Shown piece by piece: positions 1 through 64,000 of a stretch of DNA of 64,000 nt. Each line of letters opens with the position of its first letter. Positions within the stretch are counted from its first letter, which is position 1. The notes beneath the pieces were generated by a model. The model did no database searches. It saw only the letters and a list, made by a program, of their open reading frames with translations, and was not told the origin of the DNA. Both the position numbers and the translations under genes were made by a program. This stretch comes from Azolla caroliniana. Taxonomy: Eukaryota; Plantae; Polypodiophyta. Location of the stretch: the NCBI GenBank assembly GCA_043228905.1, contig JBHGNT010000016.1, positions 5,766,001 to 5,830,000 on the forward strand, written 5' to 3'.

Positions 1-25
1 TAAGCAATGTGCTTCGGATGCAAGT

Positions 26-1051
26 ATGTATGTCAAAATGAAGGACGGGAAACAAGTCATCATTATCATTTACGTGGATGATCTAGTACTTACTGGTGAC
101 CATGAAGAGTGCATTGGCCAAACACAAGAGTGTTTGAAAACTGAGTTTGAAATGACAGACTTGGGGATTCTACACTACTTCCTTGGAATTGAGGTTTGGC
201 AAACCTCGGTCGGCATCTTCATGTCACAAAGAAAGTATGCAACAGAGATCTTGAAGACCTTCGGGATGATGGACAGCAAGTCGAAGTCGACTCCAATGGA
301 GTCAAACTGCAAGCTATCCCAAGAAGACTCATCACCAATGGTTGACATAAGGAAGTATAGACAACTAGTAGGAAGTCTAATTTTCCTATGCAACACTAGG
401 CCGGATATTTGTTTTGCAGTCAATGTGGTGAGTCGATTCAGCAACAAGCCGAAGGAGACTCATTGGAAAGCTGCTCTACGTGTATTAAAGTACATTGTGG
501 GTACTTTAAATTATGGAATCTTCTACAAGCCAACAATTGACCAACTTAGTGGATATTGCGACTCCGATTGGGCTGGAGATAGTGATTCCAGAAAATCAGT
601 TTCTGGATATTGTTTTTCAATAGGATCTGGAGCTGTTTCATGGAGTAGTAAAAAACAACCAACAGTGGCACTATCTTCAACGGAGGCAGAATACAAAGCA
701 GCATGCATAGCGGCATGCGAGGTAGTTTGGCTAAGAAGAATCCTTATGGATGTGGCAGTCCCAATAAGGACGGCAACGGTATTGAGGTGTGACAATCAGA
801 GTTGCATGGCCATTGCCAAGAACCCCGTATTTCATGCACGTACTAAACACATAGAGATTCAGTATCACTATGTGCGGGAGCTAATAAATGATGAGATTGT
901 GGAGCTTGAGTACTGTCCAACATCAGAAAATGCTGCAGATATCTTCACAAAGGCGCTTGGAGCAGAACAGTTGCAACAACACCTTCGACGACTAGGTGTT
1001 GGCCCAATTCCAAGTGAACTCAATGGGTTGATCATTGAGGGGGCGTGTTAG
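26..1051 (+). CDS. Copia pol C-terminus (reverse transcriptase + RNase H), partial
   Basis: Uninterrupted frame with YVDD and Copia RNase H motifs. The stop codon lies in the first bases of the LTR (TGT TAG). Confidence 0.93.
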   Translation: MYVKMKDGKQVIIIIYVDDLVLTGDHEECIGQTQECLKTEFEMTDLGILHYFLGIEVWQTSVGIFMSQRKYATEILKTFGMMDSKSKSTPMESNCKLSQEDSSPMVDIRKYRQLVGSLIFLCNTRPDICFAVNVVSRFSNKPKETHWKAALRVLKYIVGTLNYGIFYKPTIDQLSGYCDSDWAGDSDSRKSVSGYCFSIGSGAVSWSSKKQPTVALSSTEAEYKAACIAACEVVWLRRILMDVAVPIRTATVLRCDNQSCMAIAKNPVFHARTKHIEIQYHYVRELINDEIVELEYCPTSENAADIFTKALGAEQLQQHLRRLGVGPIPSELNGLIIEGAC

Positions 1052-1762
1052 ATATAATCAATGATCAGCCCCAAGTTGTAAATCTATCCCCATATGTGCT
1101 CTTAGAGTGCACATTTTGTGATAGCGCCCCAAATGAGGAGCGGCTAGTGTGCAACTCGACCATATGGGTCGATAAGGTGCTAATCTAGGAAACCGTAGAT
1201 GCGTAGGACACAATATATTTAGGAAAGAGAGAAATAGATAAAAGGATTGGTTAATCAAGTCAGCTAGAATATTTCGTGGGCAAGTTACGATGTACTTAGT
1301 CTTGAAGTATGCGTCATTGACTTCAAGATAAGTATTATGTAGCACTAGCCTGTACCTAGGGAGTTGGGTCATATTAAATGACAAGTCAGTTGACAGAAAA
1401 GGAATATCTCCACTACTGTCAACTGACTTGCACATTTATACTAAGACCAAACATAGATTATAAGTCACTTTTCTCACACAGTGGTCAGATTGATCATTAG
1501 TCCCCACTAATTTTGTAGTGAGCCGGTCCATATCCTATCTAAGCTCTAAGGTGTGAGCGCATGGGAAAACTACCATTTTGAACTACTCTCATATGTAATA
1601 GAAATTCTGTTTTCATATATCCATCTCTGCAGTTGTAACTCTATATACCTATCTACTCGATTCTCAATATTGCTAGTGTTTGTAAGTATCATATTTAAAA
1701 TTCATATCAAGTACTTCTAAACATATCCTAGTTTCTATAGTCCAAGGTGATCATCACCAACA
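1046..1762 (+). repeat. 3' LTR of the Copia element (~717 bp)
   Basis: Starts TGTTAG right after the PPT. Probable end ...CACCAACA at 1762 gives TGTT/AACA terminal inverted repeat. End point inferred because the 5' LTR is outside the window. Confidence 0.7.
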
Positions 1763-3469
1763 AAACACGAAGACTAAAATAAAAATTCATCGTAAGCAAT
1801 TTACCATATTTAGATGCTCAAATATAAGCATGGCCCTAATGCAATGTAATATATAATGTACCATATCATTTGAAACTAGTTGGCAATAATGATTTCTATG
1901 TAACCTTCTTGAAAACTCCCAAATTTATGATTAATACTTCCAAAGAGGCTCAGAGATACATAATTTTAGAATAACCTAACATGAGGAAGCTTGAACCACC
2001 TAAAATTAAATAATTTAGGGATCAAATCAAGAGCTCACAGGTTACTAAAATTGTGTATGGACATCCAACTCCTTGAATCATCATGATTAAAAAAGCAAAG
2101 AACTGGGTCCATTTCCCTGGGTACATTTTTACATGCAGTGACAAACAATTAAGAGTTACAATCAAGCACACCTGAGACATTTACACACTGAGAAGAGCAT
2201 ACATTAACTTCATGGAGATTATACTAAGTGGAAGGTAATGCACAATTGTAAATTACGCCTTTTGCTTTAATACAAAGGCGGTAGAGAGGTAGCGTACAAC
2301 CACTCAATGTGGTTCTAAAGCCTAGAGCCAAGCTAGTCACATTACAAAGCTTCTCCAAATATGGGAGTTGCCACTAGTTAGATTAACTTCTTTCTTGTTT
2401 ATAAAAATGGCGAAGGAAAGAAACATATATTGATATTTATTCAAGACCAAAACCAGCATATGAGACATATCCTGACATATCAAACCAAAATCAACGTATG
2501 AGACAAATCATGATTACAAATATAGGTGAATTCATGTTATCCATACTGAAACAATAAGAAAAGCTGTAGACCCCTTAATATCAATGATAATAAACAAAAT
2601 AAAAATGGCGCGCACCAGCCTATGGCGAAGTTCACCGAGTGCATCTAGGCATCAGCATGTGAATTGAACATGGCAAGCAATGATCTACATGATCTCATCA
2701 TGGTATGGCCCATGTGGATTATACCCCTATACTTGGTCTTGGTTATCATAAGCATTCTTCAATGCATTCAATGGTGACTCTAACATATCAACAGAATTTT
2801 GGGCCTGTGGAAGAAGTTGGTGATGCGCAATTGTCACTCAATTCAATGTGCTAATCTAAGGATTGAATTGAGGAAGGTTCTGCTGAAGTGTCATCAACCA
2901 ACCAATGTAGTAGAAGCCACCAATTCTCCCAGGGAGGAATAGAAAGATTTTATTATCATCCTCACGACTCAAATATCACCTACATGACCAGAAGAATCAT
3001 GGTCATGTAGTGTGTACCTATATGTGGAATAGATAAGTGACACACTCTTGATGCTCATGTACAGGGAACACTGTAATGAATTCCATATATTTGCTTTTAC
3101 TTGAGGTGACCTAGTACAACTTTTCTGTGCCTCTGGAATCTACCGATCCAAAAGTCAACATTAAGATGAATTTGCCCAAATCAGCTCCAGTTTTCGATCT
3201 TCTGATAGATCTACCAATAGTAAAGGACACATGAATGAGGGGGGCAAGCAATAGCACAAAATAGCTGAATGATAATAATAAAAACATACTTTCTTAAGCC
3301 TAAAGTCTGGCGGTGAGGTTATGGCTTAATATTTATCATTCGACTGATGAAATTCTGTAAATAATGCACTAGTTTCAATGTACACAATGACACACTGGGT
3401 TTGCTTACCATTATCTATCCATCACAAAGATGAGGGGGAGAAATGGCTCGATATCATTTGTTCCTTTGT

Positions 3470-6400
3470 CTACAGCTGCCAATCGATTGGAAGTAACCCT
3501 TGATTTACTAGAATTTCATTTGTCTTGGAGAAATGCCTGTGGAACAAATGGCATCATAACATGAACCACAGCTTCTTAATTAAATTTACCGATAATGTAT
3601 TCATTTTTTGTGCTTGGATAATCCATTGCAATACCTACAATTGAAGAAACCTTTTCGAGCAGAGTGGCCTGATGGATGGGATGCCGTAAGGATATAATGG
3701 CTTGTTCTATTGATCAGTCTGCGCAAAGAACCATTCGTGAATCCAATTTAGGAAGATACAAGGAATTAATGATAATCTATAAATATCGACAAGAACTTTA
3801 ACTATCATTCGGCCACATAAGTAGTAACCACATTGTTTGCATCTTAAATACAGATTGCAATAATCTATTTTTGACAAAGACTGAAAATATCATATGAGAA
3901 CTATTTGTTTTTCTATCCTTGAAACTGTGTAGCATTCTTCTGGAGATATTAGCAAGGACTAACATAATCTTCATAAAACTATTTGCCCATGCATCTTAAA
4001 TACAGATGGCAATAATCTATTTTTGACAAAGACTGAAAATATCATATGAGAACTATTTGTTTTTCTATCCTTGAAACTGTGTAGCATTCTTCTGGAGATA
4101 TTAGCAAGGACTAGCATAATCTTCATAAAACTATTTGCCCATGCATCTTAAATACAGATGGCAATAATCTATTTTTGACAAAGACTGAAAATATCATATG
4201 AGAACTATTTGTTTTTCTATCCTTGAAACTGTGTAGCATTCTTCTGGAGATATTAGCAAGGACTAGCATAATCTTCATAAAACTATTTGCCCATGCATCT
4301 TAAATACAGATGGCAATAATCTATTTTTGACAAAGACTGAAAATATCATATGAGAACTAATTGTTTTTCTATCCTTGAAACTGTGTAGCAGCCTTCTGGA
4401 GATATTAGCAAGGACTTGCATAATCTTCATAAAACTTTTTTCCCATCGTCCATTCAATGTACCAAACATCTATGAAACACCCTCTCAAGCTAGTATATAA
4501 AAAGTGTGAGTATGTCTTCTAATTCAGCCATAAACAATGAGTTTTACCCCATATGATATTTCTTGCAGCACATTTATTAGAGACATGAACTAATGTAAGC
4601 ATTAGATAAGGATAGAATATAGATCTAGATAGAAAGGAGAGAGAGAAAGAAGGGTGCCGATCCACCCGACCACCCCCAAGCGAAGGGATCGAGACGAACT
4701 CGAGCCTTGATCGGCATCCCATACCACTGTCATGGCGTCGAGTCGTACCTAGTGCCAGCACGCTCGCTACAAGAGTTGACCCACCACAAGACAGAGTCTC
4801 GACGTAGTCAACAAGATCATGAAATGAGGGTAGCTAGGCCTCTTATTTATAGCGATACCCAAGGCCCCCAGTCATGTTCACAATTAGCCTAATGGGTTGT
4901 CTCAATCCCGAGGATTAAAAGTAATCCTCCCCTTCTTTACACTCTTGTTTAACCCTCACACTTATCCACCTGTATAGAATACTACAGTAAATTCTGACCA
5001 CGGGATATTATATGGTCATGCCCGTAACATACTCCCCCTCTTTAAAACATTGCACTCTTGCAATGGAAAGTTAGGTCATCAGCCTATCGTCTCGCTCTTC
5101 CCCGAGGATTAAAAGTAATCCTCCCCTTCTTTACACTCTTGTTTAACCCTCACACTTATCCACGTGTATAGAATACTACAGTAAATTCTGACCACGGGAT
5201 ATTATATGGTCATGCCCGTAACATACTCCCCCTCTTTAAAACATTGCACTCTTGCAATGGAAAGTTAGGTCATCAGCCTATCGTCTCGCTCTTCCTCATG
5301 TTGTTGGAATTCATCCAGTCTTTCATGTGAGTCGTCTAAAAAAACTTTTAGGTTCTGGCGACAATACAGTTACAACTGAAACTCTGGTTATTTCTGAAGA
5401 TTTATCTTCTAAACCACATGTACCAGAAAGAATTCTCGATGTTAAAACAAAAAAATTACGTACTAAAGAAATCCGAGAATTTAAAATAAAATGGATGGAT
5501 AAATCAATAAAAGAGTGTAAAGAATACTACGGTAAATTCTGACCACGAGATATTATATGGTCATGCCCGTAACAACGTTAATTGACTGCCTATGGATTAC
5601 GGGATCCATAAAACTAAATAATGTAGTTAGGAAAACACTAAATGGCAAACTGAACACATCAGTAAAAGAAAATATTCAAACATGAAGGGTAGTTGCTACT
5701 TGCTTTATCTTCTCTTGGGCAGAGTTCCCCCAGAGGAGGAAGATTAAGCCCGACCTTTGCTGTGCCAATGCCCGAATTGCAGCATCTGTGAAAAGCTCCC
5801 AGCCCTTTTTGGCATGAGAATTTGCGTGGCCATCACGTACTGCCAATCCATTTGTTGAGATGGACAAGTTAGACCACTATAGATGAATTTTAAAGAATTC
5901 TTCCCTCCCATTATACTCAAAAAAACACAGTATTAGCCGCATAACTATATATTGAAAACAATGCATTAACCTATAATTATATCAAAAGTAACATAGCAAC
6001 CACACCTGTAAGCACTGTGTTCATCAAGAGCACTCCCTGTTCCAGGACATCACTTGTAAGCAAAAAACAATTGTAGGAGTTTTAAACAAAACAGAAAATA
6101 GAAAAATCAACCAAAAAAACCTGGTAAACCCATTTCTCTAGATTTCCATGAGAAGGGAATTCACATTTAAGATCACTTTCAATCTCCAGGAAGATGTTTG
6201 CAAGACTTGACGGGAGTTTCATGCCAGTCTCTACCGAAAAGCAAAGGCCCATAGCTTGGCCTTGTTTATGATAAGGGTCCTACAAATCCATAGTTTAAAA
6301 GAGGTCACCTTCGAGCATAGTTTTAAACCTTAACTCCTTTAAGTGAATCACCTTTGGATAGTTAATGTTTCAATAACCCTAAATCATCTAAAGGTATCCG

Positions 6401-8608
6401 CTCTGCAGAGTCTTAAAACCATAAACCCCAAAACAATCATAAAGGCGCCTTTGCATAGTGTAGAACCCTATAGCACTTTAAAGATACCATCTTTTGATAC
6501 TTTTAAACCCCAAACGCTTACAGAGATCACATTTGCATAGTCCTAAACCTTTTAAAGAGGTCATTAACACTATGGACTGAATCATAAAATTCTCATTCGC
6601 ATTCATAAGTTGAAAATTTTCATACCTGGCCTATGATAACCACCTTGACCTTGTCAAACGGGCATGAATTAAAAGCATTGAATAACTTGGGTGATGGTGG
6701 ATAGATGGGAATGTTTGCTGCTGCTTCCTGGCTCAGAAAGTGGTAAAGGCGTTCCATGTATGGCTTCTCAAATTCTCCTCCAAGAATCTTCGCCCATGAT
6801 TTCTCCACCAACAAGCTCTCAAACTTTGGAAATGGTAATCCTTGTGCTGCTTTCCAAGTACATGAAACAAACAAATTCATTACAGGAAACTTGTGAGGTA
6901 TGTGTGCCTATGTGTGTGTGTGTGTGTCAACAGAAATCCATTTTACAGGAAAAAAGTGAGCTTGGTATATTAGCATGAAGAATAATGTAAGCTACTGTTT
7001 GATTCCTACTTGGCATGAAAAACATGATGGTTGACATGATCTCAAATACAAAATTTGTAGCCCCATGTTTCATCCTTGCACAAGAGCCTCCCCTCTTTTT
7101 TAGAACCCAATCAGTTGTTGCCACCTTAACATCACAACATGTTCATTCAATGCTTGTGAAACCATCATTAGGTGCCAAGCCTATCCTACTCTTTCACATT
7201 TAACATTTGCTAATACTCTTCACAAATTTAAAGGAGCTCATATCTGGCCTCACTAATATTAAGTCCCATATATTCTATTTTCACACCTCTCCATCGCTAA
7301 TATGAAGCATATATATGAAGGAGCTCATGTTTATAACAGGCATGAATAGACATATTGTTCGTCCACCCTCTACTCAATTGTTAAGAGGTGAGGCTACCAA
7401 GACCTCTTTAATTATGTATTTGCATCTTTCCTACATAAATTCACATCTTACCACGTTCCTAAGTCATGAAATTCTCATACTCCTGCTCTACACTCACACC
7501 CTTCCCACTCGTCACCGAAACTATGTAGTCTTAATTTGTGCTGGTTTCCCAGTGCAAATGAAGCACACAAATCATTGCAAGTAACCATATGAGCTATATC
7601 CATACCTCATAATAGAAAAAACCAAAATGTGAGCAATGCATACCTCAAGCTAGACAATGACAATAACAAAGACAGAAAACCATTGCAGGCAAAATTTGTA
7701 AAAAGCTGAAGATTAGGCAGCAATAAGATAGGGTTCTTTGCAAAGAAAGAAAAACAGAGAAAACAGAAATCATTCCAAGGAATCGGAAACAGAGGAGGGT
7801 TCTATCAGAAGTTACCTCGAGAACCCAAAACATTATGGTTACATTCGTGTGAATTGCGCCTTGCGATAGCAATAGCTTTGTTGAGCTCTGCCCTAATCTT
7901 CTGATCCTGGTTCAAATTTAAGTTTTGATGGAGGATATCTTTTTCAGTGTCTTTGTTTATCTCTACATTAATATTGTCTTCTTGGTTAAAACCCAAGCTT
8001 CCATTGATGTTATCTTTTGTAATAGTTTTGTTCATCTCGAGCCTATTCTTCTCTTTTTGGCTCCCATTCAAGGTTCCATTTAAGCCATCTTTTGCACTAG
8101 TTGTGTTCCACTCTGCCCTCACCTTGTCGTCTTGGCTGTTTCCATTAAAGCTAACTTTAGCAACATTTTCATGTGTTTGAGCCTTTTCTGAATTCTGGTT
8201 TCTCTCCATGGAGCCTTTCAAGGTCTTCATGGAACTTGCAAAAACATCACTTTCTTCATAATCTGGAAAGTAGTGTGCAAGTGCCTCGAAATGGATTTCT
8301 TCATCAGTTTTCAACGTTCTAAATCCATGTTTTCTAAGATGGGCATATTTCTCTTCTTCTTCTTCTTCTTCTTCTTCTTCTTCTTCTTCTCTAATGCGTG
8401 CAGAGGCTCGGCTTTTCAAAACTCTAAACCTAGAATCTGATCCTAACAGACGTGAAGAATGTTTAGGGAAGATGAAGGAGTGGAAGGAGGGAAGATTCAA
8501 ACATGCCGTTCCTCGTTTCAGGGAAGTGAGTGCCGCTGTTGAATATGAAGAAGAAGAAGAAGAAGAAGAAGAAGAAGAGGAGGAGAGATTGAAGGAGAAC
8601 AGCACCAT
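3470..8608 (-). CDS. UNG: Uracil-DNA glycosylase (family 1), 7 exons, ~497 aa, long Ser/Glu-rich N-terminus
   Basis: Exons (minus): 8608-7816, 6849(or 6846)-6626, 6279-6121, 6036-6006, 5839-5704, 3718-3635, 3536-3470; phases consistent. Motifs VKVVIIGQDPYH, GLCFSV, GVLLMNTVLTV, SHAKKGWELFTD, FLLWGNSAQ, HPSGHSA, GFFNCRHFSKTN, PIDWQL*. Intron 5 is GC-AG. Confidence 0.93.
3839..4446. repeat. Tandem repeat, 4 x 152 bp, near-identical, in UNG intron 5
   Basis: Unit starting GCATCTTAAATACAGAT recurs at 3839, 3991, 4143 and 4295. Confidence 0.95.
4594..5573 (-). mobile_element. Rearranged Ty3/Gypsy chromovirus remnant (LTR, PPT, inverted integrase/chromodomain fragment) in UNG intron 5
   Basis: Minus strand reads PPT AAAGAGGGGGAG then TGTTACGGGC LTR starts at 5029 and 5223, plus a third LTR terminus at 5573. 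Probable other LTR end TGTAAG at 4594. The + strand fragment 5252..5542 encodes 'AYRLALP..IHPVFHVSRLKK...PERILD...EFKIKW'. 194-bp duplication 4907-5100 / 5101-5294. Confidence 0.85.
8350..8391. repeat. (CTT)n microsatellite encoding poly-Glu in UNG exon 1; a (GAA)n tract at ~8547-8583 encodes poly-Ser
   Basis: Directly visible trinucleotide runs. Confidence 0.9.
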
Positions 8609-8679
8609 TGCAGGAAGAGCAGAGAGTAAATTTTGTAAATTACATAAATTGTGTCATGGATATTTATTTATTTTTTAAA

Positions 8680-8960
8680 TACGCTTTTTTTTCTTTTTTT
8701 TCCTTTTTTTTCTTTTCTTTTCCTTTTTTCTTTTTGTTTTTGTTTTTAGTTTTAGTTTTAGTTTTAGTTTTTATTTCTATTTTCATTTTTATTTTCATTT
8801 TCATTTCTTTTTTATTTCTTATTTCTTTTTTTTGTTTTTTGTTTTTTGTTTTTTATTTTTTATTTTTGTTTTTCTTTTTATTTTTATTCTTATTAATATT
8901 ATTTTTTTCCTTTTCCTTTTTTTTTTTGTTTTTAGTTTTTTTTTTTCATTTTTATTTGTT
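8680..8960. repeat. T-rich low-complexity tract upstream of UNG
   Basis: Runs of TTTTTN; explains the spurious Phe-rich and Lys-rich ORFs here. Confidence 0.9.
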
Positions 8961-10079
8961 TGAGGGAGGAGTTTGTAGGGAAAAAAAAAACAAAAATACC
9001 CTCTACTTAAGTTTGCTCTATTTCCCAAAATAACCCTCTCTCCCGGTCTCTCAATCACAAGAGAGCATATATGTATATGCATGAAGTTCCTCCAAATCAT
9101 AGGCTAAAAGAATGTGTTGGTTATTACACATTTGAGAATACATGTAATGGTGGGAAATTAGATATTGAGTCTCCAAGAGACACATTTTAGACATTTTGGT
9201 GATGCTAGTGCTTCTCTCTCTATAGGGATGTTATCAATGATCATCCCTAACTAAGTCCACTGGGATAGAGTTTGAAAATGTCTATATAATGACTTTTCTT
9301 ACAATGTTTCTCCATGTCAAACACCCTCCTTGACTCGGGATCACTCCCCATTGAGATCATAGCCATGGAAAGGGTTGTTGAATACATGCTTAAGGTACAA
9401 AAAAGTCGCTCACGCCAACGTTCTAGAGCTGCATGGAAAGCAAGAAAGGAAATCTGAAACACGCAAAAAAAGCGAAATTGTGTGTTTCAATTGGATGCAA
9501 TATATGAAAAAGTGGTTTAGAAAACGGGATGCAACCCAATTGCTTCATGATGCATCAACACATTCCTTTGTGCATGAGGTATATTAGCAACACCAATTTA
9601 TCATGATATGGGAAAAATGCAGAGGCTCACACTTCACACATTATATTGCATAGGTTGCATCTAACTACAAAACCAGATTCTTAGCCGAACGAGGAAACCA
9701 CAAACATTGATACATGTTAGATCCCATCTCATTGTTAGCCATCTGCACCATTGCTTCCGTATGACTTAGTTCACACTCACTTTGATGTGAGGCAAGATGT
9801 TGGGTGGGGCAAAGACAACGAGATTAGTTGACTACATACATTTTTCCCTTAACAAGTTTGGGAAAAATGTATGTAGTATCATGTATGTATCACACATTGA
9901 TAAAATGCTCTACCTCTGATTACATTCAATTATGCTTTCCACACATCTTCAACCCAACTCAATCTTTAATAAAAATTTCACTCACAATCATAGTGTGCAC
10001 TCTTAGGACATTCATTAGTAATGCTATTGGACATCAAGAGTTACTACTTACTTTTCATGTATTACGTGAAAACATTATA

Positions 10080-10700
10080 ATTTTTTACTAATAAGCCATA
10101 GTTTTCTCTCTCCCTTGCAATTGGCTAGGTTGTTTATACACCAAAACATCAAAGTCATAAATTTGAGAGAACTCACCATGGGCTATGCCACATCTCATAG
10201 ATCACAATCTGTCTCCCATGGACAATAAAAGAGATAACTGCTTATCTCTCCATCTCTCTAGCATTGCCATAGGCCATTTAGGCCCTTAAAATCTTTCATT
10301 GTATATTTCTTTCTTTCCCTCTTCAAATTGCAAAGATAGATTAAAGGATGACATTTGTAAATCCATTGATACTCAAGTAATTAATTCGATGATAAAACAG
10401 GAAAAAGAGAAGAGAGAAACCCTCAAGACACTTTTCCATGTAATCAAAGGAATCGCTAATATCATAACATTAGCTCCCCTCCCTTTTCATCACTTTCTGC
10501 CAACAAGTTGATCTACCAATGAGTGATTAAAGATAAGAATAAAATTACTAAAATGCATTGTTGATCATAATATGTCATGTAATAAGCAGTCAAACAGAAG
10601 AAACAAATGTGATCGGAAGCACCTTGCCACACTAGAACAATACTTCAAGATGGGGGTACATGGAATACTAGGGGATCTTAATGGCCTCATATCAAATCCC
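10080..10700 (-). mobile_element. Highly decayed LINE fragment
   Basis: Minus-strand remnants in the expected order: ASDH (endonuclease end, ~10610-10621), KGLNGL (resembles PGPDG, ~10270-10288), FIVHGRQI (resembles FxPGRQI, ~10207-10230). Many stops and frameshifts. Confidence 0.35.
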
Positions 10701-11099
10701 ACTTACAGCTTCAACTTCTCAATTACTACAAAAAATCACCCATAAAATTTTAAGGATACCTGATGCATATATGAAGAGATATTGCAAGTGTTCTTATAAA
10801 ATGTAGAACACTTCAATGAGAATTGAAAGAGCTGATTATACATTTTCATCCCTTTAACAAATGTCCTCATCATATTTACAGCACTTGAATGCACGTATCA
10901 ATAGCTCATTGGAGAAAACAACAGGGGATATATGGATATTCATCATATATACATGCAGTGAAAAGCTACAACATTTGATACAATCTCTAAAATGATTCTC
11001 TAACATAACCTAAACAGACCTTTTGACAATAGAATCAACTTTTGCCTCCCAAAAGAGGTGAGAACTTTGTGGGTGTAATGTTACTTTCCATCCGAATGT

Positions 11100-13438
11100 T
11101 CATAAGAAATATTTCATTCTTTCATCCTTCTTCATAGCTTGATATACTGCCTGAACCTGAAAAAACGTGGTGTGTTGAGGATAGCAGCCGAAATGTGCAT
11201 ATATAAAGACCAAACACATGTTCCGAAGTTTTTCCTTAATAATTGTAAACGTTCCTTTCAGTGCATGAAATAACAGGAAATTACATGTGAAAATATAATA
11301 AAATATTATAGGAATTTAATTGAAATTTTCAGGTCAGATTTTGTTTAATTATAACATTGGTCATGGACTATTTACAAAAAGAGCACAGAAAAACTTATTG
11401 TATAACAAACCTGATCACTGGAGTCAACTTCGACAGGTCCAATCCTTACAGATACATATTTTCCTTTAGAAGACAAACTCAACTTCACATCATCCTATGA
11501 AAGCATTAACCATCATAATCAATAAATACTTCATTCAAACAGCTCTAATGTAATCATAACCATATTAATTTAGGGACTAGGCATAAATAAGTGATGAAAT
11601 CCATCATTGTAGTATAATTTACTGATGACAAGATTAAGATTAATGACCTCTAAGATAGCACACTCAAGAACAGATTCCACTGCACCGATCATAGCTTGAA
11701 CAAAATCGTCCCCTCCACTTCCAATTGCCGTAAAGTTGACACTTGTAGGGTAAGAATTTACCTAGCCAAAACAATACCAAAAGTTTAAATATTTGAATCT
11801 TTAATAAAACATTAATACTCATAAAAGCTTTTGAGCAGTCAAGGAGAACAGGTTAGGACCAGAGCACTTAGTTCAAGTCATTTTGATACCCATGTGACTA
11901 CAACCAAATTCAAATAAGTTGCAGATCCTTTTTAGATGTATATGATCCAGAATATCAAAATATTCAATATAGCACTTTGATCAATTCTTTGACCGCGTTT
12001 AACAAAGCTACTTCTTTAAATTTGAAATCTGAATTCTCTACTCTAGTATTCTCCAAGGAAAATAAACAAAACAAATATAATCACAAAAACCTACGAAAAG
12101 CTGTCTGAATCGGTCACACCCAATCTATTTACGAATTAGTATTATATTTCAAACACCTTGTTTGGCTCTAAAGGTTTCATATGATATGATTTAGTATGAC
12201 TAGAGATATATAATATTGACTTGACATGATATTCCCATGCCAATTCATCTATGTTTAGGGCACTTCCATGTTCATGAACTCAGTTTAACATTCTCAGTTT
12301 TAGATTCTGCACACACAGCTCTTGAGCTATGCTAGGAATCCTGAAAATAATGATGAAGTACCTTCTCATTTAAAGCCTTCCATTCATCATCATTTGCTCC
12401 AGTAACTGTACCACCCATGATTACATTAGTGGTTCTTGCAGTTCTACCCTCAGCTTTAGCAGCTTCTGAAAAAATAAAAATAGAAACATTCAACAATGCA
12501 CTCGCTGAAACTCAAAACAGCAAATATATTCTGCTCCTGCTCTTCTTTACATACATACACACATGGAGTGTACATGTGCACATACACTCCCAGATTATAG
12601 ATACACAAATACAAGTGCATGCACAGATACATACATATGTATATATATATAGAGAGAAAAACTCCAAAATAATTTATGGTTTTTCCTGTATTTTCCCAAA
12701 TGGACCTAAATTTTTATTACCTCCAAGGTGCCCCTGATAAACCCATGAAAGAGAGAGAAGGGGAATGAAACTACCGTTCAATTATTCGAACAACAGATGT
12801 AAATGAAAAACAGGGATGATTCAGACCATATGATTCAGACAAAATGTGAATTACCCATATAATTGCTCCAATAGCACATATAACCGAGATGAAGAAAACG
12901 AAATGACCATATAATTACTCAAATGTAAGAAGATGATGGATTGGCATAATTTCTCAGGTACCATGTATAATTAAGAAACAGCAGATCAATTGGACAAATA
13001 GTTGCTAAAATAGACCATATAATTGAGAAATAGACTGGTAAAAATGGAAATTTGCAGGCAATTTTAGGGAACTCAAGAAAAACGGAGGGTATTTCAGAAT
13101 CTTCACCATGTATACACACACATGGACATATACACGTATACATATACATATACATATACACATAAATATACATATGCACATGCACATAAATACATAGTAC
13201 ACGTTTATGTATACATGTATAACATGAGAGGAATACCTGAGAGGGCCTCTAGAACAGTGTCCTGAGGAGGTTGAAAGGAGGCTCTGGACTCACATCTGAC
13301 AGCAACAAACAGAGATGGCGCAGAGTGTGGGCTCCTCTTCAATACGCGACGACTTCCTGCTTGCTTCAATATGTGGCAGGAGGTTCCCGTTGTTCGAAAC
13401 CCTAACCCTACGAAAGAAGAGCAAACCAGAGCTCCCAT
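11100..13438 (-). CDS. DUF493 / YbeD-like (ACT-fold) protein with probable plastid transit peptide, 5 exons, ~186 aa
   Basis: Exons 13438-13237, 12465-12362, 11761-11648, 11494-11411, 11156-11100, all GT-AG and in phase. Protein reads ...PPQDTVLEALSEAAKAEGRTARTTNVIMGGTV...LNEKVNSYPTSVNFTAIGSGGDDFVQAM...SSKGKYVSVRIGPVEVDSSDQVQAVYQAMKKDERMKYFL*. Confidence 0.88.
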
Positions 13439-13649
13439 GGCCGCGGGGCCAGCAGCGATGGACAGAAATCTCGATCGACGATGGAATCCTCCTCCCTCTG
13501 CGGATTCGATGAGAGAGCCTGAGAGAGGAACAGAGGAGGGGGAACCCTATACTAAGGACAGTTTTGCAATTTCCTATGAATTTCTTTTCTTTTGGAGCAC
13601 AAGGTCGTGAAGAAATAAATAAGAAGCTCTCACTCAAAATGAAGATATT

Positions 13650-13675
13650 TATACATACATTATACACACATGTAC

Positions 13676-13707
<32 letters not shown>

Positions 13708-14001
13708 ATATATGTATGTACATCTATGTATGTATATGTAATAATGTATATGTATGTATATCTTATATGTATATCTATCATCTATGTATGTCTATGTCTA
13801 TGTATGTATATGTAATAATGTATATGTATGTATATCTTATATGTATATCTATCATCTATGTATGTCTATGTCTATGTCTATGTCTATGTCTATGTCTATG
13901 TCTATGTCTATGTCTATGTCTATAAGTATATGTATATGTATATGTATATGTATGTGTAGTGTGGTGCGTGTGTGTGCGTGTGTGTGCGTGTGCGCGCGCG
14001 C
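13650..14001. repeat. Compound microsatellite (TATG)n/(TATGTC)n/(TATATG)n/(GT)n with an internal ~74-bp duplication
   Basis: Directly visible; source of several spurious MYVC-type ORFs. Confidence 0.95.
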
Positions 14002-15431
14002 CTACCTCAAACAATGTTCGACCGAAATGCATTACTACCTAACCTAGCCTGCCAAGATGGTATGTTATTGATTTATTTGGCATTTTCAAGTTTTGGGGTT
14101 TCTCAATGCGCCCGAATTGGGTTCCTAGATTATTGATGGTTGCACCATGTTTGGGTAGCCCACGACACTTTGCCTATGTTACCATATGAATGTAGGTTAT
14201 GGTTGTTGCCACTCGTCTATATTTTAGGTTGCACACAACACCTTGTTCGTTACCTTATAAAGAGCTATATGTGACTCTTCAAGCTAGTTTAGACTTTGTT
14301 CCTTTTGCCATCCATTGATTGTCTATGGAATACCCTCTTTAGTGTATGTTGGGTGAGATTTGCTCGCCCCGTTTTTTTCTTGCAATCTATTTTGAACCCA
14401 CTACATAGATGCAAGTTCTTGTTCGATTGATCAGCCTAAGCCATGCTTAAGGAGCATAGTCATACTAGCCAATGTGCATTTGTGGTGTTCTCTAATCCAA
14501 ACAAGCTAGCAATAAATTTTGATGTTGATGGATTGGTCTTTTCAAAGCTTGTTGACAAGTCATCTAGGTTTTGGAGATTATCATTGTGGTTAATATGTAC
14601 AATATGTGAGGGTTTGGTTTCACGTGCAATGATTATGGAGGAGTAACCCAATCTATTCCATTTTGAAGACCAATTTGATAAGGATGCCGAATTTGTCCCT
14701 TGCTATTCACTGTCGTCCCACAATTCAAATCTTGTTAAGTTGCATATTATGCTAGTGGATCAAGAATTGATCGGATTGAGGTCACCATAAGGGAATCCTT
14801 ACAAGGCATAAAGCTTTAGCACATGGTCATATTAAAAAGGATTCCTTTCAATTTCCATTGCAAATTCCATCATCGGAAATGTCGAGGAATCGATCACACG
14901 AAGACAGATACAATGAGTGCAGGCATGGGGATGAACATCATGTTCGTCGTCCATCGCAAGCTGATGTGTAGGTCGGATAGTGAGTTCTCATTCTCACTGT
15001 TATCTAGGATGTCAGGCAAAGATCAACATGGTGTGCCCCAAGATATTAGAGTCTCGGAGGAGTGGATCCAAGTTCCATGGGTAAGTCACTTGGTTCATGT
15101 ATAAAGATGTAAATGTGAAAGCTATACATATCTATCATTTAGTGAAGGGGCAAAGGGCAAGGACTAGGGAGAGGATATGGAGGGGGGTATTTTTGGAGAT
15201 ATTTGGAAACTCGAGGGGTAGGGGTATTTTTGGTAATTACTAATTACTCGATTTTCTTCTCTTTTTCACTGTTAAGCCCAAAACTCGATCAGACGACGAC
15301 GGCGAGGACGAAGAAGAAGAAGAAAGAAGAAGAAAGAAGAAGAAGAAGAAGAGCCCGCAGGAACGCAAGGGACAGACGTAGCTGATTCTCCATCCGCGCG
15401 TCTCTCTGCCTCCGCGTGTTTTTACTTACGC

Positions 15432-18400
15432 ATGGCTCTCTCCATTCGCCAGAAGCAAACAGGTTCTCTCCTTCTCTCTCCCCTACCAACCCTAATTCCT
15501 TTCCCTAGTTTATTCTTGTCAGGGATGGATGGATATGGAAAACGGAAAACAAAATAAATACTAGAATGGAAAGGAAACCTGTTCATCATCGATCATATTT
15601 TTGATGAAACCTTCTGTATGAGCAGATCTGGTTCATTCTGGGCACGTCAAATCCTAAATCTCTAAAAAATAGGAATTTTCTTTTAGATAAGAGAAATCAA
15701 ACTGTGAATGTGGTTAAATCTATGTAAAATTCTTATATGGATAGATCTGATTCATTTTCTGGAAAGAAAAACCGTAATTCTTTTTGTAGAAATTATGTCA
15801 GGGAGAAACAAAGCTGTGAAAGTGGTTCAATGTACGTGGATTTTTTATATGAACAGATCCTATTAATCAGAAAATGGAAAATCCTAAATTTAAAAGTGAT
15901 CATTATATTACAGATCTGATTCATTCTTTAAAAAATGTACTAACTGAACTCTTTATCTAGGGCTTTTATAGAAAAACCAAACAAATTGTGATTGTGGTCC
16001 AATCTAAGCAAAGCAAGATTCTTTTATGAATAGATCTTATATATTCATTGGTAATGAAAAATCCTAATTCTGTAACTACGAACTATATCAGAGAAAAATT
16101 GAACTGTGAATGCACTGCAATTAATGCAAGAGCCTCATTTTGAAGATAACCGGATATCCTTTTTTGCAGTTACTAGATTTAAGAAGTAGATCCAAAGTCT
16201 AGGACATTGTGTGAGAAAGAATTTTCCATTTTTCTTCTTGGATACTCTGCAGAAAGAGTTTTTGAAAGAAAACCTTAACCAAACGGCTAAGTTTCATTTT
16301 ATGCATAAACATTTAGGAATTTATGTGAAAATGCAACAAGTTGATTCTTACTGCAAAATGTATTAGTTCTTGTTGGTGTTTGTTCCTTCATCACTAATTC
16401 CAATTGGCAAAATAAAAAATTTGAGAAGTAATTTTGCGACTGCTCTATATCTCCTTTGCATTGTGTACTTCCTTGACTTCTATGTATGATTTCGTAGCTT
16501 GAGGTTTAAATGAATATTTTCTCAAAATGAGGCTTTGATAGCAAAATTTAGGAAGGTAATAAAGATTGTAAAATCTGAAGCAATTGTGCATTTTGAGTTA
16601 TCATATTGCTTTATATGCTTCGAAAATATGTCAATTATCTGTAGCAGAACTAGGTTAAACGTTTTCTAACTGAGTTTTTATTTCATGAAAAAATTCATTA
16701 GTTAAATCAAAATCACAATGAACTAGTCTTGATAATTTTGCTTTTATATCTTGCTTTACATGCTTAATAAAAAACTCAGAATACTGTTTTTGTGACAAAA
16801 AGATGCCAAACCTGAACAATTGGGATGTTGGAAATTTGAGAATGACCATTTAATTCTAAACTTGAAGTTCGGAAAATCTTCAAATTTTGAGAAAATCTAG
16901 AACAAAAACCTTTGAATTTGCTACATTTCCCTTTAGATAATTCCATAATTAATAAATGAAGATATGTTGGCTATTTTATTGAACCGTGAATGTCTAATAT
17001 TTTATGACGCAGATGCTGTGGTGAAAATGCTGAACTTGAACCAATCAGTTGCAAGTGGTGGAACTGCTGATGAGGAGGTATACAAAGTCCTTGTACTTGA
17101 TCGGTTCTGCCGTGATATTCTTTCTCCATTGATTCGTGTTAATGATCTCCGCAAGCATGGGATAACTCTTTACTTCACCATAGATAAAGAAAGACAGACT
17201 ATACCAGATGTTCCTGCAGTATATTTTGTCCAGCCAACCATCGCTAACGTGGAAAGGATTATCAAAGATGCATCAAATGGGATCTATGAGAATTTTCATC
17301 TAAATTTCTCTTCTTCGGTCTCACGTCCACTTTTGGAAGAACTTGCGTCTAGAGCCCTGAATGCAGACTGCATTCAACGCATCTCTAAGATATTTGATCA
17401 ATATTTGGAATTTATCACATTGGAGCATGGCATGTTTTCTCTAGGTCAACCACTCACATATGTTCAGCTCAATGATCCACAAGCACAAGATAAGGACGTG
17501 GAAGCAACAGTAGAACGCATTGTTAACGGGCTTTTTAGTGTATTAGTAACCCTAGGAGTTGTTCCTGTGATTCGTTGCCCTAAGGGGGGACCTGCAGAGA
17601 TGGTTGCATCTCAGTTGGACTCTAAATTAAGAGAACATCTAACTGCTCGAAATAACCTCTTCACAGAAGCTGGACATCTCGGAAGCTCGTTTCAACGCCC
17701 ACTTTTATGCATTTTTGATAGGAATTTTGAGCTTGCTGCTGGTGTTCAACATGTGTGGAGTTATAGATCTATGGTGCATGATGTTTTAGGGATGAAGTTA
17801 AACCGTGTAGTTCAGGGTGGGAAAGCATATGAACTAGATGACTCGGATTCCTTTTGGGTCTCGAATAGCAGTGCACCTTTCTCTAAGATTGCTGAAATGG
17901 TGGAAGCTCAATTGAATAAATACAAGCAAGATGTGGATGCGGTTAATAGAAGGGCAGGAAGTAAAGGAGAGATGGATTTTGATGATCAAGAACTAATTGG
18001 AAATACAAAGCATCTAATGAGTGCTGTCAACTCTCTTCCAGAGTTGACTGAGAGGAAAAAGATGATAGATAAGCACACAAATCTTGCCACTGCTTTGCTG
18101 AGTGAAATCAAGGCAAGGTCAATAGATGGATATTACAACCTAGAAGATGATATGCTTGCACGGGGAAGTGTGGATCGAAATGCATTGCTAACTATTCTCA
18201 AAGGCAAGGGAACAAAGGAAGACAAACTCCGAACTGCGATCGTATATTTGCTAGCAATTGAGGTGACACCTGCAGCTGAAATAGAAGCAATTGAAGGGGC
18301 TCTAAAAGAGGCAGATATTGACATTTCATCTTTTCTTTATGTGAAAAAGATGAAATCTCTCAACTCAACACTTGTGGCAGCAGCTTCAGGGAGTAGAAAC

Positions 18401-18814
18401 AATCTTGTTGATTGGGCTGAAAAGCTATATGGACAATCACTTAGTGCTGTAACAGCTGGTGTGAAAAACTTGTTATCTGGAGCAAGGCAGCTTGCTGTAA
18501 CCAGAGCTATGGAATCCTTAATGGAGGCGAGACCTGGACCTGAAACAGAAGGTTATCTTGTTTTTGATCCAAGGTCTCCTAAGTCGAGTTCTTTAGGCCA
18601 CCTGCAAGGAACATTTAAGGAAGCTATTGTGTTTATGATCGGAGGGGGAAACTACAATGAATATTTGAGTCTTCAAGAGCTTGCACAACGGCAACAACCC
18701 ACAAAGAATATAATCTATGGTACAACTGAGGTGCTAACAGGAGTAGAGTTTGTGCAACAGCTGGCAGAATTAGGGAGGAAAATGGGTTTGGGAGGGAATA
18801 TACAGATGCAATGA
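15432..18814 (+). CDS. SLY1: Sec1/Munc18-family ER-Golgi SM protein SLY1, 2 exons, ~610 aa
   Basis: Exon 1 15432-15462 (MALSIRQKQT), GT-AG intron, exon 2 17013-18814 (DAVVKMLNLNQ...YKVLVLDRFCRDILSPL..VNDLRKHGITL...KEAIVFMIGGGNY.EY), matching the plant SLY1 N-terminus. Confidence 0.95.
15600..16125. repeat. Diverged ~110-120-bp minisatellite (4-5 copies) in SLY1 intron 1
   Basis: Recurring anchors ATGAA(C/T)AGATC-like, AAATCCTAA and (A/T)(C/T)TGTGA(A/T)(T/A)GTGG at roughly regular spacing. Confidence 0.6.
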
Positions 18815-19399
18815 TCTATGACATGTGAGCCATATTTTTTGTAACAATCTGAATATATTTTGCCTTTTTCTTTCACTTTTATGAATTCAATATCAATTGG
18901 TTGGCTAAGTTCAACTTGAGGAAGGAAACTTGGCACGTGTTCTAGTCGTCTGAGGCATAATTGGTGAGCGAGGGTGGAGATGTCTCTCTTCTGTTTCAAG
19001 GAAGCATATGCTTATCAAGTTTGAGAGTTTTTTTTTATAGTATTAAAATTATATTTTAACTTAACCAAGGGGTCCTAGAATTTATAGTTTTTGCTATGTT
19101 GTAATGCAGCTTACAGAATTATATTGGCCAAAAATGTTTGGTGTGCAACAATCTGCTATTGGAAGGCTCAGATTTAATAAAACTTCACTTGAGATTACAC
19201 ACATTCAAAATACCCATGTAAAATACATGCAACATGCATACAATAGGGAACTCATTTGTTGCCATATGTTCAAATTGGGACATGAAATTTCCCAATTGTT
19301 AGATTGCAAGAGAGTCGAGTATTTTTCTCCATTGGCCAAGGTTCCGAGTGTATAGATTTTGTGACGTCTCTTTTCCCATGTTTTGAAGAATATGTTGGA

Positions 19400-20640
19400 G
19401 GTACATATATGAGCAATGGCTTGTCTTAATTAAGATTGACGTGTAAAAGGGCAGACCTTCCTTTGTTGGTATTCAAAGGTTGATCGCTTCCTAACCTATT
19501 GCATGCTCCATATTGTATTGGGCAAGAAAAAGATAATGGTATACAAGAAAGATAAAAGCTATCAAACAGGATTGGGAAGAACTTGCTCAAAAGCATATTG
19601 GTTGGAATCCATTCTTATCATAATTGCTTCACACAAGATCTCTCATTTTCTTGTTTCATGGCTCATTTTATTTCCATGTTTGCCCACTCAAGAGGAAACC
19701 AATTGGAGATAAGTAGGTTAGTTGTCAAACCTTTGAAAAATATCCCATAACAAATTTAAGGGTGTACCAATCATCGGAAGTCTTTTAAACTCTCTTATGG
19801 AATGACCAATGCCAATCATGAAAAACATGCTCTTTGTAAACATTTATCTCCTTTTATCCGATTATTGTTAGCTATTTAAGTATTTTTTAATGGTTATGAA
19901 AAATGTTGCACCTACCTTTGAAGAATGTCCCATTACAAACTTAAGGGGAATTGCAACTATTGGAGATCTTTTAAAAAACACTTCTTAAATGGCCAATGGC
20001 AACTATGAGAAACATTGTTCTTTGCAAAAAATTAATGACTACTTTGAATGATTGTTAGCTATTTAAGTATTTTTAAATGGTTATGAGAAACATTACTCTT
20101 TGCAACCATTTCAAATTGTTGTTAGCTATTTAAGGTATTTTGAATGGTTCACAGTGTTAGGTCTATGGAGGAACAAATTACTTATTATCTTTAGGGAGAG
20201 GTCCAATAATTGGTGGCAAGTTGTGAAAGGCTGGCCTTATTTTCATAGCTAAGATAATTATTTGGAGGGTTATGATGAGTGGATTATCTCTAGGAGTTGC
20301 CTTGAAATGAAAGAGAGTTGCTTTTGGAATGTGTTATTTTTCGTAATTTTAGAGAGACTTAGTTAACATTGATTTATCAATTGTCCACTAGCAATATTTG
20401 TTTGGAAATTCATATTCACAATGTGGGTTTTTTTCATTGGAGTATCAAAATCCCCATTGGAATGATGATTTTGCTCGAGTGAAGTTAAGAGTGCCTTGGA
20501 TTTTCAATCTGTAATTTGAGTTTTGTAGGGAGATTATGACATTATAGGTGTATATGGAACACCTTTGTTTTCAATGCTCAATATAGAGATTAGAGACACA
20601 TTTGACAATTAAAAGGCATATTGATATGGTAGTTCTCATT
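19400..20640 (+). mobile_element. Decayed L1-type LINE (RT and zf-RVT remnants) containing a diverged direct repeat at ~19730-20150
   Basis: 'LIKIDV*KG' (resembles LKIDFEKA) at ~19425. 'IIIWRVMMSGLSLGVALK..GMCYFF..H*FINCPLAIFVWKFI' (zf-RVT-like) at ~20255-20415. Multiple stops. Confidence 0.6.
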
Positions 20641-20859
20641 GTAGAGATTTCATGGAGGTTAGCAATCACCTTGCAATATCACAATGTTTGCTACATATCA
20701 AGACTCGATGCAAAAAAGAAAAAATCTCGTATTTGGGGGGGGGGGGGGGACAAACTTTCTTTTCGAGTGGTCATCTAAAATCATAGGCCACTACCAAGTT
20801 TGTCCGTGTTGTCATCCATCCTTGACCACATGCTTGGACATCCATATTCCATACATGCA

Positions 20860-20901
20860 TATACATACATACATACATACATACATACATACATACATAC
20901 A

Positions 20902-20937
<36 letters not shown>

Positions 20938-20959
20938 TACATACATACATACATACATA

Positions 20960-20995
<36 letters not shown>

Positions 20996-21011
20996 TATGA
21001 GTGTGTGTGTG
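20860..21011. repeat. (TACA)n microsatellite with TA/GT flanks
   Basis: Directly visible. Confidence 0.95.
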
Positions 21012-21244
21012 TTTCCTCTTTTCAGAACTATAATACTTTGCATCATGGACTAGTTCTCATACCAGCTTGCACGTCTCTGCTGAAGGTTCCACATTGAAAA
21101 GGAGGTGGCATTTTGCAGAAATGGGTTGCAATCCCTGAGTGGGAATGGTTCATATGAGCAGGGTAAGTGCTCATGTGTAGTAGAATCAGCTTAACTTGAA
21201 AATGAACCTAATTACAAGAATGTAAGAAAAAGCTCAAAACAAAA

Positions 21245-24200
21245 ATGAAGCTGCAAATGGGGAGATGTGACTACCCATTGCAGTCTAATAGAGAAGGCCT
21301 TTTGTCTTTACTAAAAACATGCACAAAATCAAGAGATATGAAAATAGGGCAAGAAATACATGCCACAATTGTGAGGATGGGTTTACTCAAAATGGACCCT
21401 TTCATCGGAACGTCTCTCGTCAACATGTATGCTAAATGTGGTTCACTTTCCAAAGCAAGACGTGTTCTCCATGAGCTTCCAGCTCGGGACGTGGTCTCTT
21501 GGACAGCTATTATAGCCGGATATGTCCAACATGGGCAACCGGAGGAAGCTCTTGAATGTTTCCAGATAATGCAATTGGATGATGGTGTATCCCCTGATGC
21601 TATTACATTTGTTTATGCATTGAAATCTTGTGCTAACATAAAGGACATATGTAAGGGACGAGAATTGCATAATCAGATCAAAAGAAATTCTCTTCAACAC
21701 GACCTTCTTGTCTGCACTGCTTTGGTGGATATGTATGGTAAGTGTGGTTTTCTTGCTAAAGCGAAAGAGGTCTTTGATGAGATCCATACACAAGATGTTG
21801 TGTTATGGACATCATTGATTGAGGGTTACTTGGAACATGGGCATTACGAAGAGGTTCTTGATAGTTTCAATCGTATGCAACTTGAAGGTGTTTCTTTGGA
21901 TACTTTCACATTTATATGTGGCTTGAAATCTTGTGGCAACATGGCCACTGCAAAGCAAGGGTTAGAAATACACGCCCGAATCCAATGCAGGGGTTTTCTT
22001 GAAGTAGACCCAATAATTGGTAATGTGTTAGTTGATATGTATGCTAAATGTGGTCAACTTATCAACATGGCTGAAAGAGCCTTTGATTCACTTCCAAGTC
22101 GAGATGTAATCTCGTGGACCACTTTAATTGGTGGGTATGTGGACCAAAAATGTAGTAAAGAAGCAATTAAATGTTTCGAACAAATGCAGCTTGAGGGTAT
22201 CTTGCCAAATCATGTCACATTTATGTACATCTTAAAGGCTTGTGAAAACACATGGGCCATCAGGAAGGGCCAGAAGGTACATGCTCAGATTGAGGGAATG
22301 GGGCTATCTGAAAGAACGCCCTTCATTGGCAATGTTCTAATAGATATGTATGCCAAATCTGGATTGCTTGCTAGTTCTCGAGAAGTGTTCGACAACCTTC
22401 GTGTTCGAGATGTCATCTCTTGGACAACCCTCATAATAGGATTCTATGAGTATGGGGATGATGAGGAGGCATTGAACTGTTTCAATAAAATGCAGATTGA
22501 AGGTGTCAGTCCCAACACTCACACGATGGTTTGTATCTTGAGAGCTTGTGGGAGCATGGTTGATGTAGGAAACGGGCTAGAGATCCATGCACATATGGAG
22601 AAGAAAGGATGGCTTGATAGTGATGTTGCAGTTGGTACGGCCTTACTTGATATGTTTGTTAAATGTGGTTTACTTCCCGAAGCACATAAAATATTCAGTA
22701 CACTTCATTTTAGAGATGTGGTATCGTGGACCACATTAATTGGAGGATTTGTGCAATTTGGGCATGCTGCTGAAGCACTCGAATTATTCGACAAGATGAG
22801 GATTGAGGGTATCACTCCAGATGCCATTTCATTTTTCTATGCCTTAAAAGCTTGTAATAGCATACAGGCAAGAGAGAAGGTGGATGAAATACACATAGAG
22901 ATAGAGAGAAAAGGGCTTGTCACAAATGACCTTATCATTGGTGCAACATTAGTCGGCACCTACTTCAAATGTGGTTTCGTGTTGAAAGCCCGCGAAGTGT
23001 TTGAAAAGCTTCCAATTAGGAGTGTGTTGACATGGACCTCGATGATTTCCGGATACGCTGAACATGGTTATGTTCATGAAGCATTACAGTGTCTTGAACA
23101 GATGCAAATCCAAGGAATCTCCCCGAATGCCCTCACCCTCATGCATTGCTTGAAAGTTTGTGGCAATAAAGCATCAATAGGTAAAGGTAGAGAACTACAC
23201 CTTGAGATTGAACGGAGTGGAATGGTCGAAAAAGATATCCGTGTTGGAGGGGCATTAGTTGACATGTATGGAAAATCAGGCTTACTTGGCGTAGCAAAAC
23301 AAATCTTGGAGAGTTTGTCGGTACATGATGTGATCTTATGGAATTCTTTGATCTCGAATTATGTAAAACATGGCCAGAGTGAGCAAGCACTTGTATGCTT
23401 TGAGGAAATGCAATTGAAGGGTGTTATTCCGGATGCGGTAACACTTACTTATGCCTTGGAAGCGTGTGCAACGATGAGCATTCAAGCAATAAGGAAGGGC
23501 CGAGAATTAGAAGCACGGGCCAAAAGTATGGATTTGCTTGAAAAAGACATGTATATTGGAAGCACCTTGGTTAATATGTATGCTGAACATGGTATGCTTG
23601 CAAGCATGCAAGAAATATTTGATAAGCTTCCCATCAGAAATGTTGTTTTATGGACAGTATGCATATCTGGGTATGTTAAGCTAGGATATTGCAAAGAGGC
23701 CCTTGAGTTCTTTGAATTGATGAGACTCGACGGCATCCCTCCAAATGCAGCCACATATGTTTGTGGCCTTAAAGCATGTGGTAATGTGGGAGCCATGGAA
23801 AAAATCATAGAATTACATGGTGAGATTGAAAGCATGGGGCTGCTGTTAAAAGATGTTGAGCTTGGCAATGCCTTCATTGATGCATATGCCAAGTCTGGTT
23901 CTCTTATTGTTGCCAAACATGTATTTGAGAAGCTTCCAATACATAATGTTGTCTCATGGAACTTGTTGCTTGGAGGATATGCCTATCATGGCAAAATAGA
24001 TGAGTTTTCCCATAGCTTTAATAGGATGTTTTTTGAGCATATGGAACCAGATCCTATCACGTTCCTGATTGTTCTCAATGTAAGCAACCGTATAGTTCAT
24101 CCTAGCGAATGTGATTCTTTCTTTGAGCATCTAACAAAACATTTTGGGGTTGTTCCAAACCATGGACATGATATGCAAAAGATTAAATTTCTTTGCCACA

Positions 24201-24355
24201 AAGGCATTTTAGATGAGGCAATGAGCATGATAAAAAGGATGCCTTCCCTCAATAATGTTGTTGCGTGGCGTGTTTTATTAAGCTCTTGTACATATTACGG
24301 AAATTTTGACATGGGAACGCATGCATTTGAGCACGCCGTGTCTTGCACAAATTAG
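21245..24355 (+). CDS. PLS-class pentatricopeptide repeat protein (~9 PLS triplets + E1, truncated E2), intronless
   Basis: Repeating 'DVVSWT.LI.GY..HG..EEAL..F..MQ.EG..P(D/N)' / 'TF...LKACG' / 'GN.LVDMYAKCG' triplets. E1 motif 'VVAWRVLLSSCTYYGNFDMG'. Confidence 0.95.
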   Translation: MKLQMGRCDYPLQSNREGLLSLLKTCTKSRDMKIGQEIHATIVRMGLLKMDPFIGTSLVNMYAKCGSLSKARRVLHELPARDVVSWTAIIAGYVQHGQPEEALECFQIMQLDDGVSPDAITFVYALKSCANIKDICKGRELHNQIKRNSLQHDLLVCTALVDMYGKCGFLAKAKEVFDEIHTQDVVLWTSLIEGYLEHGHYEEVLDSFNRMQLEGVSLDTFTFICGLKSCGNMATAKQGLEIHARIQCRGFLEVDPIIGNVLVDMYAKCGQLINMAERAFDSLPSRDVISWTTLIGGYVDQKCSKEAIKCFEQMQLEGILPNHVTFMYILKACENTWAIRKGQKVHAQIEGMGLSERTPFIGNVLIDMYAKSGLLASSREVFDNLRVRDVISWTTLIIGFYEYGDDEEALNCFNKMQIEGVSPNTHTMVCILRACGSMVDVGNGLEIHAHMEKKGWLDSDVAVGTALLDMFVKCGLLPEAHKIFSTLHFRDVVSWTTLIGGFVQFGHAAEALELFDKMRIEGITPDAISFFYALKACNSIQAREKVDEIHIEIERKGLVTNDLIIGATLVGTYFKCGFVLKAREVFEKLPIRSVLTWTSMISGYAEHGYVHEALQCLEQMQIQGISPNALTLMHCLKVCGNKASIGKGRELHLEIERSGMVEKDIRVGGALVDMYGKSGLLGVAKQILESLSVHDVILWNSLISNYVKHGQSEQALVCFEEMQLKGVIPDAVTLTYALEACATMSIQAIRKGRELEARAKSMDLLEKDMYIGSTLVNMYAEHGMLASMQEIFDKLPIRNVVLWTVCISGYVKLGYCKEALEFFELMRLDGIPPNAATYVCGLKACGNVGAMEKIIELHGEIESMGLLLKDVELGNAFIDAYAKSGSLIVAKHVFEKLPIHNVVSWNLLLGGYAYHGKIDEFSHSFNRMFFEHMEPDPITFLIVLNVSNRIVHPSECDSFFEHLTKHFGVVPNHGHDMQKIKFLCHKGILDEAMSMIKRMPSLNNVVAWRVLLSSCTYYGNFDMGTHAFEHAVSCTN

Positions 24356-26073
24356 AATTTCTTGATATTTATGGAGTTATATCCTTAATATTGTTCACTT
24401 TTCTACTACATATGGCGTTGTTGGGCAAAAACAGATTTGACTTGAGAGCTTATGAATGAGTAGATTTGGAGATCCTAGTAATTAGGCAATATAAGGGCAC
24501 TGACATAGGTGGGTGGTAACAAAGTGAAAAACAAATCCAGTTATTATACATGCATACATTGTGGTTCTTATTGTGGAGTACAACTCCAACATGAGGAAAA
24601 ACAATAAATCACTTGATTGATCTTGTATATTACTATTGCATACAACATGGACTTTTTAGCCTATACATTAATCCTATCGAACGACAACAATCACGACTTG
24701 CAATAATATGGGGGTTCTTATTGACGATACTCTCTAACCATAGTCTTATGGCACATTAGGCTTGTTAAAGAAGAAGTTGTTGACATTGTTGAGTTACCTT
24801 CGGTTGTTGAACAATGGGTAGTTCAAATTGTAAGATGGGAAAGTCAATGAGTGGAATTTGGTGTGGCGACAAGACAATTGTAACAAAATTGAGGACACCT
24901 TGGAGATTCACCCTTTGGATTCATGTGAACATTACCTTATTTATATTCAAATTATTGGTCCTACAACACACACACACACACCCCACCTTCATATTGAACA
25001 CAAAAATCCAACAAGATATCGTGAATGAACCAAACAACTACAATCTACAGAAGGAAAAGAACGTTTCCTAGAAGATATCGGTGATAGTCTTAGAAACAAC
25101 ATAACTACATGCTCCTAGAGTCCTACAGAACAACGATTTGCTTAATAATAATAAAACAAGGCTCCATCAGCTCTCTATGTTCTACACAATGACTACAGTG
25201 TGTAAACGAGACAAACGTGTGCCGTTCGATATAATGTACAAGATTCCGAAGCCTTACGTACTATATACATATGCATCTCAAATATGAGAACATGATGCAA
25301 TTTTGCAGCTTGTGCTTTCCCACAATAAGGTTGTGTGTTCAAGTCTAGCAGATCAACTGGTTTAATGTTTTCTGCTCAATTTAATTATATAATCTCTCTG
25401 TAATTCTGGTTTGAGATCATGCATACAGTTTGCAAACTGCCCCTGACTAATGGCTGAGCTGAATAAGTAAGCAATGTCTATGGTGTCTTGTCTCTGTCAT
25501 CCGTAGATACATTACATGCTACCATGGATCAATGGGCTCCTCAGCCTCGGTTTGGTGAAAGGCAACCTTCTTCTCGTTCAGAGAGAAGGTTAAAACGGAG
25601 AGGAGGAAGAGAACAAGACTATGGGGCCTATTCAGAGCATATTTCTTCTGAAGAAACGATCGCTTGGAATCAAAAGAAGAAGAAGAGGCAAAGAAGAAGA
25701 ACAAGATAAGAAGATGCTCTTTCTCAATAGATGGAGCCAATCAAAAAACAAAAGAAAGAAGAGGGAAAGAAAAAAACTTGAAAACGAAGAAGAAGAAGAA
25801 GAAGAAGAAGAAGAAGAAGGAAGAGAAATTTCATGTTTTTAAGGAGCATCCATATCTTGATCAACAAAGAGAAAAAAATCTAGGTATGCTCTACATAAGG
25901 ATCCAAATCAGAAGAAAAACAATGAGATACGCTCTTCAGAATGACCCAAATCTCGAAAACAAAGAAGAAGAAAGAAGAAAGGAAGAATCAAGTTCTGCTT
26001 TTCAGAGGCTATGACCCCAAATCTTGCAAATAAGGAAAGGAAAGGACAAAAGAAATGAACAGTAAGGCAAAGT

Positions 26074-28956
26074 ATGCAAATCCGGCCTAGAGTAGGGGCT
26101 GTGTATAACATGGAGCCTGCTGGCTCAGTTATTGACCTTTCAGGATCTATTACAGACTTTTCTCAGTCAATGCAACAATGCCGAAAGGATAGAGACCGAT
26201 CCCGAGCTCGAAAGGTACATGTTTACTTGTATAAATGTGGATTAGATTCTCACAGATCACTAGGAAATTACCTTGTCTCTTTATTAGTAGATGTTGGATG
26301 CATGATAGATGCACGACAAGTTTTTGATAGAATTCCTTACAGGAATGAATGCTCTTGTTATTCCCTTATGTCTGGATATGTGAAACAAGGGAACCCATCC
26401 TCAGCCCTTAGCCTCTTTGACAAAATGCAAATGGACAGTGATGATTCACTGCAGCATGCAGCCTTTTTGCCTCTCTTGAAGGCTTGTACGAAGCTCAAAG
26501 ATGTGGATAGGGGCATTGAAGTGCATGCTAAAGTTGCGAGACTGGGGTTGGTTCAAAGAGATATGTTCATTGGATGTGCTTTGGTTGACATGTATGCAAA
26601 ATGTGGACTTCTTCGTAGAGCCTATGAAACATTTGAAAAGCTTCCGAGTAAGGATGTGGTTGCCTGGACATCATTAGTGACAGGATATGTTGAACATGGT
26701 CATGGTGAGGAAGCTCTCAAGTTTTTTCAGCAGATGCAGCTCGAGGGTGTATCACCAGATCTTGTTACATTTTCTTGTGGCTTAAAAGCTTGTGGTAGTG
26801 TCCAAGCCATGAAAAAGGGAGGAGAAATACATGCACTGATCGGGAAGTCCGGTTTTCTAGAACAAGATCTCGTAGTTGGAACAACCCTAGTGGATATGTA
26901 TTCTAAAGGAGGTTGTTTTTTCAGAGCCCAGGAAATCTTTGATAACCTTGAAGTTAGAGACGTGGTTGCTTGGAATGCTCTTATTGGAGGTTATGCTGAA
27001 CATGGAAAGGGTGAGGAAGCACTCAATTGTTTTGAGTTGATGCGAATTGAGTGTCTCTCTCCTGATGTTGTCACATTTTCTTGTAGCTTGAAGGCTTGTG
27101 GTATTGTGAAAGCTGTACACCTAGGCCACGATATACATAGTGAAATTGAAAGGAAAGGGTTGTTGGAGGGAGAGATTCTTGTTGGAAACATGTTGGTTGA
27201 TATGTATGCAAAATTTGGGTTCCTTGACACAGCACACCAAGTGTTTGACATGATTCCCATGCAAGATGTTGTCTCATGGACCTCACTTATCTCTGGATAT
27301 GCAGAGTATGGCAATAGTGAAGAAGCCCTAATGTTGTTTGAGAAGATGCAAATTGCAGGTGTCTCTCCCAATGCTGCAACTTATGTTTCCATTTTGAAAG
27401 CTTGTGGCAACATGTATGCCTCTGAAAAAGGTCGATATTTGCATGCCGAAATTGAGAGAAAGGGGCTGATGAAAAGTGACCTTATTATAGGTAACACCTT
27501 GATCGATATGTATGCTAAATGTGGGTTGCTTTATATGGCACAAGAGGTTTTTGACAAACTTATAGTTCGAGACGTTGTTTCGTGGACTACACTAATTACC
27601 GGATATGCTGAACATGGGCATGATAAGGAAGCACTAAAGTGCTTTCAGCAGATGCAATTGGATGGAGTCTCTCCAAATGCCATGACATTTGTGAGTAGCT
27701 TAAAATCATGTGGAAGCCTTGGAGCCACAGGCAAGGGTCAGGAGATACACGCTGAAATCGAGCGGAAAGGGTTGTTGAAAACAAATGTTTTAATCGGAAA
27801 CACTCTGCTTGATATGTATGCTAAATGCGGCTCTCTTTCCTTAGCACAACAAGTGTTTGACAATCTTCATGCCCGAGATGTAGTGTCATGGACAACACTC
27901 ATCACTGGATATGCTGAACATGGGCATGGCAAACAAGCAGTTCAATATTTTGAGCAAATGCAACGACAGGGTATCTCCCCGAATGCTGCAACATATGTGT
28001 GTAGCTTGAAAGCTTGTGGTAGCATCGGAGCAATAGAGAAGGCTGCTGAAATACATGCTCAAATCGAGAAAGATGGTTTGCTAGAAAAAGAACCTGTCGT
28101 AGGAAACACATTAATTGATATGTATGCTAAGTTTGGAATTCTTAACAAAGCACAAAGTGTATTTGATAAGCTTAAATTCCGGGATGTGGTTTCATGGACA
28201 GCTCTCATCGCTGGATATGCCGAACATGGGCATGGTGAAGAAGCATTGCAACAATTTGAGCAAATGAAGGTTGATGGCATTTTTCCAAATGCTGTCACAT
28301 TTGTGTGTGGTTTGAAAGCTTGTTGTAATATAGGGGCCACTGAAAAAGGGCGGGAGCTACACAGTGAAATTGAAAGAAAAGGGTTGCTAGCAAGTGACAT
28401 TATTGTTGGAAACACGTTAGTAGATATGTATGCCCAATGGGGTTCCCTTATAATTGCACAGCACGTCTTTGATGAACTCCCAGCCAGAGATGCAATTGCG
28501 TGTAATTCGCTTATTGCAGGATATGCTCAAGCAGGCAAATCTGAGAGTGCTTTTCATGTGTTTGAAAGAATGTTAGGTGAGCAAATAAAGCCAGATCCGA
28601 TCACTTTCATTATTGTTCTGAATGCATGCAGCCGAGCAGGACTATCTAGCAAGAGCAAAACATACTTTGAATCCATGAGCAAAGATTTTGGCATTATTCC
28701 AACTCTTGAGCATCATGCTGGCCTGGTTGATCTTCTATGCCGTGTTGGCCAATTGGATAAGGCTGTATCGATTATCAAGAAGATGCCCTTTTCTCCTAAT
28801 CTCGTTGTATGGAATACTGTGCTTGGTGCTTGTAGATATAATGGAAATGTGGAGCTCGGAAAGCATGCGTTTGAACATTCCCTTGATTTGGATGAAAAGG
28901 ATCCTGCAGCATACATCTTGATGTCTCAGATTTGTGCAGCTTTTGGCATACAATGA
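26074..28956 (+). CDS. PLS-E class PPR protein (organellar RNA-editing-factor type, ~8 triplets + E1/partial E2), intronless
   Basis: Regular PLS triplets, then P2-L2-S2, E1 'LVVWNTVLGACRYNGNVELGKHAFE' and E2 start 'AAYILMSQICAAFG'. No intact DYW domain. Start may be the Met at 26110. Confidence 0.96.
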   Translation: MQIRPRVGAVYNMEPAGSVIDLSGSITDFSQSMQQCRKDRDRSRARKVHVYLYKCGLDSHRSLGNYLVSLLVDVGCMIDARQVFDRIPYRNECSCYSLMSGYVKQGNPSSALSLFDKMQMDSDDSLQHAAFLPLLKACTKLKDVDRGIEVHAKVARLGLVQRDMFIGCALVDMYAKCGLLRRAYETFEKLPSKDVVAWTSLVTGYVEHGHGEEALKFFQQMQLEGVSPDLVTFSCGLKACGSVQAMKKGGEIHALIGKSGFLEQDLVVGTTLVDMYSKGGCFFRAQEIFDNLEVRDVVAWNALIGGYAEHGKGEEALNCFELMRIECLSPDVVTFSCSLKACGIVKAVHLGHDIHSEIERKGLLEGEILVGNMLVDMYAKFGFLDTAHQVFDMIPMQDVVSWTSLISGYAEYGNSEEALMLFEKMQIAGVSPNAATYVSILKACGNMYASEKGRYLHAEIERKGLMKSDLIIGNTLIDMYAKCGLLYMAQEVFDKLIVRDVVSWTTLITGYAEHGHDKEALKCFQQMQLDGVSPNAMTFVSSLKSCGSLGATGKGQEIHAEIERKGLLKTNVLIGNTLLDMYAKCGSLSLAQQVFDNLHARDVVSWTTLITGYAEHGHGKQAVQYFEQMQRQGISPNAATYVCSLKACGSIGAIEKAAEIHAQIEKDGLLEKEPVVGNTLIDMYAKFGILNKAQSVFDKLKFRDVVSWTALIAGYAEHGHGEEALQQFEQMKVDGIFPNAVTFVCGLKACCNIGATEKGRELHSEIERKGLLASDIIVGNTLVDMYAQWGSLIIAQHVFDELPARDAIACNSLIAGYAQAGKSESAFHVFERMLGEQIKPDPITFIIVLNACSRAGLSSKSKTYFESMSKDFGIIPTLEHHAGLVDLLCRVGQLDKAVSIIKKMPFSPNLVVWNTVLGACRYNGNVELGKHAFEHSLDLDEKDPAAYILMSQICAAFGIQ

Positions 28957-31417
28957 TTGTGTTATAATGGACATGTGGCAAAACTAAAGAGAGGGAAATG
29001 GATGCCAAATTTTTCATTCTCTTAATTGGGAAGAGAATGCTTGCAGCCATTTTTGTAGATCGAGTGAAGTAGGGCTAACATAACACTGTTGAGGTTGTGA
29101 AGTGCATGAAGCTTTGTCACACTTGTTTATACTAAAGCTTGTGATAAATTTGTCCGAGCTTTTGGTTTAATCTCTTTTGTTTATTGGTATGATTTTTAGC
29201 ATGTATAGTGTTGTCTCAAAGGATTGATTCAGATCCGATAAACCTTTGCATTTATCTTCATGATCGTCACTCACAGTGACCTCTTCAAGAATGTATAGAG
29301 TAAATTTTCTTGGGAAGGCCTCTGATATTTGGTTAAATGATTGTCACACATGTAAATTGATGAAGAGGCAGCACATTGGGTTGCCATTCAAGAACCATTC
29401 AAATATCTATATAAACAAACCTCACTATCAAGGAGCAGACCAGGCTTGATCCATATGTGCATGAGAACATAATATCTTTGTGTCATATCCTTGAAATTTT
29501 CAACACGAGTTTGTGATTTCCATCAAGTCAGTAGAACTAAAATTTGATGGCATCATTTCTTATGACAGGCAACCCTGTGCTTTGTCTTTCAAGATGAGTC
29601 TTTCCATTATTTATAGGTATAAGAAAAACATGGAATGGAACTCTATCAAATGATGGGTACAATTTTTAAGAGGATGTTTTGACAGCTGTCAAAATTTGGC
29701 ATGCCCTTTGACTCCATCTCAATATGGGAAAATTTATGCAACCCTCCGGAGATTGTTGAAAGATTGTACTGAGTTTGTCTTCTATGTTTAATTGTCCCTT
29801 TGTATCTTATTAAGGCTAGACAAATTTTCTTTGAGAAGAATTTCCACTCTGTTCCAGCATGAACCGGACGGATTCCTTTCATCAGCCTTCTTTCAATGAC
29901 ATTAATCATGCATAATACTTATTTAAGTGTTGGAGTTATGAATGAGCTGACTTTGTATGGTACCTGTGTGAGGAAGTTATGTAAATAATAATCAATTATA
30001 ATTCCTTCATGTGAATTATCACTATAATTGAAGCATCTACAACACAATTAATTCACTAGTTATGACCTCCAACCACAGAGGGCACCAATGACAATGGATG
30101 TTCAGGGAGTTAATGAAACGACTTCATGGGTGCACTCTTGCTTAGGATAATTACTCCATTTGATTTCTTAACTCATACGGTGTTTTTCCTATGTTCCACC
30201 ACACTTCATACTTCTATGCACAACTTTCTTGGTACCTTTTATGCTTTATAACTTTTTTTATCTCATATTTTGACAATTGTATCATATGATTCATTTGGCA
30301 ATTCTAATATGGGTCTCATTGGTCATGTTGTCCTTCATAAATGTTAATAGCATTGCATTTAATTTGTTTTGGCTTGCCCCCATAGTTAAGTTGGAGAGCT
30401 TTTGATATTGTGCTTTTATTGATGCAATGACCCATACCTCTTATGTATGGACCAATAACAATAGTGCCCTAGCATACTTTCAACATAAAAAAAATCTGTT
30501 ATGTACGAGGTAATATTGACAATATTCTTTATATTTTTAATGAAATCAAAATGCATTGTTGGTCTCACCAATGGAATGAAAATGATTGTTTTAGAGTTTT
30601 TTTGAGCTTGATTGGGACACAAGTTATGAAGCACTATTGGCCATTCCATATTCGAGAAAAAACCTAACACTTCATCTAGAGTTGCCCAATTTTAGTCAAG
30701 GACAAAGTCGTCCACACGAATGGATGACATCTAGATTGGTCATGCCATTATTCGCTAATGGTGTACCACTCAGTGTAGAAACAAAGACATGTTTTCAAAG
30801 AGGAATGTCTTGAGCACGAGGATCGATCGAGTTGAAGAACAAATGAGTTTCATGATGGATCAATTCTTATTCGGCAATGGCTCAACGTGATCGAATATAT
30901 TGAAACAAGACCAATCATGGCATGGTTTGGTTCTTTGACTTGACGAATAATCAAAACACAACTTGTGTTTACCGAAATGCAACGTCGGTTTGAAAAACGC
31001 AAGGAAAAAGTTGATCACGATGGTCAATCGAGGAGTTGAGGCTCTGCCCACGTAAAATGGGGCCAGTTTTGTAACCGATTGATGGAAGGAGACACAGAGA
31101 CCATCACACAAATTTGGCGATCAACAAAAAGCGATCGAATCTCTACTATCAGCTCTTCAGGGAATTATAAGAGACGATCCATAAGTAATCTAATTGATAA
31201 ATTAAACTAATCAATTAATTAATGGATTAATTAAACTAATCAATTAATCAATTGATTAATCAAACGAATTAATTTATTAATGAATGAATATGAAAATATG
31301 ATGGGCGATGGGAATGAGAAGATGGTTTGGTTTCTTCCTTCCTTTGCTTCTCCTCCCCCGACGACCCTTCCTTTTTGAACCATCGCGAGTAATCTGGATT
31401 CTGCCTGTCTCAACCCA

Positions 31418-31433
31418 AAACCCTAACCCTAAA
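31418..31433 (+). promoter_or_regulatory. Telo-box (AAACCCTAA) tandem in a pyrimidine-rich probable 5' region of the CNBD gene; candidate leader exon ending at a GT donor at ~31625
   Basis: AAACCCTAACCCTAAA downstream of a CT-rich patch (31330-31380). Similar telo-boxes at ~15488 (SLY1 intron start) and 55870-55878 (exonuclease gene). Confidence 0.5.
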
Positions 31434-33000
31434 TCTCTGTGTTCCTGCTAACCTTTTCGGTTACATCTCGAAAGACACAGATGAACATATCCATCATATC
31501 TGATCTTCTCCAACAATGGCAGAGGTTCGGCCAAGATTCTTGATTCCGTTGCGATATTCCACTGAATATGCACTTCTGCTGATGAGGATATTTTTCTCGA
31601 TTCTTTCCCAGAATCCTCCAAATGGTATGTATGCATATCGGAACTATGTTTGGAAAACAGTAAATATCTAAATTTGTTAAAATAGTTCGAGATGTTTAGC
31701 TAGTGAAGGAATGCCAACCTGATGAGTGCGAACAAAGGAGAAAACATGGGATATATAGTCACAATAAATGAGATGCTGTTTATACATTATTTAATTAGGA
31801 AGGTTGATCTTTGAGGAAATCTCTATAATTTAACTCCATTGAATTAAGCATTCGATATAAGGATTTTGTCTTGGGATGTAATTTCTTATTTATACATTAA
31901 AAGAATGAAAAGCAACGGTGCTAATGAAAGACCATCAAATATGGGCAGATAGTTCAAATCCAATGCAAAAGAGTTGTTCATGACATCTTTCTTGTTTATA
32001 AATTGTTGAACAAGGAGGAGAGGTTATATGGGCATATAGCTACATTGTCAGTGAAAGGAGTTAAATTGAGACATATATTCTTGTATGAACTTTTTTGAAT
32101 AAGGAAGCTCATCAAATATATTATTGTGGATTTAGAATGCCATCGAAATAGCTTGCAATGGGATATATATTTCTTGTTTATACATTTTGGAAGAAGGAAG
32201 ATAGATGCTGAAGGAAACCATGAAACATTCAAGGAAAAGTGATGTTTCATGAGGCATTTTTCAAGGAAAACAGATGTTTACAAGCGAGTGGAGATGGTAG
32301 AGGAAAACCCTATAAGTTTTTCAATCATATTGGGTGAACAATTGAATTTTCTTATGAGGGAGGGAATTGTTTTGGACATATTTGATTTATTTGTGCATTG
32401 TTGAATGAGGAGGGAAGATGTTAGAGGAAATCTTCCAAACATGGTACATTGTTATCATGTGAGGGAAAGCAGGTTGTTATGAGACATGAACACCATGTTA
32501 TTCTTGTGACAAGTCAAGTTTCTGGTTGACTATGCTGGAACGCTACAATGTTGCTGGGGGGGTACTCATGGAATGTATGAAGCTACCTCCTCTCATTTCA
32601 CAGCACCTCACTTGCGCGATACCTTTTCATGCTAAGAAGAGAAATGTTAGAGCTATAAATAAACTCGATAATATTAAGTGGTCTTTTCCAGTACAGGGTG
32701 TTTTTCTTGGTACAATTTGTTTATTTTATGTGTTGTAGAGCTTTAGAAAATTTTAGAATGCAAGATTCATTTAGTGGGAGATAGTCAGAATTTGCATGCA
32801 TGCACTAACCTGAAATCTCAATCATCCTTCCTCCATCTTTGAATTGGTAATGGGCTGCCAATCACTCAATTGTTATCATCTACTAAATGAGTCAAAGCCA
32901 TATTTTGTTTGCTGGTAGCATAAAGATGGAGAAATCCTATTTGGCATTTGGTTTTCATTTTGTTCTGCTTCTCATATTCTTTTCATTGCTTCCCCATTCA

Positions 33001-36000
33001 ATGTCTGCTACTTCTTGTGATCTACTCCCAAAACATCTGAATTATTCTTTCCCCAATGCACGAGAAAGATGCAAGTTCAAGAGACACATTGAAAAGCCAA
33101 ACAAGAACAACCATATCCAACTAGTAGCATACGTTAATTAAAAATTCATCACATCTATGTTTGGCCAATAAAAGGTTTGTGTTTTCAATTAAGCTTCAAA
33201 TTTTAATGGCACGTGTAGGCATTAACTGTGCCTGATGGACGACGTGGTTTGGCACATTTTCAGCTAGAAAGTCGGAGGAATGTTCTAAAAAAATGGTAAG
33301 GCCCTGCCAGATTCTTTTTCACAGTTTCTATTTTCGTAATTAATAATCGAAAATTTAATAAAAACTTGGGTAGTCAATGAACTGCTCTCATTGTTTTAGA
33401 TGTTTGTTTTGTAGTAGGAACTTGGCTTAAACTTCTTATGCACTAATCTGGAAATCTAAGATACTCATATATAGTGCCATTTTGTGAACGAAATTTGATT
33501 TTCAATTTCGTTTGATGCAATATTGCAGAAATTGCAAGGTATAAGCACATCATAAATATAGATGGAGAAGGCTTTAAAATTTAATGGGAAAGTAGTAGGA
33601 TTAACAATATATACAGTCTTTGGAATCACTTGAGACAACATTTGTAGGCGAAGTCAATGCCCTCTTGATAAGTTAATTGTTTATGTTAAAACCTTTGACA
33701 AATAGCTCTTGTAGGTATTACAAGAACTCACGTAATTTCAAATATTAACAGTTGAAACTAGGGCTTTTGTGAGCTATGATGATGGTTTGGACATACTGAT
33801 TATTTCAGCCAGATGGGAGGCTGGAATTAAATGCTCAATGTCCAAAAGTTAGATCTTTTGATAACCAGACTTCTCGTTTGATAATGGAATATAATGCATT
33901 TGAATAGTTTTGCATTAAAATGAAAGCATTGATTTTTCATATCTCCACTTTCGAAACATATCTCCATCAAATCTTTATCATAAATAATCAAATATTAAGG
34001 TATCAAAATAAAGAAATGTACCAACAAACTTAATTGTAGATGTTGAAATTTAACTGAAAATGCTTTTACATTCTTGAAAGCTCCCAAGATCGAACCTTCA
34101 ATGAGCTCTATATACTTGAAGATGTTGCTGCCAGTGTCAAATTCATACATAATCTTCCATTTTCGAAACGTCTTGAGGTATTGCAACATTGCACATTTCT
34201 GTGAAATAGGAACTTCAGAAGTAAAAGTTTAGATGAAATATGTTCACTCAGACTCTATCTATAATATACATTTGCAACACCACCTTAAGCACTGTTATCA
34301 TAGACACGTGGGATACATGCAGGATGGGCCATCAGCAGTATTGTGTACCTTATTTTGGGGATGCATGTAAATCTTTCACCACAAGTAGAAGTAACTGAGC
34401 TATCATCCTTCAATCTTTGTAGTACATTAGTAATGTCAACATAGACACTCCCTATGGGTGTTTCCTGCATCTGGTCTTCATGTGATTATCTCGCACAGCT
34501 TATGCAGAGAAAAATAAGAGAATCCTGGTTCTGTTATGTCTTTATAGGCAAGAGTGTTGGTCCCTTTCTAATCAGCTAAATTCTAGAATAATGGATGATG
34601 TTTTGAAGGGGATTTGCCAAGCATTCACAATGAACATATTTATTGATTTTAGGCATGATTATTCAAAAGGATGTATGCCAAAATGATTCAAAGATGCAAA
34701 TTTATCCATGAATATGGAGATAATGATCACTTAATAGTTTACATGGTTGTAAATTTTTTCACCAAGTGTTACTGCTTAATTCAGGTTTACAAGCTCTTCA
34801 AATACCAGGAGGTTGAAGAAAGTACTACTGGTATGGTGGAAATTTTAAAGACTGCCCATTTTTCTATATTCTTATTGAAACATATTTTTTAATAAAGGTC
34901 TGTTTTCTTACTATATTCATACAGTATACAAGGTTAGGGATTTGGCAACCTGTATGTACATAATCTTCACAGGTTCTGTCAAGGTATACTATTTATAAAT
35001 ACTTGTAGGTATGCTGTCTTTATGCGTATTTTCTTTCTGGTCAGACCAGTGATAATTTTCTATTCCAATATTTTAAAGGTTTCAACGCTTGGTCAGAAAG
35101 CAAATGAGTTTACTATTTTGGGAGCTGACGACTACTTCGGAGAAGCAGTTCTTTTAAAGGAGGATCTACTAAGGCATGCATTTTTTGTTACATTAACTTA
35201 AAATATCAATGCATTTATCTACATTCATTTAAATTATTTTTTATGCCCCTTGGTACCTCACTTTTGATATGAAGAAAATGGGTGATTAAGTGAGAAGATT
35301 GAAAGTGAGATAGATAGGCATGTGCATATGAGTGTGTGTAAGTAACACAGTTCCATCTGCTGGAAACAGTTCTAGGGGCATAAAAAGATGAGAAAAAATA
35401 ATGGGGTTTGTTGAGCAAGGTAAATGTAGGAGCAGTCCATGGAACTTTCTATATCAGATTTACAACAATTTTTTTGAACATGCAATTCTTGTGGGGGAGG
35501 TTATCCGGGCCGTATGTACATTGTACATAGCACTGAAGAGGGGTGATAGTATGTTTTCCCTGGTCATTGTTTTTTATTATCATAGTCTGACAAGTACACT
35601 GGAAATAATGTTAGATGCACACAAATAGAATTAAGAATGATCATTTGATATAATTTGGAAATTTGACTCCTGTCGTTTATTCCAGGAGAGAGACTGTAAC
35701 TGCTAAAGAAAAGGTGTGAATCAGCGTCAGGTTAAAGAGAATAATTAACATTGAATAATGCATCCAAAATAATCATAAGAAACATAAAAAATGCAAAGCC
35801 TTTCTGCAATCCAAGCTAACATGATTATATGAATAGTCTCTTTGTAGAAATAATGATCGGATTTTCTAGCACTAGCAGGATTATCTCCTGGTGGGCCAAA
35901 TATTCTAATAGAATATCCTTTTCTGGGTCAATATGTAAAATTTACTTGTACCTTCGGAATGGATCCTTTGTCAGTCCCTTTGTGGCAGAGGCAACTGGAT

Positions 36001-39000
36001 GTAAAGATGAGATATTAATGGGATTTTTTTCCTGTGTGAAATGGAAATGGGAGAATTTAGCTACTGGATGAGATGTTTGACATAATGCCTTTGCAAAAGC
36101 TTTGTTTATTAGAAAAGAGTTAAAATTAGTTGCTGTAATGGCATACATCAGTACATTTGCATGTGGGGTTGGATTTCTATGAGCAGCCTTACCACTTGCC
36201 TGTTCATAATACGTCAGATAGGTAGGAATCTATATCAGAGACAACAAAAATGAATAGTTACAGATAATCTCACATCTATGAGTGACAAAGTAGGAAACCT
36301 TCATGTAGCCTAAAGGATGACCAACATTGATCAATGAATCATTGTAAAAGTGAATAAATTCCTCTTGATAAGGTTTAAATGTACACTGGAAGTAGAACTG
36401 AGATAATTTTCATCCAAATGAGGTGTTTTAGTGGGTGAACAACAGTCATTCCTGATGCTAATCAATGCATACTTTTCTGTTAAGTTTGTCTCAATCATGG
36501 TTATTGTAAGATTTGAAGCTCCAAGTAATTTCTAGTCACTAAGACGTGCATATATGTGTGTGTAGGTATGTATGTATGTGTGGTTTGCATGTTGGCGTAT
36601 ATGTAGGACCTATGTGTGTATGAATGCAATATCGTGTGTACGTATATATAAATTTATGGGCTCTTTCTAGGGTGAAACACTTCACTGTGTTGGAACTTTT
36701 GTACCAGGGTGAACTCTATACTGTATGTACACTACAGTAAGAGCCATAGTATACCACCAGGGCTGATATTGATTGTAAAATTTCATCTGATATGAGAGTT
36801 CAAAAATCATAGTGCTGGTGGACAAAGACATTGCATGTGACAGAATAGGCATGAAGCTAGAGCATTAGTCAATTAGCTGGATACTTCCAGGTCTCAAACT
36901 TGACCCAATCTCAGAAGATTCTCTAGGCATTCAAGCAATTTTTCCTCATCAAACTATGGTCTTTACTTGTTTTGTGATGTGGTACTGATGTTTTTATAGT
37001 ATTTGTTTCTCTCAGTGTGAGCTTGTGGTTCTGACCAAGGAGGATTATGATAGTATTTTAAAAACAGAACTTTCACAGGAAGTAAAAGAAAAGGTGGAAA
37101 CATTGAAGGTGAAGTAGGACAAATTTTTGTAACCTTATCATGTTTAAAATTAGACGGAACAGAGAAACAGTTGCCTTTTGAATTTGAATTATCTATGCCA
37201 AGCAGAACATAAAAGTTTTACGAGGCATTTCTGATTTGAGCATCCAACGGCTTGCTAGACTATTAATTCCAAGGACTTTTGCTAAAAATAGAGGTAAATT
37301 TACAAACAGCACAAAAAATCAACCAAAGGAACTAGCTCACCTCTTTCTCTGCGAAATATTATTCAATAATGTCAATAATTTCGATTTTAAAATTATTTAA
37401 AAGGAAAATGACAATAATGAAATGTTAGTTTCGATTTTTATAATTCAAAATTATAGTTCATATTATATCATCCAGGTATGTGAAAACATCTACGATGTCT
37501 GGTGTCTTCATACAAGCTGATAATTTTGTTATCCTAAATGTTAATTTAGTTAGAGGTTTTTTTTCGTCGTAAGGAAACCTTTCATGTCATTTTAGTTAGG
37601 CTTAGGCAACAAGGAGTTGACATTGATTGTCCTATTTTAGTCCATACGATTTAGCAGGGATGCTGCAACTACCAGATGCAGGCTGGCTACTGATATGAGA
37701 AAATATCGCATTTCTTGCTGAAGTTTGGATTTATGTCATTTAGCATAAAGGCATCAATTGAGAATGTGTGTTGTATCTTTTTGCATTTTTACACTGTTAG
37801 CAATGGAATCTGTTTTCAACTTCTGACAGAGATCTTGAACTCGTCCTTGATGTGTATGTACCTTTTGCAATGTTTATGAAAACCTTGCCTTCAGCTCTGG
37901 ATGATTGTTTTCTCATCAATAGGCTTTTATTTAGCCCTTGTTTTGGTTTTATGAAAGCACTTATCTTTTTTGTTATTTATCATTCAAAACATAATGTATG
38001 TTGTATTAATTCCTATGCAGCTTTTATTGACATAGATTCATATATGTTCTCACAGCTCATCATGAAAAAATTAATTCTAACATTGCATGATTGTTTGATA
38101 TAATGGTATACTGTCTGTTTAATGTTTGTAATTTATCATTCTCATCATGACATGTGCTGTTTTTGCTCCTCCACTACCTGATGCAAAATTCACATATTTG
38201 CACCTATACCATATAATCGTGGCTTTAAGTATGTAAATCTTTCTGTTTTATAGTGATTTCTTTCCAAGGAGAGGAGGCCATGGAGATGTATTTTATGAAG
38301 TCTGGGGAATGTCGGGTATTCATATTGAACTCCAACTCAGTCATGCCTCATGTTCATAATGATAGGCAAAAAAAGTAAAGAAACTTTTGTTGAAAGATAC
38401 ACATAATCTTGATAGTAATGTGTGGTATTAATCATAATTGATCAATTGCCTGTAATAATTGTCTATGATTGATCACAATATTGAAAAAAAAATTCAATAT
38501 TGATCACAAGGTGCAGGGCCTTTTATCTATCATCTGTAATAAGTTCACATATTTGCTTTGCACATTTGAATGTTGCATGCGATTTGTAACAAATTTCACC
38601 GTTTTTTTAATCGAAGCAAATTTTATAAATGTTAATGATGCTTTTGTTTAAATGCAGGTTGTGATGGAAGTCAACAGAGAACCCAAAACTACAATTAGGC
38701 CACTACCACAAGCAGCTATGAATGCATATAGGTAGAATTCTTTCAAAGCAGCAGAAATTTTGCAGTAACTAATCTGAATGCTAACTCAGATTTTCTTTCA
38801 GGTCACCCAATCTCTCATCAGAGACTCTGAATGCTAATCCACATTTTACAGCAGCAGAAAGCCTTTATTTGAGGTCTGCGTCAGCCGTTCCTCTTCAACC
38901 TCAAATGGAAGCAGTAAATCCATTATGTCTACCATCGAGAAGTCACTCAGTGAATCATAACAACACTACTTCTGGAAGAGCTTCATGTCAGCTCGTCAAT

Positions 39001-41010
39001 TACAAATCTTGCTACACAGCTTGCCAAAATGATTTTCTGTGCCATGAAGAGAAGAAGGATCTGCATACATCGAGCAGCTTGTCTTTCGTAAATATGAGCA
39101 GAGGACCTGGTTCTGAATTAAAGGACAGTATCAAGGGCTCCAAAAAGAACATGAAAATATTTAACTGTGCAAAAAGCTCAAATCCTGCTTACACTTTGAA
39201 GTCCTTTTTAAAAGACTTCCAGAAAAGAGAACCTGATGGAGATCTTATTGCAGATTTAGACTTTTCAGACAAACATGCGCTATCATGGAATACAGGAACT
39301 AACATGAGTGGGATGCTCAGAGGTGACATTAGTGATGGAGCAGCATATCAATGTAAGTTTGAGAATTGGGCAAAAGGAGTGGTTGCAAGAGAGAAGAAGA
39401 GACTCTGTGGTGAAGCATCTATAAACCAAGAGTTTGCGTCCAGCATTTCTATTCAGTCCATGCGGAACTCATGGCCAGCTAGGTCAAAGAAGCCAATCAT
39501 TTCAGAGGTCAAGAACTCTCCTCTCAATCTGGATAATATTAAATTTTAAAGTGGGAAAGCATGCCCCCGGTTCTGTATGTTCTTTGCTTCGATGCTCAGG
39601 ATAAGTTATTAAAATGTGAATAACAGATGCTGTGTTTATATGTGTATGCAGGACACTGTTTTTTTGGATGTTGGAGCGTTACACCCAGGGGATTTTTTTG
39701 GAGAGGTTAGTTGTTTCTTTTTGCAAGATTTCAGCTATTTGAAATGACAATGGACAAGAAGTTGTAAACAAACCAATAAACAAGAAGGGTATTCATGACT
39801 CCCCTAAGTGCAACATTAAAATGTTGTTTGCAAATGTCACAGTTTGATATATCTAAGCAATCAGATAGGGATGTAAAAATGTCATCATGATAGATATCCA
39901 AGTAAGGACTCACTCAAAGTGGCCAGAATTCATGAAAATGTTCATCCATCGGTATCCCAACTCTTGTTGTTCTGATTGTGAGAAGGGCAAAGTGGCCTTT
40001 TATGTGGCTGGAGAAATCAGATTAGCACATGAAAATGCTTTTAACACTTACATCATGGTACATATCTAATGTGAAGACACAAAGGGAGTGAGCCTCTGTT
40101 AAGAGGTTTATTCTTCTGGATGCCAACCATTCTCATTTGTTGCTGCATATCGTATAGACCAAAGTTACCTGGGTACTTTGGCATGTGTCATGTACTGACT
40201 AGTTTTGTTGCTTATTCTTTGACATAGGAAGATTAGAATGTCTTAATAGGTCCTTAATTTGTGATGTTTATCTGCAAAGGCTTCGAATCTCATGTGTATA
40301 AGTTTGTATCACAGATTGGTTTGTTACATCATTCACGTAGGAAAGCGAGCATCTTGACAGTCACTGCGGTGGAGGTCCTGGTTCTTAGCAAATGGGACTT
40401 CAATAGACAAGTTGACAAAGACATTGTTGAGTGTCTTTCTGCCAATGTAAGCTCTTTTTCTGTATTTAGTCAAGTATTTTAAATGTTTTCCTTACATATT
40501 TGAGAAATATTTAATATTTTTGTTTACATGTCCAAATTGCTTCACAGTTAAAGTATTTTTCATACATGTCAAATTGCTTTCCTTACATATTTGAGGAGTA
40601 TTTAATATTTTTGTTTACATGTCTAAATTGCTTTCACAGTTCAAGTATTTTTGAAGTGTTTTTGGACGTTTTTCTTGGATATTTCGAATATTGTTCTTAT
40701 GTGTATAAATTGTTTCGAATGTTGTTTGAAGTATATAGCTCAAGCTCTCTGTATATGCAGGACTACAAAAAGATCGAGGATATATTTCGGCAGTATCAAA
40801 AGACGCGGCGATGGGCACATTACAAGGTATCTAATGATATAATCTGTTGTTTGTTTTTAGCAGATTTTACTCATTTATTGTGTATGGAATATTTTGCTGC
40901 AGAAAAAGATAATGCAAGAAGTTCTTGCTGCACGTAGAATGCGTTTTCCAAACCTTTACGAGCATCACATGGGTGTGGGCAAGGGAATGCCTCATACAAA
41001 AAGGGAGTGA
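33001..41010 (+). CDS. Soluble tandem cyclic-nucleotide-binding-domain protein (CNBD1/CNBD2- or PKA-R-like architecture), ~16 coding exons, ~638 aa
   Basis: In-phase exons: 33001-33132 (start uncertain), 33219-33295, 34081-34177, 34785-34830, 34925-34983, 35079-35173, 35686-35713, 37016-37108, 37206-37293, 38254-38315, 38658-38731, 38802-39507, 39652-39705, 40315-40446, 40761-40826, 40903-41010. CNBD-A: VYKVRDLATCMYIIFTGSVKV...GADDYFGEAVLLKEDLLRRETVTAKEKCELVVLTKEDYD. CNBD-B: VISFQGEEAMEMYFMKSGECRV...LHPGDFFGEIGLLHHSRRKASILTVTAVEVLVLSKWDF. Confidence 0.88.
40480..40652. repeat. ~90-bp tandem duplication in a CNBD-gene intron
   Basis: TTTCCTTACATATTTGAG..ATTTAATATTTTTGTTTACATGTC.AAATTGCTT..ACAGTT.AAGTATTTTT occurs twice. 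Confidence 0.85.
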
Positions 41011-43176
41011 TAAAGTGTTTTTTTTGTTCTTAATAGTTTTCCTTGTATAGTACAGGATGAATTTCATGGTAAAGTTATAAATCTCAAATCCAAAGTAGAG
41101 TTCCTGTAAAAAAAATTATTTGATCACTTCAATATGCTTAAACCAATAATACACAACTTGGTTTCAATAAGGACCATGATCAAGTGGTTCTCTGTATAGG
41201 TGAGTAATGTATTGAGCATGCCAAGGGCTCGATAATGTGCTGACCATAGGCAGTAGTCAAATTCTTTGTGAATCATATTGGATTCAAGACAAGTATTGTA
41301 TCTATGAGAATGGATCTCTCTCTTTCTTTAAGTAAATACCTTTCTCGTGGCTTGGGTTGTATTTTTTCCTTTTATTTGCATTTCTTCTTAGGTTTACAGA
41401 TTACAATTTTTTTATTGAACAAGTGACTGGTTTCATTGCCAACAAAGCATACTTTAGTAATGATTCCTAATTTGTGCCAATATGTTTGCCAGCTCTATCA
41501 TTGCTATTTCTAATTTGAAACTTTATTGTTATTTGACTTGAACTAGTTTACGTAAAATCCGGATTACAGTAGTATGCATATTGGTTATAAACCCACACAG
41601 ATATATGACAAATGTACTTGAACTTTCCCCCCAAGAGTTTTGAAAATGACAGATTGTGAGGATTCCAAATAAGAAGAATTTATACCCCTGTTTCGTGCTA
41701 ATTTCTCCTAATATTGCCATTGTAATCTTGGTTAATTTGATGAATTAATCATGAGTGCTCATAAATCCAGTGCTATATGCTGTTATGTTCATGATTGTTT
41801 CTTGAATTGTATTGAGCAAGGCAGCAATTGATGCTAATCTAACCTCTCCATGTTGTATATGGTGTTAGAACGATTCTGTGAAAAAACTTATGAAGCTCCA
41901 AAGGGAGCATATTGCATACGATATATATGTTCATGAATGTTCTTTTAATCATATTGAGTGGCTTAAATTGCAATGCACTTAAAAGTATCATAGCATAACT
42001 AATCCAATAAGAAAATCATATAGTATTATGTGTATTATTTGTAAATATGTATTTGTATATACATGTTCATGCACATCTTCCCTTGGATTTCAGATTATTC
42101 ATAGAAACAGAAAAGCCCTATATTTGAGAGTGGAACTTTCTTTAGGTCTTGTCTCACAACACTTCTGATTCACTTTATACCCCAAACATGTGTGAGTGGA
42201 GAAAATTCATGATGGTTAATTTTTAACTGGATCTTACAAAAGGGATTAGTGTTCACATGAACCGAATGGTTACAAAGGTATGCTTCCCTTAAAATTAAAA
42301 TAATTAACTAGAATCAATACTTGGCTGTCAAAATGATGAAATGTTTCCATGTCGTGAGAAGACAATTCTCTAGGTCGGCTATGATGAGCATAAGGGGATA
42401 ACATTATAATTGTGACCAAATTCTTGGAATATAGGTTGAGCTAGACTTTCTAGTCGAGTACAATTGTTATGAAATGATAGCATTCCTTGAACCATCGTCA
42501 TTATCATTATGCCATGTATTTTATCGTGAGCAAGGTATACTAATTCAAACATTATGTATTCTATATATAGCAAGAAGAACCACTTTAGGATATGAAATAA
42601 TGGTAGAATATTATTAAAAAGATGGTCTGTAATATATATATATATATATATACAAAATATAATCTCTAAATGAAAAGATGTGACATGATGCGATGGAAAA
42701 AGATAACAACTCTTGGAGTGCTAGATATGCAAAAATAAGATGGGATGCAAGGGCTCTTTGAGTGCAATCAACATCAAAGTGATCCTCAATTCATTGATCT
42801 TTCTGGTACCAATGTGTAGGCACTTTGTGGACAATAAACGGTTTCGGTATTAACTTGTGCACATTGACAAGGCTACTAAACTAGGCAAAGGAACTTATGT
42901 TAGCATTTGACCCTTTGACCTAACCTTTACACACTTGTCACAGTCAATGTAATAGCATGGACAGGGCTACTAAAACTAGCTATTATTTTAGTATCGGACT
43001 CCCGTTTATGGACGTGTCCCAAGCGATGCGTAACATGGCGAGGGCTACTAAATCTAGCATTTGATTCATGAATCTCTCGAATTGATGGCATTTTGACGCA
43101 GATTTATGAATCTAACGAGGGAGCTATTGTGGGCATTTTGAAGCACCTTTACGAATATAACGTGATGGCATGACAT

Positions 43177-43179
<3 letters not shown>

Positions 43180-43215
<36 letters not shown>
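43180..43215. repeat. (GA)n microsatellite
   Basis: Directly visible. Confidence 0.95.
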
Positions 43216-43220
<5 letters not shown>

Positions 43221-46200
43221 GCTAGCCAAGGAGGTAATGGGAAGCAAGCACCCAATGACTCTATACACAATGTTTGTCGCGATAGCGGGACACGGTAATG
43301 TGAGTATGTAGATACACCCACTCCTCCACATGTGGACAAATGACATGGAATGTGGATAGTGTGGAACAGAGTGGATAGACATATGGTATTGACACTTATA
43401 GAGGGGAGTGTGTGTGTGTGTGTGCAAGTTCCAAAAAGGCAAGATTCATCATTCACGAGGAGAATTGGATAGAGTGTATATTTTCTAGCACTCAAAGTGT
43501 CTCACCACTCAATAAATGATCTCTCTCCATCTCTATCTCTATATCTAGAGCCCCTCCTCTCTCTCTCTAGACCCTCATTCATTTTGTGTACCATCCCTCA
43601 TCCTTCATACTCCCCGAGTCCCCACCACCCCTTTACAATAATAGTCCCTTTAACAAGTGTCCCCAACACTCTTAACAAACCTTAATAATACCCCACCCAC
43701 CCCTTCCCTCTTGTTATGGTTGTAGTATGTATGTATGTACCCTAGTTTATGAAAACATGTTCTTTTGTAGGAAACTCCCATTCACACCCACAAAATACTT
43801 GGGACTCACACCCCCGACTCCCCTTCCACTCACCCGGTATGTGCCCTTTTGTACAACGGAAATGCAAACCATAGGTGTTGAAATGCATCACCTTGTAAAA
43901 TGTCTCTTGCTTCATAGGGTTTGAACTCATGACCTTCCTCTTCTCCAACAAGATTACTCACTTCCGGTGTCTTTCTTTCTTTTTCATGTTAGGGCTAGGA
44001 TATATCATCATAGGAATGTAGGACCTAAACATGTGGCCTTTTTGGTTTCCATCACACAATGTTACCAACTAAGCTTCAACTTTAGAAGCCGTTTTTTACA
44101 TGGACTGTCACTAGGCTCTGTCTCATAGATTGCACTTGGTCCCCCATGGACTTTAAAACTCTCTCTCTCTCTCATGTGCCCACACAGACTATTTTTTTAA
44201 AGTTGTGCAATTATTGATTGCAATAAACTTCAAGATTTATGGAAAGTTGAAACTCCCCCTTTTTGGGAGGAGGAGATTTAAATGTCTTGTTTTTGTCACT
44301 TGTGTGATGTTATTTGTTTAGATCCTCCATCCCCAAAACCAAAGTTCCAATATCTCTAATTCCAAACATATAATGATTTGTGTAGACTTCCTATTCGTGA
44401 GTTGTGTAGTATACTTCTTCTAAGAACCTAATACACTTATAGTGAAGTAATTTGTGAAGACTTTCTATGCGCAATATGTGTGTATGCTTCTTCTAAGAAT
44501 GTAGTGCACTAACAGATGGTTTATTGGATCGTTCCTAGTGTTAAATGTACATTGGCTAGTAGTATCTAAATATTAGCAATTCCCTTATGTTAATGCCAAC
44601 ATGAAGATATTCAACACCATGAATGGAATAAATGGACAGTGATAACAAAAATGCCCATGAGACATGTACTCTAAGACCTAATAGATATGTTTTAACACTT
44701 TAATGTGTCGTGGTTTTCTTCCCAATTTGATGCTCGCATTAGATATTTCATTGGTTTTATATCACTCTCCTTGATTATGGTGTTCATTGTGGAACTCATC
44801 TAAAAATAGTTGGATCATTATAAGATCTTGATGACAATTAGCATTTTTAATCTTGCATATCATAGAGGGATTGATTCCCATTAAGGTAGATCATGATCTC
44901 TTGATAAATGGATGATTTGTGACAAAGCTTATTGTCATCGCGACACATTCACCTCACATTGGTCCAAGTGTGTTATTTCATGGAGCAACTTGAGCATACA
45001 TATATTTCAAGTTAAACTAGATTTCCCATTGTGTAGTTAAGATCCTAACAAATGCATCGGTCACAAGGATGTTCTAGAATTGAGTAAAGATTTGGAGCTA
45101 TTCTAATATAATACTTTAAGTGCAGAAACAAAAACGGCAACGTCTTAACATTTTAGGCGATTACGTTGCCCAAAATGGTCAATGATTGTTATTCTTGTCC
45201 TTGAAGATTGGAGAGTCGATTCTACAAACGACAATCGAGATACACAGATTAGAAGTTATGTGCATGTATATTCCAAACCAACCGTAGAAATCTGAATCCT
45301 CAAAACATCCATAGAAATGTATATTCTGAAATGTGACCTATTCGTACGTACATTAGGGCCTTTTAATACCCGAATGTAGAATAATAACTATTCATACATG
45401 TAAGTCCTTTTCATACTCTTCTATATCGAAAATTAAAATAAACACCACTTACAAGCTACAATTATTTGGACATTTTGTCTTTATGGCACCAACCAATTCT
45501 CCAAACACGAAAGGACAATAATTAAAGAACAACCTTTTGCTACACGATAATCTTGAACAGTAAGAAAGTTTTAGCTATCTATTAACGATCCACAATTGTT
45601 ATTGCATGTACAATACAATTTTAGCTATATGGAAGCATTCCTATCAAACCTCTTGTGGTTTTGTTTAGCAAAGAATGGAGTATGTGCCTATATTAATATA
45701 CGTTGATCACTTGTAATGTAAATGACGGTTCTTATTCATACAAATTCAATCTTCAGGGCTGAGCTACAACCATGGCATTAGGTTAGTGACATCTAGGGTT
45801 GATGATTGTCTTAGGAGTTACTGTCAAAGCTCGTCGGTGATCTGTCCTTGTGGGGGCATTGTTTGCTTTTTCTCTTATAGATATACTTGGAGGGACACAA
45901 TAAAATAAAACCAAAATGACTTAGACATGTTCACCCTTTTTATGATGTAGGATGGGCGGACCGTCTCATTCGACAAGGAGCACTCGGATAACCAAACTAT
46001 TTTAATAATACTAAAGGAAAAAAAACATGTTAGGGTAAAATATATGGGCCCTTTTCTTCTTCCTTTTTACGATGATAAGCGTACAACTTACCAATGGGCA
46101 AATGGATTTCACAACACTCTTTTCTTTTTATTGTTTTCTGAAAAGGCTCATCGAGGCCATGCTTGGGGTACTTTGCTTTATAGAAAACATATACATACAT

Positions 46201-46404
46201 ACATACATACGAACACCAACCAGAGGGAAATACGAGCAGTGCGCAAGAGGTAACAACATGAGGAGGTGTAAATGTTTCCAGAAGAGTAAATGATATATAT
46301 GGGAGTCATGACTCTTTCTTTAAAGGAGAGAGTAGCCAAGTGGTATACACACATATCTCGGTTGGTCTGGTGGGGGCGACATGTTGTTGGAATTATGTAT
46401 TGAC

Positions 46405-46830
46405 AACTACATACATACGTACATGCAGTGCGTACACACACACATATACACATACAATACACAAGTACACACATGCACACAATACATATACATAGAATAC
46501 ATATACGCATGCACACACATACATACAACACATACATACAATACATATACATACATACACACATACATACAATACATATACATACACACATACAATACAT
46601 ACATACACACATACATACAATACATATACATATACACATACAATACACACATACATACAATACATATACATATACATATACACATACAATACATACATGC
46701 ACACATACATACAATACATATACATATACGCATACAATACACACATACATACTGTATGTACATACGACACACGTACTTGCGAATAACATACATACTGTGA
46801 ATAACACACGTACTTGCGAATAACATAACA
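46405..46830. repeat. Degenerate (TACA/CA/TA) compound satellite
   Basis: Units like CATACATACAATACATATA repeated, ending with two copies of CACACGTACTTGCGAATAACATA. Source of six spurious ORFs. Confidence 0.92.
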
Positions 46831-47192
46831 CATTATATTAAGTTTGGGGAACGGAATTAAATATCATATCTTGTGCTTGCATTCATGCGAGCATGTTATG
46901 TTTCTACAACCCACCCCCCACCCCCCCACCCCCCCAACAAGGAAATGAGACCTGTAGTGTGGGAACGTGTAGGGTTTTCGATTCGATTGTCCGGGTGGGC
47001 GCCCGGACAATCGAAGAAGAGAAGGGTGAACAGATTATGTATATGAAGAAGAGAAGAGTGAACAGATTATGTATGTACAACATATATGTATATGTATGAA
47101 GAAGAGAAGGGTGGCCAGGAACAGGGGAGGAACAGAGCACATCACAGAGAAGAGAAAGAGAAAGAGAGAGTGTGTGTGTGGGGTACTTGGGG

Positions 47193-47236
<44 letters not shown>

Positions 47237-47673
47237 GCATGGGTAGGGGGGTGCAAGAAGAAGCCAAAAGCCATTTTAGTGTTAAAAGTGATGATGATGG
47301 GTGGGTACAGAGCAGAGCAGAGCAGAGCTAGAGAGCAGGACACATACACACACATACTTTTACATACATAAAGATCTAGACATGCAGTGAAGTGAAGAGG
47401 ATACAGATAGAGGGAGAGATTGGGAGAGACAGAGAGAGAGAGAGAGATTGAAAGGAAAAGGAAAAAAGAGATTGAAGGAAAGAAAGAGACATAGAAGAGT
47501 ATGTATATGAGATATACATAGATACATATAGATAGATCACTGTAGCATGAAACACAGAAACTCAGGCATAGAGAAGTTAGAGAGAATGTGTATGGAGTGT
47601 TTTGAGTGAGACAGAAGGTTTTTTTTTTTTTTTTGTTTTGCTCTTTTTAATCTCTTTTGTGTATGAAGAAGTG

Positions 47674-49068
47674 ATGGTAGGAAGAGGTTTTAGCTTTCAG
47701 TGCCATCATCATCATCATCATCATCATCATCCTCTGAAGACCTTCAAGCTTGGGATGCTTCTCATACTCCTGCTTCTCCTCTTCCTCTCCCTCAGGGCTA
47801 AAGCTTGGTTTGACCTTCTTCAAGAAGATGGTAAGAACCCCCCCCCAAGAAAAAAGAAAAGAAAGAAATCAGGGATAAGGAAGAAACAACAGAAAAGGAA
47901 ATTGAGAACTGGATTAAGGATAAGAGACCAGAGATAGAGAAGAGTTTGTGAGAAGATTTCCAAAAACATAGCTCTCTGCTGTTCTTCTTCATGGAGAACC
48001 ATGTCTTTGAGGAGACAGTTCTTCTGCTTGGCCTCAATTTTCATTTCTATGTTTCTGGTTTGTTGTTAATTAATTAGGCATTGCTTGGGAGACAAGGTTA
48101 GCTTCATTACTTCCAGTGTGTTTAGCTAGAGAGATGGATAGGTAGTCAATAGAGAAAGACAGACAGACAGAGAGAGAGAGAGAGAGAATTCATTATGCTT
48201 AGTATTATTATCATTTGATCTGTTGTTTCCAATTCTGGTTTTGCTCAGATCTTTGGAGGCATCACCACCCTTTGCAACATTCAAATAAGGTACTTTCTTC
48301 CACTCCATGGCATTATAAGCTTTGATCTTAATCTTTGAAACCATTAGTTACAAGTCAGCCTTGCTCTTCATCTTAGTCTGAAACTTACTCCTACTCTCAA
48401 AACTTTAAATCCTTTCTCTTTACTTAAAGTCTGTACCCTTAAATGTTTGTGCTAGTCTCAATCTCAATCTTAGACATAATACTAACTTAAATCTTAGTCT
48501 TAATCATAGTCTTAATCTTGTAGAACATATATGTAAGTGCCCACATTATGGGAATGGATGGGTGTGCTGCAAGTATGTCTGATTCAAATGTGATGCAAAA
48601 CATTTTCTCACATGCATACGGATGGATACATTGTATTGGTTTTGTATGTATGTATCTATCTATATATACATATCTATCTATATATATATATACATATCTA
48701 TCTAGCTATATGTATATATATTATGTATATGATGTGTTCAAGTTCAAATTGTTGATTGAATTCAAATTCTTGCCATTTGACAATTGCAGGATTTCACATA
48801 TCACGATAAGATTGTGGTATCCTCGCATCCGAAGATGAAGATGAAGGTGGAGGTATCATCAGCAATGGCATCGGCATCTGAGGTACGTGCAGCTATGTCT
48901 TCACCTGCGACATTGTCGTCTTCGACAAAGCAGCCCGGGTCCCGCCCACCCGAATGTAAGAGTGCATGTCCTGGTTGCCCCAGCGAATGCATAGCGCGGC
49001 CCATCTATGTTGTCGGCACCCACGATACATACCAACACGCTCTTTGGACATGCATGTGTGTCTTTTAA
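47674..49068 (+). CDS. EPIDERMAL PATTERNING FACTOR-like (EPF/EPFL) secreted cysteine-rich peptide precursor, 3 exons, ~158 aa
   Basis: Exons 47674-47830, 48249-48289, 48790-49068 (GT-AG, in phase). Hydrophobic signal segment MLLILLLLLFLSLRAKA. Mature domain PGSRPPECKSACPGCPSEC...YQHALWTCMC with six Cys and the GSxPP and WxCxC hallmarks. Confidence 0.85.
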
Positions 49069-49962
49069 GGGGGGCTTCCATTACGGGGGAGAGTATATAT
49101 CGGAAATGAGTACACACATTCATGTGGAGATCTTGGCCGAGCATGTGGTTAGGTCAGCCATGGCTTATATTACATGCTTCACTGGCTTTTTACACATACT
49201 TTCTACAATTGATGCGCAGTCTCCCATGATAATCTCTCTGAACTCAAACCAACCTTCTTGTTCAGCAACCAACATGCATTACCAATAATCCCTAATTTTA
49301 TTTTATTTTTGATCATTTGTCCATTTTGACAACATTTTCCTCTTGCCTCTCATCCAACCTCCTTTACCATGTAATATTACTGGGCGATTTATTACCGATG
49401 TATTATCATTAATCGATTAATGAATCATTGTAATGCATTATAAAAATGCATGTCGTTGTATAATGAATGAGAAGTGTTTGGTTTTGTGATCGATCGATGC
49501 TGCGCATGCTAAAAAAACAAAAAAGAACAAAAAATCAATGTTGTAAGTAGCTTTTGTGAAATAAATGCATGACATTGTTCCTTGATGTTGGGATATATAT
49601 TGATAGATGTAAGTTGTTTTGTTACAATACTGTACATGGAACAATTGTTCGATTCCTTGCGATTCACATGACGTCGATAGATGTAAGTTTCATTACAATA
49701 CTGTAGATGGAGGAGTAATGGACCAGAATTCACATTTCTCATCATGGCTAGTATGAATGATTGGTTTAATCATATGGCATTCTTGTAATGCATATGCAAT
49801 ATTGGGTAAATGAAATAGTATCAAGCATAGGGCAAGGAAGGCTAAAGTGAGTGGTTGTAACTGATATATAGACTTAATGGAAGGAACAGTGTAATGTTAT
49901 CACAATTCAAGGAAAGATAATGGTGACTTTTCGATATGATATCTTCATTTTAAATGATACGC

Positions 49963-49993
<31 letters not shown>

Positions 49994-52900
49994 ATCGAGA
50001 TGTCTATGTCTATACACATAACTTTTAACTAACAGATTTCATGGTGTGTAGTTAGTGCCATCTAAATAAACTATATATTGTGTGATGTGGTTGAAATCAG
50101 TTACAAAAAAACATTCGATAAAAATAACAAACAAAAAAACGAAAAAAACTTTTGGCGTTAACTTTCATGCGTAGATCCCATTGTAGATGTCAAGAGAAAT
50201 GTTCTGAAAACTCAAATGCTTTACCGCGATGGGTAAAGGGATGGGTGGGTGGGATATGGTACATAGATCAAGTTACGATGCCCATTAATGTCGTATTGAG
50301 CTGTATACAATAACACATAATGTGATACAATCAAATGCCTGAGGTGCTGTTTACAGAAGAAAACAAGCGACTTTTATAATGCAATGTCCGTTTAAGTGCA
50401 TCATGGTTTTATACTAAGAATAGTAGATCTTTCCGTTTGCGAGTCGCGACTAATATTCCTTTCCTGGTAGATGTTCCTTTGAAACATTAATTGCGCCTAA
50501 AGAACAAAGAAAAGAAGAAGACTGTACACGGAAAATTCGAGAGAATGATAAGATGATCCAGGTGTTCTTCCTTGTCTTCTCATGAGTCATGACCAATTTT
50601 ATATATTATAAAAAGAGAACACTATGCACAACCCCCCCAACCCTTCCAAAAGGGGAGAAAGAACAAATAAAATAAAGTATTCATTCAAATCATCACTTAG
50701 ATATTCAAGTTGGGAAAGGCTACCAAGGAAAACGAACAACTCCTTGTATTTTCACCAAGAGAAATGACTATAGTGTCTGTCCCATCACGTAGTTTGTTAT
50801 GTTGCCCTTTGTGCGCTAAATCCAACGAACATTATCATCAAGATGGCACTAATGGAACCCTCCCTCTCACATTGAACACAAATGTGAATATCAAACACAA
50901 CCCTCAATAGCCTTTGAAAAATGCCAACGGAATGAAACTTTAATTCATCAATTGGTTTGTTGTTACATTATCTTTGTAATTGTGTGAAATCGGGTGAATT
51001 GTTGTCGTGTTAATGGTATTTATGGTTAGTAGGGGTGATATGCTGAGTGGAACACTAGTTATGGGGCATCATAACTTTGGATAAGAGAAAAACAATATGT
51101 AATCAAACATGGTCACAATAGACTTTGTTTCCCATAAGATGAATGTATGTTGTTGACCTTTGTCTTGGTGATGAACAATGCATCAATCTAAAAACTATCT
51201 CGGTGTCCGATTCTCGACTTGATAAAAATATGTTGGGATTTGTCTTGAGAGTAATGTGATGCGACCAACAAAACATGATAACACTTCCCTCCATGATGCG
51301 TGAAGATGCATGTAGAGATGAAACAATTAATCCTAATCACTCAAGGAAGAATGAAGAAGAAGATTATTGTTTGTGTTTGTGAATTATGAGATTTATTTTC
51401 TTTATTAGACTGTGGTAAGTTTTTGAGACACAATGTATTCTTCATTTTTGCTTAACCTTGGAGCTTTCACCATCTCATTCTAGCCTTAGAATTGACTTAA
51501 TGAGAGAAATGGCAACGGGGGAGGATAATTTTAGGCACATAAATAGAGTGAAAGCAAATCAAGCCTTGGACAAAATGTTAGCAGATAGATATGTCCAGAC
51601 TCCAAATGCATGAAATCAAATTTGTTAAGAAATTGTCCTTTGGGATGTAGTATTTGGTTCGTATAATGAGTCTATTGTTACTTGTACAATCTTCATTCAC
51701 CTCAAAGTTCATTCAAAATTGGAAGAAAATCACAAAACATATGAATGGAATAGAGTGGGATCAATAGTATTTTTGTGGGGTTTTACCTTAGCTTTTGCCA
51801 ATAGTGATATAAAGCATCACTTAAAAAACTAATAACAAATACACTAGCTAAAATTCTTGTGGCTACATGTTGTCAACAACAATCACTCATTTAAATGTCT
51901 TGACTCTATTATGACACAATAATTAACAATTTCATGAATATATAACTTCAAACTTGTCCATTGGCACCCATCATAACAAAGACGTGATTATAAGTTTGGT
52001 TTGAGGCATCAATGTCGTCACATCTACTAAGTTGTGGATAGAAAGGGCACATGAAGACCTTAGTTTAGCCACATTTCTAGGCTTGCCTCCATGATGGTTC
52101 AAGATGAAATGCTCCCCGTACAATGAATGCTTGTCGCTTTATAGGTGTCTATAGTTTAGGCACCACAAAGTTTGATTGGGGTTGGAAGGGGATTTCTTGC
52201 CGATAGATATTATAGTCTCATATGTGGCGCACGAGATAGAGCGGAATTCATCAAAGTTTGATTAAGCAAAAATAATGCATTTTTTGTAAGGTTTTAACTA
52301 TACAAAAAATGAAGAGCACTTTGCACAAGTTGCCAGATGATTTTGAAGTTCTTGTTTGGAAGGTCATGTTGGCTACCTTGCTACGGTTCACTCGTTAAGC
52401 TGATCACATATCTTGAAAGGCATACATTTCTTTAATATGACGATAGTCCTCGAGGATGTTAGGCACACATTTATACCATAGCCAATTGCAAGGGTTGTTT
52501 GGGAGTTCTTTCCAAATTTTAGATTTTCCGTACTAAATTATAATGACCCAACTTTAGCTAGTCAAATGAGTACATTCGCTCTAACCCGTGATTGTTATTC
52601 TCAAGTGTCGGGAACATGGTTTACTACCAACATATGCTTTCTTGTTTGATGGATGAAGTGGATTGGACTTGTTGTGCCTTGGCAAGGTGCCCACCTAACA
52701 CAATGACCCTTACATTGGTACAACATCGTGCTTTGATCCTTACATTTTCCCTTAATGAGGTGCCCACCTAATTTAGTTACCCTTGCATTTGTAAGGCATT
52801 TGGTTTTGATACTTAACATTTGTGCCTTGACAAGGTACCCATTACCTTGTTAGTGTAGTATTAAAATATACTATTTTTTTGGATATAAACAAAGATAGCC

Positions 52901-53159
52901 ATCATGTGGCTTTTGTTATTATTAGGTTTATTATTACTCTCTTATGTGTATCTTCAAGATCAAGTCATATCTTGATTCATTTAGAAAGGATCACAACTAT
53001 CTTTAACTTAGGATGTGAAGAAACTATTAATTCCAAGGATGTTTGATACTTCTAGAAATAGAGCTCTAGGCCCTCATATGTCATTATTCATGGTGACCAC
53101 TCACGAGTCCTAGATGCCACTTTTATGTCCGGAAGATTCTCAACTTTTTGTTCAGAAGA

Positions 53160-53670
53160 TGTACAAAGTAAATTTAGGCATTGACTTAGCTCCAAGCTAG
53201 AGAACCAATATGTTATTTATCCTCTAGTGTGGAATCTCACAATAAGAGGGGTGATATTGGCCCCAAATTTCAACATAACGGTGTATGTTACATCCCTAGA
53301 TGTTTAAATGAGTTTGATGTTGTATGTTATGTCCTTGGATATTTAAATGAGTGTTAATATAATGAAATGCTCACAATGACCTTTTGCATGAAATTAGGTG
53401 TTCCTTTTTGTGGCAAGGCATAACATAAACCATACATGTACATACAAAGTAAATGTGGACACCAACTCACCTAGCTAGAGAGTCAATATGTTATTTTATC
53501 CTTGAGTGTGGAATCTTGCAATTGGAGGTTTGACATTGGCCCAAATCATCAACATCAAGGTGTATGTTACATCCCTAGACATTTAAATGAATCTTAATAT
53601 AATGAAATGCTCATAGTGACCTTTAATGTGAGGATACACTCTTAATTAGAGAGAAATTAGGTGTTCCTGT
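53160..53670. repeat. Diverged ~280-bp direct duplication
   Basis: TACAAAGTAAAT...AGCTAGAGA..CAATATGTTATTT..GTGTGGAATCT...GGTGTATGTTACATCCCTAGA..TTAATATAATGAAATGCTCA present at ~53162 and ~53443. Confidence 0.75.
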
Positions 53671-55689
53671 CAATAGGCCCAAAGCCCTTATTCATACCAT
53701 CGAGTGATAACCACAATTAGACGTCAATTCTTGGCTATCTTGCTCCTGCATTCACTAGCTCTTGTGGTAAATTCTAATGGGTGAGCCCCTATTTGCTCTA
53801 CGGTTGGGAGGTGAGTCAGATATCCACCTTTACTCTATTTGTATGTGTATGGGTTTGTGTCTTGTGTGCAACTTGAGAATACGAAGGTCCAAGAAGGACG
53901 CATGTGTTGCTACTTTTTTATCTACTTGTAGTGATGTCAATATTACGATCCATTAATTAGAAGTCCACATTTTGTCTATGCCAACACACACATAGTTATA
54001 TTAATTGCATGTGAAAAACAGTACAATGTCACTACAAATAATTTACTGTCACCACTAAATGATTAGTGGGACACGTTGAAGAGCCAATAGTCGAGAAAAT
54101 GTCCTTGTTGAGGAGAGTTTCTACTTGTTCTAGTATGTAAATAAAATTTTGTGGATATGTTTTAATTTCATATCTACCATCAAACATGAAAGCATGCACA
54201 TATTTCACTTTGACGCAATTCCCAAATCCTCCAAATGGAAAAATGAGCTTCCTTGATTGCAAGTCAAGTTATGTAAATTGTGATGATCGCCATTGTCTTG
54301 ATATAACATAACAACATGACAAAACATCTGAAATATGATTTTAGACCCGACAATCTAGTAGAAACTATGTGAAGAAGTGAGGACAATATTCCAATTGATC
54401 TATGTTAAAATGAAGCAAATGATGGTTGCCTAATCTCGACACTTTAGAGCCCATCCAAAAGATAGATCCCCAATCATCACTCTCATAGGCATAACAATCT
54501 AGAATGCCAACTACACTATAAGATTTGACACAATTTAGGATTAGAGTTACTTTTATTCTATTATTGTTTAACCTTAGATGATAACCATCGATGTGATTCC
54601 AATGGAATAGTGGTGGGAGATATTAATAACAACTTGAAAAACTAGCTATTGCCTTGCAAATGCCAATCCAACCATGATTGCTACTCCATCTTCATAGTCA
54701 AGAGACTCTACATCAATGATATACGCTTGTGCATCAAGGAAGCCCAAAATCTTTGAGATTTTGGATCAACCACATCCCAAACAAGCAATTAACATTTAAC
54801 ATTGAATTCATAGTCCATGATCTACAAATTGTATTCCCCCAAAAAAGCAAGGCATATTCAAGATGCTTCTGAATTTATTGTGTGACCAGTTTTTGAGGAT
54901 AGTACAAAATAGATTAATGATATTTTGAAGAACCATGGAGGGGCCATGTGTGCCCCTTCGTGGTTCTTCAAAGTAACGAAATGAAATGGTAGAGAAGGCA
55001 ATGATGAACCTAAACTGTCGAGAATGAACCTAAACGGTCAAAAGCTTGTGGATATATGATAGCTAGGTTATCTTATGTAGACAATCACTTGTTGCCAAAT
55101 TTATGAGTGGATCATTTTTAAAAAAACTCCACAACACAAAGTACTTGAGATTGTATTAAACATAACATCCCGATGTTGTCACAACAATACATCTAGAATA
55201 CCCAACGGATGTACACGTGAGTAGAAGGTTTGATTAAATCATTTCTATACATGAAAAGAAGATCCATCATGTGTATTAGTCAACAACTTATATGTTGCTT
55301 GTCAAATGAACATGCATGTAGTTATAAGGATGAGAGAAACCAAGTAAAGCACACACTATATATTACAAAGCGAGCAACAAGGCAAGATTGATCAACGTTG
55401 ATCCATCATAGAGCCACATGAGGAGCATAGATTTTGATTGTACTATCGTGCTCTAGGAGTCTCGCCACGAGCCTCCTGCTCTGGGTTTGTGGAAGAGGTG
55501 TCTCGGATTTGATCCCCGACCATAGGGTCTTTCTCGGGTCTTGTTGAAGGAACGCAGTAGTGCCTCTTGGGAGAGCGAGCTCAATATGCCTCTCGTGTGT
55601 GTGTAACAATATATTGTATTGTATTTGGGCTTTAACTAGGTTGCGTAGAAGCACAAAGAGTTTGCTCAAGAGAGCAGTATTCTCATGAA

Positions 55690-55820
55690 AAGCCAAGGGG
55701 TATTTTGGGGAATTTGTGAAAACGTGTAGGGGTATTTGAGAAGGCCAAGGGGTATTTTGGGGAATTTGTGAAAACATATAGGGGTATTCGGGGAATATGT
55801 AAAAGCATAGGCGTATTTGA
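55690..55820 (+). repeat. ~52-bp direct repeat carrying five GGGGTATTT-like motifs just upstream of the exonuclease gene
   Basis: GCCAAGGGGTATTTTGGGGAATTTGTGAAAAC occurs twice, plus a degenerate third copy. Confidence 0.85.
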
Positions 55821-55911
55821 GCAACACGATATCATAGCTTTAACATTATCATTGGCCTTTTCTCATCATAAACCCTAATCTCTCTCTCTCTCTCTGCTGT
55901 TCCTGTGTGCG

Positions 55912-57408
55912 ATGGGAGGTCCTGTGCTTAAGAAGAAGGGGAAAACAAGAGTACCCAAGTCGCAGATTGCAGAGAAAAGTCACCCCGTCGATCTCCACAT
56001 TCAACCAGAGGTAAGATCTTTCCGTGCTACAGAATTAGGGTTTGCTCCGTTAGTCTCAAAGATGGAGAAGATGAAAATGAAGAAGGAGAAGAAAAAGAAG
56101 AAGAAAAAGAAGAAGGAGGAGGAGAAGGTGGAGAAGGAGGGGAAAAAGGAGGTATTTACAAGATTAGAGAGGAGAGCGGAGATTTCTATTGATGAATCCT
56201 TGGAAGAGAATGAGAAGAAGTCTCTGTTACAATGGGTCGAGAAATGTTTGAAAGGAGAAAAGGGAGAAAGATCTGAAGAGGAAGAAATTCGATCGAATGG
56301 ACATGGAGATAGATCTGATCATGATAGAAGCCGTACATCTAATGGAGTGACAAAAGCATCACACAATGGTATCAGAAATAATTCTTCTACAGTTCATGTT
56401 TCACTGACATCTCGCAATGTGCATTCTTTAGGAGCTAACAATGATATTGTAAATGCACCTTTGACAGTCGAAAATGGTATCAGAGAAAAGTCTTGTAAAG
56501 CTCAAAATTTGAAAAAAAGCTTTTGCAACTTGCACTCTCTCAAAACTAACTCAGAGGAAGAAGAAGATAGTTCTTTGACAATAGAAAACGGTGTCAGGGA
56601 TAATGCTTCTGGAGATCTTATTTCGAGGACTTTCCACAGTGTTAATTCGTTTGAACCTTACGTAGAGAAAGAAGAGGAGAGTTCATTAAGAATGCAGGAT
56701 GGTATGAGAGGACATTGCAGAAAGAGAAAAAGAGTGGCTGACAAAGTTCTTGACTACGTGATTAAAAGGTGTCTTGTATTGAGGCCATTTCCATCCTCAA
56801 GTTCATTCTCAAGATTAGGGACAGGAAGGCCAGGAATGACCATTCGATCAACTATTAAGGCATGGGAAAAGCATATATCAGTGACTGTGACAAGTGAATC
56901 ATCCATCGTCCGAGAATGGATTCATGCCCAAAATGGTAATCTGTATGGTTTAGATGTCGAATGGAGACCTAACCGAATCAAAGGCCTAAGGGATAACAAG
57001 GTAGCACTTTTGCAACTTTGTGGAGAGAATGAATGCTTGATTGTACAAATGTTGTACTTGGATCAGAAGCCACCTGAATTGGCGAACCTTCTGAATGACC
57101 CAGAAAAATGTTTAGCTGGTGTGGGTGTGTGTATGGATGGAAAGAGACTTTTGAATGATCATGGATTATCATGCCAAGGCACGATAGAGCTAACAACACT
57201 TGCTGTGGAAAGGCTCAAACGAGAAGAATTAGGTCATGTGGGGCTTAAGGTACTTGTGCAAGAAGTGTTGGGTGTCCAAATGGAAAAGAGAAAAAGTGTA
57301 ACGATGAGCAATTGGGCTCAACGAATATTGAATGATGCCCAAGTTGAATACGCTTGTATTGATGCCTTTGTTTCATATGCCTTGTGTCAAAAACTGCTCG
57401 GTAGATGA
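55912..57408 (+). CDS. Werner-syndrome-like DEDDy 3'-5' exonuclease with long charged N-terminal extension, intronless
   Basis: ExoI 'GLDVEWRP', 'KVALLQLC', ExoII 'GVGVCMDGKRL', 'GLKVLVQEVLG', 'SNW', ExoIII 'QVEYACIDAFVS'. Preceded by a telo-box and (CT)n leader. Confidence 0.9.
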   Translation: MGGPVLKKKGKTRVPKSQIAEKSHPVDLHIQPEVRSFRATELGFAPLVSKMEKMKMKKEKKKKKKKKKEEEKVEKEGKKEVFTRLERRAEISIDESLEENEKKSLLQWVEKCLKGEKGERSEEEEIRSNGHGDRSDHDRSRTSNGVTKASHNGIRNNSSTVHVSLTSRNVHSLGANNDIVNAPLTVENGIREKSCKAQNLKKSFCNLHSLKTNSEEEEDSSLTIENGVRDNASGDLISRTFHSVNSFEPYVEKEEESSLRMQDGMRGHCRKRKRVADKVLDYVIKRCLVLRPFPSSSSFSRLGTGRPGMTIRSTIKAWEKHISVTVTSESSIVREWIHAQNGNLYGLDVEWRPNRIKGLRDNKVALLQLCGENECLIVQMLYLDQKPPELANLLNDPEKCLAGVGVCMDGKRLLNDHGLSCQGTIELTTLAVERLKREELGHVGLKVLVQEVLGVQMEKRKSVTMSNWAQRILNDAQVEYACIDAFVSYALCQKLLGR

Positions 57409-58706
57409 AGAGACATGCACACATTTATATGTGCAGATGTTTGGCTTTGTAAGTTCTTATATTAAAAACAAACTTACAAAGATGTTGGGTTGTAGGCTCA
57501 AAAGCATTCGAATCCCAGCAAAATTCAGTTTTGTCCCAATGTTATGTAAGCCACAGGTCGCAAGTTCAAATCCCTCCCCATGATTTCCTTGCCACAAATG
57601 GCAATTGACTTCTCCATTAAGAGAAACGGCAAACATTAGTCTCAAATTTTTTGACAAGGATTTTTTATTCAAGAATCTCTTGCAAGTTCAAGAGAGTTTT
57701 TACAAGACGCTTTTTGAGAATCTATTGCAGATGCCAATAACCTTTTATGAGGCAAGTTTAACTGAGGATATTTGTTCTCACTTTAGTCTTAACTGAGGAT
57801 TTATTTTTGGGCCGTTTAATTACTGAGTCTGGATATAGTTTTTGTATTGATAATTTCAATGATGAACATGTTTTGGTCTCTGGATCTGCTAAAGTTATAT
57901 GGCTTTTAACTAGCTTAGTGCAATTTCTATATTACAGTGCTTTTCTAGTGACTCAGTAAAAACTTGGTGATCTAGATTTTGCAGAAGGCATTAATGCACT
58001 AGATAGATACACCGAGTACCACTCAGTTCATTAGGGTATGGCTTTCCAACATTGACGTTATCATTTTGTGCACAATACAAAATAGGGTTTCCTTTGAAAG
58101 GCAATTTTGACAAAATGAGCTAGTTGACTAAACCAAACAAAAATATTGTATTTCTGTATAGTTATGAAACCAGCAATGGGTATCTCTTATCCAAATAATG
58201 ACAAATGTTTTCCATATCCTATACATAGTTAATACATTTTGAATTACACTTGGTTGAGAAGGGAAGTTCAAAATGGTGTACATCATGCCTAGCATTCGCC
58301 ATGCTATGAATTGGTCTAGAGGCTACTTTAAATCCAAGATCTACCCTTGTTTGAGTAACTCAATATTCCAAATCAACATCTATGATTGCTTATAATCTCC
58401 ATTTGGCCCAACTAGCAGTGTTGGTGATGCGCATGTTGCATACAAATTGCTCATAATTATGTAACTATGTAATATGGTAATAACTTATCATGAAAGGGTT
58501 AATGAGTTGGAGAAACCAAATATAAATATACTAGGTTAATAACTCACTCGCCGAGTCTCTTTGTGTTCTAAGGCTTATCATAGTTGTAGGCTATATTGTT
58601 ATCGACTCACATGCCCTTACTCAAATCCCATGTATTTCGCTAGATGAATATGGTCCTTGGCTCAATTCCCAACCTTGTCTTCACAAAACAACCTTTTTTA
58701 ACTACA

Positions 58707-58709
<3 letters not shown>

Positions 58710-58763
<54 letters not shown>
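58710..58763. repeat. (CT)n microsatellite
   Basis: Directly visible. Confidence 0.95.
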
Positions 58764-58766
<3 letters not shown>

Positions 58767-59606
58767 GGATGCTAAAAAATATCTATCTCAATCATCCTCA
58801 CCTATTGGGGGGTGGGGGGGAACACCTATTGCATTTGTTTTATAGTGAATATTATGGAGTTGAAAAGCACCCTCTTCTTTTCTCACTTTCTCAAGGATCG
58901 TAATCAACCCCACCTATTGGTGAGCCCCAACTCACACTAGGTGTACTTATTGTGTTGGAAAAAGCACAACTATCAAAGTTGGAGCATTGCTTTATGAGCC
59001 ATCTTGGAGAAGGACAACATACAAATTCAATGCTCAACCTTCCCCCTTTAAAACCTTAGAATAATTCTCTTCGTCACACTTCAATGGCACCATGACTCGG
59101 TCTTGACTCTTCAGTAATATCATAAATATAAATACAATTTAAATCATTCATAAAATTGTATTGGTTATTACGCTAACTGCAATCAAATAATGTCACCTTC
59201 CAAGACATCTATATCCTCTTCTCCTAAACACAAACTTAGTTAACAAGTTTTGTAATTTGGGATTTTGAAACTATTTCATGGAGGTTGGATTGACTATTAA
59301 TCTAAGTGAGAGTTATGCTTGTTATGCCTCCTCACCATGTTCTTGTGTAGGACCAAACTAGCATCTACCATATTGTTAACATAGGTAAGAAAGGTAGTCA
59401 AGTGTTAAACTCTCTAGTAATAACTTGCTTAATTAGTACAAGAACTTAATATACTTGAATAAGTTAATTAATATGAACATAGACTTAGAAATATTTGTTA
59501 AACAAGGAGCTCAAACTAATATTAGTGATTACTTACTACAAGGCTTAAAGAGTAAAGAAAGCACTAATCCTAAGAGGGAGAGAGTGTGTGTGTGTTGGTG
59601 CCCAGA

Positions 59607-59676
59607 TGGATGTAGCTCAGTTGGTAAGGTTGCCCAATGTAGATTAGGAGGTCATGGGTTCAACCCCTACATTCCA
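59607..59676 (+). mobile_element. tRNA-derived SINE head or tRNA pseudogene; A-box-deleted second copy at ~59863-59935
   Basis: A box TAGCTCAGTTGG (59613-59624), B box GGTTCAACCCC (59657-59667), acceptor-like pairing GGATGTA/TACATTCC. Anticodon arm does not fold cleanly. Confidence 0.65.
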
Positions 59677-60085
59677 CAATGGCTCATCTAGTGAATTAAA
59701 AAGAGATATGTATGAAGTATGTAATAGAGAGGTGAGATAATTGGGTTTCGAAACCAAGATACACATTGTGCTTAAGTGTAACAACTTACCATTTGGGTCC
59801 AAGACATAGAGCTTGTAGTGTAACAACTTACCATTAGGCTAAGATACTTATGATGAAAAGAGAGAGTGTGTGTGTTGGTATGGTTGCCCAACATTGGAGA
59901 CCAAGAGGTCATGGGTTCAAACCCTACATTCCACAGAGATTGGGTCAGTTTTGAACCCAAGACAAAGATGGCACCAATTACCTATAAAACTGAAGAACAA
60001 CCATATGTTGATTTCTATTTGCATGGTCAAACTCAATTTTAAAAGTGACTATTAATCTCTTGTATCATTGTCCCATTGAGTATAG

Positions 60086-60322
60086 TCAATGGCTATCATA
60101 TATGGTTGAACAAGGATGGAAAGTACATAACTCTAATATGGATGGTGGTAAATCTTGAAATGTAGTAGGCATTCTAATTTCTAAATTTCCCATTCTATCA
60201 AAGGTCTTCATTTCAAGAGCATTGAATGAGGGTTTACATTTGCGATTAGCTCTTAAGAGACATAGATTTGCAATAAGCAATTGCTTTTTTGCATTGCTCA
60301 AGTGGAAGACAATACTCATCAT
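60086..60322 (-). mobile_element. Decayed LINE reverse-transcriptase fragment
   Basis: 'QLLIANLCL...LEMKTFDRM' resembles the L1 RT motifs 'VLIANEC...LDMEKAFDRV'. Confidence 0.45.
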
Positions 60323-60960
60323 CTCATATTCTGTTTAATTGCTCGCCAGATTTGAGCTACATTTCTTAGATTTGGCAAGTTTTGTCACATCATTATTTGA
60401 CATCAAGGCAATGGGTGTTTGCACTACTTTACCCAAGATTAGAGAGGGAGATCATTTTCCTACTTTTGAGATATTGGGGATTGCATCACAACTGGGATAT
60501 GCACAATGTTATTGTATTTGATGGTAGGCATGGAGTTAGAGCATATCTACAAAAAATTGAAGACAATACTAATGTGGCAATTCTGTTTGTTGGAGTAAGT
60601 CAGAATTTTGTCCACGTTGTAGTCTTTTTGCCTAGTGGTGGTTTAGCACATCCCACTACTTGGTGTCGCGATGAAACCACTCAATTGTGGTAACAGTTTA
60701 GTGTTTTTCACACACCTTTATTAATATACTTGTGTATTTTCACCCCAAAAAAGTTAGAGGAGAAAATTGTACGTAGAGTAAGGGAAAAGTGAAGAAAATC
60801 CAAAACGTTGGGTTTTATTCATCCCTAGACATTTAAGTGCTTTTGCCTTTTGTCACCTTTCAATTATGTGGACACAATATCCTTTCCTAAGTTCTATATA
60901 TTCTCTTTCCCTCCACATGTCGATACCAATGCCATGTCAACGAAGTGTTTCACAGAGAAG

Positions 60961-61503
60961 CACTTAGTAATTCCTTCATTTCAACGAGGATGTCGAAGGA
61001 ATTAAGATACATGAAACAATACATGTTCGCAAGAAAGGTTCAATCGGCATAGCTACGACCAGAGGTTTTTGGTAGAAGGAACAAAGAACATGAGACAAGC
61101 ATAAAATTTGCCCAATCGAAGGGTTCAAGTTATTCTACACTTAGTAATTCCTTTGATTCAACGGGGATGTCGAAGGAATCAAAGATACACACGATGATAT
61201 GTGTTCGCAAGAAAAGGTTCAATCGGCATAGCTACGACCAGAGGTTTTTGGCAGAAGGAGCAAAGAACATGGGACAAGCATAAAATCTGCCCAATCGAAG
61301 GGTTCAAGTTATTCTACACTTAGTAAATCCTTTGATTCAACGAGGATGTCGAAGGAATCAAGATACACATGATGATATGTGTTCGCAAGAAAAGGTTCAA
61401 TCGGCATGGCTACAACTAGAGATGTTTTGGCAGAAGGGGCAAGGAACACGCAAAGGAACATGGGGCAAGCATAAAATCTGCCTAATCGAAGGGTTCAAGT
61501 TAT
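60961..61503. repeat. Tandem repeat, 3 x ~178 bp
   Basis: Unit CACTTAGTAA(T/A)TCCTT...TCAACG.GGATGTCGAAGGAAT...GCATAAAAT.TGCC.AATCGAAGGGTTCAAGTTAT starts at 60961, 61138 and 61317. Confidence 0.92.
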
Positions 61504-62250
61504 CTTGGATGATGATGATAAGAAAAAACAGCTCCTTACAAGTTTGGTCTAGTGTCACGATAGAGCCAAAGGGAAGAAGACACAATGTGTGTTTTTGTCA
61601 CTACATTGGGTTGTTGTCTCCATGTCTCCCTTCGACTCTGTTGTGGCACTAGACCATACTTCCGAGGAACCGATTTCTTTATCATCACCATCAATCCTGG
61701 TATGTGTGTGATCGACCCCACCCCCGACCCGACGACATCAGGTCAGTTTGTCGCGCTCTCTGTTCTGTTCGACTACTGTAAACAAAACAACACACGAAGC
61801 AAAGAGAAGTTTTGGATGGATTGCCACGATAGTCTCTTATACATATTTGTCAATAAAAACAACCAACAAAATACAAGCCTAACAAACAAAGATCCTTCCT
61901 TCCATCACATGTGACGCCTTCTTTCCTTCTACTTCTTCTTCTTCTTCTTCCAATCTTTCTTCTTTCTTCCTCTTCTTTACATACTTACCTAAATAAGGCA
62001 ATCACAGAATCGCCCACCTCCCTTTTTTAGTACTATATGCTTCTCTCTCTCTCTCTCTCTGATTCTCGTACAATACTGCACGAAAGACGCCGAGATTTGA
62101 GCATCGAGTTGGGTTTTCTCTCCTCTCAATTGGGCTCTTCTTCAAATATTAGGGTTCCTTGCTCACGCAGTGGATTAGGTCGTGTGTGTGTGTGTGTTTC
62201 TCTTTCTTCTTTGATCCTCTCTTTATTTCTTCTTCGTTGGATCAGCTTCT

Positions 62251-64000
62251 ATGGCTCTCAACAACAGAAAGAAGGTAAATGAATATGAATGCGATTACTC
62301 ATCCGAAATATCTTCTTCTTCTTCTCCCCACCTCAACAGATTAGCTGTGCTTTCTGCTCATTTTCAAGATGCCAATGTTTCTTCTCATCAAATTCTGGAA
62401 CGCTTTCAAACCTTATCGTCTGAGGATAAAAGCCACAACTCTCTTACAGTTATTGATAACCGCACTGGGAAGAGGTATGATATTCCTATCAGCCAAGGCG
62501 GAACTATCAAGGCCACGGATTTCAAACAGGTACCCACGTCTATTTAAATTTTTTTGGGTTTTAATTATTTTCAAATTATTATGGAAAAACATTCATCTAT
62601 GTCTGCTAAAACATTGTGGGAAAAAGAATCATCTATGTCCCTTTCAAATTATAATTGTATTACATAATTGTGTAAGAAATTATTGTCAAAAACTATTCAT
62701 AATTTCCCTTTTAGATGATGAAAACTATTCATTTCTGTGTATTAAGCAATCATGGAAATCATTCATGTACGGTGTATTAGATTGTGAATGCCCAACATTA
62801 AACTTCCTATATTACTGTATCATCAAAATTGAAAATTATTCAATCTTCTTTTTCAAATTATGGAAGTACTTCATGTCTTATTTTTTGTCTTCCTTATTAT
62901 CTTTAAAAACATTCGTCATATCATGACACAAATTCATTATTTTCTATAACAATATCATGAATGAAGTTCCATCTTTCTTCATTGAAATATCATGAAAACA
63001 TTTGTCTCTTATTTTGCAACGTCCCCAACCATCTAATAATTCATTTTAAGATAATTTCATATTTCTTTTTGAAATCATGATAACGTCATCAATATCTAAT
63101 TCAGTTATCACTAAGACATTCAACATCATCATGTTCTTTTCAAATAGTATAAAAACATTTATCTTTCGCTAATAAATTTTCATGAACATTCTGATGGGTC
63201 ATTGAATTGCCAATATTAAGTGTTTTTCATTCTTATCAATGGTTTTCCTTAATATCAAGATCTTTGGAATTGCCCATTATCAACAAGTTAGGATTTGGGT
63301 AACCATAGTCTCTTTTTGGCAAACCTTTCTGCCCTTTTGAGCAGATAATTGCAGGAGACGATCCCAATGGTTTGAAGCTTTATGATCCAGGATTTCTGAA
63401 TACAGCTCCAGTACGCTCATCTATTTCCTACATTGATGGAGACAAAGGAATTCTCCGGTATCGAGGGTATCCTATCGAGGAGCTTGCAGAGAGAAGCACA
63501 TTCCCGGAGGTTGCTTATCTCTTAAGTAAGTTTAGGACATGGATGCTATTTCATCTTATGTTATGATCATTCATGTGTTAATCATATTCTTCTGCCTTCC
63601 CTAGTGTATGGAAATCTACCAACAAAGGATCAATTATCGCATTGGGAAGCGACAATCACACAACATTCGGCTTTACCCGAAGGTGTATTGGTATGTCTTT
63701 AGCTCATCGTTGTAGTAAATAAACTGATGTGCAAAAAGGTTCTGATTTTAGTTTGCTCATAATGGAGAATTAAGATAAGTCTTGATTATAATGCTCTTAA
63801 ATTAATCATGATTTTAGGTTGCAAATTTGTTGGCTAATCATAAGAACTCTTGGTAGGAATGATTTGAATTCAATGCTTTGCACATCCAATGGTTAAATGG
63901 AGTGGTAATACTTTAATCTACTTATTCAGACTGTCATAGCATCACTCCCACATGATGCTCACCCCATGGGAGCTCTTGTCGCATCAATAAATGTTCTTTC
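62251..64000 (+). CDS. CSY: Peroxisomal/glyoxysomal citrate synthase, first 4 exons (continues beyond window)
   Basis: Exons 62251-62529, 63345-63525, 63605-63690, 63930->64000. PTS2 RLAVLSAHF; '[12 protein letters not shown]', '[41 protein letters not shown]', 'MYGNLP', 'LPHDAHPMG'. Confidence 0.95.

What the first reader, a model, noticed from the sequence alone, without database searches (positions are those of the whole stretch)
33001..41010. Hidden 16-exon gene for a soluble tandem cyclic-nucleotide-binding protein: candidate plant cAMP/cGMP effector
Seen: small in-phase exons, largely missed by the ORF track, assemble a ~638-aa protein with a pre-CNBD helical motif (LKKCSQDRTFNELYILEDVAASVKFIHNL), two CNBDs with phosphate-binding cassettes (YFGE...RRET; FFGE...RKAS) and a C-terminal 'RRWAHYKKKIMQEV' helix. 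No transmembrane, kinase or phosphatase domain is visible. Established: in angiosperms CNBDs occur mainly in CNGC/Shaker channels and a few enzyme fusions, while plants with flagellated sperm keep cAMP machinery (CAPE adenylyl cyclase/phosphodiesterase and a PKA regulatory subunit in Marchantia), and animals use soluble CNBD proteins (CNBD2/CRIS) in sperm flagella. Inference: an uncharacterised non-channel cyclic-nucleotide sensor, possibly acting in sperm motility of seed-free plants. I see no obvious PKA-R docking/inhibitor segment, so it may be a separate effector class.
Basis: partly seen in the sequence, partly recalled or inferred. Interest (0 to 1): 0.8.

Follow-up and report, generated by a model that had tools for sequence, protein, structure and literature searches.

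The report
Fern cAMP-sensor gene tracking swimming sperm

Summary
The gene is real. RNA-derived contigs bridge 13 of 15 introns.

Layout: EPAC-like N-terminal helices, CNBD-A, CNBD-B split by a ~250-aa loop, and a C-terminal W-x-x-Y-K helix. No membrane segment, kinase or PKA inhibitor site. The tail marks a family of microbial eukaryotes (61 of 150 profile hits).

New details: site A is canonical in the wider family but carries an acid two residues after its Arg in 6 of 6 land-plant sequences; site B is intact except in Ginkgo. The 28-nt exon completing Arg-A is skipped, with a frameshift, in 5 of 8 runs laid.

Best reading (0.6): a CRIS/CNBD2-like cAMP effector of sperm flagella. Binding, sperm expression and kinship to animal CNBD2 are untested. 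Databases hold it as a hypothetical protein; my ten paper searches found no study.

The parts
31332..31624 (+). Exon 1: 5' UTR ending in the start codon ATG 31622-31624 (5' end = where contigs begin, not a mapped start)
   Evidence: Joint 31624->33219 in 5 of 8 runs; orthologue starts match
31516..31624 (+). Upstream ORF (41 codons, other frame) overlapping the main start codon and ending in exon 2
   Evidence: Sequence; function untested
33219..33295 (+). Exon 2 (aa 2-27): N-terminal helix
   Evidence: helix 7-25 in orthologue model
34081..34177 (+). Exon 3 (aa 27-59): EPAC-like pre-CNBD helices (N3A region)
   Evidence: matches EPAC2 residues 316-392
34785..34830 (+). Exon 4 (aa 60-75): CNBD-A start
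34925..34983 (+). Exon 5 (aa 75-94): CNBD-A strands
35079..35173 (+). Exon 6 (aa 95-126): cassette A FGE (35136-35144); ends at a GC donor inside the codon of the cassette Arg126
35686..35713 (+). Exon 7, 28 nt: completes Arg126 and encodes Glu128; skipped with a frameshift in many transcripts
   Evidence: Needed for frame; present in orthologues; skip joint in 5 of 8 runs
37016..37108 (+). Exon 8 (aa 136-166): end of CNBD-A and linker helix
37206..37293 (+). Exon 9 (aa 167-196): CNBD-B N-terminal helices
38254..38315 (+). Exon 10 (aa 196-216): CNBD-B first strands
   Evidence: Pfam cNMP_binding fragment
38658..38731 (+). Exon 11 (aa 217-241): strand 4 and start of the insertion
38802..39507 (+). 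Exon 12 (aa 241-476): insertion inside CNBD-B, mostly predicted disordered
   Evidence: pLDDT <50 over 225-367 of the orthologue; no Pfam hit
39175..39444 (+). Land-plant-specific conserved ~90-aa helical segment inside the insertion (aa 366-455)
   Evidence: Profile hits 12 of 312 fetched proteins, all in fern, liverwort, Ginkgo or unnamed fern-like records
39652..39705 (+). Exon 13 (aa 477-494): CNBD-B resumes; cassette B FGE
40315..40446 (+). Exon 14 (aa 495-538): cassette B Arg503 (40339-40341), hinge and C-helix
40761..40826 (+). Exon 15 (aa 539-560): family tail helix with invariant Trp556 (40812-40814)
40903..41010 (+). Exon 16 coding part and stop codon; contigs run on to about 41344

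Best explanation
The locus is a transcribed 16-exon fern gene for a 595-aa tandem cyclic-nucleotide-binding protein without membrane or enzyme domain, which likely works as a cAMP-switched adaptor in building or tuning sperm flagella, like animal CRIS, and is predicted to bind cAMP through its second domain. Shown: gene structure, domain layout, orthology across ferns, a liverwort and Ginkgo, and residue changes in both cassettes. Inferred: (1) cAMP made in antheridia and sperm enters site B, whose G-E and Arg are in canonical register; (2) site A is self-plugged, because an acid replaces the small residue two places after the Arg; (3) binding moves the hinge and C-helix (standard CNBD mechanism) and with them the conserved W-x-x-Y-K tail, the probable partner-docking surface, with the land-plant segment in the loop as a second candidate surface; (4) skipping of exon 7 keeps full-length protein low where it is not needed.
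For: Splicing. Orthologues. Land-plant clade 100/100, with Prasinoderma and two unnamed marine sequences as sister 99/96 (one search gave 100 and 95 on 63 rows). Split CNBD-B folds as a whole domain in the model: 133 residues at 1.7 A rmsd, Z 19.8 to the SpIH CNBD. Tail modelled at pLDDT 92-97 in an algal relative; its Trp is invariant in 69 of 69 rows. All 14 species named among tail-bearing proteins belong to lineages with flagellated cells (names; flagellation recalled). Cassettes: site A Arg 56/56 and Ala at Arg+2 51/56 outside the green clade, acid in 6/6 land-plant sequences; site B Arg 10/11 in the green clade. Arg+2 is A211 of RIalpha, mutated to Asp in Carney complex (PDB 7lz4 title). 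Literature: cAMP is high in Marchantia sperm and CAPE and PKA-R control motility (PMC11032487); CRIS has a CNBD as its only functional motif, binds cAMP not cGMP, and co-purifies with IFT172 and KIF2A (PMC3854790). Nearest Atlas clusters are arthropod and mollusc CNBD proteins of 540-546 aa.
Against: No binding or localisation data. Transcripts occur in runs of four studies whose tissue is coded, so sperm specificity is not shown. Ginkgo's site B lacks the Arg (Trp) and its site A is missing from the truncated record; Calypogeia's site A has lost the Arg, so binding may be decaying. Site B has Lys after the Arg, where PKA-R and EPAC have Ala. No moss, lycophyte, hornwort, cycad, Marchantia, Chara or Chlamydomonas member was identified. 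Absence from angiosperms rests on a word-limited search (which missed Ginkgo even when it was in the query) and a top-150 list of 50% representatives of which I named few. PKA-R survives in Cryptomeria, a conifer (Table S2; non-motile sperm recalled), so cAMP machinery need not mean flagella. Exon 7 inclusion is not directly displayed.
Confidence: 0.6

Rival explanations
1. Ligand-free scaffold: still a flagellar or sperm protein, but land-plant copies have lost or are losing nucleotide binding and act as a fixed adaptor through the tail and the loop segment.
For: Site A altered in 6/6 land-plant sequences, Arg-A lost in Calypogeia, Arg-B lost in Ginkgo; the tail and loop segment are kept even in Ginkgo (24/44 and 23/88 identical).
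Against: The second half of CNBD-B is among the best-conserved parts (52-60 of 63 identical among ferns) and keeps G-E-Arg in ferns, liverwort and the algal sisters.
Confidence: 0.2
2. General, non-flagellar cyclic-nucleotide effector active in vegetative tissue, whose loss in seed plants is unrelated to sperm.
For: Spliced contigs in 6 of 8 runs laid, from four studies and three organism labels; no members identified in several flagellated plant groups.
Against: The listed joints at exon 6 are frameshifting (stop after 131 or 159 codons); retention in Ginkgo with no angiosperm or conifer seen; cAMP is low in Marchantia thalli.
Confidence: 0.12
3. Divergent PKA regulatory subunit or detached PKG regulatory domain that inhibits a kinase.
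For: Best whole-fold matches are PKA-R and PKG tandem CNBs.
Against: No RR-x-S/A/G/T-hydrophobic site before CNBD-A in the window protein or four full-length land-plant orthologues, whereas RIalpha has one there; only 13 residues precede the first helix region, leaving no docking domain; Ceratopteris has separate PKA-R genes; the tail is absent from the kinases fetched (7 of 120 rows carry it).
Confidence: 0.04
4. Decaying gene that rarely makes full-length protein.
For: Frameshifting skips of exon 7, exons 7-9 or exon 9 in contigs; truncated annotated isoforms in Ceratopteris.
Against: Intact frame over 16 exons; domain parts 58-95% identical across ferns while the variable loop is 24-31%, the pattern of purifying selection.
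Confidence: 0.04

Closest known systems
CRIS / CNBD2 (animal sperm-precursor cAMP receptor; PMC3854790)
   Same: Soluble, CNBD as only recognised functional motif, FGE...Arg cassette, lineage pattern tied to flagella; recalled (not tested) to share the N-terminal helix, split second CNBD and C-terminal Trp helix.
   Different: The paper describes one CNBD (mouse 202-333) and only animal orthologues. The fern protein has two, is predicted to use the second, and has a land-plant-only loop segment. No named CNBD2 sequence could be fetched.
EPAC1/EPAC2 regulatory region
   Same: CNBD-A with its preceding helices aligns to EPAC1 (149 residues, 2.3 A, Z 18.6, 32% identity) and EPAC2 (137, 1.9 A, Z 18.3) in the algal relative's model; best profile hits in PDB.
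   Different: No DEP, REM, RA or CDC25 GEF domain.
PKA regulatory subunits, including MpPKAR1/2 (PMC11032487)
   Same: Tandem CNB-A/CNB-B joined by a long helix; occurs in plants with motile sperm.
   Different: No inhibitor site or docking domain; large insertion between strands 4 and 5 of CNB-B; extra tail helix; altered site A.
Marchantia Mp1g17230, 'CNB domain containing protein' (Table S1 of PMC11032487)
   Same: The one unassigned entry among 14 Marchantia CNB proteins; a liverwort orthologue exists in Calypogeia.
Database records Ceratopteris KP509_05G011500, Adiantum GOP47_0007875 and L7F22_045571, Ginkgo Gb_02727, Calypogeia CAM6116411.1
   Same: Orthologues (window protein 53% and 58% identical to the Ceratopteris and A. 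nelumboides records).
   Different: All hypothetical or unnamed; none described functionally in the papers I could search.

Membership tests
CNBD (cNMP-binding) superfamily | Eight-stranded barrel with cassette and hinge/C-helix | tested here: met
   Pfam PF00027 110 bits, cut-off 27.5, in the full orthologue; model matches at Z about 19-20
CNBD (cNMP-binding) superfamily | Site B cassette G-E and Arg in register | tested here: met
   G493, E494, R503; Arg in 10 of 11 green-clade rows
CNBD (cNMP-binding) superfamily | Site A cassette with small residue at Arg+2 | tested here: not met
   Glu128; acid in 6 of 6 land-plant rows versus Ala in 51 of 56 others
CNBD (cNMP-binding) superfamily | Binds cAMP or cGMP | not testable with these tools
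   Needs a binding assay
CRIS/CNBD2 family | [quoted passage not shown] | tested here: met
   definition from PMC3854790 section 6
CRIS/CNBD2 family | Groups with named animal CNBD2 (reciprocal best hit or clade) | tested here: inconclusive
   No named CNBD2 among 312 fetched proteins; opisthokont tail-bearing members lie far from the green clade with open branching; Atlas neighbours are unnamed arthropod and mollusc clusters
CRIS/CNBD2 family | Expression in sperm precursors; flagellar phenotype | not testable with these tools
   Run tissues are coded
PKA regulatory subunit | Inhibitor site just before CNB-A | tested here: not met
   versus RIalpha
PKA regulatory subunit | Tandem CNB-A and CNB-B | tested here: met
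EPAC / RapGEF | CDC25 GEF catalytic region | tested here: not met
   No such Pfam hit; transcript ends after exon 16
CNGC / Shaker / SOS1-type membrane proteins | Transmembrane domain | tested here: not met
   Best 19-residue hydropathy 1.28; exon 1 joins exon 2 with stops upstream in frame
PKG | Fused kinase domain | tested here: not met

The most novel reading that the evidence does not exclude
Plants with swimming sperm keep a third, kinase-independent cAMP arm: an ancient CRIS-like flagellar receptor, lost with flagella in seed plants, whose ligand site moved from the first to the second domain in land plants and whose production is gated by a 28-nt exon that carries the site-A arginine codon.
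Probability: 0.35. Interest if true: 0.72.

Novelty: new variant of a known kind. Interest (0 to 1): 0.52.

Why it matters
How cAMP acts in land plants is long disputed, and the only effectors tied to sperm motility in the Marchantia study are the PKA-R subunits. This gene gives a specific, single-knockout test in Ceratopteris or Marchantia of a kinase-free cAMP output. If it is CRIS's counterpart, CRIS would be an ancient eukaryotic flagellar family rather than an animal one, and ferns and liverworts would be easy systems to find its partners. The cassette changes give residue-level predictions.

Tried and rejected
First exon at 33001-33132: rejected (no joint; a loose end in X1 runs from 32944 into sequence matching 33003 onward without that ATG). 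ATG at 31516 as main start: wrong frame, stops in exon 2. No whole genome is held, so paralogues, CAPE and PKA in this genome were not checked. No run is on record as RNA (no RNA holder listed); X9 behaved as DNA and X12 laid nothing. Homodimer prediction of orthologue residues 150-582 gave no verdict (score 0.00, alignment not used). A broad-profile word search returned mostly PKG-like kinases (7 of 120 rows with the tail). No solved structure matched the tail by sequence in the 60 rows shown; the tail was not folded alone, so no claim on its fold. No Pfam family for tail or insertion. Paper searches: searches found no study of this plant family; Mp1g17230 and PTHR23011 gave 0 papers; the 2011 ciliary-profile supplements (PMC3268115, one file cut) had no CNBD2/C20orf152 entry. 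The A211D paper (Jafari 2021) is not held, so its effect on cAMP binding is recalled only. Earlier scan notes: none.
Full report
Gene structure. I laid contigs of eight public runs on the locus (organisms coded, 90-99% alike, none on record as RNA). Contigs bridge 13 of the 15 introns at GT..AG ends: all 13 in three runs, 8 of 13 in a fourth. The real first exon lies upstream: 5 of 8 runs join 31624 to 33219 and the last three bases of that exon are the ATG, with in-frame stops before it. The protein is 595 aa, and Ceratopteris and Adiantum proteins begin at the same residue. Intron 6 has a GC donor. The host is a fern: best hits are Adiantum and Ceratopteris at 53-58%.

Exon 7. This 28-nt exon completes the codon of the site-A arginine. 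The listed joints skip it: exon 6 to 8 in X1, X2, X3, X4, X8; exon 6 to 10 in X2 and X7; a loose end from exon 8 into exon 10 in X4. These give stops after 131, 159 and 166 (or 131) codons. Inclusion is not displayed (two joints were left out; X1's small depth in the bin holding exon 7 is compatible with it, no more). Homology demands it: Ceratopteris P0010 and both Adiantum proteins have it. Ceratopteris also has annotated forms lacking exons 6+7 in frame (P0002) or starting near exon 8 (P0008), and an unnamed fern-like transcript protein starts in exon 8. Unproductive splicing here therefore seems shared among ferns; whether it is regulation or noise is open.

Anatomy. N-terminal helices, CNBD-A (about 61-166), CNBD-B split between strands 4 and 5 by about 250 residues, and a tail helix. 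In the model of the Ceratopteris orthologue (mean pLDDT 64.8, pTM 0.42, loop under 50) the two halves of CNBD-B form one domain: 133 residues at 1.7 A, Z 19.8 to SpIH. An algal relative with a shorter loop models better (78.1, pTM 0.67; tail 92-97), and its first domain with preceding helices matches EPAC1 and EPAC2. No membrane segment or PKA inhibitor site (one algal sequence of eight has such a motif in its disordered N-terminus) and no Pfam family other than cNMP_binding in the orthologue. Conservation follows the domains: against Ceratopteris 42/60, 61/106, 45/56, 52/63 and 32/44 identical in helix, CNBD-A, both halves of B and tail, 35/135 in the variable loop, 58/89 in a conserved loop segment.

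Family. A profile search of 1.84 billion representatives gave 150 listed hits, 61 with the tail. Over all fetched proteins 102 of 309 scored 8 bits or more on the tail profile (the seed rows match by construction, and many rows are near-copies), against 0 of 312 shuffled. I looked up 27 clusters; most are unnamed. Named tail-bearing species: Ceratopteris richardii, Adiantum capillus-veneris, A. nelumboides, Calypogeia fissa, Ginkgo biloba, Prasinoderma coloniale, Mesostigma viride, Myrmecia bisecta, Cyanophora paradoxa, Pygsuia biforma, Chromosphaera perkinsii, Dinochytrium kinnereticum, Entophlyctis sp. and Phytophthora ramorum. That these have flagellated stages, or in Prasinoderma flagellar genes, is recalled. 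Trees on 306 conserved columns (63 rows quick; 32 rows careful; near-duplicates and gappy rows left out) give a land-plant clade at 100/100, sister to Prasinoderma and two unnamed marine sequences at 99/96; deeper branching is open. The loop segment profile hits 12 of 312 proteins, all fern, liverwort, Ginkgo or unnamed fern-like. No angiosperm or conifer appeared, but neither did mosses, lycophytes, cycads or Chlamydomonas, and the word-based search missed Ginkgo, so absence is suggestive only.

Binding sites. After removing near-duplicates, site A has its Arg in 56 of 56 rows outside the green clade and Ala two places on in 51 of 56. All six land-plant rows with this region have Glu or Asp there, and both Calypogeia rows lack the Arg; the three algal sisters are canonical. 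Site B has its Arg in 10 of 11 green-clade rows (Ginkgo has Trp) but in only 29 of 56 others. That position is A211 in RIalpha, whose Asp mutant is a Carney complex allele; that it weakens cAMP binding is recalled, the paper not being held. I infer a plugged site A and a working site B in ferns and liverworts.

What is known. PMC11032487 (passages, section 11, first part of section 12, supplement passages): CAPE and PKA-R control Marchantia sperm motility; 14 CNB proteins, one unassigned (Mp1g17230); PKA-R also in Cryptomeria, Cycas, Ginkgo and Ceratopteris. PMC3854790 (passages, section 6): CRIS binds cAMP through one CNBD and is listed only from animals. PMC10380512 and PMC7436996 (passages): CNBD2 is a ciliogenesis hub gene in an annelid and reproductive-tract-specific in humans. 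PMC8144671 (passages): N3A motif and A211D. PMC11555346 (abstract): a trypanosome flagellar CNBD protein with C2 domains, a different layout. PMC3268115 supplements and bioRxiv 2025.04.26.650577 (passages): nothing on this family. Ten searches found no study of the plant protein; subscription papers and preprint supplements, such as sperm proteome tables, were not searchable and may list it.

Verdict. The best reading is a CRIS-like, cAMP-switched flagellar adaptor kept in plants with swimming sperm (0.6); a ligand-free scaffold is the main rival (0.2). It works like CRIS; membership is unproven for want of a named sequence. It is not a PKA-R, EPAC, PKG or channel. New variant of a known kind; interest 0.52.

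Noticed in passing
window 16949-18814 (+): Single-ORF Sec1-family gene (Pfam E 7.6e-125).
   Followed up: no
window 21212-24355 and 26059-28956 (+): Two long intronless PPR genes in tandem; the second has an E motif.
   Followed up: no
Probably chance.
   Followed up: partly
window 31418 and 31516 (+): Telo-box-like motif (name recalled) and a 41-codon upstream ORF overlapping the main start.
   Followed up: no
window 48781-49065 (+): EPF/EPFL-like cysteine-rich peptide exon (Pfam E 4e-05, below cut-off).
   Followed up: partly
window 55879-57408 (+): ORF with a lysine/glutamate-rich N-terminus and a DNA_pol_A_exo1 3'-5' exonuclease domain.
   Followed up: no
window 62215-63563 (+): First exons of a citrate synthase gene running off the window.
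   Followed up: no
window 5240-5542 (+): Fragment with Tf2-like SH3 and weak chromo hits, typical of an LTR retrotransposon remnant.
   Followed up: no
P0202 (Phytophthora ramorum record): Tail-bearing CNBD protein fused to a PPPDE peptidase domain; may be a gene-model fusion.
   Followed up: no
alignment A7: The loop between strands 4 and 5 of CNBD-B ranges from 28 to 342 residues (anchor to anchor) across the family and is longest in land plants.
   Followed up: partly
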